DNA of 64,000 nucleotides from assembly GCF_030296715.1 (NCBI RefSeq), contig NZ_AP027738.1, positions 1,892,026-1,956,025 on the forward strand, read 5' to 3'. How positions within the stretch are numbered: position 1 is the first letter of the stretch; the number at the start of each line of letters is the position of its first letter. Both the position numbers and the translations under genes were made by a program. The DNA comes from Methanobacterium ferruginis (GTDB lineage Archaea; Methanobacteriota; Methanobacteria; Methanobacteriales; Methanobacteriaceae). Below the pieces are notes generated by a model. It was not told the DNA's origin. It was given only the letters and a program-made list of their open reading frames with translations, and did not search any database. Positions 1-64,000 of this stretch are shown piece by piece.

Positions 1-74
1 AACACATCTCCCGGTTTTACGGTTGATTATCCTTTCGATCCTGATTTTTTTTCCAATCATGAACACCCTCCTGT

Positions 75-235
<161 letters not shown>

Positions 236-284
236 CCAACACTTATTAACATTTTCATAAACCTCCCCCATAAGAAGGACCCCT

Positions 285-1502
285 ATGAATAAAGAAGATG
301 AAACATTAATAAAAACTTTCTTCAGTGGCAACAGCTATGCCAAAAATACTCAAACTTTATACACTCTAGCCCTTACTAAATACTCACAATACCATAAACT
401 CACACTAGAAGAATTACTAACTGAAGCAGAAACCGAAGAAGATCAAGGAGTGCGTAAACGTCGTAGGAAAATAGGAACGCGAATAACAGAGTTTAAATCA
501 GCACTTGAATACATGCAAAAGTCTCCTAGCACAATAAAGTCTTACACTAATGCCATACGTTCATTTTATGACTATTACGATGTAACGCCACCAAAAATTA
601 AATTTAAAAACGGTAGTATTGGATTAGAAAAAAATTATGGTCGTCTACTTAAACAAGAAGACATCCGTAAAATGTGTGATGCCGGAGACACACGAGCCCG
701 AGCCATAATATACACCCTGGCCCTGACAGGTTTAAGTCAGGCAGAGCTCAGACGTATTAAAATTTATCAATTATTATCAGCTGCAACTGAAGTACTTGAA
801 AGACCTGTTAAGAGTGTAGAGGAATTTATCGATCTGGAAGAAGAACTCAACAATGAAATCCTCACATTGTATATCACCCGGGAAAAGGTGCATCATCGTT
901 ATTTTACATTTTTACCTCCTGAAGCCACACGACAAATAATTGCATATCTCCGAGAACGTGTAAACAGTGAAAACGAGAAATTACACCCTTCAAAATACCA
1001 CAATAATGGCCTATTATTTTTAAGCGTAAGTGGAAATCCACTCAGTAATTATGCACTCAGAATTCTCATAGTCAGATGTGGCCGGTATGCTGGATTCGAA
1101 TCAACATCTGAAAATAGGGCATATAGTTACTGGCGTGGCCATGCACTCAGAAAATATTTCATAAGCACCTTTAAAAATAAGACTGGTGAGGGTGAACTGG
1201 CTGAGTGGTTGGCAGGTCACAAGCCACGATTCACTGATGAAACATACTGGTACAAAGATATTGATGACCTGAAAGAAAAATATATGGCAGCCCTGGAATA
1301 TTTAAGCATAGAAAACACTCGAGTTAAAGACATTGAAACCAAGGATTATAAAGAAGTCATGAAAAACTTACCAGTGGTGGGTTGGGTTTTAGAATTACTG
1401 GATGATGATCCTGAATTCCAGAAAGAAGCCAAAAAAGCATTGAACCGTAAGAAAAAAATATTAAAAAACAATGAAAATTACTTGTTAATCTTTATACTTT
1501 AG
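285..1502 (+). CDS. int: tyrosine recombinase / phage-type integrase
   Basis: 405-aa ORF. Box II-like motif RGHALRKYF, and AGHKPRFTDETYWY gives the His...Tyr nucleophile region. LALTGLSQAELRR resembles box I. The stop codon overlaps the 19-bp repeat core at 1500-1518, and the gene is flanked by att-like direct repeats. Confidence 0.8.
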   Translation: MNKEDETLIKTFFSGNSYAKNTQTLYTLALTKYSQYHKLTLEELLTEAETEEDQGVRKRRRKIGTRITEFKSALEYMQKSPSTIKSYTNAIRSFYDYYDVTPPKIKFKNGSIGLEKNYGRLLKQEDIRKMCDAGDTRARAIIYTLALTGLSQAELRRIKIYQLLSAATEVLERPVKSVEEFIDLEEELNNEILTLYITREKVHHRYFTFLPPEATRQIIAYLRERVNSENEKLHPSKYHNNGLLFLSVSGNPLSNYALRILIVRCGRYAGFESTSENRAYSYWRGHALRKYFISTFKNKTGEGELAEWLAGHKPRFTDETYWYKDIDDLKEKYMAALEYLSIENTRVKDIETKDYKEVMKNLPVVGWVLELLDDDPEFQKEAKKALNRKKKILKNNENYLLIFIL

Positions 1503-2031
1503 GAGACCAGAGTTTTAATTCTTTTAATCTAGTTGGTATCCCATCATCACCACAAGACTCCAACCATCCCTTATTGGAACTGATCTTCTCAGTACCTTTT
1601 GCTGAGTGCAGGAAATCTAAAAGTCCGCGGTTTCTGATGATAGTTTCACGAGGTTTCAAAGTAGATGACCAAATATAAAACACTTTAAATGTAGTGTCCG
1701 GATGATAACCTCCACCAAGATCAACTGATAAAACATCACAGCCACCTAATTCGTTTACTTTTCGAGCAACTTCTTCCAGTGTCTCATGAAGACGCACATC
1801 ACTCTCGATAAACTCAATAGGAGTGCTAATTTCTTTAATTAGTTCATCTAATTTTTCTTTAGACTGGGAACCTTTATCCAATGCAATAATTTTACCTTCA
1901 AGTGCTAACTGGGCTATTATACGAGTGGAGTTACCAACATGGCAGCCAAGCTCCACTACAACATCATCCTTTTTTATAATGTCTCTTAGGACCTGTCTAT
2001 AAACTTCGATATCGTAAGCAACATTGATCAT
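1492..2031 (-). CDS. class I SAM-dependent methyltransferase-like protein (intact copy; target gene of the integrase module)
   Basis: 179 aa. Motif-I-like VVVELGCHVGNSTRIIAQLALEGKIIALD near the N-terminus. The last ~150 bp are duplicated at 75-235 and the first ~400 bp are duplicated at 54768-55175. Confidence 0.6.
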   Translation of the reverse strand: MINVAYDIEVYRQVLRDIIKKDDVVVELGCHVGNSTRIIAQLALEGKIIALDKGSQSKEKLDELIKEISTPIEFIESDVRLHETLEEVARKVNELGGCDVLSVDLGGGYHPDTTFKVFYIWSSTLKPRETIIRNRGLLDFLHSAKGTEKISSNKGWLESCGDDGIPTRLKELKLWSPKV

Positions 2032-2058
2032 GTGAATCTATCCCTGGAATTGTAATAT

Positions 2059-3483
2059 TCAATCAACATTTTTTAAAACAGATTTATCAATAATATAGTT
2101 CCCTACAGCTTTAGAAACTTCATGATCATCATCATGTAAAAGGCCTTTCTTGTGCAAATAAACGAACCCTTTAATAACAACTGCAAGTGCATATAGTGTG
2201 GATAATACCTCATTTTCGGCATATTCACTGTTTGCCCCATGTACTGAAGTAGATCTTTTATTATAAAGTTTTTTGAACCAGTTCACTAATTCTTCTTTCT
2301 TCCAAAATAGTTCATGTTCCCCTTCAAAAAGGCTTATTTTATTTTCGTCCCATTGGGTTGACAAAATAGTTGCACCATGTAGGCGGAATTGATATCCTAA
2401 TTGTTCGTGGCTTTGAACTAAAATTATCTCTAAACCAATAACTGAATCAATTAATCTATCCCTATCAAGATCATCTAAACAAGCTCTACCAAAAAACCCT
2501 AATATATAATCTAAATTATTATATTCATTTAATGTGTTAGAATAATCATCTATTAAATCTCTTAGTTTATCTCTTATTTCTGGCTTAACAACAAAATTAG
2601 AGCTATGATCACTAAGTAAAGTACACAATTTGGGGTCCCGTTTAATTATATCCCTTTGTCTTGGGTTACATGTATTAATTATACCAGTTCCTTCACGGAT
2701 AGGGTAAGGATTATTAGACAAAACCATGATAGCCCATTTGATCAAATCTAAAATTCTAAATAAATATTGTTGTAATTTTTTATCTCCAATTCCTCTATAT
2801 TCATCTTTATAAAATGTATACTCTATTTCCACAAATGATTCTGTGTACATGGGAGACTTGCTATCATAATTATCTGATGCATATGTTGCATTATGAGCAT
2901 TTTGTGATGCAAATACAGCCCTTTCAGTTTTATTCCACTTTCTAATTTTCACATTTAAATTTTCAGTTTGGAAGAAAATCAGTTCATCAATATTATTCAT
3001 CTCAATGGGACACAAAGTCGAAATCAGCTTAACTTTATTTAAATTCTGTATTTTATACAAACAGAGTTCAACTTGACTTTCCAGAACATCTTGTAACTCT
3101 TTTTCCCTCATATCACAAGGTTCATCAGCGTTTTTGTTTTCCACAGCTCTCTTAAATTGATTATTATCAAATTCATCAAATAATATAGATACAAGATTAT
3201 GATACAAAGTATATTTCTCTTTTTCATTATTTGCCAGTTCGGGAGTGACATAAGTATTCAGAAAATCCACTAATTTATGAGATACAGGTTCATAAATGAG
3301 TTTGTAGTTTGCAGAACGAACAAGAACATTTTTATAACTCCATTCCCAACCATTGTCACGAAATTGATATATCGGCCACTTTATTTTAATGATGTTATGG
3401 GGAGATGAAAGTTCTAATTTATTAACATCTGTTAGTAATTCTTTTAATTTATCTATATCTAAAAGTGTATCATTTTCTGGCAA
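2059..3483 (-). CDS. hypothetical 474-aa protein with a C-terminal HEPN-like Rx4H motif (candidate Abi/ApeA-like abortive-infection RNase)
   Basis: Long ORF that is very AT-rich compared with its neighbours. NKRSTSVHGANSEYAENEVLSTLYALAV lies about 60 aa from the C-terminus and matches the HEPN Rx4-6H pattern. No other domain was recognised. Confidence 0.5.
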   Translation of the reverse strand: MPENDTLLDIDKLKELLTDVNKLELSSPHNIIKIKWPIYQFRDNGWEWSYKNVLVRSANYKLIYEPVSHKLVDFLNTYVTPELANNEKEKYTLYHNLVSILFDEFDNNQFKRAVENKNADEPCDMREKELQDVLESQVELCLYKIQNLNKVKLISTLCPIEMNNIDELIFFQTENLNVKIRKWNKTERAVFASQNAHNATYASDNYDSKSPMYTESFVEIEYTFYKDEYRGIGDKKLQQYLFRILDLIKWAIMVLSNNPYPIREGTGIINTCNPRQRDIIKRDPKLCTLLSDHSSNFVVKPEIRDKLRDLIDDYSNTLNEYNNLDYILGFFGRACLDDLDRDRLIDSVIGLEIILVQSHEQLGYQFRLHGATILSTQWDENKISLFEGEHELFWKKEELVNWFKKLYNKRSTSVHGANSEYAENEVLSTLYALAVVIKGFVYLHKKGLLHDDDHEVSKAVGNYIIDKSVLKNVD

Positions 3484-3811
3484 ATTATAACCCCTTTATA
3501 TACGTTGAATATTCGTAAAATTAAATCAAATGGGATTCTATTATTTTTTAGTCTTCAGCTTTAGTATCTCTACCCTCAAATGATTCTATATCATTAAGAA
3601 TATTATGTAAGGTTATATAAAATCAGGTTTATTTTTTTATATTGATATAACAGGAAGCATTTTTCAGAAACATATTACTTCTCACATGCTCTTTCTCTTG
3701 TTCCTTAAATCCCTCCCCTGAGTGATAAGCAACTAACAAAAATAAATAATAAAAATGGGGACGTAGCCATGGAGGGCCTAGATCCCGACCAAAGAATCAT
3801 AATATCTCTCC

Positions 3812-4084
3812 ATGGCTTCTTCACACACCCCGTTACCAGTGGTGGTGCAATTGGAGAGTATCATTAAACAACCTAATATAATTTATGAGAACAACCCTAG
3901 ACAAGTTCTCCTAATCCTCGGAATGCAATATGACGAAATCTACAGTAAGATATTACAACTCCAACCTGGAACCCAACAATACGAGGATCTGAAAACACAA
4001 GGCCAGGAAAACATCCAAGCCCGGGAAAAAATCTTATCAAACTTATTATTAGGATATTCAGATCTGGAGGTAAAATTATGGTAA
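3812..4084 (+). CDS. hypothetical small protein (90 aa)
   Basis: ORF only; no motif recognised. Confidence 0.25.
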   Translation: MASSHTPLPVVVQLESIIKQPNIIYENNPRQVLLILGMQYDEIYSKILQLQPGTQQYEDLKTQGQENIQAREKILSNLLLGYSDLEVKLW

Positions 4085-4202
4085 GCCTCCAGGGAAGAAT
4101 AGGGTTTAATTTTTTTAATTACAGGTCAGAAGAAAAGAATTGTTATATTGATACAAAAGTAGTTCAATTCCTGAAATTTAGACATAGCAATGAAATAAAA
4201 AA

Positions 4203-4439
4203 TTATTCAGAAGATTCTTTTTTAAGGGTGGTAATAGATGATCTGATCATCTCTGCTTTTTGTCCAGCAGTATCAGCAACAGTTTTTAAAACGTCTTCGT
4301 TAGATAAAATAACTATAGGAACTCCTTCAGATACTAGGCTTCTAATTGATTGTCCTGTTTCATCTTTGATTATTTTAAGTAATTCGTATTCTTCAAGTGG
4401 AACATCAATAGTTACTTTAGCTGAAACCAATTTTTTCAT
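4203..4439 (-). CDS. small RHH-like (beta-strand then two helices) DNA-binding protein, paralog 1 of 3
   Basis: 78 aa. KVTIDVPLEEYELLKIIKDETGQSIRSLVSEG has a beta-alpha-alpha pattern. The C-terminus is KKESSE*. The repeated 3' DNA motif aaaattattcagaRgaNtct is shared with the next two ORFs. Confidence 0.5.
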   Translation of the reverse strand: MKKLVSAKVTIDVPLEEYELLKIIKDETGQSIRSLVSEGVPIVILSNEDVLKTVADTAGQKAEMIRSSITTLKKESSE

Positions 4440-4469
4440 TAGAACACCTCATCAAAATGAAAAAGAAAA

Positions 4470-4706
4470 TTATTCAGAGGACTCTGTTTTTTTAAATTCC
4501 ATGTGTGCACGCATAGCTTCCAACATTTCTTTTGCTAAGAGGTCGTCATTTAATTTCCCATATTTAAAACTGACAAAATCTCTAAAATCTTCAAATGTTT
4601 TTTTATTGATTTCAAATTCAAGTCCGTTGATGTCAATTACTATTTTTTCTTGGGGCATTGTTAATCCCTCTTTAAAAACTTCGTTAGATACTATTTGTGA
4701 AAACAA
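4470..4706 (-). CDS. small protein, paralog 2 (C-terminus KKTESSE*)
   Basis: 78 aa. The 3' end is repeated in paralogs 1 and 3, and the units sit about 265 bp apart. Confidence 0.45.
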   Translation of the reverse strand: MFSQIVSNEVFKEGLTMPQEKIVIDINGLEFEINKKTFEDFRDFVSFKYGKLNDDLLAKEMLEAMRAHMEFKKTESSE

Positions 4707-4712
4707 AAAAAA

Positions 4713-4853
4713 TTATTCAGAATCTACGTATTTTTTGACTGCTTCACGTAAAATAAATGATCTTGATCGTTCTTGTTCTTCAGCTATGGCATCGATCTTT
4801 TTCAAGTCTTCTTCTTCTATATCGAAACAGGCTTTCACTTTCATGATGTCCAT
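4713..4853 (-). CDS. CopG/ribbon-helix-helix family small protein (46 aa), paralog 3
   Basis: Translated by hand as MDIMKVKACFDIEEEDLKKIDAIAEEQERSRSFILREAVKKYVDSE*, which carries the RHH signature (b-strand, then RSRSxxIREAV helix). It falls below the ORF-track length cutoff. Confidence 0.55.
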   Translation of the reverse strand: MDIMKVKACFDIEEEDLKKIDAIAEEQERSRSFILREAVKKYVDSE

Positions 4854-5094
4854 ATTATCTTTCCTTATATTAAATTATTTACTATTTTTACTTCTCATAT
4901 TAAATATAATTTTCTATAATATTCTATTAGAATATATTAGAAAATTATATATACTATTAGATTCTTAGTATAACTTGTCAAAAGACGAAATTCTTCAGAC
5001 ATTGTATTTCAATTTTCGTGAGGGCGTGTTTCTTTTTTTGCGTCCTCCAAACCCCCTCTATTCACGCCTGGGGGGATGAATTTGGAGGAAAAAC

Positions 5095-5235
5095 ATGTTA
5101 AAAAGCAGAATAATAGAAGGCCGAAAAGATCGGTTCGAACAAAAACTCGAAAATGCAGAAGCCCAGGGATGGGCTCCTAAAGATCGTAGTAAAAATACTG
5201 TTGTAATTCCACAACCAAATGGTGGATTTTTTTAG
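5095..5235 (+). CDS. small hypothetical protein (46 aa)
   Basis: GGAGG lies upstream of the ATG at 5095. Translation is MLKSRIIEGRKDRFEQKLENAEAQGWAPKDRSKNTVVIPQPNGGFF*. It precedes the higher-GC gene cluster. Confidence 0.3.
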   Translation: MLKSRIIEGRKDRFEQKLENAEAQGWAPKDRSKNTVVIPQPNGGFF

Positions 5236-5629
5236 TACATACGGTGGTAGTCCAACGCTGGGAGGTGGACTAATGACTCTAAATCACCGTGTTACCCATG
5301 TCTTGGACGAACTTGTAATTATGGATCCTGGCCGGGACTTGACCCTGGTCTCAGTGGGTAACAAATTCAAACTTTACAGGGGAGCTGAACAAGTCGGTGA
5401 GGATTTAACCCTGGCTGATTTGAGGAACATCTCCAGGCAAGCAGTGAAATTTAATATTGTGCAACTGGTCGATGTCAGTCACCTGATTTTTTCAGGGTAT
5501 ATCATAACCCCTAATGATTACATCAAAATCGAAGATGATGTTGCCAGAGCATTCCTTCATCTGATTAAAAAGATGAAATTTCATGAACCTGACAGTGTGG
5601 CTACTCCAGGGGTGGAGGTGGCCATATGA
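5219..5629 (+). CDS. hypothetical protein (136 aa), first gene of a higher-GC 4-gene operon
   Basis: ORF with a start/stop overlap onto the next gene (ATGA at 5626-5629). GC is visibly higher than in flanking DNA. Confidence 0.5.
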   Translation: MVDFFSTYGGSPTLGGGLMTLNHRVTHVLDELVIMDPGRDLTLVSVGNKFKLYRGAEQVGEDLTLADLRNISRQAVKFNIVQLVDVSHLIFSGYIITPNDYIKIEDDVARAFLHLIKKMKFHEPDSVATPGVEVAI

Positions 5630-6054
5630 GCTACATTTTTAACAAAAATCACAACCGTACCCACGTCCCGGGCTGTAGGGCCATAGGGATGATGAACCTG
5701 GGTAAAAATGGTGTGGAAGTGGAAGAACCTCGTGGCCATGGTTGTGGATGGTGTGGAACTCCAGCCGGCCGTGTAAATTATGCCCCTAGGGATTCTGATT
5801 CTGGCCTGGACAAGTATATTGGTGAGAAGATTTGCCATGACCCGACCATCCGAGAAGTTCTGAAGAAGAATGGTTGCAGCTGTGGTTCCCACACAGGTGA
5901 CATCAGAATGCATCCTCATGCAGATGGGATCCAGGTCCCGACTGAAGATGGAACATGGTGGATCTATTTCCACTGCTACAAATGTGGCCATGACACCAGC
6001 TTATCCAAAGTTCCAGAACGTATAATCAGAGAAGTGGCCAGTGAGGTGATCTAA
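5626..6054 (+). CDS. Cys/His-rich putative metal-binding protein (142 aa)
   Basis: HGCGWCG, CHDP...GCSCGSHTGD and HCYKCGH clusters. The gene is translationally coupled to both neighbours. Confidence 0.55.
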   Translation: MSYIFNKNHNRTHVPGCRAIGMMNLGKNGVEVEEPRGHGCGWCGTPAGRVNYAPRDSDSGLDKYIGEKICHDPTIREVLKKNGCSCGSHTGDIRMHPHADGIQVPTEDGTWWIYFHCYKCGHDTSLSKVPERIIREVASEVI

Positions 6055-6282
6055 ATGCAGGAATATAAAGTTGACACAGTCAGCCGGGTCCAGGCAATCC
6101 TGCGTTCAAAGGAACCACACAGACAGATAATTAGTATCAGAGAAGCCATGAATGACTACGACTATCCGAGGGAATTTGAAACACTTCCAGAATTCCCCGA
6201 TGAACCGGTCAGTGATGGTACTAAAGTTTTTCAAAAATTCAAAGATGGACGTATTTTCAGAATATCTGTATTGAGGGGATGA
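6055..6282 (+). CDS. hypothetical protein (75 aa)
   Basis: ORF that follows directly after the previous stop codon. Confidence 0.45.
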   Translation: MQEYKVDTVSRVQAILRSKEPHRQIISIREAMNDYDYPREFETLPEFPDEPVSDGTKVFQKFKDGRIFRISVLRG

Positions 6283-6286
6283 TACT

Positions 6287-6607
6287 ATGATGGTTGGCAG
6301 TTTAATTGAAAAATATAGGCTGAAACAGGAAGAACGGACTGAAATCCTTTTACAACAACTCATCAAGCAGGGTGTAGATCCTCTGGTTGTTCAGATTTTA
6401 GCTGAGGAGTACCTGGTTGATTTCCAGGAATACAATGGAGAGATTTTATTACATCCACTTTATGAAGGCCGCCCTAACTATTCAGAATTTAAGGAGCTGG
6501 CCACTCTCATGATTGATGAGGAAATCACCTTCACTCATGAGACCCAGGAATTCATTTTAGAGGACAATGCATTCCTGGAACTGGCCCGTAAGCTCTTGGA
6601 GGAATAG
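6287..6607 (+). CDS. hypothetical acidic protein (106 aa)
   Basis: ORF in the same operon. Confidence 0.45.
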   Translation: MMVGSLIEKYRLKQEERTEILLQQLIKQGVDPLVVQILAEEYLVDFQEYNGEILLHPLYEGRPNYSEFKELATLMIDEEITFTHETQEFILEDNAFLELARKLLEE

Positions 6608-6819
6608 ATGATGAGAAGGACACTCCAGGCCCGGGAGCGGTGTTCATGGTGGAAGATCTTTTTAATTAGATATCGGTACCAGGTACTCTGTCTCATCATC
6701 ATTGCGGTGTTATTAGCTGCACTGGCCTGGAGTCATAATCCTGCTGAATTGGAAGGAGTGTATGCACTTGGGTGAGATTTGTATGATGGGGTTGTTTTCA
6801 AGTGTAACTTTTGATTTAT

Positions 6820-6936
6820 GGTCTGGATCTTGTAGTGTAAACGTATTACAGTATGACGTTTACACTTTGGATTTTGCGAATAGGTCTGGATCTCTGGGTG
6901 TAAACGTACTACTGTATTACGTTTACACCTTGGATC
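6820..6936. repeat. two tandem copies (~53 bp each, about 63 bp apart) of the element GGTCTGGATCT...GTGTAAACGTAnTACnGTAtnACGTTTACAC..TTGGAT, each with an internal palindrome GTGTAAACGT/ACGTTTACAC
   Basis: Read directly at 6821-6873 and 6883-6936 in a 420-bp intergenic region. Confidence 0.8.
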
Positions 6937-6954
6937 TCCCTATACATTCGTAGA

Positions 6955-6995
<41 letters not shown>

Positions 6996-7026
6996 AGAAA
7001 GAAGAAAGAAAAGGAGAAAGTTCGCA

Positions 7027-7524
7027 ATGGCTAAAACCAAAATCGTCAGTGCCCGAATAGAACCATGGGTAATTGAAACACTGAAAAACCATGGCCTCAC
7101 CACCAGAGATGCCTTGGAGTATGTTGCAGAACTCCTATCCAGCCCTGATGATCTAGTATGGGAACAGATCAGACGACACAGAGTCACGATAAATAAGCTC
7201 GAACTAGAATGCGAAGCCATCATGGGCCGGACTGATGAAATTCTTGAAGAAATCAAAAGCAAGGAATCTGAAATATCGAAATTGGAAAAACGCCTTAAAC
7301 GTAATCCTGAGGACATGGCTTTTGAAAAGGCAGGACCTGCAATTGCCAGTATTCTCAAAATAGCTAAACGATTCAACTGCGAACCATGGGAAATAAATAG
7401 ATTCACTGGACATGACACGTTAACTTTCCAGGCCAATAAGGTAGGATTGACTAAAACTACACTGGAAGAATTGTTAAAACGTGAATATGAAATCAAAAAT
7501 TCAATTTCATCAACTGAAGGATGA
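7027..7524 (+). CDS. hypothetical protein (165 aa), coiled-coil middle region
   Basis: ORF. AGGAGAAAG lies upstream. Confidence 0.5.
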   Translation: MAKTKIVSARIEPWVIETLKNHGLTTRDALEYVAELLSSPDDLVWEQIRRHRVTINKLELECEAIMGRTDEILEEIKSKESEISKLEKRLKRNPEDMAFEKAGPAIASILKIAKRFNCEPWEINRFTGHDTLTFQANKVGLTKTTLEELLKREYEIKNSISSTEG

Positions 7525-7534
7525 AGAGGTGTAC

Positions 7535-8203
7535 ATGAAAATGGCTGAAGCAAAAGAACAGAAAATAAAAGTTAAAATCCCTGAAACCAGCAACTGGTGG
7601 GATCCTAAAAAGATTGGAGAATGTCTAGTTGGAACATATTGTAAAAAGCAACCTACAACTTTCAATGGACGTAAAAACACGATTTACAATATAAAAAGTG
7701 AGTCTTGCCCTATACGAGATCGTAACGATATGGTAAAGTTTTATGGTACTGTTGTCTTGAACGATGTCCTTGGTAAAATCAAGCCAGGTTATGATGTTGA
7801 AATAATTTATCGTGGCGAACAACCTAGCAAAGACCGGAAAAAGAAGCCTATGAAACTTTTCGATGTCAGTTTTCTGGTGGATCCTACAGATCCTATCCTA
7901 GAAAAAATCTACCCTGACGGTTTACCTGCTGACATACAAGAGCAGGTTGATAAACTCACCGACTCCACAGGTGTAGCTGGTGATGATGAAGATGAACTGA
8001 ACACTTTGAACAACAAGGATAACAGGGAAATTCAGGTTTTCCTGGATGGAGTGGAACAAGATCTCAGGGATGGAAATAAAGAAGTCACTGAAGCCAATGT
8101 TTGGAACTTAGCCCGGGAGCAGGTTGAGGATGATACTGAATTCCTGGAATTGGTGAAGATGGAGATCCGTGAAAGAACTTATCCTACTAAGGAGGGAGAA
8201 TAA
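7535..8203 (+). CDS. hypothetical protein with an acidic C-terminal half
   Basis: The ORF track starts it at 7481, overlapping the upstream gene. An internal ATG at 7535 follows GAGGTG and is the likelier start. Confidence 0.45.
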   Translation: MKMAEAKEQKIKVKIPETSNWWDPKKIGECLVGTYCKKQPTTFNGRKNTIYNIKSESCPIRDRNDMVKFYGTVVLNDVLGKIKPGYDVEIIYRGEQPSKDRKKKPMKLFDVSFLVDPTDPILEKIYPDGLPADIQEQVDKLTDSTGVAGDDEDELNTLNNKDNREIQVFLDGVEQDLRDGNKEVTEANVWNLAREQVEDDTEFLELVKMEIRERTYPTKEGE

Positions 8204-8486
8204 CATTCCCCTCCTTAAGATCTCCACCAAAAAAGGAATACACAGGGCCTTTGAGGATGTTATCAGGAGACATGGCCCTCAAACCTGCAGTAGCATAGTG
8301 GACACTGTGAAAATGGAATATAAAATTACTCGTGTCCAGATTGATAAGGACCGTGCAGCCCAGTACCTAGTTCAAAACCCGAATATTATCATCCTTGGTG
8401 ATATTCAACAGAACGGAAAAGTCCACCTCTATGGATTACACGATGTGGACTATAATTGTAAAACCCTTGCAAAGGTGGTGGCATAA
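8169..8486 (+). CDS. hypothetical protein (105 aa)
   Basis: ORF; the start is uncertain. Confidence 0.35.
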   Translation: MKELILLRRENNIPLLKISTKKGIHRAFEDVIRRHGPQTCSSIVDTVKMEYKITRVQIDKDRAAQYLVQNPNIIILGDIQQNGKVHLYGLHDVDYNCKTLAKVVA

Positions 8487-8487
8487 T

Positions 8488-8919
8488 ATGCCAAGAGGAC
8501 CATTATGGAGTGAGAGAGAAGAAGCCATACTTATAAAAGCTGTTAATGAAGGTAAAAAACCATCTGAGATTAGTAAACGTTTTAAAGAATTGCATAATTT
8601 CCATGATGATATTCACCTGCGCAGTGCAGATGCTATCAGCCGACACCTGCGTAGTATGAAATCACGTAAAAATGGAATAAAAAAAGCACCAAATTCGGGG
8701 AGGAAATGGGATCCAGATGATGATCATCGCCTCCTGGAATTATACCGTGACACCACACTTGAACCAGATGAAATCGCCCTACGGTTACACAGAACCGAAG
8801 GTGGTGTGAAGACTCGGGTAAAAACCCTGGGTATTGGCCACCTCAGAGAACCCAAACCCGGAATCCTAGGTAGATTATTGAATTTTATCCGTGCAGGTGT
8901 CAACACCAACACCCACTAA
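8488..8919 (+). CDS. Myb/SANT-like double-repeat DNA-binding protein
   Basis: MPRGPLWSEREEAILIKAVNEGKKPSEISKRF and KWDPDDDHRLLELYRDTTLEPDEIALRL have W..E(E/D)..L spacing typical of SANT/Myb repeats. Start is taken at 8488. Confidence 0.5.
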   Translation: MPRGPLWSEREEAILIKAVNEGKKPSEISKRFKELHNFHDDIHLRSADAISRHLRSMKSRKNGIKKAPNSGRKWDPDDDHRLLELYRDTTLEPDEIALRLHRTEGGVKTRVKTLGIGHLREPKPGILGRLLNFIRAGVNTNTH

Positions 8920-9444
8920 AAAAATTGGGAGATTAGGAGTATGAAAGAAGTAACCAAAAACAAAGAAGAAGTTGATGTGGATCAAATAATCGAGAACACC
9001 CGTGAAAGCTGGAGAAAACTGAAAAAACACCTACAACAATATGAGGCGGGGGTGGGCCAATAAACTTTTTACTTTTTTTACAAGCCAACTGTGCCTGGAT
9101 CATCTACTGGATCATCACTATCATCGCCCTGTTGGGTGTGGTTTTGAATATTGAACAGGACAGTCGCTGCTTTCTAATATGGATGTTTACCAATGCGGCA
9201 TTCGCAGTTCGAACATTCTTTTTAGGAGCTTATGAAATGGCAGTGTTATTTAGTATTTATTTTTTATTTGCAATTGCAGGTGTGTACAGGTGGAAACAAA
9301 AAGCAAAAACAGTTGAGGAGGTGCTAGGATGAAATCAAAAATTGTAATTGTAGAATGTAAAGAAGAACAGGTGCTCAGTAATAAGTTACTGTACAAGATT
9401 TAATTACTGTTCCTTCCTGTTTAGGTATTTTAAATTGAATAAGA

Positions 9445-9963
9445 TTAATACAACTGAAATACCAAGTTAGAGTTGAACAAACTTAGTATGAGGTAAGAAG
9501 TTGTATAAAGCGCCACTGTTAATGCAATCATGAATATGAAACCTTTTTTGGTTCTTAAATCTAGGGGTACAATTCTGTCAAATTTGTCAGGGAATAAAAC
9601 GATAGTTTGCATTATTAAACCTAAAATTATGGCGATAAATGAAAATTTTAGTGAGGGATTGCCTGTGGTAAAATGAGTATTTATGGTTGAAAATCCACGG
9701 CCAGTGACTTGAAAACCTAACATTGCTGATAAAATCCAGTAAAAGAATGGAAAGTAACCAATATCGAGGGGGATGCTCATTTTTGGACCGGCATAAACAG
9801 GTATGCTATCATCACTGAATGTTTTTATACGCAAAAAAATCACTAGAATAGGGAATACTGTAGAAACCGCACCACCTAAACCAAACCAAAAATTATTAAA
9901 AACAATACCCAGTGCAATACCACCAGCAAAAAGTAAAGGAGCAAAGATGATAAGCATGATCAC
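9445..9963 (-). CDS. integral membrane protein (multi-TM)
   Basis: 172 aa, hydrophobic throughout. Confidence 0.55.
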   Translation of the reverse strand: MIMLIIFAPLLFAGGIALGIVFNNFWFGLGGAVSTVFPILVIFLRIKTFSDDSIPVYAGPKMSIPLDIGYFPFFYWILSAMLGFQVTGRGFSTINTHFTTGNPSLKFSFIAIILGLIMQTIVLFPDKFDRIVPLDLRTKKGFIFMIALTVALYTTSYLILSLFNSNLVFQLY

Positions 9964-9965
9964 GA

Positions 9966-10271
9966 CTAGTTGTTCATAACCTCGGTCACCATATTTTTTT
10001 TGAATTTTTCATAGAAATGATAATATAAAATCATAGTAACCGAAAGGGTGCATAAAGTAAAAAAGAATGGCAGATAATCAATTCCCATGGAGACTCCGAA
10101 CAATAAATAAGAAAATAGAAAATAACAAGGTATAAGATAAATTGATAGAGGTATTGCACTTTTTAATTTGTTTTCATAACTTAAAGTGTTATAAGGTTTT
10201 AAAACCAGACTTAATCCTTCTTTTGAGAATATTAGTTTTATATTCTCTTTGATAGTGTCTTTTTTACTCAT
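9966..10271 (-). CDS. small membrane protein
   Basis: 101 aa with two hydrophobic helices. It lies directly downstream of the adhesin-like gene on the same strand. Confidence 0.5.
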   Translation of the reverse strand: MSKKDTIKENIKLIFSKEGLSLVLKPYNTLSYENKLKSAIPLSIYLIPCYFLFSYLLFGVSMGIDYLPFFFTLCTLSVTMILYYHFYEKFKKNMVTEVMNN

Positions 10272-10288
10272 AACGGTGCTCCTATTGA

Positions 10289-13200
10289 TTAAGGGGTTGA
10301 AATGTAGTCTGTTATGTTGTTGTATGTGTGTGAAGTAGATTGGTTGGTTTCAGATATGTATTCATCTATTCTTGTGAAAATTCCATCAGGAATGAGTTCT
10401 GTAGCTACGAAGTTTTGTACGATTTCTTGTACGCTTTTGCCGTAAGCTGTTTTTATCACACTTTCGATTACTCCATATTTAATGTATACTACTCTTGCCA
10501 CGTAAATTATTTCTGGAACTTCAACGCCACCTACAAATTTTACTCCCACTCTAACTGGTAATGTTTGGATTAAGTAACCTTCGAAACTTATTGGTATGTG
10601 TGAAGCAACAATGGCAACACCCTCTTTTATAAATTGAACTTCGTATAATTCACCTGCTACACCTCCACCACGTAATGGTAAGACATATGAGAGAACCAAA
10701 TTAGAAGTGAATTTAAACCCATTCCAAAAAGTCCACTCCTCACTAAGACCCGAATCAATATAATTAAGATAAATTCCGCCAGCACCAATAACTCCTCCCA
10801 AAAAAATTCCTTTAGGATTAGGAGGTCCATCTGCTTTGATAGTTTTGTAGAGTATTGATGATGATAGGGACATTATTAATCCACTTCCTAAACCTAATAT
10901 GCTGGTTTTGGAAATCGTTGGATTTGCTTCATTATTTGCAATAAGTGATGCTACTATCATACTTGCTATTAGGTATGCATCTTGTAGTTCTTCAAATGTG
11001 GGTGTTCTGTCAGGAGGTAACAACAATTCAATTATGCCATCCCACAGTGCTCGTGTATTCTCCTTCAAATTCCTGATGTCCTCTAAATTCCTCTGAACAT
11101 TGGGATTATTTTGAATATATTGATTATGTTCGTCCCATACTCCTTGTGGTGGTCCTGAACCCTTTCCTAACCATTGGAGCATACCATCCCATGCAATGTC
11201 AAAACTATTATTGTTTCTGAAGTATTCGGCTGTGTTGAATAATCCGTTGCTTTCGGCTTCTTCTATTGCTCCAGGCCTGAGATTATCAAGTAATTTAAGT
11301 GTTACTAGAGGCACCAATATTGGTGCTAAACCACCTAAAAAATATAGTTCACCAAGAGTAGCTGTTCCACATGCGGACTCTCCTATCACAGCGATGATAC
11401 TGCCTAAAGGAATTGTTGAATTACTAATGGAATTCATCCATTCCGGTTGAATAGTTGGATCGCTGCTGGTTAAGTTTTCAGCTAACGAAATTTGGTTGTC
11501 TGTTATTTGGTCATGGAAGCAGTAAACTCCGTTGATTCCTAATGCGCAGTCAGTAACTATTCCAGTAACCGGATCCAGCAATAAGAAAAGATCATCTTTG
11601 CCTTGAATTTTATAAACCAAATAACCGTTACTGTAGAATAATTCAGGTATTTCTCCGTTGAGGATGCGTTCTCCTAGTCCCAGGGTCACGGAGAGGCTAG
11701 TGGGGTCACTAGCCACACAATATTCTATGGGTGAGAATGCGGATGAACAGGCAAATCTGAATGCCCAAACATTGCTTATTGTGCCGTTTACGTCCATACC
11801 CATCCGGAGATTAGATTCACCAGTAATATAAGCATCTTTAGCATCATCAAGACATGAAACTACCACAGGAGTGGTGCGGCTCCATGTTACATTAAACTCC
11901 TCTGCTGCCTGGTCTGCCACCATGTCATGACATTTGATTACTAGGAGGGATGTGAGGAATGTTCCATAGGCTGCTTTCATAGCCCCTGGAGCGTATAAGG
12001 ATTGTTTGGCTAGCCAGTACTGCACCACATTATTGGTTACTTTGGTGGTGGCAATGGTAAAACTTCTTACACCTTCATATCCTGCATTTCCATCTTCAGT
12101 GTAACCATTGAAGTATATCATGGGGCTTTCACGAAGGATTACATCTCCTGGTTTAATAAAACTCAAAGTTTCGTTGGTATTGGGATTTTTGAGTGTTACA
12201 TATTCAGTAACATCTCCAGGATAAGTCATGAGAACATACATTGAATCTATGAACATATTTCGGTTATTTTTAATGAAATTAATTTCATTGTCTGTGAAAT
12301 TATTTTGTAGTTTAATCAGTGTTAAAAAAACATCTTCCAACTGTTCTATAGTGTAATTTTGGTACTGTGGGTTGAGAGTAATGAAATTCTGTAAGTAAAT
12401 GTTAGATTCTAGTGGATTTAAAAAAATTCCATTTATATAGAGTATTTGATTGAAAACTTGTGCAGAATAAGAATTTTGATAAGTGATATAAGCAGAATTA
12501 ACTACATTCCAACTTAAAACCACATTACCATTAACAATCAAGTCCACCTCATTATGGAATAAGCCGGTATTTTTCCATAATACACTGACCCAGCTTGTGG
12601 ATTCATTTAAAGGTAATGTATATGTTACATCGAGTGGTTGAGTTGTGGATAAGTCAATGGCGGTGCTTATGATCCTTACATTGGCTTGTGCAGCCCAGTC
12701 CACGCTGGTGAGAACGCCCTCATTATCCACTATTGCTATAACACCAGTAACATTGTAAAAATTGGGGTTTAACACCAATGTGGATGATGCTTTGCCATTT
12801 AATGTATATTGCAAGAAAGGTATTGTGCCATTTTGTGCTACGAAATATACTGGTATATTATCAGGTATGCAACCTTGAAGTGAGATATCTTCACCATTAC
12901 TATTATGTGTTAAGTCCGCAGTTATGGTAGATTCATAGATTTTTCCATTTGAAACTTTATATGAAGTAGGACTGATATTTAAAACAAGATAAGGAGTGAA
13001 ATTTTCTCCAATCCACCAAGTTGGTATTGTAGGTTGTTCAGAAGTAGTTTCCACATAAAAAACATCGGCGTTCATAGATAGGTCAGTACCTATTACTGGA
13101 TTGTTTGAACCCCACCAGTTATTAATAACATTAACAGAACCACCTTTCATAAAAAGGCCAGTTTTATTGTTTCCTGTAATCCGATTAAAATGTATATGGG

Positions 13201-16200
13201 CATTGGTGGCGTAAGTGTAAATCCCGATATAATTGTTAATTATAGTATTCTCCAGAACATGAGTATCTTCTGATCCTGAAGATGAACTGTAATAATCACT
13301 TTCGATGAAGATTCCATTTGTATTATTCATTATCAAGTTTTCAGTGATATAATTGTAGAAAGATATTGAATGTGTTCCAAAGCAGTATTCTTCATAATCT
13401 AAAATAGCATATTCATACAGTTCCGGGATATTATCATATGTAGAACTAAAAAACTCGTCAAAACTATCACACCAAGCAGGTACTAAAATACCTCTCTCAT
13501 TATTCATTATGATATTAGATTTGACTTGATTATATGATGAGTCCAAAACATAAACTCCATAACAGTTATTTTCAAGGGTGTTGTTTTCTATCGTGCAATT
13601 GTTAGTGGATTTGAGAAGTATGCCAGAAGGGGAAAGAATTTCTGAATATTGATTGGCTTGGTTAGCTCCAATAATAGTAAATCCATAAATGACTGAACCA
13701 TTTCCCCCTGTATTAATGGTGAAAACAGAAAGTGATGGATTAGCTGCCTGTACAGTTACATTACCCTCTGAAATAATAAATAAACTTTTATTAAGTTCAA
13801 TATTTTCCAGATATGTTCCATTTTCTACTAGTATGATGTCACCATCCCTTGTCAATGGATCATTTGCAGCTGCATGTATTGTGTTGAAAGATTTACGGAA
13901 ATCTTTAGAAATTGTTTCATCATCTGCACTTGCAAAAACAGTTGTTGCCTCAGATGAAGAGCTGGAAGTTAAATTCACAGTTGCTCTACCTTTTCTAGTA
14001 GTTGTAGTGGTCGTGATATTTCCCAGCGTGGTGGTGAAATTCACAGGTAAACCATCAGGTATTGCACCAGAACCAGAGGTATCTTCTCCCTGATTGTTAT
14101 GGGTTAGATCGGCAGTTATTTCCGAATTAGAGTTACTGTTTTGGGTTACATGAATAGTTGAGCCTGTTAAATTGAGCATCAGCCAAAGTTCGTGATCAAC
14201 AAATCCATCAGCAATGTGAATATCACTGGAATTATTTGAGGAAACTGTAAGGTTGTTGGTTCCCCACCAGTTGTTGTTTGCGTTTATAGTAGAGTTACCA
14301 TTAGTTTCAAGTCCATATATGTTGTTTTCAATTATTCTATTGAAATTGACAGAAGCTGAGGATGAATAAAAGGTTATTCCACTATAACGGTTATTGGAGA
14401 TGTCATTTTCATAGATGCTATTGTTGTAAGAATCAGAAAATTTCATTCCATTATAACTGTTATGGGAAATGTAATTTCCTAAAAATATATTATTATTACT
14501 TCCACAATTCATGCCCCCAAAATTTATTCCATCTGCACGATTGTATGAAATATTATTGTATAAAATCGTGTTATTTATTGAATTATGTGCTTGTATACCA
14601 TATGTATTCTGTAGAATAACATTATCTGCAATTATATTTTTAGAGGATAGTGAAAGATAAATTGCACAAAATTGGATTTGTTTTAAAATATTTGTTAAAA
14701 GTTGATTATCATTGGAGTTAACAATATTTACTCCTATCACTGCATTTAATAATTGATTCTCTTCTATTTTGCTATTTGACGATTCGCTAATATCAATTGC
14801 AGTGTATGAAGAACTATTTATCGTGTTGTTATGGATTAATGTATTATTTGAAGCATATATGGAGATCCCATAATAATTTCCTTGTATAATATTTCCAATA
14901 ATACTACAATTATTTGCAGACTGAAGATGTATACCCTTTGTATTTTCTGAAGTTTCAGTTTCTATTAAAGTGAAACCCTGTATAGAAGAACCATTTCCAC
15001 TTGAAGTTATGGTAAAAATGGGTTGAGATGAATCCAAAGCAAACAGAGTCACATTACCCTCAGAAACTGCTTTTATGGTGAGACTTTTATTAACAATAAT
15101 ATTCTCTGTGAAAGTTCCTAAGGAAACTTCGATGGTATGACCGCTCAAAGTCAATGGATCATTAATAGCTGCTTGAATACTAAAATAACTTCTTCCTGTA
15201 TTAATATTTTTTATTAATTCAATAATATATTGTTCAGTGTTAACAGGCCCTTGGTTACCTGCATTATCTACTGCTATGAATTTTAAGGTGGTGGTATTAA
15301 CTATGGTGATGGGATTGTTGTATATTGTGCTGGATGTTGTTGGGTTAGTACCATCTATAGTGTAATAGATAGTTGGATTTGGGTCAAGATTGTCTGTTGC
15401 AGTTAAAGTCACAGATTTTGTTGTATTGTAAGTTCCACTTGCAGGATTTGCAACCACGGTTGGTGCTAGGGTATCACTTGATGTTATGGTGATATTTGTT
15501 TGTTCAGTCTGTTCATCTAGTGTAGTAGTGATGGTTGCTGTTCCTGAAGTGGCTGAGCCGCGGTTGAATGTTGTATTTGCTTTTCCATTGTTGGTGTATG
15601 CTGTAGTGGTTATTGTACCTAAATTAGTGGTGAAATTCACTGGAATACCATCTGGTAGATGACCTTGTGAAGAAGTATCGACTCCATTGCTGTTGTGTGT
15701 GAGATCTGCAGTTACAATAGAATTATTATAAGTGGTCGTAGGGGTAGCGATTACATTTAAGACCAACCAAGGGTCTACACACCAAAGAGCTTCATGATCA
15801 TACCATTGTTCAAACACAAAACCATGGCAAAAAATGTCCATAGGGGTGGTTGGTACAGAATAGTCAGAATAATCCATTAATATCTGATTAGAACCCCACC
15901 AGTTATTTTCTGCATCAAAAGATATTCCTTCAATCACTTCTAACCATAAGTCAGCAATATTATTATCGTTTAGCTGGTTGAAGTGCATGTTAAATTGGCT
16001 GGAATTGGAGTAAACACCATAAACGTTTTCAGATATGATATTGCTTATTATGCTGGTGTCGCTTGTGTTCATTCCCCCAATGGCCCAGATTCCACTCCAA
16101 TCACCTAATAAATAAATACCATAGTGATTATTTTTTATTTTATTTTGGGATATTGTGTTGTATAATGAAAATGAAGAATATAATTCTGTACACTCTGCAG

Positions 16201-18247
16201 GGATGAAAATTCCCTGTGTGTTATCTGTTATGCTATTTGACGTAATGTTATTGTTTGATGAATTAAAAAGACTGAGGCCTTCCTGATTATTTGTCACATG
16301 ATTTGAAATAATCTGGTTTCCTGAGGAGTTAGATAAATAGATTCCTTTACTATTACTAATAATATAGTTACCTTGTATTTTACAGTTGCATGCTGAGTCT
16401 AGATATATTCCTGCAGAATTGGTGGCAGCAGTAATCCAGAGATAACGGATCCATGATCCACTACCAAGAGAGGTCACGGTTAAAACAGGTTTCGATGGGT
16501 CAGCAGCCCTTAATGTCACACCCTCACAATCTGGTGTCAGGGTAAGTTTTTTGTTAAGAATGATATTTTCAGTAGGAAGAGTCGCTGCAAGGTAGAGTAA
16601 GTGCCCGTTAATAGTTAATGGATCATCAATTGCTTCTTGGATGGTGGCATAAACTTTTGTTGTGTTGGCATTTTCAACTGGAAGGTTTAATCTGTAAGTT
16701 TCGGTTTGTATTGGTGATTGATTTCCAGTGAAATCTATGGCCATAAATTTTAAAGTAGTAATTCTGTTTTCAAGGAGTATGGGACCCACATACAATGTAC
16801 TTGTGGTTGTAGGGTTACTGCCATTAATTGTGTAATAAATGTGAGGATCAGGGTCGGTGTTATCAGTTACAGTTAAGGTTATATTCTGATAAGTGTTGTA
16901 GGTTCCTCCTGGTAGATTGGCTGTTACGGTTGGTGCTAGGGTATCACTTGATGTTATGGTGATATTTGTTTGTTCAGTCTGTTCATCTAGTGTAGTAGTG
17001 ATGGTTGCTGTTCCTGAAGTGGCTGAGCCGCGGTTGAATGTTGTATTTGCTTTTCCATTGTTGGTGTATGCTGTAGTGGTTATTGTACCTAAATTAGTGG
17101 TGAAATTCACTGGAATACCATCTGGTAGATGACCTTGTGAAGAAGTATCGACTCCATTGCTGTTGTGTGTGAGATCTGCTGTTATGGTAGCGTTATTTGT
17201 CACATTTGTAGGGACTGCAGTTACATTTAGAACCAACCAGGGATCGTATAGGACTGTTCCACCCATTATCATAATATTTGCAGTTTCATTAGAGGACACT
17301 GTTGGGTTGTTAGTTCCCCACCAGTTGTTTGTTGCATTTACATTTCCATTCTCACTGCTAAGCTCATAATCACTGTTTGAAGAAATTCTGTTAAAATGGA
17401 TATCCGCTGAAGAGTTATAAAGATAAATCGTTGCCCAGGTACCAATGATATTATTTTTATAGATATATGTATTGTCTGAATTAGAGATACGAATATCACT
17501 GAGGGTGTTTTCACATATGATACTATTAGCTGAATAATTTGAGATATAAATGCCACCTAAATTATTCTCAAAAAAGATATTATCCATGGAATAATTGAAT
17601 AGTCTGATGGCATCATCGACATTATTATTATCGATGACATTGTCCGTAGAGTTGTATAGGTTAAATCCACCTCCTTCGATATTCACGGAATTATTATTTC
17701 CAGAAATAATGTTGTTCATTGAATTTTCAAGAATAATCCCCATACCATTGTCTATCACAATATTTTCCAATATCTCATTGTTGTTTGAATTTAGAAGTCT
17801 CATTCCAGAACAGCCATTTCCTCTAGCTGAATTTCCAGAAATAGTACAATCATTAGCAGAATTAACATAAACACCAGTAATACCCCCAGTTATAGTAAAA
17901 CCACTAATTATGGATCCACTACCTCCAGAGTTTATAGTTAATGTAGGGTTTGAATAATTGGAAGCTTTAATTGTAACATTAGAACCAGTATCTGTTTTTA
18001 AATTAATATTTTTGTTAATAACAATATTCTCAGTATAAGTATAAGCAGAACCATTATTATCATTCACTATTATGGAATCACCAGAAGATGCACTGTCCAC
18101 CACTGACTGAATACTATCACCCACACTCACATTCCACTCAGCCGCTGAAACTGCTCCACAAAAAAATAACAAAACCACTAAAAACAAGATACCAAAAGAA
18201 AATTTAGACACATTACTCATATTTTTCCCCCCACACATACTTTTCAC
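10289..18247 (-). CDS. giant secreted adhesin-like protein (about 2650 aa) with repeated parallel beta-helix modules, NWWG(T/S)NN motifs and Big/chitobiase-C-like modules
   Basis: N-terminal signal peptide. The likely start is the second ATG, at 18220, after a GGGGGG run. There are four modules of NS/NN-rich beta-helix repeats, each followed by ADLTHNSNG(V/E)D...PDG(I/L)PVNFTT and TLKF(M/I)A(I/V)D..GNQ segments. The architecture is typical of methanogen adhesin-like proteins. Confidence 0.75.
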   Translation of the reverse strand: MKSMCGGKNMSNVSKFSFGILFLVVLLFFCGAVSAAEWNVSVGDSIQSVVDSASSGDSIIVNDNNGSAYTYTENIVINKNINLKTDTGSNVTIKASNYSNPTLTINSGGSGSIISGFTITGGITGVYVNSANDCTISGNSARGNGCSGMRLLNSNNNEILENIVIDNGMGIILENSMNNIISGNNNSVNIEGGGFNLYNSTDNVIDNNNVDDAIRLFNYSMDNIFFENNLGGIYISNYSANSIICENTLSDIRISNSDNTYIYKNNIIGTWATIYLYNSSADIHFNRISSNSDYELSSENGNVNATNNWWGTNNPTVSSNETANIMIMGGTVLYDPWLVLNVTAVPTNVTNNATITADLTHNSNGVDTSSQGHLPDGIPVNFTTNLGTITTTAYTNNGKANTTFNRGSATSGTATITTTLDEQTEQTNITITSSDTLAPTVTANLPGGTYNTYQNITLTVTDNTDPDPHIYYTINGSNPTTTSTLYVGPILLENRITTLKFMAIDFTGNQSPIQTETYRLNLPVENANTTKVYATIQEAIDDPLTINGHLLYLAATLPTENIILNKKLTLTPDCEGVTLRAADPSKPVLTVTSLGSGSWIRYLWITAATNSAGIYLDSACNCKIQGNYIISNSKGIYLSNSSGNQIISNHVTNNQEGLSLFNSSNNNITSNSITDNTQGIFIPAECTELYSSFSLYNTISQNKIKNNHYGIYLLGDWSGIWAIGGMNTSDTSIISNIISENVYGVYSNSSQFNMHFNQLNDNNIADLWLEVIEGISFDAENNWWGSNQILMDYSDYSVPTTPMDIFCHGFVFEQWYDHEALWCVDPWLVLNVIATPTTTYNNSIVTADLTHNSNGVDTSSQGHLPDGIPVNFTTNLGTITTTAYTNNGKANTTFNRGSATSGTATITTTLDEQTEQTNITITSSDTLAPTVVANPASGTYNTTKSVTLTATDNLDPNPTIYYTIDGTNPTTSSTIYNNPITIVNTTTLKFIAVDNAGNQGPVNTEQYIIELIKNINTGRSYFSIQAAINDPLTLSGHTIEVSLGTFTENIIVNKSLTIKAVSEGNVTLFALDSSQPIFTITSSGNGSSIQGFTLIETETSENTKGIHLQSANNCSIIGNIIQGNYYGISIYASNNTLIHNNTINSSSYTAIDISESSNSKIEENQLLNAVIGVNIVNSNDNQLLTNILKQIQFCAIYLSLSSKNIIADNVILQNTYGIQAHNSINNTILYNNISYNRADGINFGGMNCGSNNNIFLGNYISHNSYNGMKFSDSYNNSIYENDISNNRYSGITFYSSSASVNFNRIIENNIYGLETNGNSTINANNNWWGTNNLTVSSNNSSDIHIADGFVDHELWLMLNLTGSTIHVTQNSNSNSEITADLTHNNQGEDTSGSGAIPDGLPVNFTTTLGNITTTTTTRKGRATVNLTSSSSSEATTVFASADDETISKDFRKSFNTIHAAANDPLTRDGDIILVENGTYLENIELNKSLFIISEGNVTVQAANPSLSVFTINTGGNGSVIYGFTIIGANQANQYSEILSPSGILLKSTNNCTIENNTLENNCYGVYVLDSSYNQVKSNIIMNNERGILVPAWCDSFDEFFSSTYDNIPELYEYAILDYEEYCFGTHSISFYNYITENLIMNNTNGIFIESDYYSSSSGSEDTHVLENTIINNYIGIYTYATNAHIHFNRITGNNKTGLFMKGGSVNVINNWWGSNNPVIGTDLSMNADVFYVETTSEQPTIPTWWIGENFTPYLVLNISPTSYKVSNGKIYESTITADLTHNSNGEDISLQGCIPDNIPVYFVAQNGTIPFLQYTLNGKASSTLVLNPNFYNVTGVIAIVDNEGVLTSVDWAAQANVRIISTAIDLSTTQPLDVTYTLPLNESTSWVSVLWKNTGLFHNEVDLIVNGNVVLSWNVVNSAYITYQNSYSAQVFNQILYINGIFLNPLESNIYLQNFITLNPQYQNYTIEQLEDVFLTLIKLQNNFTDNEINFIKNNRNMFIDSMYVLMTYPGDVTEYVTLKNPNTNETLSFIKPGDVILRESPMIYFNGYTEDGNAGYEGVRSFTIATTKVTNNVVQYWLAKQSLYAPGAMKAAYGTFLTSLLVIKCHDMVADQAAEEFNVTWSRTTPVVVSCLDDAKDAYITGESNLRMGMDVNGTISNVWAFRFACSSAFSPIEYCVASDPTSLSVTLGLGERILNGEIPELFYSNGYLVYKIQGKDDLFLLLDPVTGIVTDCALGINGVYCFHDQITDNQISLAENLTSSDPTIQPEWMNSISNSTIPLGSIIAVIGESACGTATLGELYFLGGLAPILVPLVTLKLLDNLRPGAIEEAESNGLFNTAEYFRNNNSFDIAWDGMLQWLGKGSGPPQGVWDEHNQYIQNNPNVQRNLEDIRNLKENTRALWDGIIELLLPPDRTPTFEELQDAYLIASMIVASLIANNEANPTISKTSILGLGSGLIMSLSSSILYKTIKADGPPNPKGIFLGGVIGAGGIYLNYIDSGLSEEWTFWNGFKFTSNLVLSYVLPLRGGGVAGELYEVQFIKEGVAIVASHIPISFEGYLIQTLPVRVGVKFVGGVEVPEIIYVARVVYIKYGVIESVIKTAYGKSVQEIVQNFVATELIPDGIFTRIDEYISETNQSTSHTYNNITDYISTP
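15456..15709. repeat. 254-bp segment repeated exactly 1470 bp downstream (16926-17179), inside the adhesin gene
   Basis: Compared base by base; the two copies are identical. Confidence 0.85.
16926..17179. repeat. second copy of the exact 254-bp intragenic repeat
   Basis: Identical to 15456-15709. Confidence 0.85.
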
Positions 18248-18685
18248 ATTTTCAATTAAATTGTAAACTTTTTCAACTAATTTTTGAATAAAATATCTAA
18301 GGTTAATTTAAGAAATACAATATTAATACTTATCTATAATAAATTATTTAATGCATACTTAAATAGTATGAAAAACTTATATAAAAGTCTTAAAAAACTT
18401 TAAAAAAAAATATGTAAATACACCGATGAATCAACGAAAAACTTGTGATTCAGAAGTTATATCTATAAATAAAGGGTATTTTATTGTTTTTAGTTAGTTA
18501 ACTTGTTATAGTAAACTTTTTTTTATTCAATATATACATAAATTTGTTATTAGACAACAACAAGGAATTTAATAATTTAATTTCACATATAATATTTATA
18601 TAAATCTTTAAATTTAATTTTAACCAAAAATATTATATATTAGATGATTCAAATATAATAAAAGGACTAAAACGTTTAATGGAGG

Positions 18686-19165
18686 ATGTACTGGATGATG
18701 GCTGCAAAACAAGTTGAAATGGCATATGTTAAAAAAGAAAAGAAAGACTGGGAGCGATTTATTAAAAAATATGAAACTAAACGGAAAGGAGAGGTAAATC
18801 AACAGGGCCAAAACCATCCCATGGTAACCTACAGGGAGAAAGAAAGAATACGTTATGCGCAGAACATGATGGAAGTCAAAGCTTTACACCTCCCGGGAGA
18901 GTTAAAAGAACAGGTCATATACCTAATTAAAAACGGACCATCAGTTAAACAGTTATGTGCTCATTGTAAGTGGCAGACTGTTATTTTAGCTTTGATTTTT
19001 TATATTAAATTCAATGACAATGGAGGTGTGGGGAATATTGAACGGTACAGGGTAGCCCAGGATGCAGGGTTGACGGAAACTGTTTATCTCAGAATCACTA
19101 CAAAGTTAGGGAAATATTTCCAGAAACACATGGCATTGTCAAAAAGAATTAAACCAAAAAATTAA
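18686..19165 (+). CDS. hypothetical protein with a segment resembling a single TFB/cyclin-like repeat
   Basis: LHLPGELKEQVIYLIKNGPSVKQLCAHCKWQTVILALIFYIKFNDNGGVGNIERYRVAQDAGLTETVYLRITTKLGKYF follows the pattern of a TFIIB cyclin repeat (L.LP..V.e.A...Y.kA...gl..gR....vaAA.lY.A.R..g.prT..eIa...gv....I.r.Y). This is a weak match made by eye. Confidence 0.4.
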   Translation: MYWMMAAKQVEMAYVKKEKKDWERFIKKYETKRKGEVNQQGQNHPMVTYREKERIRYAQNMMEVKALHLPGELKEQVIYLIKNGPSVKQLCAHCKWQTVILALIFYIKFNDNGGVGNIERYRVAQDAGLTETVYLRITTKLGKYFQKHMALSKRIKPKN

Positions 19166-19233
19166 GACATTGAACCCCAAAAATTCAATTCTTAATTTCC
19201 ACTCTTTTTTTAATTTTAAACCATTCTCCTTTA

Positions 19234-19734
19234 GTGTCTCATGTTTGTGATGTTCTTATATTAAGAAGCAAAAAATACTGGAGGGGTTGGTGCGGTCTGG
19301 CAAAGTTTGATCAGGATCTTGAATGGTTGAAACTAGTACGTGATGGTATTTGTCCTGAATGTTTAAACCAACATAATCCAAGAAATCGTAGATTAATTAA
19401 AAAAGGCATCAAAAGAGAATGTAGTCAGGGCCACCTTGAAATATATGGAAACCCGGAATATCTTGCTTATGTTCGTGTACAAAAGAAAACACCAAAGGAA
19501 AAAGTTGATGGCTGCCCTGGATGCGGTGGTAGGGCAGTTACTTATGATAAAAAACATGATGAAATCCTCTGTGATGATTGTGGCCTGGTACTTTCAGGTC
19601 CTCCCCATGAGATCCGTCCCGGGAAGTGGGTGAATTATCCTAGGGGTAACCGGTTTGATTATAGTGAAGTTAACGCTACGTACACTCCTTACGAAGATGA
19701 CCAATGTGATTATGGGACATATATTCCAGAATGA
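19234..19734 (+). CDS. TFB-type N-terminal zinc-ribbon protein lacking cyclin core domains (Tfb3-like candidate)
   Basis: CPGCGGRAVTYDKKHDEILCDDCGLVL matches the TFIIB Zn-ribbon consensus CPECG..l..D...GE.VC..CGLVl. A second CxxC...C..H cluster lies upstream. The protein has only 166 aa. Confidence 0.55.
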   Translation: MSHVCDVLILRSKKYWRGWCGLAKFDQDLEWLKLVRDGICPECLNQHNPRNRRLIKKGIKRECSQGHLEIYGNPEYLAYVRVQKKTPKEKVDGCPGCGGRAVTYDKKHDEILCDDCGLVLSGPPHEIRPGKWVNYPRGNRFDYSEVNATYTPYEDDQCDYGTYIPE

Positions 19735-19793
19735 TAATTCATGTTCATCTAGTCATTTTAGATGGAATCCTTACATCCAAATGTGTACCTCAA

Positions 19794-19828
19794 GTGGCCA
19801 TGTGTTTTATTCTTGCTTCCATGGCCAC
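19794..19828 (+). terminator. hairpin (GTGGCCATG ... CATGGCCAC) followed by a T-rich tract, downstream of the zinc-ribbon gene
   Basis: Perfect 9-bp inverted repeat with a 17-nt loop, then taaactatttattttctccc. Confidence 0.3.
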
Positions 19829-20108
19829 TAAACTATTTATTTTCTCCCTTCAGATTCACTGGTGATGGATTAGAAGCCATATTAAAAAAAACACCTTAAA
19901 AAACCTATAATAGAAGACCCTTTTGGACCTATTTTAATTCATCACCAGTTCATTTTATTCTATTTTTTTTTGTATGTTTGTTTATTAGTTACAGTTCCAA
20001 GGTTCAGGTCCTGATGCAGCTGTGGCCACGGTAACTGAACAAAATCTTATTATTTTATTGTTATTCTCATTGTCTAATGAACAAAAAACTAAAAAAGGAG
20101 ATGAAAAC

Positions 20109-20435
20109 ATGGTAGTAATACCAGCAGACGTGTTATTGATAGCAGCCGGGCTTGGAGCATTCCTCCAGGTATGGCAAATGGACGGATACAATTTTGGAAT
20201 ATTTTGGGAAAATGGAACACTCCAGATGGGAATAATCATGACTTTTGTGACCGGAATAGGTGGAGCTATTCTAGCTTTGCTAACTGGTTTAATTCCATTG
20301 ACTGGCAACCTAAAAATTGATTTACTTATAGTGTTCTTCACAGCATTCATGATACCATTTGCAATAGACCGGTTCATCACTAAAAGTTCTATTGGAAACA
20401 CTGAAACCACTGAAGATTCAGCAGACGCTGCCTAA
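20109..20435 (+). CDS. small membrane protein
   Basis: The ORF track starts it at 20022. An internal ATG at 20109 is preceded by GGAG. Clean TM helices. The antisense ORF 19985-20410 is judged spurious. Confidence 0.5.
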   Translation: MVVIPADVLLIAAGLGAFLQVWQMDGYNFGIFWENGTLQMGIIMTFVTGIGGAILALLTGLIPLTGNLKIDLLIVFFTAFMIPFAIDRFITKSSIGNTETTEDSADAA

Positions 20436-20457
20436 TCTCATTACGGGGGCCTAAGAA

Positions 20458-20736
20458 TTGGATGAAGAACTGGAAGGCAGGAAGGACCAATATATCGATA
20501 ATATTACTGGAAAACCTTTTCCACATCATAAATGCGAATATGAAGGGAGATGGAAAAATTACTTTACTTTCAAAGAGAAAGTAATTGGATTCATGGCTGG
20601 AAAAGAAGTGGCAAATGGCAACCTGAGATTAGAAGATGAAAAACTTGAAAAACGGTTAGGAAGGATTGAAAACATGGTTTGGTTGATTCTGTTATCAATG
20701 CTTGGAATAGTTTTCAAAGTTGTATTTGGAGTATAA
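20458..20736 (+). CDS. hypothetical protein with a C-terminal TM helix
   Basis: 92 aa. Confidence 0.4.
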   Translation: MDEELEGRKDQYIDNITGKPFPHHKCEYEGRWKNYFTFKEKVIGFMAGKEVANGNLRLEDEKLEKRLGRIENMVWLILLSMLGIVFKVVFGV

Positions 20737-20803
20737 TTTTTGAAAAAAATACAGATCCAACCGACTTCTGGTCATAATTTTCCATGGAAAAGAAAAGGAG
20801 GGA

Positions 20804-21295
20804 TTGAAAATATCTAATTATCCTGTGATGAAGTTATCTGAAATAAGATTACACCCTCAAAACCCAAGACAACATACTGATGACCAGATAAAAAAGATTG
20901 CAAATAGCATTAAAGAACTTGGATGGGGAAGGCCATTAATATTAAGCCGTGATAATTTCATTTTAGCTGGTCATGGTGCATACTTAGCAGCCAGAGACAT
21001 TTTAGGATATACTGAAGCACCAATAAAAAATATGAACCACTCCCATGATGCTCCTGAAGCATTGGCCTATATGGTTGCAGATAATAAATTGACTGAAGAA
21101 AGTGATTGGAACTATGCAAAACTAGAAGCATTAAATGAAAATCTACAACTTGAAGGATTTGACACTACACTAACCGCCTTTGATACAGATTTGAAAACAC
21201 CTAACTTTCAACCAGTTAACGAAGAAAAACAACCCAGACTTGATAAGTTAGATCCTAAAGGTTTAAAATGTCCAGAGTGTGGATACGAATGGTAG
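20804..21295 (+). CDS. ParB-like nuclease domain (ParB N-terminal/sulfiredoxin-fold) protein
   Basis: LSEIRLHPQNPRQHTDDQIKKIANSIKELGWGRPLILSRDNFILAGHGAYLAA resembles ParBc (..NPR......l..L..SI...G...Pi.v......ii.G.hR..Aa). The C-terminus has a C..C pair. Confidence 0.6.
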   Translation: MKISNYPVMKLSEIRLHPQNPRQHTDDQIKKIANSIKELGWGRPLILSRDNFILAGHGAYLAARDILGYTEAPIKNMNHSHDAPEALAYMVADNKLTEESDWNYAKLEALNENLQLEGFDTTLTAFDTDLKTPNFQPVNEEKQPRLDKLDPKGLKCPECGYEW

Positions 21296-21903
21296 ATTTG
21301 AAAGTTGATTTCTGTAGTTATGAAGCAGCTAAACATGCAGTATTGCATTGGCATTACTCACGGTCAATGCCCGCAGGAAAACTAGTGAAAATTGGTGCAT
21401 GGGAAAATGGAAAATTCATTGGATGTGTGCTCTTTGGAAGAGGAGCAAACAATCACATAGGAAATCCTTACAATTTAAAACAAAATGAAGTATGTGAACT
21501 TGTTAGAATTGCACTAAAAAACCACCAAACAAATGTAACCAAAATAGTAAGCAAATCTTTAAAACTATTGAAAAAAACGAATCCGTACCTTAAATTAGTT
21601 GTAAGCTATGCAGATAAAGACCAAAATCATTTAGGGAAAATATATCAAGCAGGTAATTGGATATATGATGGTTTAAAAAACCAAAACACTGCAGGAGCAT
21701 TTATAATTAAAAACAAAAAGGTACACCCCCGATCTGTTGCATCTATGGGATGGGTACAATCATTAAAATGGATTCAGGAGAATGTTGACCCTAATGCTAG
21801 AACACATATTACAAAAGGTAAATTCAAATATCTCTACCCCTTGTCCAAAAAAACACGTGAACAAATCAGACCTTTAAAGAAACCTTATCCTAGGCGGTTG
21901 TAG
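21268..21903 (+). CDS. hypothetical protein (211 aa), overlaps the ParB-like gene; possible DNA-modification partner
   Basis: Overlapping, translationally coupled ORF. No confident motif. Confidence 0.45.
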   Translation: MSRVWIRMVDLKVDFCSYEAAKHAVLHWHYSRSMPAGKLVKIGAWENGKFIGCVLFGRGANNHIGNPYNLKQNEVCELVRIALKNHQTNVTKIVSKSLKLLKKTNPYLKLVVSYADKDQNHLGKIYQAGNWIYDGLKNQNTAGAFIIKNKKVHPRSVASMGWVQSLKWIQENVDPNARTHITKGKFKYLYPLSKKTREQIRPLKKPYPRRL

Positions 21904-21970
21904 TTTAATGGAGGCCAAAACCCATCATCATACCAATGATGAGAAGCTGGTTCAAATCCAGCCAACCGCA
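21894..21970 (+). tRNA. tRNA-like gene (77 nt); putative anticodon UAC (Val) in a non-canonical loop
   Basis: Folded by hand. Acceptor stem 7 bp and perfect (gcggttg/caaccgc). D stem gttt/aaac with a GG-containing loop. T stem gctgg/ccagc with loop TTCAAAT. The anticodon stem is 6 bp (catcat/atgatg) with loop CATACCA, so position 33 is A and position 37 is C, both atypical. The 5' end overlaps the stop codon of the upstream ORF. Confidence 0.45.
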
Positions 21971-22033
21971 CTCAAACCTGAATTAATGCGAGATTAGAAA
22001 AATTATTATACAAAATTAATATTACTAACTAAC

Positions 22034-22999
22034 ATGATTGAAACACGCACAGTGTTAATCTTAGGAGCAGGTGCTAGTGCTCCTTATGGTTATCCTCTTG
22101 GAAATACACTAAAAAGCAAAATAGCTAATTCTTTACATTATATGATACAAAAAGAATATGGGTGGATTCAAGATTCAGATATTCCGAAAGAATTAATCAA
22201 ACAATTTATTGACAGTTTAAATCAAACCAGAAGACCTTCAATAGACTCTTTTTTAGCTAAACAAAAAGAAGAATTTACAGAAATTGGAAAAATAGCCATA
22301 GCTCATCAGATCGCTCAATGTGAAAAAAGAGGGATAATCTATTCAGATTCAATGAAAGCAAATAAAGAATTAGACGAAACAGATGATTGGTATGGTTATT
22401 TAGTAGAAATTCTTTATGAATCAGAAATAGATAAAATTGGAAAAAATCTTAGTATAGTTACTTACAATTATGATAGATCTCTTGAATATTTTTTATTAAA
22501 AACTTTGCTTAATGATTTTGGGGATTTAGAAACTGTTGATGATTGTATTCCATTAATCGAAAAGATCCCAATAGTACATATTTATGGAAGGTTAGACCCT
22601 CTCCCCTGGGAATTGGCTTGTGATAAATATGATACAGGAAGGGATTATGGGGATACCTGTTCAAGTGAAAATTTGTTCCAAATAAGTGAGAATATTAAAT
22701 TAATTCAGGAAACCCAACATTCTTCTGTGGTTGAAGATGCAAACAAAGTAATAAAGAAAGCCCATAAAATTTATTTTTTAGGGATGGATTTATACAGAAA
22801 CCGAGGAAATGTGAATTTATTAGATACTTCATCATTTAATGGTAAAACTATAGTAGCTACAGGATATGGTTTAGAAGGAGGAGAAAGAAATCGTATCACA
22901 TCTTTTTTTAAACATATTCCAAATGTTAATGTACCCCCAACGTTTAGAATTTCAGATTCAAAAACATTAATGACTATTAGAAGTCTTAATCCATTTTAA
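22034..22999 (+). CDS. stand-alone SIR2_2-family (DHS-like NAD-binding) protein; candidate NAD-depleting anti-phage defence gene (ThsA/DSR-type SIR2 without the usual partner domain)
   Basis: LILGAGASAPYGYPLGNTLKSKI gives GAGxS plus GxP, LSIVTYNYDRSLEY gives the TTNYD..LE hallmark, and IPIVHIYGRL gives the HxxG motif. The protein has 321 aa. It sits between the early/ParB region and TerS in the prophage. Confidence 0.7.
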   Translation: MIETRTVLILGAGASAPYGYPLGNTLKSKIANSLHYMIQKEYGWIQDSDIPKELIKQFIDSLNQTRRPSIDSFLAKQKEEFTEIGKIAIAHQIAQCEKRGIIYSDSMKANKELDETDDWYGYLVEILYESEIDKIGKNLSIVTYNYDRSLEYFLLKTLLNDFGDLETVDDCIPLIEKIPIVHIYGRLDPLPWELACDKYDTGRDYGDTCSSENLFQISENIKLIQETQHSSVVEDANKVIKKAHKIYFLGMDLYRNRGNVNLLDTSSFNGKTIVATGYGLEGGERNRITSFFKHIPNVNVPPTFRISDSKTLMTIRSLNPF

Positions 23000-23004
23000 A
23001 CCCC

Positions 23005-23325
23005 CTAATATTTTTGTTTATGAGAATCATAATATCTCATAAATTCTTTTTTATGTTTTCCAATGAAATCTGAGTAATTTTTATCTGTTATTTCTAATAA
23101 TCTAAGTAAACTTTTAAAACACACAATCACAACCCGAATAATAGCCCCAGACCCCACCTCATTTTTCAAAATATCAACATGAATCACCTCACCATGACCA
23201 CCAAGATAACCACATAACCTACTTTTTATAACATGAAAATTCTCTTCTTTCAACTCAGGATCTGCAAAGATCAGTATTGTTTCACGAACGTAACCTTTGT
23301 CATGATTGTATTCCTTCATCTGCAA
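23005..23325 (-). CDS. hypothetical protein (106 aa), antisense, directly downstream of SIR2
   Basis: ORF; no motif. Confidence 0.4.
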   Translation of the reverse strand: MQMKEYNHDKGYVRETILIFADPELKEENFHVIKSRLCGYLGGHGEVIHVDILKNEVGSGAIIRVVIVCFKSLLRLLEITDKNYSDFIGKHKKEFMRYYDSHKQKY

Positions 23326-23436
23326 GTATTTTAAAACGATCTCTAACTCCTCCTAGGATCCTATGATCGTGGGGCATTGGTTTTAAGCAAAGTCAAAGAG
23401 CACTAGAGAATTAATCACCAAAAACCGGCGAGGACA

Positions 23437-23994
23437 ATGAAGGAGAAAGAAAACCACCTCGACGCTTTTGAGTATTTTTACAGTCTTGGAGGTGCTGCAT
23501 CTGCAGAAAATTGCAGAAAAGTTGCAGATAAATTTCAGATATCTGAAAGATCATTCTGGAACTGGTACAAGGAATTAGGGTGGAAAGAAAGGGTTCACCT
23601 ACGCAACATTGAAGTTGCCAAAGGAGTGGAAGAAAAAACGGTCTCTACTCTTATTGAGAATAAAGCGAAGTACCTATCTTACGTTCACAAATTATTCGAT
23701 GACTGGAAAGCGAAGGTTGATGCTGGTGAGGTTCCAGTTGAGATTAAATCCGTTAGTGATGTTGATAAAATTGTGAAACTTGCTTTACTACTTCAAGATG
23801 AGGCTACTGATAAGACTGAAACTTCTGTTACTGGAACTTTAAATTTTAAAGCCCAGGGTTTGGAGCGCCTGAGAAGGATTGAGGCACAGCATGACAGCGG
23901 TGACGGTGGCCACTCCTCAGTCGACGGAGGACCTGCAGGCACAGGTGAATCTGGAACTGAGGAACATTCAGAAACAAGAACCAGAGATAAATAG
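23437..23994 (+). CDS. putative terminase small subunit (HTH-type)
   Basis: It lies immediately upstream of the terminase large subunit, which it overlaps. The N-terminus is helix-rich (FEYFYSLGGAASAENCRKVADKFQISERSFWNW) and the C-terminus is acidic. Confidence 0.5.
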   Translation: MKEKENHLDAFEYFYSLGGAASAENCRKVADKFQISERSFWNWYKELGWKERVHLRNIEVAKGVEEKTVSTLIENKAKYLSYVHKLFDDWKAKVDAGEVPVEIKSVSDVDKIVKLALLLQDEATDKTETSVTGTLNFKAQGLERLRRIEAQHDSGDGGHSSVDGGPAGTGESGTEEHSETRTRDK

Positions 23995-25447
23995 TCTTGA
24001 AGATCTTATTGATTGGAAGATTACAGTCTGGGAAAAACAGTTTGAAGTTGATGACCGGGTTCGATGCCTGTGGCAGTCCCTTTCCCGGGATGAAAAAGAT
24101 AATTTTTATGATACTGTTATTCTGAATCCTTACATTCCTGTTGTTCCATTTTTCCAGCAGATATTGCTTCTGGTTACCCATGGATCTACCTTGTATGGTG
24201 GTGCTCGTGGTGGGGGTAAGACTGAGGCCAGTTTGATAGCTGCTCTGCAATATGTTGATTATCCTCAGTGGAAAGCTGGTATTTTCCGTTTAACTTATCC
24301 TGATTTGTCAGCTCCAGGGGCCATAATGGACCGTGCCCTTGACTGGCTGAGTAAAGATAGAAATCCCCTACTTGAAGAGGCGGGTATTGCACCACGTTGG
24401 GATAAAGCTGACAAGGTTTTCATATTTCCTAGTGGTGCTAAGGTTAAATTTGCCCATGTTCAGCATAATAAAGATGCTGAGAAATACCAGGGCAGTGAAT
24501 TCCATTTATTAATATTTGATGAAGCAGTACTCTTCACTGAGTACAAAATTACTAGGATTAAAGGTTCTAATCGTAAGAAAATCAATGATCCGCTACCGAT
24601 ACGGATTATTTTCACAGGTAACCCTGGTGGTATTAGTCATGATTATTTCAAGGATAGATTTATTGATGGTCCTGGCCTGTTCATTGACAGTAAATATACT
24701 GATAATCCGTACTTGGACCATGAGAAATATGAAGAGATTTTTATTGAAATTGAGGACAGTGATCCTGTCCTTTGGAGGCAGTGGAAGCATGGTGATTGGA
24801 ATGCAGTGCCTGAAGGTAAACTCTTCAAACGAAAATGGTTCACCAAGGCCAGTCGTCTCTATGAAGTCATCACAGAAAAAATACTGCAATGGGTGCGTTT
24901 CTGGGATCTGGCCGCTACAGAAGAAGAAGATGATACCAAACAGGGAGGAGCTGACTGGACCGTGGGAATGCTCCTCGGCCTAGGAGAATCTGGTAAAGTT
25001 TACCTGGAGGATATTGTAAGATTCCGAAAAGATGCAGATGAAGCTGAAGAACTGATCCTGGAAACCGCCAGGAAAGATGCAGAAAAATATGGAAGGACCA
25101 ATATCAAGATCCGGATAGAAAAAGAAGGCGGAGCATCAGCCAATTATGTGATGAACACATTCAGCAAATACCTACCCGGATTTGACTTTGAAGGCCACAA
25201 CGTCCAAAGAAAAAGCAAATTAGACCGAGCCAGAGCATTTGTCAGTTTCATTAAACACGGTCACCTCAAAATAAGAGAAGGAGCAAGCTGGATAACCACA
25301 TTCATAAATGAAGTAGCATCATTCCCCACCAAAGGAATCCATGATGACCAAGTGGACACTCTCAGCGGAGGATTAAACGAACTATTTTATGGTGAGCAAC
25401 CCACGGAACGTGTTCCATTCAACCCAACATTAAGGAGCAGAAGATAA
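23879..25447 (+). CDS. terL: terminase large subunit
   Basis: Walker A GGARGGGKT, and a Walker B-like hhhhDE in HLLIFDEAV. 522 aa. The following gene is portal-sized. The true start may lie downstream of 23879. Confidence 0.8.
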   Translation: MRHSMTAVTVATPQSTEDLQAQVNLELRNIQKQEPEINSLEDLIDWKITVWEKQFEVDDRVRCLWQSLSRDEKDNFYDTVILNPYIPVVPFFQQILLLVTHGSTLYGGARGGGKTEASLIAALQYVDYPQWKAGIFRLTYPDLSAPGAIMDRALDWLSKDRNPLLEEAGIAPRWDKADKVFIFPSGAKVKFAHVQHNKDAEKYQGSEFHLLIFDEAVLFTEYKITRIKGSNRKKINDPLPIRIIFTGNPGGISHDYFKDRFIDGPGLFIDSKYTDNPYLDHEKYEEIFIEIEDSDPVLWRQWKHGDWNAVPEGKLFKRKWFTKASRLYEVITEKILQWVRFWDLAATEEEDDTKQGGADWTVGMLLGLGESGKVYLEDIVRFRKDADEAEELILETARKDAEKYGRTNIKIRIEKEGGASANYVMNTFSKYLPGFDFEGHNVQRKSKLDRARAFVSFIKHGHLKIREGASWITTFINEVASFPTKGIHDDQVDTLSGGLNELFYGEQPTERVPFNPTLRSRR

Positions 25448-26871
25448 TGGCAGATAAAAGGCAAGTGAACCCACCTGTAATGAGCAACACTGTAGTTGAT
25501 CAGATCTCCAGGGTTATGCGCAGGTACGATCCCCACTTCAGGACCTGGGCCTACAGGCAGGTGGCAGATTATCCTGTTCCAAGTGAAGCAGAATTAATAG
25601 TCCATTACCTTCGAGGTGGTGCCGGGCCATTTATCGATATCAAAATGTATGTGGAGCTCGGTGTAGGATGGACTTTAAAACCAGTTGGCTTCGAGGAGGA
25701 AGAAGATGGCCAGGAGGCTAAGAAAATAGTTGATGACCTCTTTGAGAAAATGGACTTCCATGGCACAATGATGGAACTGGACATGTTTTACCGTGTACTG
25801 GGCCGTGCATGTTTGGTCAAAACCTACGACTTGAATGGTGACTTTTACTTCAACAAAAACGAAAAAGTCACCGGAGTAGACAGCATCAACCCCATGACCC
25901 TCACCGACACCAGTCTAAGAGAAGTCATGGCCGACCGTACAGGGACAAAAACATACATCCAACAAGTTTCTGGAGTTAATGGCCAGGGAGGTACTGTGGC
26001 CCTGGAGCAGGACCGTGTTAATTACCTCACAAACAATCCATTCGCCAAACACAGTACCTATGGGAATAGTGACCTGAACAATTCCATTACAGATCTAAGA
26101 ACCCTGGCCAGATTTCCACATTACCGAGATGATCTGGCAAGATTATACTCCCAGATGCACCGTATTGTAAAGATTGACAGTGAAAAAATAGCAGGAACAG
26201 AGTACGGTGAAGAAATCAGAAATGATCCTAGAAAAGCCCAGGAATATTTAGATGACACAGGTGACTTCTACAGGAAACAGGAAAAAGAAGGTGGAACTGT
26301 AGTAGTATTTGATTGGGAAGAAGTCATCCAGTCCAGCTGGGCAGGTAAAGAAGTTAAACTTGCAGACCTGGAAAGACAAACCCTGGAATCAATCGCATTC
26401 AAACAACACGTACCATTACCCATACTATTATTCGCACAATATGTCAACCGGGACACCCTGGAAACACTGGTAGATGTATTTGTTAATGTACTAAACAATG
26501 GAACCCGGGATAGGGTTTTCACTCCATTAATCACTCATACAGCAAATGAGATCCTCTACCAGAATGAAATTACAGATGGCCACATGGAGGTTCAGTACAA
26601 CCCATTCCTCAGTAAAGATCTACTGAAACTATCCCAGATTATGGGTAACTTATGGCCCACAGGCAGCATAAGCAGACCAGACATCCGTGAATGGATGGGA
26701 ATGATCATGCAACCCAACATGGGAGGAGAAGCCTGGAAAGATCTAAAACCCATGCCAAACAATCAAGCCTCTCCATCAAACCCTATTATGGAAGAGAAAA
26801 AAGTGGATCCTAACCTTGTAAAATCAGTGGATCGATATCTTGAGAAACGTGGCCTTGTTAAATTCTTCTAA
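25447..26871 (+). CDS. putative portal protein
   Basis: 474 aa, immediately after terL with an ATG overlapping its stop. Call is by gene order and size. Confidence 0.55.
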   Translation: MADKRQVNPPVMSNTVVDQISRVMRRYDPHFRTWAYRQVADYPVPSEAELIVHYLRGGAGPFIDIKMYVELGVGWTLKPVGFEEEEDGQEAKKIVDDLFEKMDFHGTMMELDMFYRVLGRACLVKTYDLNGDFYFNKNEKVTGVDSINPMTLTDTSLREVMADRTGTKTYIQQVSGVNGQGGTVALEQDRVNYLTNNPFAKHSTYGNSDLNNSITDLRTLARFPHYRDDLARLYSQMHRIVKIDSEKIAGTEYGEEIRNDPRKAQEYLDDTGDFYRKQEKEGGTVVVFDWEEVIQSSWAGKEVKLADLERQTLESIAFKQHVPLPILLFAQYVNRDTLETLVDVFVNVLNNGTRDRVFTPLITHTANEILYQNEITDGHMEVQYNPFLSKDLLKLSQIMGNLWPTGSISRPDIREWMGMIMQPNMGGEAWKDLKPMPNNQASPSNPIMEEKKVDPNLVKSVDRYLEKRGLVKFF

Positions 26872-26904
26872 TAGTCCTATTCAGAAGTCTATATGATTAA
26901 ATGG

Positions 26905-27612
26905 TTATAAATATAGAAATTTTAGAAGTACAATAAAAAGTATCATAGTAATTAATATTATTTTAAGGTGGTACATAACCTTTTGACTTCTACCATATGA
27001 CCATATAACGAAGATTATTATTAATAAAAATGCTGTAAGGAATAAAAAGAAGTTCCATACTATTAATTGCAAATATGCCAGGATTATTCCAAAATAACCA
27101 ATTAAAACATATTTCTCAGAATTAGTTTCTAAACGTTCTGTGACTTGCTGGCCTTCTGTTAACTGTTCTAACATTTTAAATAATTTATTTATATTTCTAA
27201 CACTATCAGAACCGATTAGAAAATCTCCACCTAAAATATCATCATCACAAATAATCCTTATCCAATTTTGGATGTACACTGTACCAATTAAACCATATGG
27301 ATGAAATTCTTTGAAAGGATATTTTTCAAAGGATTTAATATTAGAACGATTCAAAACGAACGATAAATCCTCTTTCAGATTCTGATACTTTGAATCAGAA
27401 TCATCAAAACTATTATACTCTAAAGCATCATCTTTAATGGTCAGATCTCCACGAGAAAAATATGCACATGGCTTGTTTTTAGCCCGTGGAAATCCCTCAG
27501 GTAAACTAAAATTACGTAATAATATCTCACTAAAAGATGAAGATTTAATTAATTTTACAATATCATCTAAATGATTTATAGAGCTTATCCAGATAACAGA
27601 TTCTAAATCCAT
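26905..27612 (-). CDS. antisense moron: protein with C-terminal transmembrane helices (235 aa)
   Basis: Opposite strand within the structural module. Very AT-rich. Two C-terminal TM segments. Confidence 0.5.
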   Translation of the reverse strand: MDLESVIWISSINHLDDIVKLIKSSSFSEILLRNFSLPEGFPRAKNKPCAYFSRGDLTIKDDALEYNSFDDSDSKYQNLKEDLSFVLNRSNIKSFEKYPFKEFHPYGLIGTVYIQNWIRIICDDDILGGDFLIGSDSVRNINKLFKMLEQLTEGQQVTERLETNSEKYVLIGYFGIILAYLQLIVWNFFLFLTAFLLIIIFVIWSYGRSQKVMYHLKIILITMILFIVLLKFLYL

Positions 27613-27797
27613 TAAAACACCTTTTGCGGTAAAATGTTAATGTTAAATTGATTTGTAAACATTATTTCTATTAGATTATCATACGATAAATAATAATTTT
27701 TTTATTATTGAATATAACCTTTGCGCTCTTTTAATCCAGAATACTTTTTAATTTCGTTAATCGTGCTATGACAAACACCCCCTTGAGATGATGCTAA

Positions 27798-28382
27798 ATG
27801 TGTGACCGTTGTCAAGCCCTGGAAAAAGAACTCCAAACATTGAAAAAAGAACTAGAAGGCAAACCCGTACTTGACATGGATTTCTATCATTCCCTTCTCT
27901 ATGATGCGGGAATCATCACCAAAGCAGTTGAACCTGGCAAACCATCATTCAAAACTAACAAGAAACTGGGTGAGGGTGAAGCAAGTAAAGATGAACTGAA
28001 ATATCGCCAGGAACTACAGAACCTCCTCAAAGAATTATATGAAGATGTAAACTCCGTTGACACAACCCGAGATGAGGAGACTGTGGAATCAGAAATCAAT
28101 GAATTTATAGAAAATTTCATCAAAGAAGGCCAGGCCCTGGCAGGCAAACATATCAACCACATTTATGATAAAAATCTTCAAAACGCCATTAAAAAGTTGA
28201 AAAAACTTGGAATCAAAAATCCGAAAGTTCCCAAATCACAACCCGCCAGGGATGCATTGTTAAACTGGCAACAATTTGCCATTGTGAAAATAGGCACACA
28301 GATACAACTAGACCTGAAAAATGAGAGGTTGGGCAGAAACTACTTCGAGGCAGCCTATGGTTCAAAGAAAAAACCAGGTTGA
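27798..28382 (+). CDS. hypothetical protein, possibly the N-terminal part of the head morphogenesis protein
   Basis: Overlaps the next ORF by 62 nt in the +1 frame. An A6 run at 28366-28371 sits in the overlap. Confidence 0.4.
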   Translation: MCDRCQALEKELQTLKKELEGKPVLDMDFYHSLLYDAGIITKAVEPGKPSFKTNKKLGEGEASKDELKYRQELQNLLKELYEDVNSVDTTRDEETVESEINEFIENFIKEGQALAGKHINHIYDKNLQNAIKKLKKLGIKNPKVPKSQPARDALLNWQQFAIVKIGTQIQLDLKNERLGRNYFEAAYGSKKKPG

Positions 28383-29070
28383 TCACGAAGACTTCATGTT
28401 TGAAGAAGAATATGATTCCACCTTCAAAAAAGCTTCAGATGAATCAGATAATGCCCTTCTTTTCATTGGTGCCAGTGCAGGTCTTCTTGCAATAATCAAT
28501 TCATTAGACTCATTATCACCTTCTGAGATGGAGGTTGTGATGGCTGAGGCAGGTGAAACCTCTGCCGAGGCCATGGGAAGTATTGATTATATTACTTCCA
28601 CACTTCCAGAATCCCTACCTGCCCTGGAGGAAGCAGTAACTTTAACCCCTACAGAACTTGCCCATTTGAATATGATGATGGAGGAGGCTAAACAGTACGG
28701 TCGAATGATTGATCCTAAGACTGTGGAAAACATAGCCTTCCAAAACCAGTCCCGGATAGCTGACCAGATGGGAATGTTTGGAGGGACAGAAGCAGAAAAA
28801 CAGGGAGAACTCTCAGCTTATTATAATGAATCAGTTCTAATTCCATGGGTACCTGTGGGTGATGCTAATACTTGTGAAGACTGTTTGGCATTGGAAGCTA
28901 ATGGCCCTTACCGTCCAGATGAATATCCTGAACCTCCCCATTACGGTTGCAGATGTTGGCCTGGAGATCCCATAATCGTTTTACCTGGAGAAATTGCCAA
29001 ATCCGTATTTTCTAAGATAAAACAGACCAGTCAGAAGATCTACAATGCTATATTTAACAGGAGAAGATAG
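28321..29070 (+). CDS. phage head morphogenesis protein, Mu gpF / SPP1 gp7 family C-terminal domain
   Basis: VPVGDANTCEDCLALEANGPYRPDEYPEPPHYGCRCWP carries the conserved C..C...H.gCRC signature of the Phage_Mu_F domain. Confidence 0.65.
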   Translation: MRGWAETTSRQPMVQRKNQVDHEDFMFEEEYDSTFKKASDESDNALLFIGASAGLLAIINSLDSLSPSEMEVVMAEAGETSAEAMGSIDYITSTLPESLPALEEAVTLTPTELAHLNMMMEEAKQYGRMIDPKTVENIAFQNQSRIADQMGMFGGTEAEKQGELSAYYNESVLIPWVPVGDANTCEDCLALEANGPYRPDEYPEPPHYGCRCWPGDPIIVLPGEIAKSVFSKIKQTSQKIYNAIFNRRR

Positions 29071-29251
29071 TATGGGGTTAAAAATTATTGAAGAAAAACA
29101 GGAAGACTATACGTATAGATATATAATCCACACAATTTTTGGTTTTACATGGAATAAGGTATTGGTTGAAATAGAAGGGCCAGATGGCACTCAAAGATTT
29201 ATTTAATCATTCCATTTTTTTTTAGATTACTTCTTTTTTTTAATTAACTCA

Positions 29252-31033
29252 TTGATTAAGAGGAGTCATAAGTCTATGACAGTCCGAAGTGATGATTATA
29301 TTATTTTATCCAATCCAAATCATCCTGAATCTGATTTCCGATTGAACAATAAAGGTGATATAAACATCATAGGCACCACAAACCACGGAGCAGGTGTTAA
29401 AGCCAGAAGAGGATTACTCCGAGGCAGTGGAAAGTCTGATGATATTGATTATCTTTTTGATGCTTCTAAATTCACAGAAGAAACAGCACAGGAATGGTTA
29501 GACAATTATATGGAGAAATCAATCATGAACAAGACTTTGTTGAATAAAAATTTCAGTTTCACCATGCCTTTAATAAAAGGCTACACAGGTGAGGATGGTT
29601 TTTATCATATTCAATTCGGGTTAAGCACAACTGTTAAAGACCTTCAAAATGATGAAATTTCCGATAAAGCCCTTGACGAGATGGTAGAGGAGCTTAAATC
29701 TGTCCAAATAGCCATCAATGATGGGCACAACCATAAACTGAAAGATCTCATAGGCCCCACAACCAAGGCCTGGAGAGAAGGAACAGACATGTTCGTAGAC
29801 CTTCGAGTCAGGAAAATGTGGGAAGAAGAAATCAAAGATTTAATAGCTTCAGAAACTCCACTTGGTGGAAGTATTGAGGGCAAAGCAACTAAGAGCATTA
29901 TTTCTAAATCAGGAAAACCACTGATTGATGGTGTTAAGCTTTACGGTGGTGCATTAACTGACATTCCGGCAGCATGGAATCTCCGTGGCACGGCTAGGGA
30001 AAAAACATGCGCTGGCTCATTATGTGGTCAATTGAAAAAATCTTTAGGAATTGAAACTTTGGAGGCAAACAATGTGAAAAAATCTGTAATTAATGTGGAA
30101 GAAGCTTATGAGTCGATAAGGAATGACATCAATGAAGCTTTAGACAAAAAATATGGGCAAATGATGGAAGGGGGATGGATTGATCGTAAATGTTATCTCA
30201 GATACACCATGCCAGATTCTATAGTCGTTGCAACATACTCTGGAGACTTATACCAGATGCCTTACTCTAGAACTACTGAAACAGGTGAAGTTAAGTTGAG
30301 CGATCCCATACCTGCAACTAATCAAATTGTAACTAAAATGATAGAAGATGCTAATTGGACTATTAAATCAAATAAACCAAACGGAGGCGGTAATTTGACC
30401 AAAACAGAAGATAAAATCCCTGAAGGGATGGATGAGAAATTTGTAGACAAAATAAAAGCCCTGGGCGATGAAGGAAAAACTTTCCTGAAAGGACTACTCG
30501 GAGTGGAAGATGAATCCAAGGATCCTACAGGTGATCCTGGTGGAAACCCCAACCCTGCAACTGGAGGAATGAAGAAGATGATCCCCATGGACGATGTTAA
30601 AAAAATGATAGAAGACAGCAATGAAGAAATCCGGAAAGAATTCAAGGGCGAACTCAAATCCAAAGATAATGAAATCTCATCTCTTAAGAAAACCGTAGAC
30701 AATCGTGAAAAAACCATATCAGATCAGGAACATGACGACCTCGTTGACAAGGCCATTAAAAAAACCCAAAAAATGGGTAATGAGGACGTGAAAACCGAAG
30801 AAGACCTCATGAAACACCTCCAGAAAGAAGAGGAATTCACTGAGGAAGAACTCGAAGAAAACCCTGATAGTTGTATTAAAACAGCTATGCGAGGTTGGAA
30901 GGTTGCATCCAAATACATCCCATCTGGTAAATTGCCCCGGACGGATGAAAATGAAATGCAGAAAATGTCAGACAAACACGCCGAAAAGGCTACTGAAATA
31001 AGGAAATCCCTAGCAGAAAGGGGAACTAAATAA
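29252..31033 (+). CDS. phage head protein, putative scaffold and/or prohead protease (593 aa, coiled-coil C-terminus)
   Basis: Position between the morphogenesis and capsid genes. The C-terminus is rich in charged heptads. Confidence 0.35.
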   Translation: MIKRSHKSMTVRSDDYIILSNPNHPESDFRLNNKGDINIIGTTNHGAGVKARRGLLRGSGKSDDIDYLFDASKFTEETAQEWLDNYMEKSIMNKTLLNKNFSFTMPLIKGYTGEDGFYHIQFGLSTTVKDLQNDEISDKALDEMVEELKSVQIAINDGHNHKLKDLIGPTTKAWREGTDMFVDLRVRKMWEEEIKDLIASETPLGGSIEGKATKSIISKSGKPLIDGVKLYGGALTDIPAAWNLRGTAREKTCAGSLCGQLKKSLGIETLEANNVKKSVINVEEAYESIRNDINEALDKKYGQMMEGGWIDRKCYLRYTMPDSIVVATYSGDLYQMPYSRTTETGEVKLSDPIPATNQIVTKMIEDANWTIKSNKPNGGGNLTKTEDKIPEGMDEKFVDKIKALGDEGKTFLKGLLGVEDESKDPTGDPGGNPNPATGGMKKMIPMDDVKKMIEDSNEEIRKEFKGELKSKDNEISSLKKTVDNREKTISDQEHDDLVDKAIKKTQKMGNEDVKTEEDLMKHLQKEEEFTEEELEENPDSCIKTAMRGWKVASKYIPSGKLPRTDENEMQKMSDKHAEKATEIRKSLAERGTK

Positions 31034-31155
31034 GAGGTGATATGAATGAGTTTTAAACCATATTACGGCCACGAAATGGCTATTGAGGTAACTGCTGGAG
31101 AAGATCTCCTTACTACTACCTTACCAAATTCGATGCATCTGATAAGACTAAACTT

Positions 31156-31554
31156 ATGAAAGCCACAGCCGGGTCAGTACCTAATGGTGTTACAATACCA
31201 TCAGAGGACAGCATGGGGCCTGATGGCAATGGAGGAATAGTTAAGAAAACTCAATGGGACGCTGGAGAAAGACCAACCATCTATGATGTCGGTGTAGTCC
31301 CCGTTAAACTAGGGGAAACTGTGACTGCTGGACAGAAATGTGTCCCTGGGGCCACTGCAGGACTTGCTTATGCTCAGGATGAACCCACATTCACTGATGC
31401 AGCCATAGAAACCCACACAGATGAACTGATAAATGCAGCGATAAATGGATTAATAGATGAAATACAGGCAGCCAGAACATCAGATGCCAGTGTACTTGGT
31501 AAATTCGTAACTGGTGGAGATGCTGGAGACATAGCCTTTGTCAAAATAAAATAG
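31156..31554 (+). CDS. phage structural protein (132 aa), possible decoration/scaffold
   Basis: Gene order. Confidence 0.3.
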   Translation: MKATAGSVPNGVTIPSEDSMGPDGNGGIVKKTQWDAGERPTIYDVGVVPVKLGETVTAGQKCVPGATAGLAYAQDEPTFTDAAIETHTDELINAAINGLIDEIQAARTSDASVLGKFVTGGDAGDIAFVKIK

Positions 31555-31556
31555 AG

Positions 31557-32435
31557 GTGAAAAAGATGAGTTTACCAGATAGTTTAGTGAATTACTACGA
31601 TTCAGAAGTGATCCGAGAATACAACGAAACTCTCGTTGGAATTGACTTAATTTTTAAAGGACCTGATCTACCTAAAGGAAAAGGTTCTGTCACTCGGCCA
31701 ATTGTTCACAAATTCAAGGGGAAGGCCAAACGTGGATATCGTATAAGAGAAGTTCCACGTGAAACCATAGACCGGGACCAGGTCACTGTTAAAGTAATGG
31801 AAAGTGCATATGGATTCGCACTCCACAGGAAAGACCTGGAAGCCTACGAAACAGATGGAGTGTCAGCACTTAACCTGGAAGAATCACTGGAATGTGCACG
31901 TATAGTGGCTAAAGATGTTGATGATATAATCTTCAATGGAGACACCAATGCCGGTACTAAAGGTATCTACAAAGATGCTGGTGATACTTTCACTGTTAAA
32001 ACTGATTATGAATGGAATAATGAAGTAAACAGAAACCCCTTAGACACTATCATAGATGCACTAACAAAATTTGAAGCTAGTGGCATTTATGATGCTAAAA
32101 AAGCTAAACTCTGCCTAAGTCCCATGGCTTACAGGTTAGCATGGAAACAAGCCCCAGGTAGTGGAGCTGTCTATATGGAAGAAATCGCTAAACAATTCAG
32201 TACCACTCCAGACAATATCCTGAAATCCAACAGTATAGATGCTGATGGTGGTTTGATTGCTGCATTTGATAAACAGGTAGCTGAAAGGAATGTTGAAGAA
32301 GAAGCCAACCTGATACCATTTGAATTACAGCCTAACAGTGAGTATCCTTTCAACTTCGAAACCTACCAAGTTTACCATGTTAAAAAGACTGAAGGGTTCC
32401 TGAAATTACGTAACTTAGTAGCTGATACAACTTAA
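31557..32435 (+). CDS. putative major capsid protein
   Basis: 292 aa, GGTG upstream. The position and size match a major capsid gene. Confidence 0.4.
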   Translation: MKKMSLPDSLVNYYDSEVIREYNETLVGIDLIFKGPDLPKGKGSVTRPIVHKFKGKAKRGYRIREVPRETIDRDQVTVKVMESAYGFALHRKDLEAYETDGVSALNLEESLECARIVAKDVDDIIFNGDTNAGTKGIYKDAGDTFTVKTDYEWNNEVNRNPLDTIIDALTKFEASGIYDAKKAKLCLSPMAYRLAWKQAPGSGAVYMEEIAKQFSTTPDNILKSNSIDADGGLIAAFDKQVAERNVEEEANLIPFELQPNSEYPFNFETYQVYHVKKTEGFLKLRNLVADTT

Positions 32436-32469
32436 AATCAGCTACTAAACCCCTTTATCAAATGGAGGC

Positions 32470-33024
32470 TTGATTTCCATGACTGGAAAAGGTAAAACCA
32501 AAGAAGTAAAGGATACCGATGTTCAACCCGAACCTGAAGTAGTTATCAAAGAGGTTGAAAAACCATTGAACCTTGCTGAAAAATCACCAACAGAACTTGA
32601 ACAACTCAAAGACCAAATTGAAGCCCAGAAAGTAGAAAACCATCTAGAAGCTGAGAAAAAGAAAATTAAGGCTTTAAAGTGTCCTGCTTGTAACACTAAC
32701 CTGAAACTCGACCCTGAAAGATACATGAAAGAAGGAAGTATCAAGGATGAAACTGAGTGTAAGAAGTGTGAGAAATTAGTAACCGTTGGTATCACTTATA
32801 ATGGAGATCCTAGTATTTTAACTGCCCAGATCGATGGACCACGTGCAGGTAACTTTGTATGGGAGGTTAAAAAACCTGTGGACTGGGAAGACAAACATGT
32901 GAAAAAATGGGCTGAAGAAGAAATGTCTAAACTCAAAGAAAACAAGAGCTCCCTTTCGATTAATGAACAGAAACTCTTCAGATTATTGTATCTTGGTTTG
33001 AAGAAACAGAAAATAGTCAAATAA
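32470..33024 (+). CDS. phage protein with a zinc-ribbon (CPAC...CKKC) and coiled coil
   Basis: ORF plus Cys pairs. Confidence 0.4.
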   Translation: MISMTGKGKTKEVKDTDVQPEPEVVIKEVEKPLNLAEKSPTELEQLKDQIEAQKVENHLEAEKKKIKALKCPACNTNLKLDPERYMKEGSIKDETECKKCEKLVTVGITYNGDPSILTAQIDGPRAGNFVWEVKKPVDWEDKHVKKWAEEEMSKLKENKSSLSINEQKLFRLLYLGLKKQKIVK

Positions 33025-33043
33025 AAAAGGATTGGTGGTTTAG

Positions 33044-33463
33044 TTGACATACGCAGTTTCTGAAGAAGTAACCAATCTGACTAATGAAATAATGGAACCC
33101 ATGACTACTGATGTGGCCAATGCAACTTTAACCAAGGCAATCAGCCATGCTGAAATCAAAATAAACAGTAAACTCCGTAAAAACAACATAGACATCTCCA
33201 CCATCCCAGACACAGTTGAAGAAAAGGATCCTATAAACAACCTAATAGAAGCTGGCACATTATATGCAGCTGCATTTGTTTTTGACACTGGTTACAGTGG
33301 GAATGAAACATCTAGTCCCGCGGTAAGAACTTACCGGTCTGATGCTGATGAGCTCGTAGATGCATATATTGAGATAATTCGTGAAGGCTACAACACAGAA
33401 GACCCTGATATTAAAAAATCTGTGAAAATACCTGTGGGAAGCTTGGTAAGAAGGTGTTACTAG
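33044..33463 (+). CDS. putative head-tail connector/adaptor
   Basis: Gene order. Confidence 0.35.
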   Translation: MTYAVSEEVTNLTNEIMEPMTTDVANATLTKAISHAEIKINSKLRKNNIDISTIPDTVEEKDPINNLIEAGTLYAAAFVFDTGYSGNETSSPAVRTYRSDADELVDAYIEIIREGYNTEDPDIKKSVKIPVGSLVRRCY

Positions 33464-33464
33464 T

Positions 33465-33923
33465 ATGGGTTCGGTTAACTTCACAAAAAACGATGAGGTA
33501 ACACCCTATGTGGAAAATGTCATAGGCAATCTCACAGGCCATACATCACGTGCACTGGATGACATTTCAGATATTGAAGTTGAATACATGCAATCAGAAA
33601 ACCCCATCGGAGAAACCCATGAATTAAATGATATGGCTATGTGGGAGGCAACTGGAGACCTCAAGAGATATATTTTTAGTGGTTCTGGACATTTCGACCC
33701 CATAGTTGATGGTCATGTAATATTGGGGCCTTTACTCACTGAACGCCAACGTAAATGGTGGTTCTGGTATCTAAATGCAGTCTTAGGTGGATCCTATGAT
33801 GTTAAATATGGAACTGGAAGTAGTACCCCACCAAATGATTATCCTGCCAGGGCTTTAGATGCGTCTGATGCAGATGTGGATATACGTTTAGACCAATACT
33901 TGAACGATCTTTTAGGAGGTTAA
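33465..33923 (+). CDS. putative head-tail joining protein
   Basis: Gene order; the start overlaps the previous stop codon. Confidence 0.35.
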   Translation: MGSVNFTKNDEVTPYVENVIGNLTGHTSRALDDISDIEVEYMQSENPIGETHELNDMAMWEATGDLKRYIFSGSGHFDPIVDGHVILGPLLTERQRKWWFWYLNAVLGGSYDVKYGTGSSTPPNDYPARALDASDADVDIRLDQYLNDLLGG

Positions 33924-33927
33924 CAGT

Positions 33928-34470
33928 ATGGCTGATGATATTAAACTGAGGCTGTTTCAGTTTAAAGCTGTGCACACGGCACTGGTTGATTGTGTGAAGA
34001 CATTCATAGATCCTGAAACAATCCCCGATCCTGAAGATCCTGATGCACCACCTGCTATTCTACTATTTGGAGAGAAAGGTAATGTGCGTAAAAGCCGACC
34101 ATCTAAGATTAGTCTCTACGGAACCACCTTGGGTGTTGCCAGCTTAGATGAGGCAAATATTAAAAATGCAGGTATGGGTGCAGGTGAAATTGCAATCGTA
34201 CCTGGAGGTTTACAGGTATGGGTTAAGGGAAGAAGTGACTCTTCAGAAGACACTTGTAAACATTACTGTGATATTGCCAGGGCATATTTCAAAAACAAAA
34301 ATATCATAGACTTTCCAGGAGTAACCATCAAACCACTCAAATCAAAAGGCCCTAAATGGGTTAGTATCAACCTTGCAGATCCACGCACAACCAAAGTACC
34401 TGTTTTTTACACTCTAGGTTATGTTCCTTATTCTGTGACAATTTCAAAGAAGAAAACATACACTATTTAA
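33928..34470 (+). CDS. putative tail completion protein
   Basis: Gene order. Confidence 0.35.
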   Translation: MADDIKLRLFQFKAVHTALVDCVKTFIDPETIPDPEDPDAPPAILLFGEKGNVRKSRPSKISLYGTTLGVASLDEANIKNAGMGAGEIAIVPGGLQVWVKGRSDSSEDTCKHYCDIARAYFKNKNIIDFPGVTIKPLKSKGPKWVSINLADPRTTKVPVFYTLGYVPYSVTISKKKTYTI

Positions 34471-34492
34471 CTATTTTTTTGGAGGTTTATTC

Positions 34493-34678
34493 ATGTCTAA
34501 AATGACCTTGAAAGGACTGAAAAGTACTATTAAACATTATATTGACTCCGGAGACTATGAAGGAGCTCGGAACTATGCACGCAACTTCGGGGATGAATTT
34601 GAAAAATTCAATACCAATGAAGCCCTGGCAGAAATCGATAGGGCCGAAAAAGGAAATAAAAAAATAAAGGAGGATTAA
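34493..34678 (+). CDS. small phage protein
   Basis: 61-aa ORF; GGAGG upstream. Confidence 0.35.
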   Translation: MSKMTLKGLKSTIKHYIDSGDYEGARNYARNFGDEFEKFNTNEALAEIDRAEKGNKKIKED

Positions 34679-34681
34679 ATT

Positions 34682-35494
34682 ATGGCACCAGTAGATATAG
34701 ACTCCAAAGTTGCAAGCACACTTGACAGCTCAGAGATGTTTTTAACATTAGGAGTACCCCAAGAAGATGAATTCGTACAACTGACAGGAACCATTGATGG
34801 AACCAATAAAGTATTCACATTCCCAGCCACACACTACCCCATCTACCCCAAAAATGGTAGAACAATCCAACCACTACCTGCAGATGTAGTGATAATAACC
34901 AGGAAAGATACAACCGATCTCATAGTAACCGTAACAGAAGTACAAACCATCACCGACCCCTCAACCGGATTCACGGTTTATGGAGCTGTGGAATTAACAG
35001 CAGCACCCACCACTGAAGGAGCTGATGGAGTATATGGGAAATGTGTTACCGAAACCGATCTCTACGTGCAGCAGAGCATCAAACCTAAAGTTGACCAGGA
35101 TAAGGGTAAAATAGGCCGCATGGGTAGTAAAAAGAAGTACACTAAACATGGTGGTATTGACACGACCATTGATGTAGAGGTTATTTTATCAGACATGCAA
35201 GCAGTACTCATAGGAAACTATGATGAATACAGTGGATCAGAAACTGTAGAGGATGGATACACCCTATACGAACTAAAAGACAATCCTACATCCTTGTATG
35301 GTTGTATCCATATGTTTGATGGAGATGAAGAAGAGGATCCCATAGACCGTGAAGTCCTTGGAAGAATAGTCCTGGAATCAGTGACAAAGGATCCTGCTTT
35401 ACCTGAAGGTAAGGAAGGTGATGACCTCACATTATCATTCACCCTGAACGTGGGAGAAAAACCTAAGATCTTACTCAAAACTGCAGCTGCATAG
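34682..35494 (+). CDS. putative major tail protein
   Basis: 270 aa. It sits upstream of the chaperone and tape-measure genes. Confidence 0.45.
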   Translation: MAPVDIDSKVASTLDSSEMFLTLGVPQEDEFVQLTGTIDGTNKVFTFPATHYPIYPKNGRTIQPLPADVVIITRKDTTDLIVTVTEVQTITDPSTGFTVYGAVELTAAPTTEGADGVYGKCVTETDLYVQQSIKPKVDQDKGKIGRMGSKKKYTKHGGIDTTIDVEVILSDMQAVLIGNYDEYSGSETVEDGYTLYELKDNPTSLYGCIHMFDGDEEEDPIDREVLGRIVLESVTKDPALPEGKEGDDLTLSFTLNVGEKPKILLKTAAA

Positions 35495-35529
35495 AACTAT
35501 AAAGAGAATAACAAATTATTCTCTTTTTT

Positions 35530-36069
35530 CTATTTTATAGATTGGAAAATAGTGTTTGCTGTTTCGTTGATTTCTTGTTCATCAGATTCAAACCCATAAA
35601 CTGAGATTAAATACACAGTATCTTTAACCTTAAAAACCATGTTAAATGACATAGTAGCCAAAGTATCATCTTGCTTTCCAATGATCTTTTCTACAACAAC
35701 ACCATTAGGATTCGTTTCAATGGAATTATATGCTATTTCATCACTTGAATTACTTTCAACATTAGTCCGATAATTATTTATTAATTCCGTTGCTGAAGTA
35801 GCTGTCACATTCTTAAATACAATGAAGTTATGTTTATGGAGTGTATTTTTTCCTTTGAAATAAGCAATTTCATTTAAAATATCCCCACTAGCATTAATAT
35901 TATGCTTAGTATATTCAGCACTACTAAAACTGTCAGGGTAATCAAAACTCATAACACCATCCGAAAATGTTATAATCTCATTAGATTCATTAGAAAACGG
36001 ATTAGTACCAGCATAAAACAATACAACAATAAAAAATACCATAATCAGTGAAATACTCTTTTTTCCCAA
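35530..36069 (-). CDS. antisense moron: secreted protein with an N-terminal signal/TM
   Basis: MGKKSISLIMVFFIVVLFYAG reads as a signal anchor. Opposite strand, AT-rich. Confidence 0.5.
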   Translation of the reverse strand: MGKKSISLIMVFFIVVLFYAGTNPFSNESNEIITFSDGVMSFDYPDSFSSAEYTKHNINASGDILNEIAYFKGKNTLHKHNFIVFKNVTATSATELINNYRTNVESNSSDEIAYNSIETNPNGVVVEKIIGKQDDTLATMSFNMVFKVKDTVYLISVYGFESDEQEINETANTIFQSIK

Positions 36070-36194
36070 AAATATTCCCTCCCGATAACTATAAGAAAAT
36101 GGAGATTATGATCTCACAAAAAAAATATTACTTTTTAATTAATAATACTTTTCATTTTTTTTATCCCCAAAAACATTTGGAGGTTTTTAGAAAC

Positions 36195-36779
36195 ATGACA
36201 AAAACACCTATTAAAATACCAAACCTGTATCCAGAAGAGGAAATCATTATTGTAGGGAATTCTGTGAAGATTAAAGGATATAAACCAGCAGATAAACCCT
36301 ACGAAATACAAATACGCCACCTGAGAACACAAGCCCTAGAAGTCCAGAAAAAAGTTAACGAAATCATCAGAAAAGAAGACAACACTATCAAACCAGATGC
36401 AGAGTTAACTGATGACGAAATGAAGAGATTGAAAAAATTACACGAAGAAATTCTTAACATAGGAGACTTCATTATTTATGGAGATCCTGAACGAGAAAAC
36501 CAGGACCAGATGGAAGGACCCGCCTGGAAATTAGCACAAAGAGGAATAAAAAGATACTACTACCCAGACAAAACTTCTTCAGAACTAGATGAAATAGAAG
36601 ACATCGAACTCGCAGAAGGCCATGTTAAACAGATAGCCAATATCATGATCCGATTAAGCAGTCCACCCAGTGGCCTGGAACGATCCATTCAGGCACGTAA
36701 AAAAGAACAGGAAAAAAATGGGGCTGGTAAGGGAAAGCAATCCAAAGGAAAAAACACCTCACAGCACAAGAAGAAATAA
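36195..36779 (+). CDS. tail assembly chaperone (G-like)
   Basis: GGAGG lies 8 nt upstream of the ATG at 36195. Acidic protein with a Lys-rich tail. It is located between the major tail protein and the tape measure. A downstream ORF is open in the -1 frame. Confidence 0.55.
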   Translation: MTKTPIKIPNLYPEEEIIIVGNSVKIKGYKPADKPYEIQIRHLRTQALEVQKKVNEIIRKEDNTIKPDAELTDDEMKRLKKLHEEILNIGDFIIYGDPERENQDQMEGPAWKLAQRGIKRYYYPDKTSSELDEIEDIELAEGHVKQIANIMIRLSSPPSGLERSIQARKKEQEKNGAGKGKQSKGKNTSQHKKK

Positions 36780-36964
36780 TCGAATTCCGAAAACTAATGA
36801 GCTCCATATGTTTTGAAACAGGATGGTCCGAAGAATATGCCTATGAACGAGACATGAACGTGATACACGACATGTTATACAGGGATCTAGAATATTTCCC
36901 AGAAGGGCCAGAAGATATTAAAGAAGATTTTGAAGCTAAAAGAGGAATGTTGAGAAGATAATTG
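36749..36964 (+). promoter_or_regulatory. putative -1 programmed ribosomal frameshift: slippery heptamer A_AAA_AAC at 36749-36755, followed by a -1-frame extension open to 36964 (GT-like product)
   Basis: In the zero frame the site reads tcc aaa gga aaa aac. The -1 frame is open from 36731 and reads KKHLTAQEEIIEFRKLMSSICFETGW...MLRR*. Confidence 0.45.
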
Positions 36965-36984
36965 ATGGAAAAATAGATACATAT

Positions 36985-37311
36985 TTACTTTATTTTCTTT
37001 TCATTCTCATAAAATTTTAAGAACCTTTCTTGAAGATCTACAATCAACCTAATTTTCTTTAAAGGATGTGAAGGGACTAATCTATCAGGAATAACAACAG
37101 TTATATCCATAATTAAAGTTTTTAAATCTTCATTATATTTGCATTCAGATTCCACACTATAATCACTAGATAAATTAAAAATAAAATTATCTAACCTATC
37201 CTTTAATGATTCATATTCCTCTTCACTACTATATCTTTCTTTAAAAGTAAAATTGAAATCTGTGGCTATGGATTTTGTTTTAATAACGTTTCTTTCAATC
37301 AGTTCTAACAC
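36985..37311 (-). CDS. hypothetical protein (108 aa), first gene of an antisense cassette inserted in the tail module
   Basis: ORF. Confidence 0.45.
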   Translation of the reverse strand: MLELIERNVIKTKSIATDFNFTFKERYSSEEEYESLKDRLDNFIFNLSSDYSVESECKYNEDLKTLIMDITVVIPDRLVPSHPLKKIRLIVDLQERFLKFYENEKKIK

Positions 37312-37329
37312 AATATATTACCTCAATAC

Positions 37330-39075
37330 TCAAATTATTTTATAAACAGTTAAACCTACTTTCAATATATCTATAAATTCACTTGGAATCCCCACTCTAT
37401 CTCCAACAGCTGCAGAAGCAACGTTTTTACCTTCAATTTCCAAAGATTTAACATCTTCTTCCAAGAATTCATTTGGAAGTTTGTATCCTATTCGTTGACC
37501 TTTAGATAATTCTCCATCAGTAAGTTCGACTCCAACTACCACATTCTTTTTAAAGAATTTGACAATTTTACCAACAGGCTCATAATTTGAAGGTACTTGT
37601 GGAAGTCTACCCGGCTGATAAAACAAATCCCTTAAAACTTCAGGATCCCATTCATATTCCATCATTCCTCTAATGAGAAGAAACAATTCCCAAGTTGTAG
37701 TTAATAAAATCTTATCCCTAACAGCATCTTCAACCTGTTTATCTGTGAAAACAGCCTTATTATCTCTTTTAAGAGGGGCTATGTTCCTTTGATGATTAAT
37801 GATAAACACACCACCAATATCAAATCTTTCCCACTCCTCCATACGCCTACCCCTATATTTCACCAATTGCATTATATCCTCCTCTTTAGTATTAGTGGAG
37901 GGGCCTTTTACTTCAACTAACAACGGTGAATTATCACATATCCTCAGATCTTCTTCTTTATTCTCACCTTCTTTAAGCTCATTATCAACATTAACAACTT
38001 CCTCAAATCCTATAAACTCAAGACACTTCTCAACATCGTCAACTAACTCATCACCAGTGCCTGTAAGAATACCATGTAAAAAACCATGCTCACGTCTTTC
38101 AGACACAATATCTTCCTCAATCGATTCAATTTTACCTTTAGCCTTAACAGCTATCTCTTCAATTTGACCTTTCAAATCTTTAATCGATGAAAACTCATAC
38201 TCATCCTCTTCAATCCACTTACCCTTAACATTAGGAAACAAATGAGGAGATATTGAAGGCAAAACTTCATTCAACAAATCCAAAAAAAGTTCAGGAGTTC
38301 TGGGCATATTAGGAAGAATTAATATCTTTCCCGAAGTTTCAGTATTATCATCAGGGATTAAACATCCAACAGATTGATTGAATTTATTATTCAAAAGGTT
38401 CCTAAAATTAGGTATAGAATAACCTCCAAATCTTGAATTATAATTAGTTTCTCTTAAGTACTTCTTAAAAAATTCATTAAAGGCACTAATATCAGTTGCA
38501 ATGTTAATTTCTGCCCCTTCATCTTCATACACATTTAAATGAATTAGAATTGATAGAAAAGACCAATTATTACAGAACACCTCTTCACCTATTAAATCTC
38601 CATACTTGTCTCTTTTTCCGAACTGAAAATGATAATCAAATTTAGGTTCCGCAAAAATAAGAATTAACCCACCATTATCAAAAATACGATCAAAATTTTC
38701 ATGATGTTTCTGCATAGATTTAGGCCTAGGATCGACCCATCCATCTTTACAAGTACTAAAAAGCTTTTTAACATTTCCAGGATCTTCATAAGTTATATTT
38801 ACTTCATCTACGATCCCACTATCAAGATCAATTATCACCACATCTCGTTCAGAAATAACAGGAAGATGATCCTTACCTTTAACTACATCATAGACGTCAC
38901 TCCGATTAACATTATATGGAGTTCCAAAACTACCTTTAGAAACATTAAAACCCTTCGATTTAAGTTCTTTAAAAATTTCATCAGGCAGGTCAATTAAAAG
39001 AATATCTGGCTTATTTGATTCTACCTCTTCTACAGAAGACAATTTATCATCTAAAAGTTCTTTTAAATCAGCCAT
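37330..39075 (-). CDS. 581-aa protein with a PD-(D/E)xK-like nuclease motif in its C-terminal third (candidate defence nuclease, Shedu/Mrr-like)
   Basis: GFEEVVNVD...EEDLRICDNSPLLVEVKGPS fits the E...D...(E)VK arrangement. No other domain recognised. Confidence 0.45.
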   Translation of the reverse strand: MADLKELLDDKLSSVEEVESNKPDILLIDLPDEIFKELKSKGFNVSKGSFGTPYNVNRSDVYDVVKGKDHLPVISERDVVIIDLDSGIVDEVNITYEDPGNVKKLFSTCKDGWVDPRPKSMQKHHENFDRIFDNGGLILIFAEPKFDYHFQFGKRDKYGDLIGEEVFCNNWSFLSILIHLNVYEDEGAEINIATDISAFNEFFKKYLRETNYNSRFGGYSIPNFRNLLNNKFNQSVGCLIPDDNTETSGKILILPNMPRTPELFLDLLNEVLPSISPHLFPNVKGKWIEEDEYEFSSIKDLKGQIEEIAVKAKGKIESIEEDIVSERREHGFLHGILTGTGDELVDDVEKCLEFIGFEEVVNVDNELKEGENKEEDLRICDNSPLLVEVKGPSTNTKEEDIMQLVKYRGRRMEEWERFDIGGVFIINHQRNIAPLKRDNKAVFTDKQVEDAVRDKILLTTTWELFLLIRGMMEYEWDPEVLRDLFYQPGRLPQVPSNYEPVGKIVKFFKKNVVVGVELTDGELSKGQRIGYKLPNEFLEEDVKSLEIEGKNVASAAVGDRVGIPSEFIDILKVGLTVYKII

Positions 39076-39079
39076 ACAA

Positions 39080-39775
39080 TCACCCCAAATTAGAAATTCT
39101 CCTGTTTATATAACTCACACAGTTAAAAGCATCTTTTTTCTTTACATCATCAACTCTGATCTCTTGTTGATTTTTTAGTAGGATCTGAATTGTTTTTTTG
39201 CTTGAAGCATAAAGGGCGAGTGGAGTGAAAAACACCAGCCCTACAACTATTTTATTGCTCTTATTTGACAACAATGTAGCACTTTCAATTTCATCATAGT
39301 AAAAAAATTCTTTACCCTTAATTTCTATTCCTTCACTTGATAATGCAATAAATTTACCTGAACCACCCTTACTAATATAATAACCATGTTCATCTAACAC
39401 TTCATGCACCAATGAAACACTTTCAGCAGCTTCCCGTTTTGCTTTTGCCAATACAAATGCCTGATATTCTTCCCAACTCTTACCTTTTTTCTTTGATTTG
39501 TCTTCATCTGTGTATTCATCATCATAAACAGACTCTAACAGGGTTACAATGTTTTCACCACACTCACCACAAAAATTAGCTATAATTGGTGTTTCACTAC
39601 CACAAAAAGGACAGATAATTGTTTCATTAAAAAGTAAATCATCATCTATTTGTTCATCAGAATCTAGAAAAAATAATATACCCCCACATTCACATTCATC
39701 ATCGAAATCTTCAGGTTTTTCATCTTCTTCTAGTTCATAATATCCTTTACAGTTTTGACAAACAAGATACCCCAC
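39080..39775 (-). CDS. double zinc-ribbon protein (231 aa)
   Basis: CQNCKGYY...CECGG and [19 protein letters not shown]. Confidence 0.5.
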
Positions 39776-39835
39776 GTATAACCGCCCCCTTTGATTACAT
39801 AATTTCTAATAAGATTATCCCTAAATTAAAAAGGA

Positions 39836-40243
39836 TTAGGCATTTTTTATTTTGTTTTCTACATCATTGTTTATTGCATTTTTATTAGGATTTCCTGGTT
39901 GATCAGTCCAAAGTATACTATACCATTTACCACTTTTCTGGAAGTAAATATCACCTTTTACTTTATTATCATCATCAACGTCAGTGTAGACACAGTAATA
40001 TACAGTTACACCATCTACTATTTTTGTACCATAATCAGTAACAGTAAAACCTAATTGTGCATCTGAATCATTAGGAATTACACTATCCCACGCTTTTGCA
40101 TCATCATAAGTCTGCAAATCAGTGAAATCTTGAAATCTCACACTATAATCTCCAGAAGTACAACCAGACACAAAAACTATTGAAACAGTTAAAAAAACAA
40201 GAATTAACATTTTTTTAAATTTTTTTCCATTATTTGCCCCCAA
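39836..40243 (-). CDS. small secreted lipoprotein-like protein
   Basis: Signal peptide followed by VSGCTSGD, a lipobox-like Cys. Confidence 0.5.
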   Translation of the reverse strand: MGANNGKKFKKMLILVFLTVSIVFVSGCTSGDYSVRFQDFTDLQTYDDAKAWDSVIPNDSDAQLGFTVTDYGTKIVDGVTVYYCVYTDVDDDNKVKGDIYFQKSGKWYSILWTDQPGNPNKNAINNDVENKIKNA

Positions 40244-40308
40244 TATTATTACCCTACTTTTACACCTTAATAAAAATTTCTCAATTTTTTAAACTGGAGT
40301 AAGATCTC

Positions 40309-43071
40309 ATGGGAGATAAAAGCTTTGGCATTACCGTAACAGGCGACATCTCAGACGTCATGTCTAAATTAGAAGAATTCACTGGGAAACTAGATGAAAT
40401 ACAAGATAAATCTATCGCCCTTGACGTAGATATCAATGAAGGTGAACTAGATAATCTCAGTGCTGAAGCTAATGAGGCTGCTGAAGATGTTGCAGGCATA
40501 GGTGATGCTAGCGAAGCTGCTGGAAGTGAAGTAGACAGTAGCATGTCCACAGCATCATCATCAGTATCGGAGGTAGGTACTTCTGCTTCTGAAGCACAGG
40601 CCCAAGTTGATGAATTAGGAGATGAAGCCCTGGAGACTGGGGATGAATTTGAGTTTGGAATGAATGAAGCTACCATAGCGATAATGGCCGCTACAGCCGC
40701 ATTGGAATTAGGAGCACAACAATTAGATGAATGGAACATTGGAACAGGCCAATTATCTATCCAATCTGACATAGCTGAAGGTGACCTTCGGGACATGTTA
40801 GCATATATAACTAATGCAACTTTCCCAATGGAAGAAGCTGAGCAATATGTAGGATATCTTGACCGTATTGGTGTTGAAGGAACAGACTCCCTTGCGAAAA
40901 ACGCAACATATATGGACTGGATACATGATTCCCTTGGAATCACCAGTGACAGTGTAATTAAACTCATGCAGAGCTATACAGTCATGGGTGGGAACATTGA
41001 CGATGTTTCAGAGTCGTTTAACGCCCTATACTATGCTCAAAGTAATATGAATGCCGATACAATGGAACAGTTCATCCCATGGTTAGCAAAATATGATTTT
41101 ACTCTTAGAGAGATGGGTTTAAGTTGGGATGCTGCTGCTGTGGCTGTGGTTGCTGCACAAAAGAAATTTGGTGGTGGTCGTGCTGCATATCAAGGATTAA
41201 ATGAAGTCATCCAAGAGTCTAACGGTGATATTAGTAAAATGGAAGAGCTTCTTGGCTTACAATCAGGTGCATTGAGTAATGCGTCAGAAGAAACAGGAAA
41301 ATATAAAGGTAAACTGGCAGAAGCAGCAGCTCAGGAAGCTGAGCATAAAACATTGTTACAACAAATTTACGCATGGCTTGAAGATCTTGGAATAAAATAT
41401 GGGGACATTGGCTCTGTTATAATGCAATTTGGGGAGATTATAGGTGGTGGTTGGTTAACTATCGCCGCCGGAGCTAAATTATTGGACTTTTTTAATGTCA
41501 CTGAGAATGCCAGTCAGAAATGGGGGCAAGTGACTTTAAACGCATTTAAACGAGTTATAGGGGGAGCAAAAGATTTAGGATCCAGTTTATTCCAAACTAT
41601 TAAATCATGGATCGGGTGGGGGGACGATGCAGCAAAGGCTAGTGAAACTGCAATGGTTAAAGTGGGTGATGGGGCAAGCAGAGGAGCATCCAGAAGCAGT
41701 GTTTTATTAGATGAAGCTGGAAATGTTCTTTGGACTGATGTGGATAATGTAATTGGACGTGTAGGAAGTAAAGCTGTTGATAGTGAAGTTGTTGGATCTG
41801 CTATTTCTGAAAGTGTAGGTACTGGTTTTTTAACAGGAGCCACTAAAGCAGTAGGGTGGATTGGAACTGGAGCAACACTTCTAATCGATGGGTTAGCTAA
41901 TTACACCGAAGCCTTAGAAGATCCATTAGGTCATTTTTATGGGTGGGCTGCTGACCTTTTAATGCCTAAACAATTCAGATTAGCTCTTTCACCCGAACAT
42001 ATTATGAAATTCCTTGTTGGGGAAGACACATATAATAGTTTCAAATCATGGGCTAAAATCACTATAGAAGATCCGATGAGGCGGGCTATTGATGAGACCT
42101 GGGGAGATGTTTCCAACTGGTGGAATGATCTCACAGGCCAAACTGCCATTCAAACTACTGAAACTGCAAACAATACAGCAAATAATGTTAAAGAATCAAT
42201 AAATTCAGTTGGTATTTCTGCAATAAACGCCGGAACTACAGTTATAGGTGTGGCTAATGAAAGTGCGGCAGTGAACCAACAAGCAGCAGCCACCTCACAA
42301 ACCGCATGGGAATTATTTTATACTCAATTACAAAGCGAAGCTCAGGAATCCCTAGCAACACTCAAAGAAATTTATAGTTATCTTGGATACACTGAGGAAG
42401 AAGAAAATTATACGATGGGAGATTTAGCAGCAGCAAGGGGAAAAGCATATACGGATTTGATTAAGCAGAGAAATGCCATTCAAACTGCATATCAACAAGA
42501 GACAGATCCAACAAAAAAAGCTAGCTTAAAAACTCAGTTAGATGCAGCCCAAAAACAGTTGAATGAGTATATGACTACTAAATACACTAAGTCTGGGCAG
42601 AATGTTGGTAGTGCATGGAGTAGTGGAGTAATAAGTGGAATAACATCAAGTACTGCTGATATTAACGCTGCGGCTGCTGCAGCTACTCAGGGCCTTGTGG
42701 GATATAGTCCACCTAAAACTGGCCCTCTCCAGGAGATTGGGACTTGGGCAGAAAACATTGCAGATGCTTGGATCCAAGGACTCGTAAGTGGTTTGTCTTC
42801 TAGTAAAGGATTAGTTTCTTCTGCTTTGGGTGATGTTGGTTTTAATGATGTTGTTAACTCTGTTCCTTTACCTTCTGCTGCTTCTGTTTTTAATTCTAAT
42901 TCTCTTGGTGGTGTTGTGGTTCAATTCACAGGCCCTATCACTGTTCCTGAAGGTAGTGATCCTGTGCAGGTTGGACAAGATTTTGCTAGGGGTGCAGCAC
43001 CTACTATGGCTGATGAATTGAGAAGGCAGGTTGGTAATATGGGTATTAATCCGGTTAATGATAGGAGATGA
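40309..43071 (+). CDS. tail tape measure protein
   Basis: 920 aa, helix-rich, with Ala/Gly-rich segments. It sits in the canonical position after the chaperone. Confidence 0.7.
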   Translation: MGDKSFGITVTGDISDVMSKLEEFTGKLDEIQDKSIALDVDINEGELDNLSAEANEAAEDVAGIGDASEAAGSEVDSSMSTASSSVSEVGTSASEAQAQVDELGDEALETGDEFEFGMNEATIAIMAATAALELGAQQLDEWNIGTGQLSIQSDIAEGDLRDMLAYITNATFPMEEAEQYVGYLDRIGVEGTDSLAKNATYMDWIHDSLGITSDSVIKLMQSYTVMGGNIDDVSESFNALYYAQSNMNADTMEQFIPWLAKYDFTLREMGLSWDAAAVAVVAAQKKFGGGRAAYQGLNEVIQESNGDISKMEELLGLQSGALSNASEETGKYKGKLAEAAAQEAEHKTLLQQIYAWLEDLGIKYGDIGSVIMQFGEIIGGGWLTIAAGAKLLDFFNVTENASQKWGQVTLNAFKRVIGGAKDLGSSLFQTIKSWIGWGDDAAKASETAMVKVGDGASRGASRSSVLLDEAGNVLWTDVDNVIGRVGSKAVDSEVVGSAISESVGTGFLTGATKAVGWIGTGATLLIDGLANYTEALEDPLGHFYGWAADLLMPKQFRLALSPEHIMKFLVGEDTYNSFKSWAKITIEDPMRRAIDETWGDVSNWWNDLTGQTAIQTTETANNTANNVKESINSVGISAINAGTTVIGVANESAAVNQQAAATSQTAWELFYTQLQSEAQESLATLKEIYSYLGYTEEEENYTMGDLAAARGKAYTDLIKQRNAIQTAYQQETDPTKKASLKTQLDAAQKQLNEYMTTKYTKSGQNVGSAWSSGVISGITSSTADINAAAAAATQGLVGYSPPKTGPLQEIGTWAENIADAWIQGLVSGLSSSKGLVSSALGDVGFNDVVNSVPLPSAASVFNSNSLGGVVVQFTGPITVPEGSDPVQVGQDFARGAAPTMADELRRQVGNMGINPVNDRR

Positions 43072-43883
43072 ATATGGCGTATAAAGATTGGGTTATTGGT
43101 GGTTTAACTCCGTCATGGGTGGAACCTGACTTTTCTCATGACCCTGACCAGCGGACACTAACCTTGAAGTGTGCAGCTATCCAAACGGAATTATTAGCTG
43201 ATCCTATGACTGAGATTGACCAGTTCAATGAGATTGCATCTGAGAAGATTACGATCACTGAATTGGAGCAGGGTGGTACTAATCTTCAGGTCCGGAATGG
43301 TCAGATAATTTCAGTCACTGATGGGAAGACTCTTTGGGAAAGGTGTGCACTTCACAGGATAAAAGTTGACCTGGACGATTGCTATCATGAGGATGAGTAT
43401 GGTAGTGTGATTGAATATGACTTGGTTATTGAATATGAGGAAAGTGCTGGTGGGGGTGTTGTTAGTTACAGTCCCACGCCCCCAGCAGGTTATCATGAAT
43501 ATGAGGGACTGGAGTTCTATGAATGGTATTATCTGGAGGGTAGTACCTGGATTAAAGCAGTAGCTGACACTAGTTCCGGGGCTTATGGTACTGAGATAGG
43601 ATATATGAAAACTCCTACTTTTACTAGGCCTATTAAGAAGGTTACTGTGTATGGTTCTGCCTGTGTACTGCCAGCGAAGATTTATTGTACAGGGAGCCTT
43701 GAAGGGAGCAGGGATTGGAGTTATGAGCATGATAATAATACTAATCAACCATTCCAAAAACTAGAATTTACTTTTAACCCCGAAACAGCACCCTTGTATG
43801 CGGAACTTTACAGTACCGAGCACCATGGAGATGATCCCAACTATGGCTGCTGGTTGAAGTATGTTTTAATAGAATTCATCTAG
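43068..43883 (+). CDS. putative distal tail protein
   Basis: Directly follows the tape measure; overlapping start. Confidence 0.4.
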   Translation: MNMAYKDWVIGGLTPSWVEPDFSHDPDQRTLTLKCAAIQTELLADPMTEIDQFNEIASEKITITELEQGGTNLQVRNGQIISVTDGKTLWERCALHRIKVDLDDCYHEDEYGSVIEYDLVIEYEESAGGGVVSYSPTPPAGYHEYEGLEFYEWYYLEGSTWIKAVADTSSGAYGTEIGYMKTPTFTRPIKKVTVYGSACVLPAKIYCTGSLEGSRDWSYEHDNNTNQPFQKLEFTFNPETAPLYAELYSTEHHGDDPNYGCWLKYVLIEFI

Positions 43884-43899
43884 AGGAGGGGATTTATTT

Positions 43900-44343
43900 T
43901 TGACATTAACAGCTAAAGTATATGGAAACTTCCTGAAAAATGCAGTAAACGGCATCATTGACCTTTCAAGGTTAAGAGTTATACTCCTTGCTAATACTTA
44001 TACTCCAGACCAGGATTATCATGAATTCCTGGATGATGTGAATCCTCATGAAGTTGAGGGTACTAATTATGTTTCTGGTGGTCAGTTACTGGATAATCCA
44101 ACTTGTACATATGATGTTTCCATTCATTCTGTGATAATTGATTGTGATGATGAAATATTTAGTGATGTTACTATCACGGCAAGATATGCTATATTTTACA
44201 TTGACATAGTTGGTGAAAATGACAATGGCAAACCATTAGTAGGCTACTGGGATTTAGGAGAGGATGAAACCGCCACCAGTGGAAGCTTCCGTTTAACAAT
44301 GGATAGTACTGGAGTTATAAAAATTCCAGTGAATAACACCTGA
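43900..44343 (+). CDS. phage tail protein
   Basis: Gene order. Confidence 0.35.
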   Translation: MTLTAKVYGNFLKNAVNGIIDLSRLRVILLANTYTPDQDYHEFLDDVNPHEVEGTNYVSGGQLLDNPTCTYDVSIHSVIIDCDDEIFSDVTITARYAIFYIDIVGENDNGKPLVGYWDLGEDETATSGSFRLTMDSTGVIKIPVNNT

Positions 44344-44354
44344 GGTTCATAAAA

Positions 44355-45887
44355 ATGACAGATGTTGAAGTAACTGGAGTTATCGCCGAAACCGGTGCAG
44401 CTGAAGCCATACCGGGAAATGTGATAACCAGGGTTATGGACACCAGTCTAGATTTCCTGGACATAAATGGAAGGAGCATACGGGAATTAGTATTTCCAAG
44501 TCTTTTTCCTGGAGAAATAGCTGAAAAAGAGATGATCGTGATAAATGATGGTGCTGGAAGTATAGGTATAACATTACAATCACTACTTTCAGAAGTGCAT
44601 CCATTAGGATCTGACCTGGAAACTTATCTTTCCACTTTTTTCAGTATTGACAAAATAAATTGGACTAATACTTTAGATATAAATTTAAACCCCACAGACA
44701 CTGAAAATGTGTATATACGTTACGCTCCACCATCCACTAGTACTGTTGGAGAAAAACAATGGACTTTCAGACCACTGATAAATGATATTGTTAGTGGTAG
44801 TCCTCCAGGGTGGGATAACTTCGATGATTGGGAGTTTTATGATTATTTCCCTGTAACTGGGAATGTTCTATCCAGATATAACTATCCAGTAGCTATTACG
44901 ATTCCTTATGCAGCAAGTGTAATTAATACGGATTATAGTGACATACGTTTTGCAGATGACGATGGGAACGAATTAGGATATTATATTTACAGTAAAACAG
45001 ATGAAGACACAGCTACTTTCTTAGTTCAACTCATCAACATGCCGGAAGATGGAGAAACAATCCAAGTATATGTTTACAGTGGAAATCCAAACGTCTTGAC
45101 AACTAGCGATTCAAATAGGATAACTACATGGACAGGGGACTGGATTTTAAACGATGAAACATATCCTCATTACCAATTAGATGGTCATGGACAGTGGGAT
45201 AACACTGCATGGCTTGATAAAGGAATGCCTTTAACTGCAGAATTCGATCCTGAAGATATAAAAATTCACTTGACCCATGGACAAGATACGGAAGGTACAG
45301 CTCATAACATAAATCCTATTTCTGATGATTTCACTTTCAAAGGAGTAATTTATCAAGGAAATCGAGATTTACTATTTTATTTTTACCAATCCAGTTTAAA
45401 TGATTTAATTATTGTTAGTTTTAGAAGAAGATTAAATTTTGCAAGGTACTGGGAAATTGGAAAAATCGTCGACGGAAGTTACACAATTTTAGCCACCCAA
45501 TTCAGTAGCCCTTATGAATCATCCCTTAATAATGCTACTGTTGAAATTATAGTTGTTAAAAATACCAGCATAACCGTGAAAGTGAATGGAACAATAGAAT
45601 TAACTTATGAGGGTACTTTCCCACAGGCAGGGACCGGATGGGGCATTTATTCAATGGTTCGATATTATACAACCGGTGATAATAATTATGTGATAAAACC
45701 AGCGATGATGACCGGATCTGAAACTTATGACTTCCCTACAGCTGGAAATTTAACAGGAACCTGGAAGTTCCTCACTAAAAGCTTAGAAATCAAAGCAGGA
45801 ATTCTTTTCAAAGAACAGAAATTAGAGGGTACAGAAACCCCTCAAGTTAAACATGGACTCATGATTGATGGACATCTATATTGGTAG
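44355..45887 (+). CDS. putative baseplate/tail-associated protein (510 aa)
   Basis: Gene order and size. Confidence 0.4.
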   Translation: MTDVEVTGVIAETGAAEAIPGNVITRVMDTSLDFLDINGRSIRELVFPSLFPGEIAEKEMIVINDGAGSIGITLQSLLSEVHPLGSDLETYLSTFFSIDKINWTNTLDINLNPTDTENVYIRYAPPSTSTVGEKQWTFRPLINDIVSGSPPGWDNFDDWEFYDYFPVTGNVLSRYNYPVAITIPYAASVINTDYSDIRFADDDGNELGYYIYSKTDEDTATFLVQLINMPEDGETIQVYVYSGNPNVLTTSDSNRITTWTGDWILNDETYPHYQLDGHGQWDNTAWLDKGMPLTAEFDPEDIKIHLTHGQDTEGTAHNINPISDDFTFKGVIYQGNRDLLFYFYQSSLNDLIIVSFRRRLNFARYWEIGKIVDGSYTILATQFSSPYESSLNNATVEIIVVKNTSITVKVNGTIELTYEGTFPQAGTGWGIYSMVRYYTTGDNNYVIKPAMMTGSETYDFPTAGNLTGTWKFLTKSLEIKAGILFKEQKLEGTETPQVKHGLMIDGHLYW

Positions 45888-45897
45888 GTGGTAAAGT

Positions 45898-46509
45898 ATG
45901 GTTGATGCAGGAATGTACCATGAATTTGAATGCGAAATAGAAGATCAAGAAACCAATGGAATTATAAAACCACAAGAACATTGGAATGCTAAACACAAAC
46001 CAGTTAAACTTTTAGGATATGAATTATTGGAAGAAAAAAATGTGCCTGACAGTAGCTCAGAAGTTATATTTAATAATTTAGATGATTTTTCTATTGATGA
46101 GTTTTTATTAGAGTATGATGTTATAACTAATCCTACATCTGTTACTAGTTATTTATCTACCTATATTAATTCGGTTAGTGGTTTAACTGTTAAAGCCACT
46201 GGTCATATTGTGCATAGTTCTGCTGGAGGTCATGGTATTGATAATCTCGCTAAAGCTGCTCTCGGTAGAAATTCATGGGTACAATCACATATTTTTAAAG
46301 GCAAATGTATCATTCAAAAACTCAATTCTAATTATGCAGTAATAATTGGAAGTTCTGTGTGTATTTCTACTGATTACTGGAGTAGATGGGATTATTCTTC
46401 AACTACTTCTTTGAGTTCTGCCATTGAATCTTTAATTATTAAAGCGGATAATGGTACTTTTAATGGTATTCTACGATTATGGAAAAAATTACCTTTAAAC
46501 ATTGAATGA
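45898..46509 (+). CDS. phage tail protein
   Basis: Gene order. Confidence 0.35.
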   Translation: MVDAGMYHEFECEIEDQETNGIIKPQEHWNAKHKPVKLLGYELLEEKNVPDSSSEVIFNNLDDFSIDEFLLEYDVITNPTSVTSYLSTYINSVSGLTVKATGHIVHSSAGGHGIDNLAKAALGRNSWVQSHIFKGKCIIQKLNSNYAVIIGSSVCISTDYWSRWDYSSTTSLSSAIESLIIKADNGTFNGILRLWKKLPLNIE

Positions 46510-46520
46510 GGGGGCATTAA

Positions 46521-47441
46521 ATGGTAGGTGCTTTTCAACGGAGTGCTTTTCAAGAAAATGCTTTCCAAAGCAGCCCTCCACCTTTGCCTGTTGCTGATTT
46601 TACACAGGACGTTATCAGTGGTGCTCCTCCTTTGGTAGTTCAGTTCACGGATACTTCTGATAACTACCCCACAAAGTGGTTTTGGGAGTATAAAAGAGAT
46701 AATGGTGAATGGAAAAAATTATCCGAACTCCGAAACCCAGATATTAGTTTTAACATCCCCGGAAATTACAGTATACGATTAACAGTCAGTAATGAAACTG
46801 GAAGTGATACTGAAACTAAAAATGACCTTATAACAGTATCCTCTACTCCATATGAACCTTATAATATATTGAAAGATAGTAAAATCAGTAAAAGGTTAAA
46901 TGATGGGCTTACAGAGATTCAAACTAATTTATCAGTAGCTATCCCTGCACATGCTTTTCATAGTGGCCAAGAATTCGAATACACCATTTATGACACCAGT
47001 CAAAAAGATTTCACAGTCGTTAAAGGGATAATAGAAGATGTTGAACGAGATTATATAGATGCAAGTAGGATATACAGCCTATCCGGACGTGATAATGGAA
47101 GGCTATTAATCAAACAGCCTTATGGTATTTCCTGTGCTGAAGATGATGGGAACACTTATTTATTCGGAGATGTTCTCGAAAGCATATTAACAGACACCGG
47201 CGTAACGGTAGGCAGAGGCCAGGAAGAACTAAGAACAGACCGCCATGTAACAAATAACAATGTAGATGATGGAACCCGGTATTGTGGTAGTTGGAGTACT
47301 AAGAAAGATGCACTAGATGACCTATTTGAAAATTACAGGAAACAAGCAGGATTAAATAAGATACGATGGTTCATTGATTTTGCCGGATACCTAAGATGGT
47401 TTGAAATAAACAGTGAACGGATGGGTGTGATATATTTTTAA
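46521..47441 (+). CDS. phage tail/baseplate protein
   Basis: Gene order. Confidence 0.35.
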   Translation: MVGAFQRSAFQENAFQSSPPPLPVADFTQDVISGAPPLVVQFTDTSDNYPTKWFWEYKRDNGEWKKLSELRNPDISFNIPGNYSIRLTVSNETGSDTETKNDLITVSSTPYEPYNILKDSKISKRLNDGLTEIQTNLSVAIPAHAFHSGQEFEYTIYDTSQKDFTVVKGIIEDVERDYIDASRIYSLSGRDNGRLLIKQPYGISCAEDDGNTYLFGDVLESILTDTGVTVGRGQEELRTDRHVTNNNVDDGTRYCGSWSTKKDALDDLFENYRKQAGLNKIRWFIDFAGYLRWFEINSERMGVIYF

Positions 47442-47454
47442 ATCACAAGGAAAC

Positions 47455-48024
47455 TTGGTAAGTTTTAAACCCAAGGAAACGTGTAGGGAAGTAATAAACT
47501 ATGTTAAAGGAACGTGGACTGATGAAAATAATGAAACTCACACAGTAACAGTTTCTGACCAAACTAGCATAGATAATTATGGAAAATGTATCTCACCCAC
47601 AGTATTCACTGGAGAAACAGAAGCAGAAGTCACAACAAAAGTAAATGAAGAATTAGCTCAGAAAAAAGACCCCATATTTTCAGGAACCCTAATATTAGCT
47701 GGTTTTGCATTATATGAACCTGGAACCCAGATAAATTTCAACGACGATGACGAATACAGTTCATTTCTTTTCACAGTAGTAGATTGGAACTATGATGGTC
47801 CTTCTAACCAGACCACCATGGATCTCACAACCGATGAAACCGTAACATCAGTCCCCAATGAAGCTGAATTAATGCAGAGTGTTGCTATAAATGAGATTAA
47901 TAAGGTTTTAAGTGATGTTTCAATTGTGGTGGCCAAAAGTGAGGGTTCAGATAGAGTAATAGCCAAAAGCGAAACAGACGGAGTTTCAAGGAATATAAGA
48001 GATTTGAACAGTGGAGAAACATGA
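47455..48024 (+). CDS. phage tail protein
   Basis: Gene order. Confidence 0.35.
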   Translation: MVSFKPKETCREVINYVKGTWTDENNETHTVTVSDQTSIDNYGKCISPTVFTGETEAEVTTKVNEELAQKKDPIFSGTLILAGFALYEPGTQINFNDDDEYSSFLFTVVDWNYDGPSNQTTMDLTTDETVTSVPNEAELMQSVAINEINKVLSDVSIVVAKSEGSDRVIAKSETDGVSRNIRDLNSGET

Positions 48025-48814
48025 TAACATGGCTAATGATGATATAAATGCAGGGAGCAAAGTTCTAATATTCCCTATTAAAGATGGTAAAAAAGTATCA
48101 TTAGGTCCAGGAGCTCCTGCAGAAGTTGGTAAGCATATTTGTTATCATAAAACACGATCAGGAGAGTTAGTAACACACGGGATGAAAGGATTAGCAATAG
48201 GTGATGAAGTAATAGTTGTTCACACCAGGGATGGTGACTTAGTAGGCCTCAGAAGTGGTACACCCAACCCTATCAGAAAGTGCATCCCATTAAATAAATT
48301 CATTCACCCTCATTTTGAACAACACGACCCACCCGATGCTACTTGGCAGTACATTAAATACGATATTGAACTTTCACAAGCATTAGACCCTTCAGATATA
48401 GTTAATATTGTAATGGATTTTGAAATAGAATGTAATGGTGGAGGTGTACAACCATGGTATCCATGTGGGGGTGTCTGGATTGGTTTTGGTCCAGAGAAAG
48501 ATGAATATTATTGGCCTCAAGGAGATCCATATATTACCATCCGTGGTCAACCCGCCGTGGTACTGGGTCCGGGAGGATATGGAACACTCGTAGGGGAATT
48601 ACAGAATGGAAACAGTAGATGGTGTATTGAAGACTTTTTAGGTCATCTCTACCCTTACGGTGGTGCTTCATGGCCTGTTAAATGGATTCATGTTCACATG
48701 TCACAAAACAGTACTCTTTATTTCAAAAATTATCTTGAATCACGAATGGTAAACTTTCAATTATGTGTGGGAACAGTTGAAAATGGATGGTGTGAAAGAT
48801 TAGGGAAGCTTTAA
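48011..48814 (+). CDS. phage tail fibre/receptor-binding candidate
   Basis: It is the last structural ORF before the lysis region. Confidence 0.3.
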   Translation: MEKHDNMANDDINAGSKVLIFPIKDGKKVSLGPGAPAEVGKHICYHKTRSGELVTHGMKGLAIGDEVIVVHTRDGDLVGLRSGTPNPIRKCIPLNKFIHPHFEQHDPPDATWQYIKYDIELSQALDPSDIVNIVMDFEIECNGGGVQPWYPCGGVWIGFGPEKDEYYWPQGDPYITIRGQPAVVLGPGGYGTLVGELQNGNSRWCIEDFLGHLYPYGGASWPVKWIHVHMSQNSTLYFKNYLESRMVNFQLCVGTVENGWCERLGKL

Positions 48815-48983
48815 ATTTTCAGCCTAGAATGCTTCTGATCTTGTTGAGGTGGATATTCAGTTGATTGAGAACTGGGTTCAACATGGCCCGTGAAAAAACA
48901 TGAATCAAGAATGCAACACCTCTTCAACCATCTGCACAATATTCATTACTATGTACACTACTTTACCATGATCCAGTCTAATA

Positions 48984-49370
48984 TTATATTTTAACTGCAG
49001 TAATAACTAGTACATGCACAGATTTAATTTTCTTTCCAAATGGGGATTCTACATCTATTCTAATATTTTTCACCTCTCCAGGTTCAATGCGGTCAATGGT
49101 TGTGGTAGTACTATAAATTGTGTAAATACCCGAACCACAACCTTCTATTCCTAGCTCGACATTTGTATAAGTCGAATTTCCAATATTTTCTATTTCTGCA
49201 GTAATAAACCCAGAACCATCTGAATAATAGTGCACTACAGGAGTATTTGGAACTTGTATATCATCACGTGTACTATCAGCGTCTGTAGAATCAGAAGATG
49301 ATGTGCATCCAGATGTAGCTGTTATTCCTGTTAAAAATAAAATTAAGATTATATAAAGTATCTTTTTCAA
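48984..49370 (-). CDS. antisense moron: small lipoprotein
   Basis: MKKILYIILILFLTGITATSGCTSS gives a signal peptide plus lipobox Cys. Confidence 0.5.
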   Translation of the reverse strand: MKKILYIILILFLTGITATSGCTSSSDSTDADSTRDDIQVPNTPVVHYYSDGSGFITAEIENIGNSTYTNVELGIEGCGSGIYTIYSTTTTIDRIEPGEVKNIRIDVESPFGKKIKSVHVLVITAVKI

Positions 49371-49544
49371 TTTATTTGCCTCCCCTTCAACCCTTCAATA
49401 ATATTAAATGAATTTTTTTATATGAATGCTAATATTTTTTTCCATTTTTACATCTTACCTTTAAAAAACCAACGATCAGCTAATAAAGGCCTTATTTTTT
49501 TTAAATTTTGACATGAATTTGCGAAGCTTATCAAAAAAGGAGGA

Positions 49545-50516
49545 ATGAAAAATATGAGTTGTTTTTTAGAATTAGGAAGCAAAGGAGATGACAGAATAGC
49601 ATTACTCGAAAGGAGATTAAAATATCTCGGATACTACCGAGGAGTGATAGACGACTACTATGGCCCACTACTCAACCAAGCAGTCCAACAATACCAGGCC
49701 AACAAAGGATTACAAATGGACTGTGTGGGGCCAATTACATGGAACAGTCTATTCCCATCAGACACCTGCCCATCTAACTGGTTATACCAGGGCTGCCAGG
49801 GGGATAATGTTAAAGCTCAGCAGATCACTCTCCAAGGCCTAGGATTCTATACTGGCTATAAAGTGGATGGTGATTTTGGACAATATATGGACCAGGAAGT
49901 CAGGAAATTCCAACAGGCTACTGGCATAATAGTAGATGGAATAATCGGTGACCAGACCATAAAAGCAGAATTAACCTACCAAAAAACTGCTGCAAAACCA
50001 GTCACTGATGGAAATTGTTTTGAATCAGCCCAGTACACTGTTTGGAAACAGGAAATGAATAAATACACACGCCGAACATGCGGACCATTCGCAGTAAAAG
50101 AAGCCATCTTCGAATGGGGATTAAATCCAGATATTGACACTGTGGTGAAATACATAAACACTCAGTTAGGTTATACTGGAACCGCACCATCCGATATACT
50201 GGAAGGAGTGCCTAAGTTAACCGATGCCATGAGTGTACCCTGCAAAGCATATCTTATGAACCATACTGAAATTGGTGGGTTCCCAGGTTTAGGTGAAGTA
50301 TTGGCTGATCCTAAAAAGACTACAATAGCTCATATTGCATATAAAAGCAGCAGCTGCAACCATTACCATACACCAGTTAAACTCTGTTTGAATGAAAAAA
50401 GAATTACAATTGCAGAGAACTTACATGGAGCTTATGAAAAGTACAGTTTCGCTGGATACACTCCTCTGATTGAGAATTGTGCACAGAAAACCTGGATGAT
50501 CTTTGAGCAGATCTAA
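49545..50516 (+). CDS. pei: pseudomurein endoisopeptidase-like lysin (PeiW/PeiP family). It has two N-terminal PG_binding_1/pseudomurein-binding repeats and a C-terminal Cys-protease-like domain.
   Basis: Repeats LERRLKYLGYYRGVIDDYYGPLLNQAVQQYQANKGLQMDCVGPITWNSL and ITLQGLGFYTGYKVDGDFGQYMDQEVRKFQQATGIIVDGIIGDQT. RRTCGPFAVKEA is a candidate catalytic Cys motif (CxxFA-type), with downstream His/Asp candidates. It sits at the end of the tail module. Confidence 0.65.
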   Translation: MKNMSCFLELGSKGDDRIALLERRLKYLGYYRGVIDDYYGPLLNQAVQQYQANKGLQMDCVGPITWNSLFPSDTCPSNWLYQGCQGDNVKAQQITLQGLGFYTGYKVDGDFGQYMDQEVRKFQQATGIIVDGIIGDQTIKAELTYQKTAAKPVTDGNCFESAQYTVWKQEMNKYTRRTCGPFAVKEAIFEWGLNPDIDTVVKYINTQLGYTGTAPSDILEGVPKLTDAMSVPCKAYLMNHTEIGGFPGLGEVLADPKKTTIAHIAYKSSSCNHYHTPVKLCLNEKRITIAENLHGAYEKYSFAGYTPLIENCAQKTWMIFEQI

Positions 50517-50720
50517 AAATTTTACCAATAAGTGGAGCAATTGGTAATTCACCACCTACAAAAACTATATTTTTTTGTAGGGGATTTTTTAACTTTACTC
50601 AACAATTTGAATAAAAATAAAATAAAAAAAGTTAAAGTTATTTAAAACGATTGATTCTACCAATTAATCACTTCAACTTTTTCTAATTCAAATAATCATT
50701 TCTAAGATATTGTTCGTTTT

Positions 50721-50948
50721 TTAATATCTCTTTTTTGCTATGATGAATCCTGCTGCAATCATTAATACTGCTAAACCAGGATATGTGAAATCAACGCCAG
50801 TTGGTGGAACATGAACTGTATCATCACTTACAACTACATCAAAGTCAGTTGTATTGTTAGTTGTGTTATTAGACTGGGCAGAAACACTGGCTAATGTTAA
50901 CAAACAAACTACTGTTAGTATCAAAACTGTTTTTTCAACCATTTTCAC
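50721..50948 (-). CDS. small secreted protein with a C-terminal PGx-TM-KKR sorting-signal-like tail
   Basis: N-terminal signal. The C-terminus is YPGLAVLMIAAGFIIAKKRY. Confidence 0.4.
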   Translation of the reverse strand: MKMVEKTVLILTVVCLLTLASVSAQSNNTTNNTTDFDVVVSDDTVHVPPTGVDFTYPGLAVLMIAAGFIIAKKRY

Positions 50949-51389
50949 CCTCCCCTTATTTTTTAATTACAGATGAGGGTGTCAAACAGTTCTGTTGGTT
51001 TTATTTCTGTTAAAAAGTAATTGTTTAATCATTCTGAAGGTTCACTTTAGTAATATAAATCAAATATTCTCAATTTGACACCTTCAAATGTTGTTATATT
51101 ATTTATTTATCATAATATTTACATTCATCGGTTGTATTAACAGCTAGTTACTAGATGTGAAGCCAATTGTTCACTGGCAGATTAGTTTATTACTAATTAG
51201 CAATTTATATATTAAATATTGAGTCAAGGTAACACTATACTCCAAACTTATGATGTACATTGATTAATCCAAAGTTGGTTTGATTTTAGTTCAGCAAGTG
51301 AAACAATAACTCTAGAATTACCAGAATTTCGATCATAATGGTTTGATTTTAGTATGTTTGGAGATTTTTATATTTTAGATCTACTTGAA

Positions 51390-53168
51390 TCAAAAATTTA
51401 ATTTACCTTGCAAATATTCTTTACCTGAAAAGTCTTTAAGACCCGCTTTTCCATCTAAATACTCTTTAAGAGAGTCTTCTTTTATTTTTTGCCTAGAAAT
51501 ATCAAATTCACTTGTTGAAGCAAAAACTTCGTGTACTTTTGAAAAATCTCCAACAACACTTCTAAGAGGCTTATCTTTTGTTACATATCTCTCAAGATTA
51601 GATGCTAATTCAGACAAGTTTTGTCCTTCACATATTGGGCAATCACATACTAAATTTCCATCAGTATTAATAGAATCTGTTATAGGGGGTATTGTGATAG
51701 TATCTCGATTGAAATAACGAGCAGTAGTATAATCTTTGTTAGACCCACCTCCACCCATGGGTATTTCGATTGATACCGTGTCTACACCATATCTTTGTAA
51801 TCCATGTAATTGTCCCCCAGGTGATGGTCTTTTCCAATCATTTACTCGTTTTCCATTAGAACAATGAACCCAGAATTCTTTTTCACTGAACTCTGCTAAT
51901 GATATTAGATTTGGTCTATAAACCATCATAGAAGCAAAACGTATGCCAATACATTGAAAAGCTTTTTCATATTCTCCCAGGATTTCTAGTTTACGTTCAA
52001 ATAAACTAGGATCTTGATTAAGACTTAAATAAGGCATAATTGAAGCATCAGGCCTTTGTGTAGATATATACTCCCAATATCTTAAGAAATTTCTATGGAA
52101 ATCTTCAGGACTACAATTAGGAGCAATTTCAGGTATTGTAATCACATTAATATTAGAGTCTATCTGTAACTCAACTAATAACCTTATATCTTTATCAGTT
52201 AATTTTTCATCAGTTAATTTTCCATAAGGAATTTGTGGAAAATATTTTACCAAATATCTATCTGTTAATCCATCTGCAAATGCATTTATCTCACTTACTC
52301 TTCTTGCAAATGTTCCATTTTTCTTATGAAGACTAGTTACACTTTCACTTGTTTGAAATCTTTGAGTAATTTCAAAAACAGGATTCATAAAAGGACCATC
52401 AAAACTTATATTACGTTTTCCATTTATTTCTGTGGACGTAGGTGCTTTCGTAGGTGTTTCAAAAGATTTATTGCCCTTTACATGTACATTTACTACTCTT
52501 CCTTTCAGTACTTCTCCACCATAAGGAATATTTGTATTCTTGATAATCTCTTTAATTTCAATCCCCCCTAATAATTCATCTTTAATCTTAGATTTACTAG
52601 CATAAACTGGGTAATCTCTATATACTCTTAATAATATTCCCCTATTACCATATTGGTCCCAACCAACACGATTATATTTTAATTTATCTATTTTTTCAGT
52701 AGGTATCTTACTAATTAGTTCTTCTGCAACTTCCCTACCTTTTTCTGTTAATCTAATTAATTTTTTATTATTAGAACGATCCACACTAATTAGATCATCC
52801 TTAAAATGTTCAATATTTTCCTCAAGGTCTCGACTAAAAGGTCCAAAATAGTGTGGGAAAAAATTCATTGATTTAACATTTAGTCCTATTTTTTTAGCTG
52901 CTTCTTTCTCAAGTAAAAATGCTTCTTTCATGAATAATGTTTCTTTTATAGGTACATCAGGATCTACACCTAATAAAAGCAATATAACTTCCATGGGGCT
53001 CAAATCATTCTCTTCAACATTAGATTTATTTAATAATTTATCAATATCATTAGGATTAACCGTGGTTAATCCATCTTCGTCACGAACTTGAATTTCAACA
53101 AAGTTTCCAGGTGATATCTCTTTTTTAATCAACCGAATACTTTTTTCTTTCTTATGATCCATTTTCAT
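51390..53168 (-). CDS. 592-aa hypothetical protein with a possible N-terminal Panacea/DUF4065-like segment and a C-terminal CxCPxC motif
   Basis: MEVILLLLGV...FFPHYFGPFSRDLEENI weakly resembles the ...yGPv.p.vy signature of SocA-like antitoxin domains. This is a weak call. Confidence 0.35.
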   Translation of the reverse strand: MKMDHKKEKSIRLIKKEISPGNFVEIQVRDEDGLTTVNPNDIDKLLNKSNVEENDLSPMEVILLLLGVDPDVPIKETLFMKEAFLLEKEAAKKIGLNVKSMNFFPHYFGPFSRDLEENIEHFKDDLISVDRSNNKKLIRLTEKGREVAEELISKIPTEKIDKLKYNRVGWDQYGNRGILLRVYRDYPVYASKSKIKDELLGGIEIKEIIKNTNIPYGGEVLKGRVVNVHVKGNKSFETPTKAPTSTEINGKRNISFDGPFMNPVFEITQRFQTSESVTSLHKKNGTFARRVSEINAFADGLTDRYLVKYFPQIPYGKLTDEKLTDKDIRLLVELQIDSNINVITIPEIAPNCSPEDFHRNFLRYWEYISTQRPDASIMPYLSLNQDPSLFERKLEILGEYEKAFQCIGIRFASMMVYRPNLISLAEFSEKEFWVHCSNGKRVNDWKRPSPGGQLHGLQRYGVDTVSIEIPMGGGGSNKDYTTARYFNRDTITIPPITDSINTDGNLVCDCPICEGQNLSELASNLERYVTKDKPLRSVVGDFSKVHEVFASTSEFDISRQKIKEDSLKEYLDGKAGLKDFSGKEYLQGKLNF

Positions 53169-53452
53169 CGTTTTTCAATTATGGTTATAATAATTATAGC
53201 TAGATCATTTACCCATCCTGAATATCTTTCTGCAACAATTATTTTAACTTCTTTTCCTTGCCATCGTTCACAAATAACATAAGTACCTTTTTTCCTTCTA
53301 GAACCACAAGGTTGCCCATATTCAAGTAATGTTGCAATATCATAGATCCTAATTCCCAATTTAACCATTTTATCTGCAGCATGATCTGATGCAATAATTG
53401 GTAGGTCTTTCCATTTAGGAGTAAATGAATGATGATTAGGAGTGATATTCAT
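53165..53452 (-). CDS. DUF4258-like small toxin candidate (95 aa)
   Basis: IIASDHAADKMVKLGIRIYDIATLLEYGQP fits the H-A-x-x-R/K-M-x-x-RGI core. It overlaps the downstream gene by 4 nt (ATGA coupling). Confidence 0.4.
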   Translation of the reverse strand: MNITPNHHSFTPKWKDLPIIASDHAADKMVKLGIRIYDIATLLEYGQPCGSRRKKGTYVICERWQGKEVKIIVAERYSGWVNDLAIIIITIIEKR

Positions 53453-53535
53453 TAAATCTTACTCTTTATTCTATTTCTTAAAGGATATAAATTTTTTAGC
53501 ATATAAAAGGTATAATTAAATGATATCAATTTATT

Positions 53536-54042
53536 CTATTTTAAATTATATTTTTTATGGACAAGATTTAACCTTTTCACCTGCGTACCATGTTTACTCC
53601 ACATCCGGTGGACTTCATCCAGGATTTCCATCATGTGAATCCACTTGATTTGGGGAGTTACTTTGAAGACTTTTCTGTCTATTTTGTACATGTAACGACC
53701 ATAATAGTTACCTTGGCGTTTTTTGTACAGGTCATTTACTGTGGAGATGTATTGATAAGAGAAATCGTACTTTTTTTCCTGATTGAAAATAGATTCTAAT
53801 TCTTCATTCAGATTATACAATACGCCCAGGGCCAGTTTGAGATCCTCAATATCCACATATCGATTTGTTTCTATGTTTTTACTGTTGATCTGATAGATCC
53901 CATCTAGGTATTCTGTTAAGTTGCTGTGCCATTTCTGGAAGTCTTTACTGGGGAATACTAGGAGATCATCAGTTTTTTGGAACAATTGAGGTTTGTACAT
54001 TAAGACATTCTTCCTGTCCATAATACCATAGGTGTACCTCAT
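53536..54042 (-). CDS. hypothetical protein (168 aa)
   Basis: ORF. Confidence 0.4.
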   Translation of the reverse strand: MRYTYGIMDRKNVLMYKPQLFQKTDDLLVFPSKDFQKWHSNLTEYLDGIYQINSKNIETNRYVDIEDLKLALGVLYNLNEELESIFNQEKKYDFSYQYISTVNDLYKKRQGNYYGRYMYKIDRKVFKVTPQIKWIHMMEILDEVHRMWSKHGTQVKRLNLVHKKYNLK

Positions 54043-54065
54043 CCTAAAGACAACCTAGCATATTA

Positions 54066-54461
54066 TTACAGTAATTCCAAACTCATCGCTTTTTCACCAG
54101 CAAACATTAAAGATTCAGCAACTTCTTCCTTAACAGTCTCAACTGGTGACGGTATGTATGCATCTAGATAAGATTGACAGGGTGTTTCGGTGAAAAAGCT
54201 ATCAAGAGTAGAATTAATAATGTGGATCCGATCCATAGTCCAGACCCACTGACCCATGACTCTACGACTTTCCTGTTCTTTTAACTGATGGTCCTTGAGG
54301 ATAATGTCTTTAATATTGTTTCTGATGCTGTTGAATGTTCTTCGAAATTCATTTCTTTCGTAGATGATAACCTCTTCATGGGAGTTGAATAATTCTGGGT
54401 GATATAATATTGCCTTAGCTCCAAAAGGTACTGCTTGACTTACTCTCATAAACTTTTTCAC
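54066..54461 (-). CDS. hypothetical protein (131 aa)
   Basis: ORF. Confidence 0.4.
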   Translation of the reverse strand: MKKFMRVSQAVPFGAKAILYHPELFNSHEEVIIYERNEFRRTFNSIRNNIKDIILKDHQLKEQESRRVMGQWVWTMDRIHIINSTLDSFFTETPCQSYLDAYIPSPVETVKEEVAESLMFAGEKAMSLELL

Positions 54462-54765
54462 CTCCCTGCTGTATTTAGTGGGGGAGCATTATTATATACA
54501 AAAGTAGTCAAGGGAGTTATCCAGAGGAGCATGTGAGAAGTAATCTTGATAACCAATCGAAAAATAGTTAGGATCCACACGGTCACCAGCTGCTAAAAAT
54601 ATCCCGGAGGGTGTACTTTTGCAGCGGCCCAAGAGGTGGTGTGAGGATCCTCTAGAATACTATTACTTAATACTAGTATATAAATGTGTAATATCAAGAA
54701 TAAGTAAAACTATTTAAGATGCCGTGAAAAACAGATAACTATTGATATAGCCATCCCTACTTCTA

Positions 54766-55175
<410 letters not shown>

Positions 55176-55700
55176 ATATGTATAATGGTGTTTATGATTT
55201 AGTTTTTGTTATTTTTTATTAATACAACAATAAGAGATATAACATCATATAGTTATTAAACATCCTTTTATCCTGTTCTAGACTGTCCATGAGTTATAAT
55301 CAACAAACAATATAAAATAAATAAAATGAGGCTGTCACTTAAGATTTTCCACTATTTCTGTGAAAATTTGGTATCGTGTAGTGCTCCAGATTGGATTAAA
55401 ATAACAACAGGTAGTGTTGATTGGCGTTCTATGGTCATGGTGGCTTTAAATCCTATGTAGAATCCGTAGGAAGATGCATAGATCCATTTTAGATTTTGTT
55501 TTTGGAGATATTGTTTGGAACGGTGTTTGCGTTTGGTCAAACAGGTAAAACAAGCATCAATAATACTTTTTCCATATAAAAAAATCTAATGGGCTAAACA
55601 AGTATTATTCTCAAATCATCCTACACTATGAACAAAGGTGTTCGCATAACGCATTCTGGAATCAAAAAATAGTTTAAATAAAACTATAAGGAAAAATAAG

Positions 55701-56299
55701 CTACTCTCTTGTTACTAAAGTTAGGGGAAGGATAAGTATGTATGTTACGGGACTCCAACTAGTGAATGTAAAGGAGAGTAATAATGCCAGTAAGTAGATG
55801 AATATAAAACCTATATTAGCATATCTTCTGTATCTAAATTTAGTTGTTTCTTCTTTTATAAAATTCATTTTGAGGGCATAATGAGTATTTATATAAAGCA
55901 ATATCCCTATTCCCAACATGTTTATATTAAAAATTACATTGGGAAGAATATAATTCCCATATTGGCCCAAAGAGAAGGCAGAAAATGGAACAAGAATTAT
56001 AAACAAAAGCCATATCACATTTATCCACAATAAAGTGTCGTTTATCTTTTCTATGTGATTAAAAATACGATGATGTGAATTCCATAAAATCGCTAATAAT
56101 AAAAAACTTAAAACTAGGGCGAAAAGATTGGGTACAAGACTATAATAAGAATTCTGGACGACTGTATTAGATAAAGGCCCGGATATTTGGGGTACAACCA
56201 AACCCTTAACAGTAGAGTCATAGATATAGCAAATATTCCATCAACCAATGTTTCAAGATGCTTAGTAAGCACATGTTCCATATCTTCCTTTTTTATCAT
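55701..56299 (-). pseudogene. DUF1211/TMEM175-like membrane protein, split into two overlapping frames
   Basis: The ORF at 56114-56299 ends with ETLVDGIFAISMTLLL, which is the FSDGVFAI signature. The ORF at 55701-56201 continues the family in another frame. The frame change lies near a C4 run at 56200-56203. Confidence 0.5.
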
Positions 56300-56420
56300 A
56301 ATCCATCACTATTTTCATAACAGTACTTACACAGAAAACCCATTAATAGCCCTACTATTGTAACTCATGTCAATATTATAATGTGCAATTAATTTATACC
56401 TTACATTTATTTAGTACAGA

Positions 56421-56858
56421 TTAAATAACCTTCATCTTCCTTTTAGGGTTCACTCTAAATGATATATAGAAGAATGTTAATGCCAAAATAAATAGCATAA
56501 ATCCGATATTTCCATATTCATATAAAATATAAGCTCCTTGAGCCACTGATAGTAATCCTAATATAATGGATATTTTGACGTATATTTCTTTATTTTCTCC
56601 ATCATCGCTTTTTATCTTTTTATATTTCATTAAATTTTCTTTATAGTTACTTTTAAACATAGCTACTATCATAAGGAGGATTAATGAGATAACTATGGTG
56701 GTGGCAATAATAATCGGTGAAAATTCACCATAGTTTTTCATAATCAATATTAATAAGAAAAGTGATATTAATTGAATACCATAACAAGCGTATCCTTGCC
56801 AGCCTAGCGGCTTTGGCATCCCTGAAATTCCTTCAAATTTAAACCAAGGTTTTTCCAT
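56421..56858 (-). CDS. membrane protein (145 aa, 4 TM)
   Basis: Hydrophobic helices. Confidence 0.5.
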   Translation of the reverse strand: MEKPWFKFEGISGMPKPLGWQGYACYGIQLISLFLLILIMKNYGEFSPIIIATTIVISLILLMIVAMFKSNYKENLMKYKKIKSDDGENKEIYVKISIILGLLSVAQGAYILYEYGNIGFMLFILALTFFYISFRVNPKRKMKVI

Positions 56859-56912
56859 TGTATTATCTTTCGTGATAGTAGATCATTTTAATTAACATTT
56901 TATATTAATTTT

Positions 56913-58331
56913 TTATATCCTTTTTTTGTATTGTGCTTCTTTAAAACTGATTTTAAATTGTGTTCCATGGCTGAGGTCTAGTTCAAGTTTGCCTGCAAGC
57001 TGGTTTGTTAAACTTTGTACCAGTTGCAAACCTAATGTTTCGTTATTTAGGTAATCTTTGTTAGGTAATCCTATTCCATTATCGCTAATTGTTAATTGAA
57101 TTAAATCTTCAATGATTTTGAGGGTTATTTCCACTTTTCCTTTTTTCCCCTGTGGAAATGCATATTTTATACTATTTGTTACAAGTTCACATAATATCAA
57201 TCCACAGGGCAGGGCTGTTTCTAGATTTAGTTTTATAGCATCAACATCTGTTACTAGAACGATTTGTTCTTTTTTTAAATTATATGAGTAAAATAAATCA
57301 ATGGCTAAATTTAATATGTAGTCACGAATGTTTATATTGGTTAAATCATTGGATTGGTAAAGTTTTTCATGAACCATAGCCATTGATTTGATTCTGTTTT
57401 GACTTTCCTTCAAAACATTAATTGTTTCTTCTTCTTTCACATATTGTGTTTCCATGTTGAGTAGACTGGACATAATTTGCATGTTATTTTTAACACGGTG
57501 GTGTACTTCTCGGAGTAACATTTCTTTTTCATCTAAAGAATTTTTAAGCTTCTTTTCAGCCATTTTCAGTCCAGTAATATCATGGCCAATTCCTTGATAA
57601 CCGATCAAATTTCCATCTACCTTTATTGGTACGATACGTATTTGACACCAGTGTGGTTTGTCGTTTTTATCGATAAATCTCATTAAAAAAGGTTCGTTTC
57701 CGTTTGATTTAATTATCTGTTTGATAATTTCATGGCGACTGATTAAGTTTTCTTCAGGGTGGAATAATCCCAATTCCGTGAAGTTTATTCCTTTGATATA
57801 TTCTAGATCATGACCTAGATCATTTAATGTAGCAGCATTAACCTCTAAAATCATTCCTTCAGAGTTTATAAAGACTGTGTAATCTGGATTTAGTTCAAAT
57901 AAGGATTTATATTTGGCGTCACTTTCTTTTAACAAATTTCCTATCTTTACATGATGGCTAATGTCAAATATTGCAGAGAAAATTAGGTCGCGCCCATTAT
58001 CATCCATTAAACAAGTATTCACTACTATGTCTACTATTTTTCCATCTCTATGATTTAGCTTACCTAAATTAGTGGATAGTGGTCTGTTTTGTTTAATTTC
58101 TGCCCATATTTCTTTATGGGATTTTGAATTAAGGTTGAGATCAATGTCAAATATGTTCATTTGAAGGAGTTCATTTTCTGAATAGCCCGTAATTTCACAG
58201 GTTCTTTCATTGATATCAACGATATTTCCGTTGAAATCATGTATCATAACTCCTTCAACCGGATTGACATTAAATCCGAGATTTTCGTTTTTTAAATCGT
58301 TTTTGATACAGATTTCGTCTTTTTTTTGCAT
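56913..58331 (-). CDS. PAS-domain sensor histidine kinase (HisKA_2-type)
   Basis: EVHHRVKNNMQIMSSLLNM is the H-box of HWE/HisKA_2 kinases. The C-terminus ISDNGIGLP...LGLQLV carries HATPase G-boxes. There are two PAS-like regions at the N-terminus. Confidence 0.75.
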   Translation of the reverse strand: MQKKDEICIKNDLKNENLGFNVNPVEGVMIHDFNGNIVDINERTCEITGYSENELLQMNIFDIDLNLNSKSHKEIWAEIKQNRPLSTNLGKLNHRDGKIVDIVVNTCLMDDNGRDLIFSAIFDISHHVKIGNLLKESDAKYKSLFELNPDYTVFINSEGMILEVNAATLNDLGHDLEYIKGINFTELGLFHPEENLISRHEIIKQIIKSNGNEPFLMRFIDKNDKPHWCQIRIVPIKVDGNLIGYQGIGHDITGLKMAEKKLKNSLDEKEMLLREVHHRVKNNMQIMSSLLNMETQYVKEEETINVLKESQNRIKSMAMVHEKLYQSNDLTNINIRDYILNLAIDLFYSYNLKKEQIVLVTDVDAIKLNLETALPCGLILCELVTNSIKYAFPQGKKGKVEITLKIIEDLIQLTISDNGIGLPNKDYLNNETLGLQLVQSLTNQLAGKLELDLSHGTQFKISFKEAQYKKRI

Positions 58332-58591
58332 TGAACATCCCTCACATTTAGGAATAATTTTTGCAATGTTTTATTATGAGTTGAAAAAATTATTTTACAG
58401 ATTTTTCTCCTATAATTGTATGTCAAACATTTAAAATGCCAATAATCATGTTAAAATAGTTTGAACTCCCTATAAACTTACATTTAATTTTAATTTTTTT
58501 AATTTCATAATATGCTTCAATATTTTGTGAATATAGTTATAATGCTAAAAAAGAAGGGATATAATGCCAAAAAAGAAGTTTTTAAAAAATT

Positions 58592-59500
58592 CTATTTTTT
58601 CTCTATTTTAATTCGTATTGGAGATTTTATATCCTTCTTTCGAATCTGCCATCCTACTAAAAGAATTAGGATTACTATGATCAACCAGATGGGAAATACA
58701 AAAATGGTGCTTTTTGTTTGCAAATTCTGGTTTTGCTGTTCTCTACCATAGTTGATGTTACTTTCCACACTGTATAAACCCATGTCAAAGAATCCGGGTG
58801 TCCATTCATTTACTAAAGTGTATTCATCACCAGGATATACGGTTCCATTAGAGGTTAAATTTTGATTTTCAAACAATCCCTTGATCGTAACATGATTAGA
58901 CATTGTAGCCTGTACAGTTCCGTTATTTTTAACAGCGTAAGACAATTTTCCAGGCATTAGACTTAAAAGTGTCCAGGGAACATTATACTTTGTTAGGGAT
59001 ATTGATTCAATAATTTCTCCAGGTAGGCCAACGATCACTGGTATCATTATCGCAGGTACCTGTTTGGTTAATAAACTAGTACCACTTAATGAAGTGTTTT
59101 GAGTAGAATCTGTGGTGTTTCCCAGAATTATAAGGGCTCCCATAGCATCAGAATAATTAATTTCAGATGGAATGTTAATGGTAACTTTAACTTTCTTCTC
59201 TTCATTGGGAGCTAGGACAAATTCTTCCGGATCAACAGTTATCCAAGTGGCAATTCCATCATCTGCGTATAAGACTGTTGAACCACCTTTCATCATCCTT
59301 TTTTTGCTTATAACTACATTTAATGGTGAATCACCCACGTTCGAAACAGAAATTTCAGTGGTGAAAACTTGAGTTCCCTGTATCTGAACATTTATAGAAC
59401 CTGGAGAAGCAGCCAAACCATTTGATGCCCAGGCTGTTGACATTAATAAGATTAATATTAACGTAAAAATCCAGGTATTTTTTAAAAAATCTGATAACAA
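58592..59500 (-). CDS. secreted cell-surface protein with a C-terminal TM anchor
   Basis: Signal peptide. C-terminus PIWLIIVILILLVGWQIRKK. Confidence 0.55.
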   Translation of the reverse strand: MLSDFLKNTWIFTLILILLMSTAWASNGLAASPGSINVQIQGTQVFTTEISVSNVGDSPLNVVISKKRMMKGGSTVLYADDGIATWITVDPEEFVLAPNEEKKVKVTINIPSEINYSDAMGALIILGNTTDSTQNTSLSGTSLLTKQVPAIMIPVIVGLPGEIIESISLTKYNVPWTLLSLMPGKLSYAVKNNGTVQATMSNHVTIKGLFENQNLTSNGTVYPGDEYTLVNEWTPGFFDMGLYSVESNINYGREQQNQNLQTKSTIFVFPIWLIIVILILLVGWQIRKKDIKSPIRIKIEKK

Positions 59501-59583
59501 CCTTTCTCACCCTTTTGTATCTTTTTTTGTTGTAAAATTATTAATTAACTTATTATTTTAAAAAAAGGGGATTTACCCCATCT

Positions 59584-60069
59584 TTAGGCTGCACTAGCAG
59601 TCCAGGTTAAGGTGGTGGAATAAGAATTTGTAAGAACACCAAAAGGTACCTGAACTTTAAGATCCATGTCCTTATAACTATCTCCTTCAACTTCTGGAGC
59701 TGCAAGATATCCAATTGCTTGCTGATCACTAGTACTCATGTCTACATCCTCTGTGCCGTTGTTAAATTTCAAAGCTGATAAAGGCAGATTTGATGCAAAA
59801 TCCGTTCCTTTTATAGTGACATTTATGGGCACATTTGAATGGGACGTGATTCTGGTCTGTTGAGCACTGGTTAGCACGTTGTTGGCATAGAGATCAGACC
59901 AAGATACATCTCCACTAACAACAATTGAAACAGTGTCCAGAACACCAACAGAAGCTTCACTGGTTCCTGAGGCATATGGTTCTTCAGCAAATGCAGGTGT
60001 AACACCTAGGATCATGGCTAGACCAAGTAATAGCGCTAGTAATTTTTTTGACTTTTGCATTGTTTTCAC
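59584..60069 (-). CDS. secreted protein (161 aa)
   Basis: Signal peptide MKTMQKSKKLLALLLGLAMILGVTPAFA. Confidence 0.5.
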   Translation of the reverse strand: MKTMQKSKKLLALLLGLAMILGVTPAFAEEPYASGTSEASVGVLDTVSIVVSGDVSWSDLYANNVLTSAQQTRITSHSNVPINVTIKGTDFASNLPLSALKFNNGTEDVDMSTSDQQAIGYLAAPEVEGDSYKDMDLKVQVPFGVLTNSYSTTLTWTASAA

Positions 60070-60159
60070 CTCCCAAGTTATGTTTTCAGTTCCTGAAACA
60101 CTACGTATTTTTCTAATGTTTCGAAATATCCAGCAATATTTTAAATATTGCTTTACGTA

Positions 60160-60300
60160 GACAACATACTTATCACAAATAAATAAACATGATCATAATT
60201 TTTGTGACATTTATCACAAAAAGAGTGACAATTGTCACAAAAAAATCATGGTGAAAAATTAACCTATTGTGAAAACGTAAAACTAAGATTTAACCGAAAT
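60160..60300. promoter_or_regulatory. cluster of TGTCACAAA-type motifs, including the perfect 14-bp palindrome GTGACAATTGTCAC and the near-palindrome TTTGTGACATTTATCACAAA
   Basis: Read directly in the 630-bp intergenic region between divergent genes. Confidence 0.5.
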
Positions 60301-60701
60301 TTGAAGCAATTTTAATTTACAAATGTCACAAAAACTAGGTTTATATAAAATAGTTTAAATTTATTCATTTTCTTCAATAGTTTAGCAACTGTATTCCATT
60401 GTTCTTAGTTTAGAAATAAGGATCATATTTATGCTAACAACATCTGCCAGGTGTAAGAGAAAAAATAATATATAAATTAAAGTGTAATATTATAAGTGAA
60501 TATTAGATCATAGTCGGTTTTAAATCTATTTCCTCACGAGGGATTTACCATGACGCTGGAAGAAAAAGAAGAGTTAGAAAAAAGGTTGACGAACTTCACC
60601 AGGAACGTATAACTCTAGAAAAAGATATCAACAAACTTAATCTTCTGAAAATAGAAAAATTAGAGTCCATTAATGAGGAACTTGAGAAAAGATCTGAATG
60701 G

Positions 60702-61169
60702 ATGGATAAAGAGCGAATTAAAGCTATTAAGGAGCGGGATAATCTTATGCGTAAGGTTAAGCAATCCAATGGGAAAACCTGGAAAAATGCTCTGAAAATG
60801 ATTTCCATCCTGGGAGTACTGGATTTGATTGTTATCCCCCTCATTATCAGTCTTCTTGCCATACCACTCCACTGGATATTTGTATCCATGGGCCTGGTAA
60901 CTTTCTTTGGTATAATAGTGATTGTGAATTACATGTCCGGCACATCCCCCTTCAACACGGGTGAAATCCGCAAAGCCATAACTGTTTCCCTGATAACAGT
61001 TTATCTGGCATTTATGCCTATCATGGCCTTTGGCATGATCCTACTTCCCCTGGGAGCTTCCGCAAAAACAGTGGTCACCAACTTAACCTGGCTCATAGCA
61101 GTGGTAATCGTGCTTTACTTCACCACCCGACCATTGGAAGAATACATAAAAAAAATAAAACCAAAATAA
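60702..61169 (+). CDS. membrane protein (155 aa), coiled-coil N-terminus
   Basis: ORF with TM helices. Confidence 0.5.
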   Translation: MDKERIKAIKERDNLMRKVKQSNGKTWKNALKMISILGVLDLIVIPLIISLLAIPLHWIFVSMGLVTFFGIIVIVNYMSGTSPFNTGEIRKAITVSLITVYLAFMPIMAFGMILLPLGASAKTVVTNLTWLIAVVIVLYFTTRPLEEYIKKIKPK

Positions 61170-61246
61170 CCCTGTATTAAGTAAAAAGGATTAATTTTTT
61201 ATCCTTCAATCTATTTTTTTAATATTTATTAATCTACTAGTCTAAT

Positions 61247-62481
61247 TTACAGATCACTATCTCCAGCAACGTAGCCAGTTGAAAATGCCTGCTGCAGATT
61301 ATAGCCACCTCTACGACCGCAACCAGCAATTATCTCCCCTGCAAAATATAATCCCTTAACCAGTTTTGATTCCATGGTCCTGGGATCTATTTCCTTCTTG
61401 GACACACCACCACAAGTAACCATGGCCTTATTTAAGGGAAGATGTCCGTTAATGGTTAAAGGCAGTGCTTTCAATGTTTCCTGCAACTTTAACCTCTCTT
61501 TTTTGGTGATCTGATTCAATTTTTTTCTGGATCAATAGGTATGTTATTTAAAATAGGAATAATGGTACTGTTGGGAAGGTGGATTTTCAGATAATTTTTT
61601 ACACTCTTCTTTGTATGCTTCTGGAAATCATCCATTAACTGAGCACCCAGGTTTTCAACTTTGAGTCCTGGTTTAAAGTCAATATAAAGCTTCAAATCCC
61701 CATGTTTCCCCATAAGTCCAACAATATCATGGCTCATGTCAAGAATTACAGGTCCTGAAACACCAAAATGGGTTAAAAGAAGGTTCCCCTGTGGTAAAGA
61801 TATCTTTTTACCACCATAACCTATACTTAACCCTACATTTTCCAGGGTAACTCCTTTTAATCTATGAACCCATTCGTCACGTGTTCGCAAGGGAACACCA
61901 CCCGGTTTAAGCTCTGTAACCTGATGTCCTAATAATTCTGCAATAGTTAAACCATCACCAGTTGACCCGGTAAAACCATAGGTTACCCCACCTGTGGCCA
62001 GGATAACTTTATGAGCAGTGACTAATTCATTATCTGTTGAAGATAATTTGAAAATCTTAGATCTCTTGTGAAGGTGTTTCAGGCGATAATTATAAAGAAT
62101 TCTAACCCGGTATTCATCTAAAACATTTATTAAAACATCAACTACTGATTCGGCTTTTTCTGTAATGGGAAATACACGTCCTTCTTCTTCCTCTTTTAAT
62201 TCCAGGTCATGAGTTTTGAAAAAATCCATTAAATCATGGTTGGAAAATTTACTGAAGGCATCCCGGTAAAAAGAACCTCTTTTACCGAATTTTTCCATAA
62301 AAACTTTAATTGAGGCAGTGTTGGTAAGGTTACATCTACCATTAGCAGTTAAAAGTAGTTTGTGACCTATTTTTTCATTCCTCTCCAGGAGAATTACCTT
62401 TTTCCCCAGTTGAGACGCGCGGATAGCGGCCATACAACCTGCGGGTCCACCTCCGACTACAGCGATATCATAAATTTTCAT
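61247..62481 (-). CDS. HI0933-like FAD-dependent oxidoreductase (YhiN family), split into 321-aa and 90-aa ORFs at a T7 run
   Basis: MKIYDIAVVGGGPAGCMAAIRAS is the FAD-binding GxGxxG. The C-terminal ORF has GLYFAGEIIAGCGRRGGYNLQQAFSTGYVAG, the family's C-terminal signature. The two frames overlap by 4 nt at 61516-61519, next to ttttttt. Confidence 0.6.
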
Positions 62482-62577
62482 AGTAAATCACATATTAGTT
62501 AAATGTTGGGTATAAAAATCATTCCCTATCCTTCCATAATCCCATATATATTCTAATGTCCTATAACTCTACATCAT

Positions 62578-62702
62578 TCTAATTCTATATTATTTTACTA
62601 AATCTTATAGCTTTTACAGAATTTTATAGCTATTTCAATTCCGTATTATTTTACTAAATTTTATAGCTTTTACAGGATCCTATAGCCATCCTAATTCCAT
62701 AT
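62578..62702. repeat. about 62-bp imperfect tandem repeat (about 2.3 copies) in the intergenic region upstream of the oxidoreductase
   Basis: aattctatattattttactaaatcttatagcttttacagaattttatagctatttcaattcc is followed by a near-identical copy. Confidence 0.6.
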
Positions 62703-62869
62703 TATTCTAATAATTCTACGTCATTCCACTAATTCCATATCTTACTGTATCATATCACTAAAACAGGGGATAGATTAAGGCAGTTGAAATTTCAGATTTT
62801 TATATGAAATTAATTTATAGAAATCTGTTTTTATCAAAATAGATCTTTATTTATTTTTAACATGAAACC

Positions 62870-63130
62870 CTATTCGAGGGAACCTAATCCTACATGAACG
62901 GATATTTCAACTATATTAAGCATCATCCTAGTTTGAGGGCCCACAATTCCATCAACAACAATATTATGGTTTGTTTGAAATCCATTAACAGCTTCTTCTG
63001 TCATATCCCCAAAAACACCATCAACAAGACCCAGATAATGCCCATAATCCCTCAAACATAATTGCAAAGCAGTAACATCTTTCTCCCCACCATTATCCAC
63101 ATCCCCCTTTTTTAGAAATAGTCTAGCCAT
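62870..63130 (-). CDS. stand-alone PG_binding_1-like (cell-wall binding) domain protein, 86 aa
   Basis: LQLCLRDYGHYLGLVDGVFGDMTEEAVNGFQTNHNIVVDGIVGPQTRMML matches L..LGy..g.vDG.FG..T..AV..FQ...gL..DGivG..T. Confidence 0.55.
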   Translation of the reverse strand: MARLFLKKGDVDNGGEKDVTALQLCLRDYGHYLGLVDGVFGDMTEEAVNGFQTNHNIVVDGIVGPQTRMMLNIVEISVHVGLGSLE

Positions 63131-63321
63131 GCTACTACCTCATTATAATTTAGTATATACTATATTCATTATTAACTCCTATTTAAATATAATAGTTATA
63201 GTTATCATAGTATTAAACCAAAGCCTAAAAATGAAGAGGTATTGGATCGGAAATTATGCAAAAAATAAGAGAAAAAAGGAAGTAGAATATTTAAACAACC
63301 GTTAAATAAAGGTTGTTAAAC

Positions 63322-64000
<679 letters not shown>

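Follow-up and report, generated by a model that had tools for sequence, protein, structure and literature searches.

The window analysed here, a stretch of 64,000 nucleotides, carries a provirus-borne gene for a 474-amino-acid protein whose sizeable family is missing from the curated libraries we searched and whose N-terminal half has no known fold. The C-terminal domain very probably adopts the HEPN fold, as judged from its predicted structure, and we consider it likely that the protein has RNase activity. On balance, and with some hesitation, we favour a complete defence scenario in which the protein would be an infection-activated, single-polypeptide HEPN RNase of an uncatalogued family, carried by the provirus as accessory cargo. 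The HEPN naming is not itself new, as this label is already attached to the protein in NCBI. The features of the gene, given in window coordinates, are as follows.

2059..3483, minus strand: complete coding sequence of the target protein, 474 aa, TTG start
2584..3483, minus strand: N-terminal region, residues 1-300, mixed alpha/beta, with conserved D246, K249, W250, E264, G265 and R282
2083..2583, minus strand: C-terminal HEPN-like domain, residues ~301-467, all-helical, with seven helices in the model
2239..2256, minus strand: catalytic-type R-x4-H motif RSTSVH, R410...H415, in register with R502...H507 of Ec2ApeA

The reading frame drawn in an earlier note on this DNA is confirmed by its translation, by an SD-like sequence (AAGGGG) located 8 nt 5' of the TTG codon, by the agreement of this start with the N-termini of homologs in our alignment, and by an NCBI entry from Methanobacterium ferruginis (P0001, 'HEPN domain-containing protein') that is 100% identical to the target over 474 aa. 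The R-x4-H motif that the same note had placed near the C-terminus is also present, ~60 residues before the end of the protein. A bare R-x4-6-H pattern is expected by chance, given that the target contains one such match, while sequences made by shuffling its residues carry a mean of 1.39, and 77% of them contain the pattern at least once. The evidence for a functional motif therefore rests on conservation.

A word-indexed search with the target returned no more than 10 relatives, among them a paralog (P0002) that is 62% identical and shares the 2.8-Mb chromosome with the target, several metagenomic proteins of Methanobacterium-like type (39-53% identity) and three more remote proteins (26-28%). 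A further word-indexed search, from an alignment of 75 diverse members, added at least one protein. A 472-aa ORF within the window (56913-58331) was considered as the 62% paralog, and proved to be a PAS/histidine-kinase protein. An exhaustive profile search uncovered at least 519 clusters (50% identity) at E<=1e-3, of which 90 were found at E<=1e-30, and nearly all clusters are singletons. Among the 150 matches listed of these 519 clusters, most are ~450-490 aa in length and align over nearly the whole profile. The named members include proteins from Nostoc and from a Myxococcaceae MAG, and therefore the family is present in both Bacteria and Archaea.

Conservation was counted in two alignments, one consisting of the 10 closest homologs and the other of 75 diverse members that share ~20% identity. 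All of the 10 closest homologs retain R410, S411, H415 and G416, and likewise FG(R)AC at 331-335, D342, G350-L351 and Y364/F366/L368-H-G-A371. Lack of conservation of the R and H residues among homologs had been named in the earlier note as grounds for rejecting its proposal; this refutation fails, since R410 is present in 75/75 and H415 in 74/75 of the diverse members. Several other positions in the HEPN part are retained to a similar extent in the larger alignment (D342 in 75/75, R333 and G350 each in 74/75, S411 and Y407 each in 69/75), and position 352 is E or D in all 75. The N-terminal half also carries highly conserved residues, including E264 (73/75), R282 (74/75), K249 (64/75), D246 (63/75) and W250 (58/75).

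An AlphaFold2 model built from the 10-sequence alignment reached a pTM of 0.82 and a mean pLDDT of 78. Within the C-terminal domain, where the conserved stretches FGRAC (331-335), RD (341-342), GLE (350-352) and YxFxLHGA (364-371) are located, the model forms an all-alpha, four-helix core that resembles solved HEPN domains, and the conserved R-x4-6-H is present. The assignment of this domain to the HEPN group made in the earlier note is thus supported by the conserved R and H residues, by the HEPN-like model fold, by the hhalign match to Ec2ApeA and the HEPN-model matches of two family members described below, and by the NCBI label. In the same model, residues ~1-145 are helical with one beta-hairpin and residues ~148-300 form an alpha/beta region, and about 10 beta-strands are present in the N-terminal half overall. 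The first 300 residues are modelled with confidence and have no convincing structural or sequence relative, which upholds the earlier description of this region as uncharacterised. When the full model was compared with the PDB by Foldseek, no match was obtained at E<0.01. The helical bundle of the N-terminal region bears a weak likeness to TetR ligand-binding domains.

Even with the threshold relaxed to E<=1, no model of Pfam, NCBIfam, PADLOC or PHROGs matches the target. Among the families that the earlier note had put forward for a Pfam search, none of Abi_2, AbiU2, ApeA_NTD and Swt1 matches the target, and no sequence-model match was found to the Abi_2 (AbiD/AbiF), AbiU2, Swt1 or RnlA/LsoA HEPN families. 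At E<=0.1-1, the HEPN models of Pfam and NCBIfam matched neither the nine closest relatives nor the family consensus, and nine proteins related to the family through the C-terminal domain alone, scanned together with the consensus, gave no match either. Among the 75 diverse members, one matches Pfam HEPN_Apea (1.5e-6) and one matches HEPN_RiboL-PSP (2.5e-3), and in PADLOC no convincing match was obtained for any of the 75, with 0/75 to the ApeA model. Searches of PDB sequences with the 10-sequence and 75-member profiles yielded spurious matches only. These negative scans are insensitive because genuine Ec2ApeA also fails to match Pfam HEPN_Apea. In our controls, a protein 99% identical to Ec2ApeA, which has been characterised by experiment, matched no Pfam family, HEPN_Apea included, and reached the PADLOC ApeA model at only 2.2e-12, and two more distant ApeA homologs matched neither the Pfam nor the PADLOC ApeA model. 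Defence-finding pipelines in current use would overlook the family, since none of Pfam, NCBIfam, PADLOC and PHROGs includes it.

The known system that comes closest in layout is ApeA, and the earlier note had likened the target to ApeA/Abi-type abortive-infection proteins. ApeA is a single-protein HEPN system that cuts tRNA anticodon loops and forms doughnut-shaped decamers or dodecamers, and is activated by 5'-phosphorylated deoxydinucleotides that occupy a pocket between its N-terminal and HEPN domains (bioRxiv 10.64898/2026.01.26.701840). Its monomer is predominantly helical and consists of a catenin-like N domain, a PafA-like Mid domain and a split HEPN domain (bioRxiv 10.64898/2026.01.26.701840). 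In a second ApeA study, the genomes of RNA phages were found to be cleaved directly. The 2013 census of HEPN domains described ApeA-NTD1 as ~300 aa fused to HEPN, and noted that ApeA is commoner in Bacteria than in Archaea and sometimes resides within R-M operons (PMC3710099). Like ApeA (Ec1-4ApeA and Thr1ApeA; PDB 9HXI and related entries), the target is encoded by a single gene and has its HEPN domain at the C-terminus, after a large N-terminal portion that is not catalytic. The two also have in common the catalytic-helix pattern Y-x-x-R-[N/S]-x-x-x-H...G and variable defence and mobile-element neighbourhoods.

We weighed the possibility that the target is a divergent true ApeA, which would retain the same three-domain plan and ligand pocket and would cleave tRNA anticodons when triggered by small nucleic-acid fragments. 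The coarse layout of the target (helical at ~1-145, alpha/beta at ~148-300, HEPN at 301-467) agrees with this reading, as does the size that the census gives for ApeA-NTD1 (PMC3710099), and the single HEPN_Apea match noted above points the same way. ApeA itself is also very divergent, to the extent that Ec2ApeA misses Pfam HEPN_Apea and matches Ec4ApeA in the HEPN part only. For a direct comparison, a profile of 30 full-length Ec2ApeA homologs was aligned by hhalign with our 75-member profile. The catalytic helices fall in register, with R410/H415 on R502/H507 and Y407 on Y499 of Ec2ApeA, but over the full length the probability is only 19%, and the 47 columns that align cover just the catalytic helix. 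The C-terminal domains alone reach 65% (E 6e-5), a value in keeping with shared descent among HEPN domains in general and not peculiar to ApeA, whereas residues 1-300 of the target compared with residues 1-334 of ApeA give a probability of 0.1%. Moreover, the family profile matched none of the ApeA chains included in the PDB sequence set at E<=10. The fold searches returned no ApeA chain, although their libraries may lack those entries.

Further differences concern the pocket and overall size. The invariant pocket residues of ApeA (T36, Y37, K38, S40, E74, R148 and R152) have no aligned counterparts in the target, which is ~110 residues shorter. The predominantly alpha-helical make-up of ApeA, compared here by description, also differs from the roughly 10 beta-strands modelled in the N-terminal half of the target. 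On this evidence, we regard descent from a true ApeA as unlikely. By every sequence test applied, the target appears not to be a member of the ApeA family, and its likeness is one of layout only. The earlier comparison thus holds for the single-gene arrangement of an N-terminal region and a C-terminal HEPN domain, but does not extend to homology of the N-terminal regions.

The gene lies within a provirus. The relevant features of the window are listed below.

285..1502, plus strand: tyrosine recombinase (XerA-like or phage integrase), at the provirus end
1492..2031, minus strand: intact class-I SAM methyltransferase, 179 aa, beginning 27 nt downstream of the target stop codon and possibly co-transcribed with the target
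74..229, minus strand: displaced 3' fragment of the host methyltransferase gene, 81% identical to 1491-1646, with an att-like core at ~211-229
54761..55159, minus strand: 5' fragment of the host methyltransferase gene, 80-90% identical to 1632-2007 and frameshifted, with an att-like core at ~54761-54779
4203-4439, 4470-4706 and 4713-4853, minus strand: three tandem small genes judged by eye to encode RHH proteins, 0.7-1.4 kb upstream of the target
23879-25447: large terminase
49545-50516: PG_binding lysin-like protein

The element also encodes a DUF2341 protein and a 2652-aa beta-helix protein, and this gene content, together with the terminase and the lysin-like protein, identifies it at the sequence level as a tailed provirus of Methanobacterium ferruginis. 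The two methyltransferase fragments abut at the same point of the gene, and an imperfect core of ~19 nt is found in both. The simplest reading of this arrangement is that an element of ~54.5 kb (~229-54761) has inserted into a host methyltransferase gene, and the fragment at 54761..55159 marks its far boundary. The intact methyltransferase at 1492-2031 is then better explained as a replacement copy of the interrupted gene, carried by the element. We also considered whether the core within this methyltransferase (1632-1646) could represent attP, and rejected the idea; if it did, the integrase would be at one end of the prophage and the HEPN gene at the other, which is not observed. A possible alternative is that two elements lie in tandem, and the target would still reside inside inserted DNA.

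Within the provirus, the target is part of the variable region beside the integrase, where the integrase, the methyltransferase, the HEPN gene and the three RHH-like genes follow one another. The earlier statement that the gene is next to the integrase is correct as regards proximity, although the methyltransferase gene intervenes. A low-GC variable stretch (2059-5000) comprises the target and the RHH-like genes. The target has a GC content of 30.0% (GC3 21%). The corresponding values are 36.8% in the body of the provirus, 33.9% in the flanking host DNA and 36.1% across the window, and a nearby host histidine-kinase gene is at 31.4%. To call its GC content very low, as the earlier note did, is therefore an overstatement. 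The case for horizontal acquisition made there is strong with regard to the provirus location, but the argument from GC content is weak.

We compared the neighbourhoods of the target in the window with those of 10 other family loci, for a total of 11. The other loci are as follows.

P0004: Peptidase_M78 and DUF4411 genes upstream, PMBR and other provirus-like genes
P0006: located directly downstream of an MmeI-type methyltransferase/endonuclease and a TaqI_C specificity protein
P0005: within an integrated plasmid-like element with DpnII R-M, primase and integrase
P0016 (Nostoc): EcoO109I R-M genes 4 kb away, FitA/PIN pair directly downstream
P0012: adjoins a DUF4145 protein and a primase-polymerase
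P0044: TIR-domain protein 2 kb upstream, ISL3 transposase downstream
P0099, P0021 and P0029: without clear defence neighbours
P0007 (M. oryzae): N-terminally truncated, in an ordinary chromosomal context without clear defence neighbours

Defence or mobile-element genes are nearby in 7/11 loci with the window counted, a proportion that comes from a small sample with no random-gene background, and the contexts of the other four (P0099, P0021, P0029 and P0007) contain no obvious genes of either kind. DUF4145, encoded beside the P0012 gene, is itself a HEPN family according to the 2013 census (PMC3710099). No neighbour gene recurs among the 11 loci, and none of them contains a nucleotidyltransferase that would suggest an antitoxin of the HepT/MNT type. 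This pattern fits a stand-alone system that moves with variable islands.

The absence of a recurring partner also bears on a reading in which the protein is an addiction toxin that stabilizes the provirus, with an RHH-like protein or the methyltransferase (as an immunity factor that 2'-O-methylates RNA) serving as the antidote. There is a precedent in MSTV1, a provirus of Methanobrevibacter smithii in which a putative HEPN toxin and antitoxin-like genes occupy an integrase-proximal hypervariable region, and where methyltransferases are found in relatives (PMC11375127). An addiction role of this kind is what the authors of that study proposed for the HEPN gene found there (PMC11375127). The target and MSTV1 ORF4 are both HEPN genes close to the integrase, in the hypervariable part of a tailed Methanobacteriales provirus, with small antitoxin-like or RHH genes near (PMC11375127). 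The two were compared by description only, and they differ in that ORF4 is part of a three-gene, co-transcribed TA-like unit (PMC11375127), whereas the target appears to stand alone.

The three RHH-like genes, encoded upstream on the same strand, may be regulators or antitoxin-like and are a candidate link to the target. The methyltransferase shows weak FtsJ/RrmJ-type similarity and a PADLOC mad2 match, its gene follows the target stop codon closely, and a methyltransferase antidote is chemically attractive given that 2'-O-methylation would block cleavage by a HEPN nuclease. However, neither an RHH gene nor such a methyltransferase is consistently adjacent in the 10 other loci, and no other locus pairs a methyltransferase of this type with the HEPN gene. 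At the provirus itself, a possible 90-aa ORF on the plus strand parts the RHH-like genes from the target, and replacement of the disrupted host gene explains the methyltransferase better than an antidote role. The 300-residue N-terminal region is also atypical of a simple TA toxin. The minimal HEPN proteins (AF0298/UPF0332, 4nqf, HepT/SO_3166 and HI0074) and AbiV are HEPN-only proteins of 120-200 aa to which the target is 9-14% identical; they are usually paired with a nucleotidyltransferase or an antitoxin, whereas the target has its N-terminal extension and no conserved partner. We consequently assign the addiction reading a low probability.

Another reading holds that the protein serves the viral life cycle as an RNase, either by shutting off host RNA during lytic growth or by processing viral transcripts, and has no part in immunity. 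The gene is carried by a provirus. A pattern-based locus search from the 10-sequence alignment recovered one genome locus and one viral locus, the latter on an IMG/VR phage contig where portal and terminase genes adjoin the gene for a 458-aa protein that shares only the HEPN subtype with the family (hhalign 95.6%). Nevertheless, most sampled members lie outside recognisable virus genomes, either beside R-M or TA genes or in ordinary chromosomal surroundings, and tblastn against 50,697 phage records found no relative. A tblastn search of the plasmid collection also found none. The integrase-proximal variable region, judging from the MSTV1 precedent (PMC11375127), would be typical of accessory genes expressed during lysogeny rather than of core lytic genes. 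A role in the viral life cycle is therefore decidedly unlikely. As for the idea that the domain is a generic helical bundle misassigned as HEPN, with R and H that serve binding or scaffolding and no nuclease function, we consider it highly improbable.

We thus return to an infection-activated RNase as the preferred reading. HEPN domains are known to dimerise such that R and H residues from two subunits create a composite, metal-independent RNase site, and in HEPN defence proteins a second region gates this activity (PMC3710099). By analogy, we infer RNase activity, dimerisation, a sensor role for the N-terminal region and an antiviral function for the target. The C-terminal four-helix cores of two subunits would dimerise, R410 and H415 of each would form the composite metal-independent RNase site, and D342 together with the GLE and YxFxLHGA helices would support this site. 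The ~300-residue N-terminal region would hold the nuclease off in the lysogen, and would switch it on after sensing superinfection or some cue of stress or cell damage. Cleavage of RNA, which could be tRNA, mRNA or viral RNA, would then stop the incoming virus by abortive infection or by direct restriction. Overall, the interpretation offered in the earlier note is supported once its treatment of the motif, the GC content and the likeness to ApeA is corrected.

A more far-reaching version of this proposal, which we put forward only tentatively, is that the proteins constitute a new immune RNase family that stands alone, is sparse in archaea and bacteria, is carried by proviruses and defence islands, and has in its N-terminal region an infection sensor of a new type. 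According to this version, the helical bundle and the alpha/beta module with its invariant D/K/W/E/R cluster would activate the HEPN domain allosterically. ApeA and DARNA are single-protein HEPN defence RNases that each possess a large non-catalytic region. The order is reversed in DARNA (PD-T7-3), where an N-terminal HEPN domain precedes a C-terminal Pds5-like region, in contrast to the C-terminal HEPN domain of the target. In the Csm6/Csx1-type effectors, the sensor of Csm6 is a CARF domain. Searches with the N-terminal model of the target revealed no CARF or Pds5-like fold.

The coupling of a sensor to RNA cleavage has recently been demonstrated for the single-protein HEPN nucleases ApeA and DARNA, each of which responds to a different cue. 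The systems through which methanogens and their viruses conflict are almost unexplored experimentally. An active protein would extend the HEPN repertoire by a new sensor module and provide an example of provirus-encoded immunity in Methanobacteriales. Should the reading with a new type of sensor be true, the family would be one of few candidates for a single-gene antiviral system in methanogen viruses whose active site is defined concretely enough to test. If the protein is merely another divergent HEPN toxin, then the result is routine, and no surprising principle would emerge unless the N-terminal region senses something new. The clear catalytic motif and the confidently predicted N-terminal fold make the family amenable to mutagenesis and to other inexpensive experiments.

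The target gene lies within a tailed provirus of ~54.5 kb (window positions about 229-54761) that interrupts a SAM-methyltransferase gene, the two remnants of which share an imperfect core of ~19 nt. An intact copy of the split gene, with 80-90% DNA identity to it, is carried aboard the provirus between the integrase and the target, and therefore the element appears to bring its own substitute for the gene broken by its insertion. The three parts are as follows.

74-229, 3' fragment of the methyltransferase gene
54761-55159, 5' fragment of the methyltransferase gene, frameshifted
1492-2031, minus strand, intact provirus-borne methyltransferase copy beside the integrase

The 179-aa product of the intact copy matches the PADLOC model mad2 of the MADS system (4.8e-6), and its FtsJ/RrmJ-type similarity is weak, falling under curated cut-offs.

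The ApeA homologs P0158, P0209 and P0260 were used as controls to gauge the sensitivity of the available ApeA models. The Pfam models HEPN_Apea and ApeA_NTD gave no match to the experimentally characterised Ec2ApeA at E<=0.01, and the PADLOC ApeA model was matched by this protein at only 2.2e-12. Neither the Pfam nor the PADLOC ApeA model matched the more distant ApeA homologs in the control set. The ApeA family itself is probably under-detected by HMM-based defence finders.

Two proteins encoded outside the window are described here. The first is a 458-aa protein (locus L007, 1676-3052) encoded on the phage contig IMGVR_UViG_3300022690_001541 from IMG/VR, which also carries portal, terminase and ParB-methyltransferase genes. 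Only the HEPN subtype, a stretch of ~100 residues, is common to this protein and the target's family (hhalign, 95.6%). Its N-terminal part is different, and therefore the HEPN module pairs with other front ends. The second, a homolog of the target from Methanobacterium oryzae DSM 11106 (locus L011, 10001-11113), comprises only 370 aa and is without the first ~90-100 residues, with a separate 67-aa ORF located just upstream. Its neighbourhood is ordinary chromosomal, and it is possibly a decaying copy.

Several other features are located within the provirus interval.

4203-4439, minus strand, small gene 1, 78 aa, putative ribbon-helix-helix
4470-4706, minus strand, small gene 2, 78 aa, putative ribbon-helix-helix
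4713-4853, minus strand, small gene 3, 46 aa, putative ribbon-helix-helix
10289-18247, minus strand, protein of 2652 aa containing NosD/right-handed beta-helix, CHB_HEX_C and Fn3-associated domains
21894-21971, plus strand, tRNA-Val (anticodon TAC), just upstream of the packaging genes

The three tandem small genes are read as ribbon-helix-helix proteins from inspection of their sequences by eye; for the two of the three scanned against Pfam, no match of this type was found. The genes share a repeated 3' end that closes in ...SE in each case (repeat family D6), and the 296-aa ORF that overlaps them (4078-4968, plus strand) looks spurious. The gene for the 2652-aa protein contains a 300-nt repeat (15423-15722 versus 16893-17192, 94% identity), and its product, as judged by eye, could be a provirus adhesin or receptor-binding protein, or a host surface protein.

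In the host flank, a 56-nt AT-rich unit is present in two tandem copies with 84% identity (62576-62687), located upstream of the gene at 61516-62481.

Follow-up and report, generated by a model that had tools for sequence, protein, structure and literature searches.

A TFB-like zinc ribbon and a single cyclin-like repeat encoded by adjacent genes ahead of the morphogenesis module of Methanobacteriales tailed viruses: a possible split transcription factor

TFB and TFIIB carry an N-terminal C4 zinc ribbon, which docks on RNA polymerase (RNAP), and two tandem cyclin repeats on the same polypeptide, the second of which contains the helix–turn–helix (HTH) that reads the BRE. Full-length relatives of this host factor are encoded by the rudiviruses ARV2, ARV3, MRV1 and SSRV1, the Sulfolobales viruses YNP1/YNP2, tailed viruses of Halorubrum, the Asgard WyrdV1 and related elements, and magroviruses. 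These are single proteins of ~270–330 aa that contain the ribbon and both cyclin repeats, and the literature searched yielded no functional test of them. Among bacteriophages, T4 gp55 and gp33 split the sigma function over two small proteins for late initiation, and P2 Ogr is a zinc-finger late activator. In P2-like and lambda-like phages a regulator gene borders on the late or morphogenesis genes, and more generally the late-gene regulators of tailed phages typically occupy the slot ahead of the terminase/structural module. A truncated TFB paralogue, TFB3 of Sulfolobus, is an activator of the UV response and has been proposed to bridge RNAP in trans to a DNA-bound complex, together with an unidentified DNA-binding partner (PMC6101591).

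The window analysed here comprises 64,000 nucleotides of the Methanobacterium ferruginis genome. It contains a provirus of ~50 kb that extends from an integrase gene (285–1502) to an endolysin gene (49545–50516), which bears out the prophage setting given in the initial annotation. There, two adjacent genes on the forward strand had been proposed to mimic separate parts of TFB, and this proposal stands: both ORFs are present at the coordinates first given, ORF1 as a cyclin-like repeat and ORF2 as a zinc ribbon, with fused relatives and a conserved adjacency in support (Table 1). An in-frame ATG for ORF1 lies at 18686, and the start used in its homologues and in the NCBI protein (156 aa, 100% identical) is at 18695. 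The homologues of ORF2 are mostly called from about residue 32, and the stretch upstream of this point (YW.GWC.LAKF..D.EWL) is still conserved as protein. The region ahead of ORF1, when its sequence is read directly, shows TATA-like boxes at several places, together with a GGAGG ribosome-binding site (18682–18686), and is presumed to be the promoter region of the pair. The label ‘early’ that the two genes had been given is rejected because of their genomic position. Here and in every related locus they come after the integrase and the early block, and lie directly upstream of a TerS–TerL–portal–capsid module on the same strand.

Table 1. Coordinates of features in and around the ORF1–ORF2 gene pair (positions are those of the window).
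Feature	Coordinates	Strand	Description
Intergenic region	18248..18694	.	AT-rich, 447 bp, between a divergent giant adhesin-like gene and ORF1
ORF1	18695..19165	+	156 aa; basic, with pI 9.9; free-standing protein of cyclin fold, related to core repeat 1 of TFB/TFIIB
N-terminal motif	18767..18799	+	K-Y-x-T-K-x-x-G-E-x-N, ORF1 residues 25–35, low-confidence segment ahead of the cyclin core; invariant or near-invariant columns
Cyclin-like five-helix core	18815..19132	+	ORF1 residues 41–146, with one long helix ahead
ORF2	19234..19734	+	166 aa when read from the GTG at 19234; zinc-ribbon protein without a cyclin core
N-terminal Cys/His module	19351..19434	+	CPEC-x19-C-x3-H (C40, C43, C63, H67), invariant columns; basic stretch NPRNRRLIKKGIKR
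TFB/TFIIB-type C4 zinc ribbon	19513..19593	+	C94, C97, C113, C116; CPGCGG...EILCDDCGLVL; Pfam, 1pft match, hhalign, alignment with TFB, TFIIB and viral ribbons
Post-ribbon segment	19594..19731	+	Conserved SGPP...PG(K/R)WV.YP, then an acidic, aromatic tail (pI 4.4)
Non-coding gap	19735..20105	.	~370 bp, between ORF2 and the block of genes downstream, on the morphogenesis side

The AlphaFold2 model of ORF1 is confident over residues 41–146, with a mean pLDDT of 79–95 in blocks of 10 residues. The helices of a single repeat span residues 68–145 and are preceded by the leading helix; ORF1 has the five-helix repeat of the cyclin-fold superfamily (TFIIB, cyclins, Rb pocket, Orc6). Comparison with known structures places the TFIIB cores as the best neighbours, with lower scores for Orc6; the cyclin-fold match that had been sought for ORF1 is obtained, with TFIIB at the top. 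A profile–profile alignment of ORF1 with TFB covers the linker and the first repeat (P 3e-5, probability 57–72%), a signal that is absent when a narrow ORF1 profile is used, and repeat 1 is the best match for the single TFB-type repeat that had been recognized in this gene. The motif N-terminal to the core is retained as [LI]L-x-K-Y...GE in the relatives of ORF1 that are fused to nucleases or ribbons, and lies opposite the TFB B-linker in the hhalign alignment at low confidence. Searches at the level of sequence families returned little. ORF1 has zero matches in Pfam, none of the 114 family members scanned against Pfam matches the TFIIB cyclin model PF00382 at E ≤ 1 (the scan gave one weak RB_B match), and sequence-profile searches of the PDB with 10 and with 114 family sequences gave nothing meaningful. 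Foldseek with the ORF1 model found no significant match in the PDB (best E 0.95, with a probability of 0.3–0.44 for cyclin/TFIIB entries) and gave only borderline matches in BFVD.

The ORF1 family comprises at least 128 cluster representatives at E ≤ 1e-3, among them ORF6 of psiM2, and ORF1 is also matched by PHROG 30657 (E 1e-4), which is annotated as of unknown function. Five members (P0120, P0125, P0143, P0164 and P0174) consist of an N-terminal CxxC...CxxC ribbon, a linker and the ORF1 domain, which is the domain order of TFB, and the ribbon of P0174 passes the PF08271 cut-off (31.8 bits against 29). Elsewhere the whole ORF1 domain is found C-terminal to a GIY-YIG nuclease (P0128, P0136) or an HNH nuclease (P0096), the C-terminal end being the usual site of a DNA-targeting module in nucleases. 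DNA binding by ORF1 is plausible on account of its pI and of this placement, and the nuclease fusions also mean that the domain can function outside transcription initiation. Tandem double ORF1 domains occur in a few relatives (P0073, P0085, P0100) and are not found at the provirus locus.

ORF2 (KVDGCPGCGGRAVTYDKKHDEILCDDCGLVLSGPP) contains a CxxC-x15-CxxC ribbon at residues 94–116 (nt 19513–19581), with all four cysteines present. Its top Pfam match is Zn_Ribbon_TF (PF08271; E 7.2e-6), with residues 94–120 aligned to model positions 3–29 at a score of 25.9 bits, which is below the curated cut-off of 29 bits; the runners-up are Ribosomal_S27e (1.9e-4) and DUF7351 (5.9e-4). PF08271 is likewise the commonest Pfam match across the ORF2 family (12 of 19 members, best 4e-7). 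Alignment of the ribbon with TFB/TFIIB by hhalign gives a probability of 92–96% (P 3e-9 to 5e-7), and the small ribbon proteins of distant loci, taken alone, align with the TFB N-terminus at 94.5% (P 8e-8). A search with the ORF2 family profile matches the Pyrococcus furiosus TFB ribbon (1pft) at E 0.005, and scores KKT4 of Trypanosoma brucei above it (E 3e-4) in a match that does not include the ribbon cysteines. The AlphaFold2 model of ORF2 is poor (pLDDT 55.4), and three short strands span the ribbon. A better fit to an unrelated ribbon family had been named as the outcome that would count against the assignment; the TFIIB-type ribbon beats every other Pfam ribbon family. No primase-type family is found among the Pfam matches, and matches to Rpb9-type ribbons are weak (E ≥ 0.048) and confined to three members of the ORF1-family alignment. 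The initial description of ORF2 as a TFB-like N-terminal zinc ribbon that lacks a cyclin core is thus upheld.

On either side of the ribbon ORF2 has additional conserved segments. Residues 1–90 are basic (pI 9.6) and include the Cys/His module, which is probably a second metal site. This module is limited to the Methanobacterium-virus subfamily; a Pfam search of the stretch was empty, and a profile search gave weak eL29-like matches only. C-terminal to the ribbon, the hhalign alignment continues so that PGKWVNYP of ORF2 lies opposite GPEWRAF of TFB, and the invariant W132 coincides with the invariant tryptophan of GPEWR, where the B-reader starts. The tryptophan motif is not kept by all of the distant small ribbon proteins, and the equivalence of this segment to the B-reader is suggestive only.

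In comparison with TFB and TFIIB, ORF1 shares the five-helix cyclin fold, with some of its relatives joined as ribbon, linker and cyclin domain, and ORF2 aligns with the N-terminal C4 ribbon and weakly with the GPEWR segment that follows. The provirus differs in that ribbon and cyclin domain are on separate polypeptides encoded in reversed order, cyclin before ribbon; a ribbon polypeptide with two tandem cyclin repeats is not found at the locus, which has one repeat and no counterpart of the second with its BRE-reading HTH. ORF2, unlike TFB, has the extra N-terminal Cys/His module and the acidic, aromatic tail. TFB3, compared by its description, resembles ORF2 as a small TFB-derived protein in which the ribbon is kept and the DNA-binding HTH is absent. 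The published picture of such truncated paralogues, with a ribbon but neither B-finger nor HTH and with action in trans alongside full-length TFB, agrees with ORF2 in its architecture. It differs in being a cellular crenarchaeal gene product with its own short C-terminal domain, whereas the provirus pair is viral and euryarchaeal (Methanobacteriales) and includes a dedicated cyclin-fold partner gene. The full-length viral TFBs are likewise virus-encoded relatives of the host factor. A plain tblastn search with human TFIIB recovers them (E 1e-10 to 4e-17) and does not see the provirus pair, which unlike them is divided between two proteins, contains a single repeat and comes from tailed viruses of Methanobacteriales. 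The likeness to T4 gp55/gp33 and P2 Ogr is that of small viral proteins which replace or supplement a host initiation factor for late genes; as those factors are bacterial and sigma-dependent, with no homology at the level tested, this is an analogy of logic and position only. With full-length viral TFBs and the truncated TFB3 already known, the split pair is a variation on these. A literature search that left aside the 2023 methanogen-virus compendium found no description of an ORF1–ORF2 module.

The two genes are closely linked across related viruses. Of 14 distinct related viral loci, 11 have a zinc-ribbon gene immediately after the ORF1-like gene, down to ~28% identity in ORF1; in the remaining loci the ribbon gene is displaced by an insertion in one, is a cysteine-less derivative in another (L019/L020), and is missing from the third (L022). 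The pair is followed by a gap of 265–560 bp, one to several small genes, and then always TerS, TerL and portal. The small genes encode a predicted membrane/coiled-coil protein and, in some loci, also ParB-like, Mom, HNH or other proteins. Taken together with the ribbon fusions, this conserved adjacency means that the ORF1 and ORF2 types belong together. When ORF1 and ORF2 were compared by tblastn with 50,697 phage records there were zero matches, and a scan of genome contigs returned a single contig of 1.5 kb. The more distant homologue from locus L016 does link to ORF6 of psiM2 and psiM100 (tblastn E 4e-7 to 4e-9), a link that was not obtained with the L014 member. Both ORF6 proteins, annotated as ‘unknown’, are true members of the ORF1 family. 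The layout in psiM2 is the same, with ORF6, an unannotated 70-aa ORF (3736–3948) for a TFB-type ribbon, a gap, ORF7 (membrane), TerS, TerL and portal, and the TerL proteins of psiM2 and the provirus are close relatives (E 2e-99). The psiM2 proteins differ from those of the provirus in that ORF6 is shorter (117 aa) and, as annotated, without the full N-terminal motif, and the ribbon protein has neither the N-terminal Cys/His module nor the long acidic tail. The psiM2 annotation is corrected accordingly: it gains an ORF for a ribbon protein, with ORF6 now assigned the cyclin fold.

The reading that we prefer, and hold tentatively at a little short of an even chance, is that ORF1 and ORF2 constitute a conserved two-gene module, a split, minimal, single-cyclin TFB-like factor that would direct or modulate host RNAP at the viral late genes. 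ORF1, a basic domain with the cyclin fold and a homologue of TFB core repeat 1, would bind DNA, possibly together with TBP, and so mark virus-specific promoters; the ORF2 ribbon would recruit or re-tune the host polymerase. Acting jointly at transcription initiation, the two proteins may turn on the packaging and morphogenesis genes that start immediately downstream, and would thereby match, in archaea, the late initiation factors that phages encode. A stronger form of this proposal appears somewhat unlikely: a two-subunit basal initiation factor of Methanobacteriales tailed viruses, psiM2 included, which replaces or overrides host TFB at late promoters, with a cyclin-fold subunit for promoter recognition and a TFB-ribbon subunit for recruitment of RNAP. 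If true, it would be the archaeal equivalent of the phage late sigma factors typified by T4 gp55/gp33, and a single cyclin repeat with a free ribbon would suffice for promoter-specific initiation. To our knowledge little is known of the timing of gene expression in archaeal tailed viruses, and a module of this kind placed ahead of the morphogenesis genes would be a concrete candidate for their early-to-late switch. It would also be a natural minimal TFB, a single cyclin repeat with a detached ribbon, and relevant to the question of what TFB/TFIIB must contain to recognize promoters and what to recruit the polymerase. The idea is directly testable because psiM2, an isolated virus of Methanothermobacter, carries the module and purified systems for in vitro transcription are available for that genus.

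The same homologies could instead make the two proteins decoys, the free ribbon filling its dock on RNAP and the lone cyclin repeat occupying TBP–DNA, both in competition with host TFB, so that host initiation is blocked or dampened and viral promoters are not activated. Since neither a second cyclin repeat nor a clear B-reader/B-linker is present, the pair may be unable to support open-complex formation, and RNAP inhibitors are known from archaeal viruses, such as ORF145/RIP of ATV (PMC5123050). However, the module is found in temperate proviruses at the boundary of the late operon, away from the integrase/lysogeny end, and a global shut-off would also hit the late genes of the virus itself, since these depend on host RNAP. 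The fused versions in TFB order suggest a working DNA–RNAP bridge rather than two independent decoys, and the place of the pair in the genome speaks for redirection to late genes rather than for host shut-off. We regard the decoy explanation as unlikely.

About equally improbable is that ORF1 is a plain sequence-specific DNA-binding regulator, either repressor or activator, with a cyclin/HTH-like fold that contacts neither TBP nor RNAP, in which case the ribbon would be an accessory zinc finger for nucleic acid or protein and the TFB likeness would reflect shared ancestry of the fold and not mechanism. This would suit the strongly basic character of ORF1, its marginal sequence similarity to the TFB cyclin repeats, and its use as a C-terminal module of GIY-YIG and HNH nucleases, a role that needs DNA binding only; the generic nature of small ribbons, the loss of the cysteines in the L019/L020 lineage and the missing gene in L022 point the same way. 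It leaves aside that a specific likeness to the TFB ribbon recurs in three independent sets of proteins, namely the ORF2 family, the small ribbons of distant loci and the fusions. Nor does it readily account for the tight, ancient linkage of a TFB-type ribbon with a TFB-type cyclin domain, which extends to fusions arranged as in TFB, if neither of them contacts the basal machinery.

A role in packaging or replication, with ORF1 as an Orc6-like protein, or one that recognizes pac/cos sites, in the service of the adjacent terminase, is very unlikely: every locus has a separate TerS, which lies beyond the large gap after the pair and a further one or two genes, Orc6 is outscored by the TFIIB cores in the structure comparison, and we know of no packaging role for a TFB-type ribbon, which counts against this explanation too. 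That an ordinary CxxC...CxxC motif and an ordinary helical bundle resemble TFB by chance, with no relationship to it, is hardly credible, for all that the ORF2 Pfam score is below its cut-off, the Foldseek result for ORF1 is not significant and the ORF1 family has no Pfam cyclin match.

The gap downstream of ORF2 is a candidate regulatory or late-promoter region. A search of Rfam with 18200–20200 gave zero matches, and comparison of the gaps that follow ORF2 identified no shared late-promoter or operator motif, only conserved palindromes and an A-rich/TTAAAA block. In the provirus a hairpin or palindrome (TTCATCTA...TAGATGGAA) lies immediately 3′ of the ORF2 stop codon, followed by a perfect 9-bp inverted repeat, GTGGCCATG-n17-CATGGCCAC (19794–19828), and by an 18-nt inverted repeat with its arms at 19858–19875 and 19932–19949; the conserved A-rich/TTAAAA block is situated near 19883–19915.

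ORF1 and ORF2 lie within a provirus of about 50 kb in Methanobacterium ferruginis, and both genes are real and conserved. ORF1 shares 100% identity with an NCBI hypothetical protein of this species, and its family comprises 37 clusters with identities down to 40%. Among 1.8 billion representative proteins, a search by profile gives 128 relatives at E<=1e-3, the majority being stand-alone proteins of 120-160 aa. ORF1 most likely starts (MMAAK...) at 18695, nine bases 3' of the 18686 taken in the initial annotation. The homologues of ORF2 form 18 protein clusters of 51-87% identity.

The zinc ribbon of ORF2 consists of CPGCGG (residues 94-99) and EILCDDCGLVL (residues 110-120), both present as the initial annotation gave them. 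The TFIIB ribbon (PF08271) is the top Pfam match (E 7.2e-6), above S27e, DUF7351 and Lar, with a score of 25.9 bits that lies under the curated cut-off of 29; 12 of 19 members of the family match this model. Searching the PDB with the ORF2 family profile gives the P. furiosus TFB ribbon (1pft) at E 0.005; T. brucei KKT4 ranks higher in the same search (E 3e-4) but has no ribbon cysteines. A TFB/TFIIB reference alignment was built from four haloarchaeal plasmid TFBs, four annotated viral TFBs and human TFIIB, the last a sequence validated against the PDB (all 316 residues matched, 706 bits). With hhalign the ORF2 family aligns to this reference at 92-95% probability (P 4e-8 to 5e-7), the alignment spanning the ribbon and running on into 'GPEWR' of TFB, where the invariant Trp lines up. 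Small ribbon proteins that adjoin distant ORF1 homologues (n=7) reach 94.5% when aligned alone. The resemblance also holds against unrelated ribbon families: no primase-type family is among the Pfam matches, and Rpb9-type ribbons give weak matches only (E at least 0.048), in three members of the ORF1-family alignment. Two parts of ORF2 are absent from TFB: at the N-terminus a conserved CPEC...C...H module that includes a basic stretch, and at the C-terminus an acidic and aromatic tail.

ORF1 had been proposed to resemble a TFB cyclin repeat, a reading that is upheld by the predicted fold and by profile alignment to the first repeat, and not by sequence matches in Pfam or the PDB. ORF1 itself has no Pfam match, none of 114 relatives matches the Pfam TFIIB cyclin model, and searches of the PDB with ORF1-family profiles give no match. 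AlphaFold2, run on a 37-sequence alignment, models residues 41-146 with confidence. Foldseek of this model against the PDB returns nothing significant, the best-probability matches being cyclins and TFIIB; against viral models a protein of a Halogranum tailed virus and TFIIB/Brf1-like proteins of giant viruses give borderline matches. A broad family profile aligns by hhalign with the TFB linker and first cyclin repeat (P 3e-5 to 8.5e-5, probability 57-72%) and far more weakly with the second repeat (P 0.017), while a narrow profile gives no signal against TFB/TFIIB. The predicted cyclin fold is well supported, and descent specifically from TFB repeat 1 is probable rather than proven. ORF1 also contains a CxxC pair (LCAHCKW, residues 88-91, 18956-18967) that does not vary across A3, a 37-sequence alignment of Methanobacterium-virus relatives and the cluster representative P0055. 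The pair is found in many distant members and is missing in others, such as that of viral locus L016 (LHRKASCETII); two cysteines by themselves are insufficient for a full zinc site.

ORF1 and ORF2 belong together, as three independent lines (fusions, adjacency and the arrangement in phage psiM2) demonstrate. Five ORF1-family members are fusions whose parts follow the TFB order, with a CxxC...CxxC ribbon at the N-terminus and the ORF1 domain behind a linker; four of these match PF08271, P0174 alone above the curated cut-off. Among 14 distinct loci with enough sequence (the window, IMG/VR contigs, JGI contigs and psiM2), a zinc-ribbon gene is directly 3' of the ORF1-like gene in 11, even at ORF1 identities of about 28-35%. 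In locus L005 an insertion of about 2.8 kb (5262-8231) with four ORFs parts the two homologues; the remaining ORF of its ORF2 homologue covers the C-terminal 61 aa only. In L019 (840-1067) and L020 (4422-4649) the gene after the ORF1-like gene is ribbon-like (KFDEHHNEVVDITTGLVVSK) with zero cysteines, apparently a derived ribbon partner without zinc, and in L022 a ribbon gene is absent. In psiM2 (AF065411), whose TerL is a close relative of that in the window (E 2e-99), ORF6, annotated as 'unknown', is an ORF1-family member. Directly after it an unannotated 70-aa ORF (3736-3948, forward strand) encodes a TFB-type ribbon, CPECGC...CCQNCGLVL, with PF08271 as top Pfam match. The GenBank record has a gap of about 400 bp where this ORF stands.

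A complete ORF1 domain is also found at the C-terminus of GIY-YIG (P0128, P0136) and HNH (P0096) proteins, which keep its conserved [LI]L-x-K-Y...GE lead-in. In P0155 the extension N-terminal to the domain is GIY-YIG-like by eye, with no Pfam match. The C-terminal position in homing-type nucleases is that of a DNA-targeting module. Because of these fusions and a pI of 9.9, the elementary activity of ORF1 is most likely sequence-specific DNA binding; the fusions also show that the domain is not confined to initiation complexes.

The order in every locus is the pair, a non-coding gap of 265-560 bp, small genes, and then TerS, TerL and portal. One to several small genes, including a predicted membrane/coiled-coil protein, lie between the gap and TerS, and in some loci this slot also holds ParB-like, Mom, HNH or other genes; in the window the ParB-like, Mom-like and tRNA-Val genes are all found there. 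The slot immediately upstream of the pair is occupied by unrelated cargo, a giant adhesin in the window and, in the related viral contigs L001-L004, a PAS histidine kinase (L001 4001-5347), which points to a boundary between transcription units; the slot resembles a site of cargo (moron) insertion. Late-gene regulators of temperate tailed phages are typically placed just before TerS/TerL. The initial annotation was largely right about the protein resemblance, and its description of the genes as 'early' is wrong or unsupported, given their position ahead of TerS-TerL-portal in every locus.

Features of the provirus and of the gap after ORF2 (window coordinates)
Feature	Position	Strand	Remark
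Tyrosine integrase	285-1502		first in provirus order
Small-ORF block		+	after integrase; includes Myb/HTH protein at 8395-8919
Beta-helix, adhesin-like gene	10289-18247	-	2652 aa; between early block and ORF1
ORF1	18695-19165	+	156 aa
ORF2	19234-19734	+	166 aa
Hairpin/palindrome	gap 19735-20105		immediately 3' of ORF2 stop; TTCATC-loop-GATGAA in relatives
Perfect inverted repeat GTGGCCATG-n17-CATGGCCAC	19794-19828		common to L005
18-nt inverted repeat	19858-19875 / 19932-19949		
Conserved A-rich/TTAAAA block			gap after ORF2
Two small genes		+	after ORF2; first hydrophobic, membrane-like
ParB-like N-terminal-domain protein	20804-21295		overlaps start of Mom-like gene
Mom-like DNA-modification gene	21268-21903		3' end overlaps tRNA-Val
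tRNA-Val(TAC)	21894-21971		
TerS	23437-23994		
TerL	23879-25447		
Probable portal			after TerL
HK97-type capsid protein	31557-32435		
Tail genes, then endolysin	49545-50516 (endolysin)		

The folds, fusions and synteny are shown directly. In the mechanism proposed, the target of ORF1 would be a viral DNA site, bound perhaps jointly with TBP in the manner of TFB repeat 1, and ORF2 would engage the RNA polymerase dock through its TFB-type ribbon; joined non-covalently as a mini-TFB, the two would switch on the late genes downstream. Here we infer each binding event and the direction of effect. One main rival has the pair acting in the opposite sense, as a decoy or in shut-off of host initiation; the other takes it as an ordinary DNA-binding regulator with an accessory zinc finger. 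A helper function in packaging or replication is less likely. The mini-TFB proposal resembles the model for Sulfolobus TFB3, a TFB paralogue with a ribbon and without B-finger or HTH, which is thought to link RNAP to a DNA-bound complex via an unidentified DNA-binding partner (PMC6101591).

According to a 2017 review (PMC5569661), archaeal viruses exploit host TBP and TFB. Full-length TFB homologues are already annotated in some rudiviruses, Sulfolobales viruses YNP1 and YNP2, Halorubrum tailed viruses, Asgard viruses and mobile elements, and magroviruses; plain tblastn with TFIIB easily recovers full-length viral TFBs, none of them from methanogen viruses. In the literature covered, which lacks one key survey, no paper was found that ties psiM2, Leisingerviridae or Methanobacteriales viruses to TFB. 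Compared strictly with TFB, the locus differs in having one repeat only, separate polypeptides and no Pfam cyclin match, whereas the ribbon and the cyclin fold both agree; it is therefore classed not as a TFB but as a new, split and reduced version of the TFB-like factors that viruses encode. The split module is conserved and previously unrecognised, yet the idea is not unprecedented, and its presence in a cultivable virus-host system makes the hypothesis directly testable.

The gap after ORF2 matches no Rfam family. The TTCATC...GATGAA palindrome is seen again at the ends of two genes of the provirus's early region (5556-5577 and 7506-7525), two matches in the window against 0.16 expected. 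With up to one mismatch, GTGGCCATG occurs at 23 sites in the whole window against 7.9 expected from shuffles, and 0 of 100 shuffles reach 23; the excess could stem from biased codon or motif use, or mark a recognition site. In L013 a tRNA-Ala(GGC) gene (982-1060) lies in the gap after the ORF2 homologue, which is non-coding in the window.

Among the other genes of the provirus, the 2652-aa adhesin-like protein carries a signal-like segment at its N-terminus and repeated units that resemble a right-handed beta-helix. A 321-aa ORF between tRNA-Val and TerS (22034-22999, forward strand), with a weak SIR2_2 match only (E 0.032), may be a defence or counter-defence gene. A minus-strand ORF cluster (35530-40967) with strongly negative GC skew, which includes a 581-aa ORF with no PHROG match (37330-39075), breaks the plus-strand structural module and may be another inserted cargo block.

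Follow-up and report, generated by a model that had tools for sequence, protein, structure and literature searches.

A stand-alone SIR2-like gene carried as a one-gene cassette by a temperate Methanobacterium virus

The SIR2 locus of the provirus

The window analysed here, a 64,000-nucleotide stretch of the Methanobacterium ferruginis genome, contains a provirus in which a SIR2-like ORF of 321 aa is preceded by ParB-like and Mom-like genes and followed by those for the small terminase, the large terminase and the portal protein. Its immediate neighbours are a tRNA-Val, the Mom-like gene, a convergent gene of 106 aa and TerS, and the genes around it are syntenic with IMG/VR viral contigs. The ORF is co-oriented with the early and late genes of the virus and adjoins anti-restriction genes (a methyltransferase, MTase, or Mom). 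The features of the locus are as follows:

21894..21971, plus strand: virus-encoded tRNA-Val (TAC), just upstream of the left boundary of the cassette (ARAGORN; Rfam tRNA, 52.5 bits)
21997..22010, plus strand: promoter-like element GAAAAATTATTATA, BRE/TATA-like, unchanged among five viral loci that represent three backbones
22034..22999, plus strand: SIR2-like ORF, stand-alone and single-domain (SIRim-type), 321 aa, ATG start
22064..22078, plus strand: GAGAS, predicted NAD-binding loop, residues 11-15 (conservation among 119 homologues)
22460..22486, plus strand: TYNYDRSLE motif, residues 143-151, with the putative catalytic residues N145 and D147 (alignment of 119)
22577..22588, plus strand: H-I-Y-G, residues 182-185, with His182 closing strand beta3 (alignment of 119 and model)
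23005..23325, minus strand: convergent small gene, 106 aa from a TTG, or 104 aa from a conserved ATG at 23319
23011..23019, plus strand: T-rich tract TTTTTGTTT, possible archaeal termination signal (direct reading of the sequence)

The initial annotation had described the SIR2 gene as lacking the SLOG, TIR, HerA and pAgo contexts of known systems, and this description holds: none of them turned up when the neighbouring genes of the window (20804-25447 for TIR) were scanned with Pfam, PADLOC and PHROG profiles. A HerA-type neighbour was likewise absent from the Pfam listings of related loci and from the families listed for 94 neighbours. No relation was found between the SIR2 ORF and the other 321-aa ORF of the window (61516-62481).

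The convergent gene lies directly downstream, as had been annotated, and has a TTG start. That it might co-occur with the SIR2 gene, a point the annotation had raised for checking, is not borne out: the SIR2 gene has thousands of homologues and this one only 19, six related loci (L015, L016 and L035-L038) have it but no SIR2 gene, and it is absent beside all the SIR2 homologues from outside Methanobacterium. We rejected it as a partner of the SIR2 protein on these grounds. From its distribution, the 106-aa gene is best described as a conserved, lineage-restricted gene of this group of Methanobacterium viruses that lies outside the SIR2 cassette. The structural model of its product is moderately reliable and gave generic ferredoxin-like matches.

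A mobile cassette with a promoter-like element

The SIR2 ORF is a true single-gene moron, with a promoter of its own predicted, in a tailed, temperate virus of Methanobacterium, because related viruses differ by a clean indel of about 1.0 kb that contains it, and because it occurs on three viral backbones, diverges fast and has a low GC content. The moron slot between early and packaging genes that the initial annotation had recognized is thus upheld by the viral flanks, the precision of the indel, the conserved promoter-like motif and the low GC content. The flanks of L037 are 81-86% identical to those of L001, and L037 lacks exactly 1,054 nt, corresponding to the predicted promoter and the SIR2 ORF; in the comparison with L006, exactly 1,010 nt are missing from L037. 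Apart from the SIR2 ORF and the promoter-like motif, the indel contains nothing. In L015, with a TerL 94% identical to that of the window, the slot is occupied by a DUF5518 gene, and in L016 it is empty. The same cassette is found on three viral backbones with TerL proteins that are only 24-28% identical. Moreover, the GC content of the SIR2 gene is 0.30, as against 0.374 for the provirus. Between L001 and L004 the SIR2 proteins share 60% identity, compared to 88% for both the MTase and TerL, and between L001 and L006 the values are 53% for SIR2 and 93% for the MTase. The SIR2 gene is diverging much faster than the genes that flank it, a signature of an arms race.

The nucleotide homology of the shared cassette starts at window positions 21994-21997, and GAAAAATTATTATA is invariant in the alignment of the window with L001, L004, L006 and L020. 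By analogy with the architecture of archaeal promoters, we infer that this element serves as the promoter of the cassette. Since 23 nt separate the end of the element from the ATG of the SIR2 ORF, a leaderless or short-leader transcript would be implied. The tract TTTTTGTTT, located 12 nt past the SIR2 stop codon and within the 3' end of the convergent gene, may possibly act as an archaeal termination signal. The host is an archaeon, and a scan for sigma-70 promoters and intrinsic terminators gave nothing usable.

The SIR2 protein, its fold and its family

All three motifs attributed to the ORF by the initial annotation (GAGAS, TYNYD..LEY and HIYG) were found, the second extending over residues 143-152 as TYNYDRSLEY, and they are near-invariant in an alignment of 119 homologues that are 31-63% identical. 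In this alignment S15, Y146, D147, R148, H182 and G185 are invariant (119/119), and the count is 118 of 119 sequences for each of G11, A12, G13 and N145 and 114 for A14. Given this near-invariance the motifs exceed what is expected by chance, and the maintenance of His182, N145, D147, R148 and GAGAS at such levels of divergence indicates that the predicted pocket is under strong selection. The position of the canonical HG histidine is taken by Tyr184, and the invariant His182 lies two residues upstream; residue 184 is variable (Y69/H42/F6/N2). Among distant relatives, L033 has the canonical HG alone and L032 lacks a histidine at either position.

The assignment to the SIR2_2 family stands in part. 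The SIR2 fold and the motifs are present, but the match to PF13289 is below threshold (14.8 bits against a gathering value of 24.5; E 0.032; residues 140-201 only) and the third motif is not a canonical HG. Of the 119 relatives, 61 match PF13289 at E<=0.01, the lowest E being 1e-7. The PADLOC models gave only weak, partial matches to the protein, with the Aga_SIR2 model matching weakly in 18 of the 119 relatives; NCBIfam and PHROGs searches returned nothing meaningful, and a search of PDB sequences with the single protein returned no match. As judged by these profile searches, the protein falls outside every curated family and is claimed by no curated defence model.

The AF2 model of the protein (pLDDT 94.3) is a single-domain SIR2 fold, a Rossmann alpha/beta/alpha arrangement in which strand 1 is followed by a helical insert and the central sheet has at least six parallel strands. 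Strand beta3 spans residues 180-182, which places His182 at its C-terminal end. The initial annotation had left the nature of the C-terminal ~120 aa to structure prediction; in the model these residues supply strands 4-6 and complete the same Rossmann fold, and a separate C-terminal domain is ruled out. The nearest folds are those of defence-type SIR2 proteins (SIR2-HerA, ThsA and KomC), and the structural neighbours are all immune NADases. The family profile matches KomC with an E of 0.002, aligning the TYNYDRSLE motif with TTNYDRWIE of KomC. Among viral structures in BFVD there is no close match, the nearest being the Marseillevirus Sir2 with a TM of 0.4. The protein also carries the GAGxS NAD-binding loop and the Asn/Asp motif of the SIRim branch. 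From sequence and model together, the best explanation is that it represents an immune-branch (SIRim-type) SIR2-fold enzyme without a partner.

The family to which the protein belongs is large, partner-less and unstudied, and is named in no defence catalogue. At E<=1e-30 it comprises 6,610 clusters at 50% identity, with members that are almost always of about 300 aa (range, 283-420 aa), and it is found in at least 476 metagenome loci, overwhelmingly on cellular-looking contigs; 17 IMG/VR viral contigs carry members. With AbiH (PMC13064643) and a family of over 6,000 clusters, a SIR2-only effector is not without precedent; the initial annotation had held that one in an archaeal virus would be unusual. 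Archaeal and bacterial queries of GenBank phage records returned no homologue, and the plasmid search gave just 25%-identity matches to rhizobial megaplasmids. No recurrent neighbour emerged when 209 neighbouring genes at 110 loci were clustered by BLAST, or when 94 immediate neighbours were scanned with Pfam and PADLOC, the commonest families being seen twice each. Homologues do occur in mobile and defence contexts, as the initial annotation had anticipated, in viral, restriction-modification (RM), toxin-antitoxin (TA) and TIR settings. Cellular members have a type IIG RM neighbour in L011 and TA genes in L007 and L013; L009 has a tmRNA-linked islet, and L007 a caspase and FGE-sulfatase operon. 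A co-oriented gene for a TIR-domain protein is found 3 nt from SIR2 in L022 and, tentatively, 31 nt from it in L048, where the call is based on a Pfam count without protein names and on a resemblance to the L022 protein in BLAST, the PDB matches of the L048 neighbour itself being at E 0.07-0.12. The 94 immediate neighbours are mostly unrelated genes, some of them housekeeping, and defence genes are a minority, so that enrichment in defence islands is not demonstrated.

Function and relation to known SIR2 systems

We favour, with a probability of about 0.55, a reading in which the SIR2 gene encodes a virus-borne effector of conflict with other viruses or with the host, one that depletes NAD or ADP-ribosylates a target and which, as an accessory cassette, blocks superinfection or competitors; here we infer NAD+ consumption, expression in the lysogen, a trigger and protection. 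The gene would be transcribed from its own BRE/TATA-type promoter, uncoupled from the neighbouring early and packaging genes, and NAD+ would be bound by the GAGAS loop and the N145/D147/H182 pocket. Upon a trigger, which by analogy with other single-domain SIRim proteins is probably either a component of a foreign virus that the protein binds directly or the assembly of the protein with itself into oligomers or filaments, NAD+ would be consumed by NADase or, less likely, ADP-ribosyltransferase activity, and its loss would arrest the cell and block the superinfecting or competing virus. Weighing against this reading, there is no sensor domain or partner that would explain how a toxic NADase is silenced. 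In addition, the matches to defence models are weak, and a Tyr occupies the position of the canonical HG histidine, so that catalytic competence would rest on the shifted, invariant His182. The orientation of the gene and its anti-restriction neighbours would fit viral offence as well.

An offensive, or counter-defence, enzyme is the alternative that such an arrangement brings to mind, and we consider it unlikely. Expressed in the lytic cycle from a variable anti-defence locus with DNA-modification genes, the enzyme would either destroy a molecule derived from NAD or attach ADP-ribose to a target in the host, be it a protein, a nucleic acid or a component of its defences. The SIR2 gene directly follows a ParB-methyltransferase gene (L001-type) or ParB and Mom (window), and shares its strand with the early and packaging genes; its fast divergence and its presence or absence fit counter-defence equally well; and some sirtuins are ADP-ribosyltransferases, with viral sirtuins proposed to modify macromolecules (PMC9503650). 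In contrast, the family is very large and overwhelmingly on cellular-looking contigs, its RM, TA and TIR neighbours are typical of host immunity, the structural neighbours of the protein are all immune NADases, and the predicted promoter of the cassette points to expression that is independent of the lytic programme. To our knowledge, there is no SIR2-fold anti-defence protein. A more specific proposal, that the enzyme is offensive cargo beside methyltransferase or Mom genes and disables a host immune component by means of the relocated His (H-x-Y-G), strikes us as quite doubtful.

It is improbable that the protein is a catalytically dead or structural remnant, acting as an NAD- or nucleotide-binding sensor or decoy. 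Such a role would accord with Tyr184 in place of the canonical His, with the variability of position 184 and with L032, but the essential invariance of the pocket residues across the 119 sequences, and the modelled position of His182, at the C-terminal end of its strand, argue otherwise. A KptA-like RNA-repair sirtuin that removes 2'-phosphates in an NAD-dependent manner, perhaps linked to the adjacent tRNA-Val, is very improbable. The tRNA-Val gene ends 23 nt before the boundary of the cassette and most phage sirtuins were predicted by Iyer et al. to function in RNA repair (PMC9503650), but the tRNA is absent at the corresponding position in related viruses, including the other carriers of the cassette, and genes for an RNA ligase or for 2H, Nudix, cREC or kinase proteins were not identified near SIR2 in the window or in the related loci surveyed; nor is there a phage homologue in GenBank or a close structure in BFVD. 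The capture by the virus of a housekeeping deacylase (a classical sirtuin) or of a deoxyhypusine-synthase-like enzyme is scarcely credible. Neither the protein nor any of its 119 relatives matches PF02146 or DHS, which bears out the initial annotation on this point, and the distribution of the gene is accessory, indel-type and patchy. Moreover, the four cysteines of the protein (96, 171, 196 and 209) are not conserved and form no CxxC pairs; the Cys4 zinc module of classical sirtuins, which functions in substrate binding (bioRxiv 10.1101/2024.09.18.613514), is absent, as read from the sequence.

A survey published in 2022 recorded a sirtuin in just one archaeal virus (PMC9503650), and beyond that survey by Iyer et al. 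the literature on SIR2 in Methanobacterium proviruses or archaeal viruses contained nothing relevant. Here a 320-aa SIR2 domain and a predicted promoter alone form a ~1-kb cassette that moves between archaeal viruses as a unit. If the protein is active, the family would show in its simplest form how a SIR2 domain on its own detects infection and keeps its toxicity in check, and the viruses of methanogens, a poorly known group, would be seen to carry conflict genes directed at NAD. If instead the offensive reading were true, no SIR2-type protein would have been seen in counter-defence before, in an archaeal virus or elsewhere. In any event, the shifted, invariant His182 is an enzymological oddity open to testing.

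Defence-type SIR2 NADases are almost always found in larger systems with a sensor or partner (SLOG/TIR, HerA, pAgo, STAND or KomA/B). In Thoeris, ThsA (PDB 7uxt) has a C-terminal SLOG domain and an adjacent gene for ThsB, a TIR protein, whereas the window SIR2 has neither the domain nor a ThsB/TIR gene. SPARSA combines a SIR2-APAZ protein with an adjacent short pAgo; the window SIR2, as modelled, has no extra domain, and no pAgo adjoins it. DSR1 and DSR2 reach ~1000 aa and have an extensive sensor region at the C terminus, as opposed to 321 aa here. KomC of Kongming (PDB 8zsf, 9v0g) acts with KomA and KomB and has a canonical F-H-G, whereas no such genes adjoin the window SIR2, whose family has H-x-[Y/H]-G; no Kongming-type operon was seen, there being no co-oriented partner and no recurrent neighbour across ~100 loci. 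The SIR2 protein of SIR2-HerA needs the adjacent HerA ATPase, with which it forms a dodecamer-HerA complex (bioRxiv 10.1101/2023.11.13.566805); the window gene is without HerA and its product is only 10-12% identical to the SIR2-HerA/Nezha proteins (PDB 8w9l PsSIR2, 8j4u).

AbiH, a single-gene, SIR2-like Abi system of Lactococcus, resembles the window gene in that it encodes a single SIR2-like domain of ~350 aa, has no partner, is borne on mobile elements and is presumed to deplete NAD (PMC13064643). It differs in that its host belongs to another domain of life. The AbiH profile, PF14253, gave no match to the window protein at E<=1 and matched weakly in 4 of the 119 relatives (best E, 2.3e-4). 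FAM118B/SIRanc (PDB 9r0p) is, like the window protein, a single-domain SIRim. Its NADase activity depends on oligomerisation or filament formation, and SIRim NADases are activated by oligomerisation (bioRxiv 10.1101/2024.09.18.613514). FAM118B/SIRanc serves as a model for the possible regulation of a SIR2 protein that has no sensor.

The SIR2-like gene in its viral setting

Both ORFs proposed in the initial annotation, a SIR2-like gene and a small convergent gene, are present in the sequence, and the placement of the former inside a prophage, between early and packaging genes, is borne out by the ParB-like and Mom-like genes upstream and the small and large terminase genes (TerS and TerL) downstream:

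20804-21295, ParB-like gene, upstream of the SIR2-like gene
21268-21903, + strand, Mom-like DNA-modification gene, upstream (PF25680, E 2.4e-48; phrog_1384)
22034..22999, + strand, SIR2-like ORF, ATG start, 321 aa
23005..23325, - strand, small convergent ORF, 106 aa
23437-23994, TerS, downstream
23879-25447, TerL, downstream
25447-26871, 474-aa ORF after TerL, no family match, in the portal position of related viruses

An identical protein is already annotated in Methanobacterium ferruginis, a methanogenic archaeon, as "hypothetical protein". The TerL of the window shares 40% identity with its counterpart in Methanobacterium phage psiM2 and 94% with the one in L015, a 30.8-kb IMG/VR viral contig. 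The three SIR2_2 motifs quoted in the initial annotation are all found in the 321-aa protein. Moreover, in an alignment of this protein with 118 homologues (A1; 31–63% identity), S15, D71, G85, E97, W119, Y146, D147, R148, H182, G185 and G250 are invariant (119/119), and N145, G11, A12 and G13 are each found in 118/119 sequences; the motifs are therefore under selection and not chance matches.

Judged from sequence profiles, the family assignment is weak. The expected match to Pfam SIR2_2 exists, but at 14.8 bits it falls below the cut-off of 24.5; likewise, the generic "SIR2" model of PADLOC, PDLC04087, is matched (E 2.8e-8), but only over residues 2-154. Scans of the protein against NCBIfam and PHROGs gave nothing useful, and a single-sequence search of PDB sequences gave no match. 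Across the 119 family members, SIR2_2 is weakly matched by 61 and AbiH, also weakly, by four, while the classical sirtuin family is matched by none (0/119); PDLC04087 is matched by 113, with a best E no better than 4e-14.

The ParB-like N-terminal domain gene is stand-alone in the window and overlaps the Mom-like ORF by 28 nt. The same position in five related loci (L001, L004, L006, L015 and L016) is held by a ParB-N6/N4-methyltransferase fusion, and the modification module has therefore been swapped. The virus also encodes a tRNA-Val (TAC; 21894-21971, +), which overlaps the final codons of the Mom-like ORF and stops 23 nt short of the left boundary of the cassette described below; in related viruses, different tRNAs (Ala, Thr) are found elsewhere. 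The proviral early region is immediately preceded by a giant ORF of 2,652 aa (10289-18247, -), and a weak tyrosine-integrase-like ORF (285-1502, +; Phage_int_SAM_4 and, below cut-off, Phage_integrase) is found 17 kb upstream of the early genes. At the far end, a PG_binding_1 protein (49545-50516, +) is probably a lysin.

Other low-GC genes lie on the opposite strand. A 235-aa ORF (26905-27612, -; GC 0.27), placed after the portal gene and before the structural gene that comes next, is missing from L015, in which homology skips from window position 26871 to 27777; the ORF resembles a second moron, and a PDB sequence search with it gave no match. Amid the structural genes are a block of four genes (36985-40243, -; 108, 581, 231 and 135 aa; GC 0.25-0.33, strongly negative GC skew) and, near it, a separate 179-aa low-GC gene (35530-36069, -), all of which may be further cargo or defence genes; a PDB sequence search gave no match for the 581- and 231-aa proteins.

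Fold and catalytic site

A confident structure prediction with the family alignment (pLDDT 94.3, pTM 0.92) gives a single domain with six parallel strands (6-10, 139-143, 180-182, 245-249, 272-276 and 303-307), the first of which is followed by an insert made up entirely of helices. The C-terminal ~120 residues, about which the initial annotation had asked, form in the predicted model strands 4-6 and their helices, and hence belong to the same domain. In structural comparisons the top match was a protein identified as PsSIR2 of a SIR2-HerA system (15.4; bioRxiv 10.1101/2023.11.13.566805), followed by ThsA (13.1), KomC (13.0 and 12.5) and Nezha Sir2 (12.9); classical sirtuins scored 12.0 or below and human FAM118B 11.7. 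KomC is also the sole match of the family profile among PDB sequences (E 0.002). Presence of a zinc module marks sirtuins, and its absence the immune branch of the superfamily, SIRim (bioRxiv 10.1101/2024.09.18.613514). The window protein lacks the module, because none of its four cysteines is conserved and there are no CxxC pairs.

The catalytic F-H-G of KomC is paired by HMMER with I-Y-G of the window protein, so that the canonical histidine position is occupied by Tyr184. Position 184 varies across the 119 sequences (Y in 69, H in 42, F in 6 and N in 2), whereas His182, two residues before it, is found in 119/119 and ends strand beta3 in the predicted model. On these grounds, we infer that His182 has assumed the catalytic role in place of position 184. 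Among more distant viral relatives, L033 has the canonical HG only, and L032 has no histidine at all.

A single-gene cassette in a variable slot

Close homologues (48–61% identity) lie at the same location in Methanobacterium proviruses and viral contigs, where the gene order is ParB-methyltransferase, SIR2-like gene, convergent small gene, TerS, TerL and portal. In L015, the closest relative of the window virus, the slot is filled by a gene for a DUF5518 membrane protein (4694-5092, -); in L016 (TerL 77%), it is empty, and the methyltransferase gene directly adjoins the small gene. L001-type viruses without the SIR2 gene also exist, with an 84-86-aa ORF (L035, 6394-6648, +; L036) or a 48-aa ORF only (L037, 6299-6445, -; L038). 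Bounded by the methyltransferase gene and the small gene, the slot is a hotspot of variation, occupied by SIR2, DUF5518, the 84-86-aa ORF, the 48-aa ORF or nothing. By BLASTN, L037 matches L001, whose SIR2 ORF is 3878-4846, at 86% as far as L001 position 3821 and at 81% from 4876 onwards, a clean indel; L037 therefore lacks exactly 1,054 nt relative to L001. Compared with L006, exactly 1,010 nt are missing from L037.

The viruses sharing the cassette have a TerL with 25–28% identity to that of the window over 36% of its length and a ParB with 29–31%, and their nucleotide homology with the window is limited to 21994/21997-23823, which runs from the putative promoter through the SIR2 gene and the small gene into the 5' part of TerS. 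On a third backbone (L020/L021), a SIR2 copy with 44% identity lies immediately upstream of that backbone's terminase genes. Five loci on the three backbones share an unchanged motif, G-AAAAATTATTATA, whose end lies 23 nt ahead of the ATG (upstream alignment A7); from established knowledge of archaeal promoters, it looks like a BRE and TATA box from which a leaderless or short-leader transcript would start, a putative promoter. The SIR2-like gene has a GC content of 0.30, lower than that of the provirus (0.374) and of the terminase and portal genes (0.43-0.44), which agrees with a mobile cassette. It also evolves faster than the genes around it: between L001 and L004, identity is 88% for the methyltransferase, 88% for TerL and 82% for the small gene but 60% for the SIR2 protein, and between L001 and L006, 93% for the methyltransferase but 53% for the SIR2 protein. 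JGI sample 3300027566 is the source of both L001, with the cassette, and L015, without it, which is consistent with cassette exchange by recombination. Several related Methanobacterium proviruses lie beside a large MmeI-like type IIG/IIL restriction-modification (RM) gene (L006, 407-3535; right ends of L035-L038), suggesting either a defence island or an integration neighbourhood that these proviruses share.

A conserved pair of SIR2-like gene and small gene was considered and is ruled out by absence of the former from the closest relatives, the exact indel, the unrelated backbones and the gene's own conserved promoter-like motif. Co-occurrence of the two, raised in the initial annotation, breaks down in both directions: the small gene is kept in the SIR2-less L015 (58% identity) and L016 (42%), and no homologue of it is found by the SIR2 copy of L020/L021. 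It matched no family in any of the libraries scanned, and only 19 homologues are found in 5.8 billion clusters, the few organism-named ones being from Methanobacterium and the examined loci of viral type. The small gene is conserved in this virus group, is oriented divergently to TerS and occurs independently of the SIR2 gene.

The wider family and a possible role

In a profile search of 1.84 billion representatives, 6,610 clusters reached E<=1e-30, and at the looser cut-off of E<=1e-3 the number was 11,924. The 150 best matches span 283-420 aa, nearly all being of ~300 aa and aligned end to end; the family is large and made up of solo single-domain proteins. Seventeen IMG/VR viral contigs carry members, in the vicinity of genes for terminase, portal, methyltransferase, primase or structural proteins. 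No homologue was found in GenBank phage records and, on plasmids, nothing beyond 25%-identical proteins on rhizobial megaplasmids. Cellular contexts and co-oriented pairs of distant members with TIR-like genes include:

L007, caspase and FGE-sulfatase operon, then toxin-antitoxin (TA) genes
L009, islet adjoining SmpB
L011, type IIG RM gene and a weakly HepT-like gene
L012, DUF6932 gene
L013, UPF0175/DUF3368 TA pair
L022, 6001-7434, SIR2 and TIR-like pair
L048, 4073-5927, SIR2 and TIR-like pair (TIR tentative)

A broader survey took in 80 metagenome loci. When 209 neighbours were clustered by BLAST, no partner family emerged outside Methanobacterium viruses, and when 94 immediate neighbours, many of them unrelated or housekeeping genes, were scanned with Pfam and PADLOC, no family occurred more than twice. 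TIR_2 is among the families seen twice in the Pfam scan. In L022, a viral contig, the gene for a TIR protein of 157 aa lies 3 nt after the SIR2 gene (best PDB match of the protein 7uxr, a TIR domain protein, E 1.8e-5). A 298-aa protein of L048, 31 nt before the SIR2 gene, BLAST-clusters with this L022 protein and has PDB TIR matches at E 0.07-0.12; it is tentatively the second TIR_2 match, the Pfam count being without protein names. These contexts lend qualitative support to a role in conflict systems, short of defence-island enrichment.

The best-supported reading is that of a virus-borne, autonomously transcribed SIRim enzyme which, when triggered, would consume NAD+, and whose NAD+ consumption would shut out competing viruses by abortive infection or superinfection exclusion. 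Its main rival, an offensive or counter-defence role, draws on the adjoining methyltransferase or Mom anti-restriction genes and on the co-orientation of the gene with viral genes; against it, however, the family is mainly cellular and its neighbours include RM, TA and TIR genes. A role in RNA repair, as proposed for phage sirtuins (PMC9503650), was suggested by the tRNA-Val adjoining the cassette, and is disfavoured, as are a housekeeping deacylase and a dead enzyme.

The proposed model has precedents. A prophage-borne immune-type SIR2 acting as a single gene is already known as a kind; AbiH is a single-gene SIR2-like Abi of unknown mechanism (PMC13064643), and single-domain SIRim enzymes are activated by assembly, KomC in helical filaments and FAM118B in filaments (PDB titles; bioRxiv 10.1101/2024.09.18.613514). 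What is new is a SIR2-like family absent from every curated defence catalogue, the shifted invariant histidine (His182) and a bare one-gene cassette, shown here to move among methanogen viruses; sirtuin genes were earlier noted in one archaeal virus only (PMC9503650). As in Thoeris, TIR and SIR2 are paired in L022 and, tentatively as to the TIR, in L048, but there without a SLOG domain.

Follow-up and report, generated by a model that had tools for sequence, protein, structure and literature searches.

We interpret, with moderate confidence, a region between two tail genes of a head-tail provirus in Methanobacterium ferruginis as a cargo slot, whose main gene encodes a stand-alone nuclease for defense or exclusion, a role that is read from genomic context. 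The slot of this temperate virus would hold several independent accessory genes, and the nuclease would come from an unnamed, horizontally mobile protein family. Judging by the context of its gene, the 581-aa nuclease probably acts alone as an antiviral weapon.

An antisense cassette in a variable provirus slot

The provirus context is solid, with a terminase large subunit, an HK97-type capsid protein, and a PG-binding lysis protein. Four open reading frames (ORFs) run on the minus strand between the tail chaperone and the tape measure (Table 1), which bears out the antisense four-gene cassette described in the initial annotation of this DNA. The left border of the slot is a tail assembly chaperone-like gene. 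Frame analysis shows a -1 frame that opens at 36731, ahead of the stop at 36777-36779; the overlap contains an A_AAA_AAC slippery site. This G/GT-type arrangement is kept in a related provirus (L053), whose counterparts are 51% and 64% identical. The 920-aa protein at the right border has weak matches to tape-measure PHROGs besides the match given in Table 1, as well as a homolog in L053; among INPHARED phages, it had no match. Normally, no gene separates the G/GT chaperone from the tape measure. Here, the junction contains four genes separated by 18, 4, and 60 nt (in the order of the 108-, 581-, 231-, and 135-aa genes), each with a GGTG/GGGG-type ribosome-binding motif ahead of it. As had been claimed, the cassette is more AT-rich than the structural genes, with a GC content of 0.25-0.33 compared to 0.385-0.441 in the flanking structural genes. 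A second antisense insert, absent from the initial annotation, lies at 35530-36069.

Table 1. Features of the slot and its borders. Coordinates are those of the window, i.e., the whole 64,000-nt stretch of DNA that was analyzed.
Feature	Coordinates	Strand	Remarks
Tail assembly chaperone-like gene with candidate -1 frameshift extension (G/GT type)	36195..36961	+	Left slot border
108-aa orphan ORF	36985..37311	-	GC 0.251; directly downstream of the nuclease gene
581-aa three-domain predicted nuclease	37330..39075	-	GC 0.330
C-terminal beta-barrel, translation-factor domain 2 type	37333..37593	-	Residues ~495-581
PD-(D/E)xK nuclease domain	37621..38058	-	Residues ~340-485; alpha-beta-beta-beta-alpha-beta topology
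Catalytic core D376...E388-V-K390 (predicted)	37906..37950	-	From alignment and model
Long linker helix, N-terminal domain to nuclease domain	38089..38190	-	Residues 296-329; model secondary structure
N-terminal domain, class I glutamine amidotransferase-like/ThuA-like fold	38236..39015	-	Residues ~21-280
231-aa zinc-ribbon protein	39080..39775	-	GC 0.326
135-aa secreted lipoprotein-like protein	39836..40243	-	GC 0.301
920-aa tape-measure-like protein	40309..43071	+	Right slot border; phrog_32452, 6.5e-10

A search of IMG/VR and metagenomes for related viruses yielded a single one (L053 and L069 probably represent one provirus), so the variability of the slot rests on one comparison. In L053, the flanking genes are shared at 51 to 80% identity, and the space between the GT extension and the tape measure is filled by five different genes. 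This supports the earlier suggestion of moron-type accessory cargo: the cassette is an insertion of variable content between genes that are conserved in the relative, and its composition is unlike that of the surrounding viral genes. Well-known prophage defense morons are the cargo of P2/P4 hotspots, the prophage-mediated defense of mycobacteriophages, and the lambda rex, lom, and bor genes. These, too, are genes of odd composition placed between conserved viral genes, and their content varies while the flanks are kept. Transcription of such morons does not depend on the late operon, and the opposite orientation of the M. ferruginis cassette suggests the same for its genes. The M. ferruginis case differs from them in its archaeal host and archaeal head-tail provirus and in its cargo nuclease, which is from an uncharacterized family.

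Because the cassette is transcribed against the late structural operon, its genes would presumably be expressed in the lysogen. A promoter and terminator scan of the cassette stayed at chance level with a bacterial scanner, which is not applicable to the archaeal host, and a simple TATA-box pattern had no intergenic match in the cassette. A search for direct or inverted repeats flanking the cassette, as in a transposon-like insertion, gave chance-level short matches only.

Outside the nuclease, the 231-aa protein begins with two zinc ribbons, continues with a helix, and ends in a PH-like domain, and it belongs to a small Methanobacterium-type family. The two ribbons had been recognized before, and we place them at C6/C9...C28/C30 and C55/C58...C70/C73. 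The 135-aa protein had been called a lipoprotein, and this prediction is supported by a putative signal peptide followed by a lipobox-like VSGC; its N terminus also matches lipo_YgdI_YgdR of NCBIfam (E = 0.0013, under the curated cutoff). The 108-aa ORF had no family match in Pfam, PADLOC, PHROGs, or NCBIfam, and across these libraries the four cassette proteins together gave nothing significant except weak zinc-ribbon matches.

Could the four genes form one multigene defense or exclusion system, as the initial annotation had supposed, in which the zinc-ribbon protein senses for the nuclease or partners with it, and the remaining two, the small protein and the lipoprotein, are accessories? The tight codirectional packing around the nuclease gene, with gaps of 4 and 18 nt, would suit such a system. 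In addition, a Methanobacterium metagenome-assembled genome (L041) encodes two zinc ribbons fused directly to a helix-nuclease-barrel module, which is a weak Rosetta-stone hint, and the L053 slot retains a paralog of the zinc-ribbon N terminus. However, the co-occurrence of the genes speaks against it. Relatives of the 108-, 231-, and 135-aa proteins are absent from ~50 nuclease homolog loci and are likewise missing near the closest homologs (63%, 62%, and 49% identity), and not a single neighbor family recurs across 27 homolog loci. Conversely, full-length relatives of the 231-aa protein sit in loci that lack the nuclease, the ribbon paralog of L053 is also there without the nuclease, and zinc ribbons of this type are a very common module in Methanobacterium proteins. 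The gene downstream of the closest nuclease homolog was compared as a candidate counterpart of the 108- or 231-aa gene and was rejected as unrelated. The 231-aa protein is not a conserved nuclease partner, and the missing co-occurrence largely refutes a single system, which we now consider highly improbable. Under the cargo-slot interpretation, the three genes that accompany the nuclease gene would instead be separate morons, and the lipoprotein may contribute to exclusion at the cell surface.

Architecture and active site of the 581-aa protein

The 581-aa protein is identical to a "hypothetical protein" of M. ferruginis. Its family has a fixed architecture, in which a triad-less class I glutamine amidotransferase (GATase1)-like domain is followed by a long helix, a nuclease domain, and a barrel resembling domain 2 of EF-Tu. 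The N-terminal 350 residues had been described as uncharacterized, but they resolve into the GATase1-like domain and the long helix. The domain has the GATase1 fold and lacks the Cys-His-Glu triad; in two alignments, invariant Cys or His residues are absent from residues 21-280, and the strand expected to hold the nucleophile elbow reads IFAEP/IFAQP. With no conserved Cys or His, this domain is therefore probably noncatalytic, and it probably serves in sensing or oligomerization. At the other end of the protein, the C-terminal barrel has a fold similar to domain 2 of both EF-Tu and IF2; the initial annotation had overlooked it. The structure model has a pTM of 0.55, and for this reason the placing of the domains relative to one another is uncertain.

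The nuclease domain has the alpha-beta-beta-beta-alpha-beta core of the PD-(D/E)xK superfamily, with D...(D/E)xK residues on beta-2 and beta-3, and the restriction endonuclease fold proposed for this protein is supported along with a strictly conserved catalytic motif. In the model secondary structure, E375-D376 stand at the start of beta-2 (strand 377-379), and the ExK lies within beta-3 (strand 385-393). D364, E375, D376, K390, G391, and N427 are kept in 25 of 25 divergent members (26 to 63% identity), position 388 is either E or D, and the invariant columns across a 41-member alignment agree with this result. The helix after beta-3 carries Q403-x2-K406-Y407, in which Q403 and Y407 are nearly invariant among the 41 members, with Q replaced in some distant ones. 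The E...D...EVK motif of the initial annotation was therefore only partly correct: the EVK is real and conserved, but the invariant acids are D364, E375, and D376, followed by E388-x-K390, while the glutamates of the FEEV part are not conserved and D381 is kept in only ~90%. The protein is predicted to be a metal-dependent nuclease, whose RecB/HsdR-like domain (D376, E388, and K390, with Q403/Y407) would cut nucleic acid, most likely DNA. In the mechanism that we propose, the triad-less GATase1-like domain and the long helix would provide oligomerization or sensing that licenses cleavage, and the barrel would bind the substrate or the trigger.

An affinity to Shedu, Mrr, or NERD nucleases had been expected, but profile similarity to these was found neither in the query nor in any of 41 family members. 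DUF4263/SduA had no Pfam match at E ≤ 0.1 (query and 41 members) and no PADLOC match at E ≤ 1, and the Mrr_cat and NERD profiles had no match at E ≤ 0.1 among the 41 members. Mrr-type proteins surface only as weak fold-level matches in BFVD, which gave domain-level matches and no full-length viral analog of the 581-aa protein. HSDR_N_2 was matched by 6 of the 41 members, all below threshold (best E = 0.0023, under the curated cutoff). A FokI-type cleavage domain was considered and rejected, with an hhalign probability of 0.1% for the nuclease subalignment against a FokI cleavage-domain sequence; the likeness is at the level of the fold only. The PDB was searched by sequence and by profile, using the whole protein, the complete alignment, and the nuclease subalignment, and had no match. 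PADLOC-DB v2 holds no model for the nuclease family and gave no match at E ≤ 1 for the four cassette proteins or the 179-aa protein. As far as Pfam, NCBIfam, PHROGs, and PADLOC are concerned, the 581-aa protein is undescribed, as initially claimed; its domain combination was not found in the literature, where the family may still be published. In a comparison with Type IV (modification-dependent) restriction enzymes, which are solitary nucleases with a modified-base reader domain, we detected no SRA, EVE, PUA, or YTH-type reader in the protein, the barrel of which is of another fold class, and we found no recognizable base-modification reader or methyltransferase partner; the nuclease gene is solitary in most loci.

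The closest known domains are the cleavage domains of the FokI/BspD6I type and the N-terminal (RecB-like) domains of HsdR, with which the 581-aa nuclease shares the PD-(D/E)xK superfamily. Unlike these enzymes, the 581-aa protein has no FokI-type DNA-recognition domain, no helicase motor, and mostly no methyltransferase partner. Instead, its nuclease is flanked by the GATase1-like domain and the translation-factor-like barrel, a combination that is in no library searched. Shedu (SduA), Mrr, and NERD systems are also similar, in that they are single-protein or small systems of defense islands, with a PD-(D/E)xK nuclease and an N-terminal sensory or regulatory region, but the 581-aa protein differs from them in its N- and C-terminal domains.

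Family distribution and gene neighborhoods

The protein belongs to an unnamed family of ~590-aa proteins that comprises about 700 to 1300 clusters (~700 at E ≤ 1e-30) and is annotated in RefSeq as "hypothetical protein" only. The family is patchily spread over the Methanobacteriales, ANME-1, Methanothrix, Asgard, Bacillota, Acidobacteriota, Planctomycetota, Ignavibacteriota, Cyanobacteria, and others, and it is present in only 46 of 185,579 species genomes. Plasmid-borne members are known from Klebsiella, Serratia, Pantoea, Synechocystis, and Streptomyces. Among them are a homolog on pSYLB of Synechocystis PCC 6714 (WP_028946592.1) and one on pLH375-4 of K. pneumoniae (WP_227843898.1), the latter with no DNA-level relative in E. 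coli genomes. The nuclease family is horizontally mobile and accessory. Carriage by viruses is exceptional, since the family appears in 2 of 2.9 million viral contigs.

By raw count, defense genes adjoin roughly one-third of the homolog loci. The neighbors include a Type IIG restriction-modification (R-M) gene, SoFic (E = 2e-115), Mokosh MkoA (3.5e-82) with a PLD nuclease, toxin-antitoxin genes (HicAB/RelB and RelE/ParE), CHAT-NB-ARC STAND proteins, and candidate DrmMI, AbiE, and PDC genes, and one homolog on a phage contig has SIR2 and Dcm nearby. In another prophage, the family gene adjoins an S24 repressor, where prophage defense genes typically lie.

Some family members directly adjoin Type I HsdR, and several lie just beside a Type I R-M operon, 4 to 30 nt from hsdR. 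PrrC and RloC are anticodon nucleases linked to Type I R-M loci, and the classical position of prrC is next to hsdR. Following the logic of PrrC, the 581-aa protein could be an RNA- or tRNA-directed abortive-infection enzyme, with a barrel that binds tRNA and a PD-(D/E)xK domain that cuts when the linked restriction system is attacked; one member has a subthreshold match to the tRNA intron endonuclease family. The barrel also resembles tRNA-binding modules (PMC9540759). However, this fold is generic and serves protein or ligand binding too, the nearest folds of the nuclease domain are DNA restriction enzymes, and the Type I R-M neighbor is missing at most loci. Moreover, the catalytic domain is unrelated to those of PrrC and RloC, and the protein lacks their ABC-ATPase domain. 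Altogether, we consider an RNA-directed role very unlikely.

About two-thirds of the homolog loci have housekeeping or unknown neighbors only, e.g., LeuRS, EF-G, or arginase. Housekeeping surroundings at many loci, together with the travel of the gene between genomes as a single unit, could point to a protein with no immune role. This could be a nuclease of DNA repair or recombination, the product of a selfish, homing-type mobile gene, or an enzyme that serves the viral cycle, for example by degrading host DNA. However, a housekeeping repair factor would be more common and less patchily distributed than this family, and the fixed 590-aa three-domain layout is atypical for homing endonucleases. 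A function in the viral cycle is difficult to reconcile with a family that is almost missing from viral contigs and is missing from the related virus. The recurrence of the family beside R-M, SoFic, Mokosh, SIR2, and toxin-antitoxin genes and the antisense orientation of the gene to the late operon further argue against a nonimmune role, which we regard as rather unlikely.

Proposed role and wider meaning

What, then, might the nuclease do for the virus that carries it? If the slot holds a stand-alone defense or exclusion nuclease, the net result would be a lysogen that is protected from other viruses or mobile DNA, via restriction-like immunity or abortive infection. It is possible, though we offer this tentatively, that the 581-aa protein represents a new immune system, encoded by a single gene and widespread in both archaea and bacteria, of which it would be the first recognized member. 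In such a system, the pseudo-amidotransferase and the barrel, which may bind tRNA, would detect infection and then license the restriction-type nuclease. The virus would have taken up the gene as a means of excluding competitors, and its slot would be a hotspot that had gone unnoticed.

To our knowledge, very few defense or exclusion genes are known from archaeal viruses, and the viruses of methanogens have barely been studied. The comparison with L053, a single relative, indicates that the chaperone/tape-measure junction can act as a cargo hotspot in the M. ferruginis virus lineage. The main cargo gene also defines a sizeable "dark" protein family, whose three-domain model is confident and whose active site is clear. 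Since this family reaches across both prokaryotic domains and has plasmid-borne members in Klebsiella and Synechocystis, tractable hosts are available for direct functional work.

A nuclease of an unnamed, scattered family

The 581-aa protein consists of a GATase1-like domain, a 34-residue connecting helix (residues 296-329), a PD-(D/E)xK domain and an EF-Tu-domain-2-like barrel. It is 100% identical to a Methanobacterium ferruginis "hypothetical protein" on a 2.8-Mb contig, has no match in Pfam, NCBIfam, PHROGs or PADLOC, and returned nothing in PDB sequence searches. The initial annotation had proposed a restriction-endonuclease-type fold and motif, and both are now evident: D364, E375, D376, K390, G391 and N427 are invariant in 25 relatives (26-63% identity), E388 is E or D, and the geometry is canonical, with ExK in beta-3 and D376 ahead of beta-2. 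The suggested identity as Shedu/DUF4263, Mrr_cat or NERD did not hold, with 0 of 41 family members matching these profiles. Placement in the RecB/HsdR-like branch is suggested by Q403, K406 and Y407, in the helix after the ExK strand, and by HSDR_N_2 matches below threshold in 6 of 41 members. No similarity to the FokI cleavage domain emerged when profiles were compared, so the nuclease resembles FokI in fold only. Family alignments show no conserved Cys or His in the N-terminal domain, which argues that it is probably not an amidotransferase.

A word-indexed search gave 297 matches, many of them full-length relatives of ~590 aa, and when a profile was run exhaustively against 1.84 billion representatives, 695 clusters reached E ≤ 1e-30 and 1303 reached E ≤ 1e-10. 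The family is uncommon, located by pattern scan in 46 of 185,579 species genomes, and its hosts are scattered across Methanobacteriales, ANME-1, Methanothrix, Asgard archaea, Bacillota, Acidobacteriota, Planctomycetota, Ignavibacteriota and Cyanobacteria, among others. Plasmids of Klebsiella, Serratia, Pantoea, Synechocystis and Streptomyces carry relatives, all annotated "hypothetical protein". Two of these, on plasmids of cultivable bacteria (L070 and L071 in the table), are 25-28% identical and retain the catalytic motif; the Klebsiella copy adjoins a RelE/ParE-NadS toxin-antitoxin pair. Only 2 of 2.9 million IMG/VR contigs encode a relative, one beside SIR2 and Dcm genes and the other beside an S24 repressor, which are typical accessory or immunity positions.

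Gene autonomy within the cassette

The four minus-strand ORFs of the cassette lie exactly where they were initially placed. They are tightly packed (gaps of 18, 4 and 60 nt), each follows a GGTG/GGGG-type ribosome-binding motif, and no flanking repeats marking the cassette were found. They are, as described, more AT-rich than the neighbouring structural genes (GC 0.25-0.33 versus 0.39-0.44), with 0.33-0.36 in the host-like flanks of the window.

The initial annotation treated these genes as one undescribed defence or exclusion module carried as a moron, an accessory virus-carried gene set. The moron part stands and the site is variable (see below), but the nuclease gene is autonomous and the genes are not one module: relatives of the 108-, 231- and 135-aa proteins occur at 0 of ~50 loci encoding nuclease relatives. 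When 140 neighbouring proteins from 27 loci were compared all against all, no partner recurred, and unrelated genes surround the nearest homologs, which share 63%, 62% and 49% identity and come from Methanobacterium genomes and metagenomes. The 231-aa protein is one of a small Methanobacterium-type family; the loci of its full-length relatives lack the nuclease. Its N-terminal ribbon module, MGYLVCxxCxGYYELxxGExPxDF..CxCGG, recurs unchanged in 14 Methanobacterium-type proteins (P0122-P0144), joined to unrelated C-terminal partners, including PH-like (as in the 231-aa protein), membrane-anchored and DUF515 regions. In one metagenomic locus (L054), many zinc-ribbon paralogs stand in a row.

One weak counter-hint comes from a Methanobacterium MAG (L041), whose variant has a membrane anchor and two zinc ribbons ahead of the helix, nuclease and barrel, in place of the GATase1-like domain. 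An ambiguous base interrupts the variant's reading frame, and genes for a PLD nuclease and a Mokosh MkoA-like helicase (E 3.5e-82) lie downstream. Given the missing partner at the homolog loci and the nuclease-free loci of the 231-aa relatives, a true four-gene system is very unlikely.

A variable cargo slot in a head-tail provirus

The window contains a head-tail provirus (see the table). The cassette is bordered on the left by a chaperone-like gene (stop codon 36777-36779) and on the right by a tape-measure-like gene (920 aa). The -1 frame of the chaperone opens 47 nt ahead of its stop, with an A_AAA_AAC slippery heptamer inside the overlap, a candidate G/GT-type programmed frameshift whose frame relation is also kept in the one related provirus found, L053 (probably the same element as L069).

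L053 matches the window in tail tube (76% identity), chaperone (51%), GT extension (64%), tape measure (32-46%) and the next gene (63%). Its slot, the interval from GT extension to tape measure, lacks the nuclease and holds five different genes of 204, 168, 224, 162 and 181 aa; the 168-aa product is multi-pass membrane, the 224-aa product has a Cys/His-rich C-terminus and the 181-aa product combines a zinc ribbon with a membrane anchor. The two slots have just one element in common, the N-terminal zinc-ribbon module of the tape-measure-adjacent gene. With the same flanks enclosing different genes in the one relative compared, the slot is a variable cargo site in this virus lineage and the nuclease is no part of the tail. 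Two further antisense AT-rich inserts have products without a family match. In L053 the tube and chaperone genes directly adjoin each other, without the insert that separates them here (35530-36069), whose 179-aa product carries a membrane anchor at its N-terminus.

A Mom-family gene, overlapped at its 3' end by a tRNA gene, sits just ahead of the packaging genes. Mom is the DNA-modification and anti-restriction type of phage Mu. Modification of viral DNA by the virus itself is possible and could bear on what the cargo nuclease cuts or spares. Between the integrase-like and packaging genes, a 2652-aa ORF, which combines NosD/right-handed beta-helix repeats with CHB_HEX_C/Fn3-associated domains, could encode an adhesin-like or depolymerase-like giant protein of the virus or of the host.

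Features of the window and of compared loci
Feature	Position	Strand	Remark
Tyrosine integrase	285-1502		weak match
2652-aa ORF	10289-18247	-	
Mom-family protein	21268-21903	+	PF25680, E 2.4e-48
tRNA-Val(tac)	21894-21971	+	
Terminase large subunit	23879-25447		
Third antisense insert	26905-27612	-	structural module; GC 0.274
HK97-type capsid protein	31557-32435		
Second antisense insert	35530-36069	-	between tube and chaperone genes; GC 0.293
Candidate -1 frameshift extension	36731-36961	+	tail chaperone
108-aa ORF	36985-37311	-	
581-aa ORF	37330-39075	-	PD-(D/E)xK nuclease
231-aa ORF	39080-39775	-	zinc ribbons
N-terminal zinc-ribbon module	39680-39775	-	in 231-aa gene
135-aa ORF	39836-40243	-	
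Lysis protein	49545-50516		PG-binding repeats
L053 slot genes	11616-15239		related provirus
L041 ribbon-nuclease locus, first interval	216-1552		Methanobacterium MAG
L041 ribbon-nuclease locus, second interval	2529-5743		
L070 distant full-length relative	732-2465		K. pneumoniae plasmid pLH375-4
L071 distant full-length relative	5965-7725		Synechocystis PCC 6714 pSYLB
L005 SoFic-type Fic gene	6847-7980		metagenomic
L059 SoFic-type Fic genes	762-1850, 10170-11318		metagenomic

Defence context and predicted role

By a rough raw count, about one third of nuclease homolog loci lie near defence-type genes: Type I R-M (hsdR 4-30 nt away), Type IIG R-M, SoFic, Mokosh-like MkoA helicase with PLD nuclease, toxin-antitoxin pairs (HicAB/RelB, RelE/ParE), CHAT-NB-ARC STAND proteins, and candidate DrmMI, AbiE and PDC. 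SoFic-type genes directly adjoin the homolog in two unrelated metagenomic loci, L005 and L059, in the latter inside and beside a Type I R-M operon; besides hsdR, SoFic is the sole hint of a recurring neighbour. The remaining loci have housekeeping neighbours or ones of no assigned function, and a non-immune role is an unlikely though appreciable alternative. The closest small relative of the C-terminal barrel, Pbp11, binds tRNA (PMC9540759); a tRNA-directed abortive-infection nuclease on the PrrC model appears improbable.

We lean towards a PD-(D/E)xK nuclease that acts alone, belongs to an unnamed mobile family and is one of several independent morons in an archaeal provirus cargo hotspot; its activity, substrate and defence role, like the function of the family, we infer from distribution and context. 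Such a nuclease would protect the lysogen, most likely by cutting incoming nucleic acid, with the GATase1-like domain and helix supplying oligomerisation or sensing and the barrel binding substrate or trigger. It would then be a nuclease-based candidate defence gene of the kind known among prophage morons. Literature searches for the domain combination found nothing, and within the libraries and texts covered both this architecture and the archaeal-virus setting are new. The nuclease family is amenable to testing in tractable hosts.
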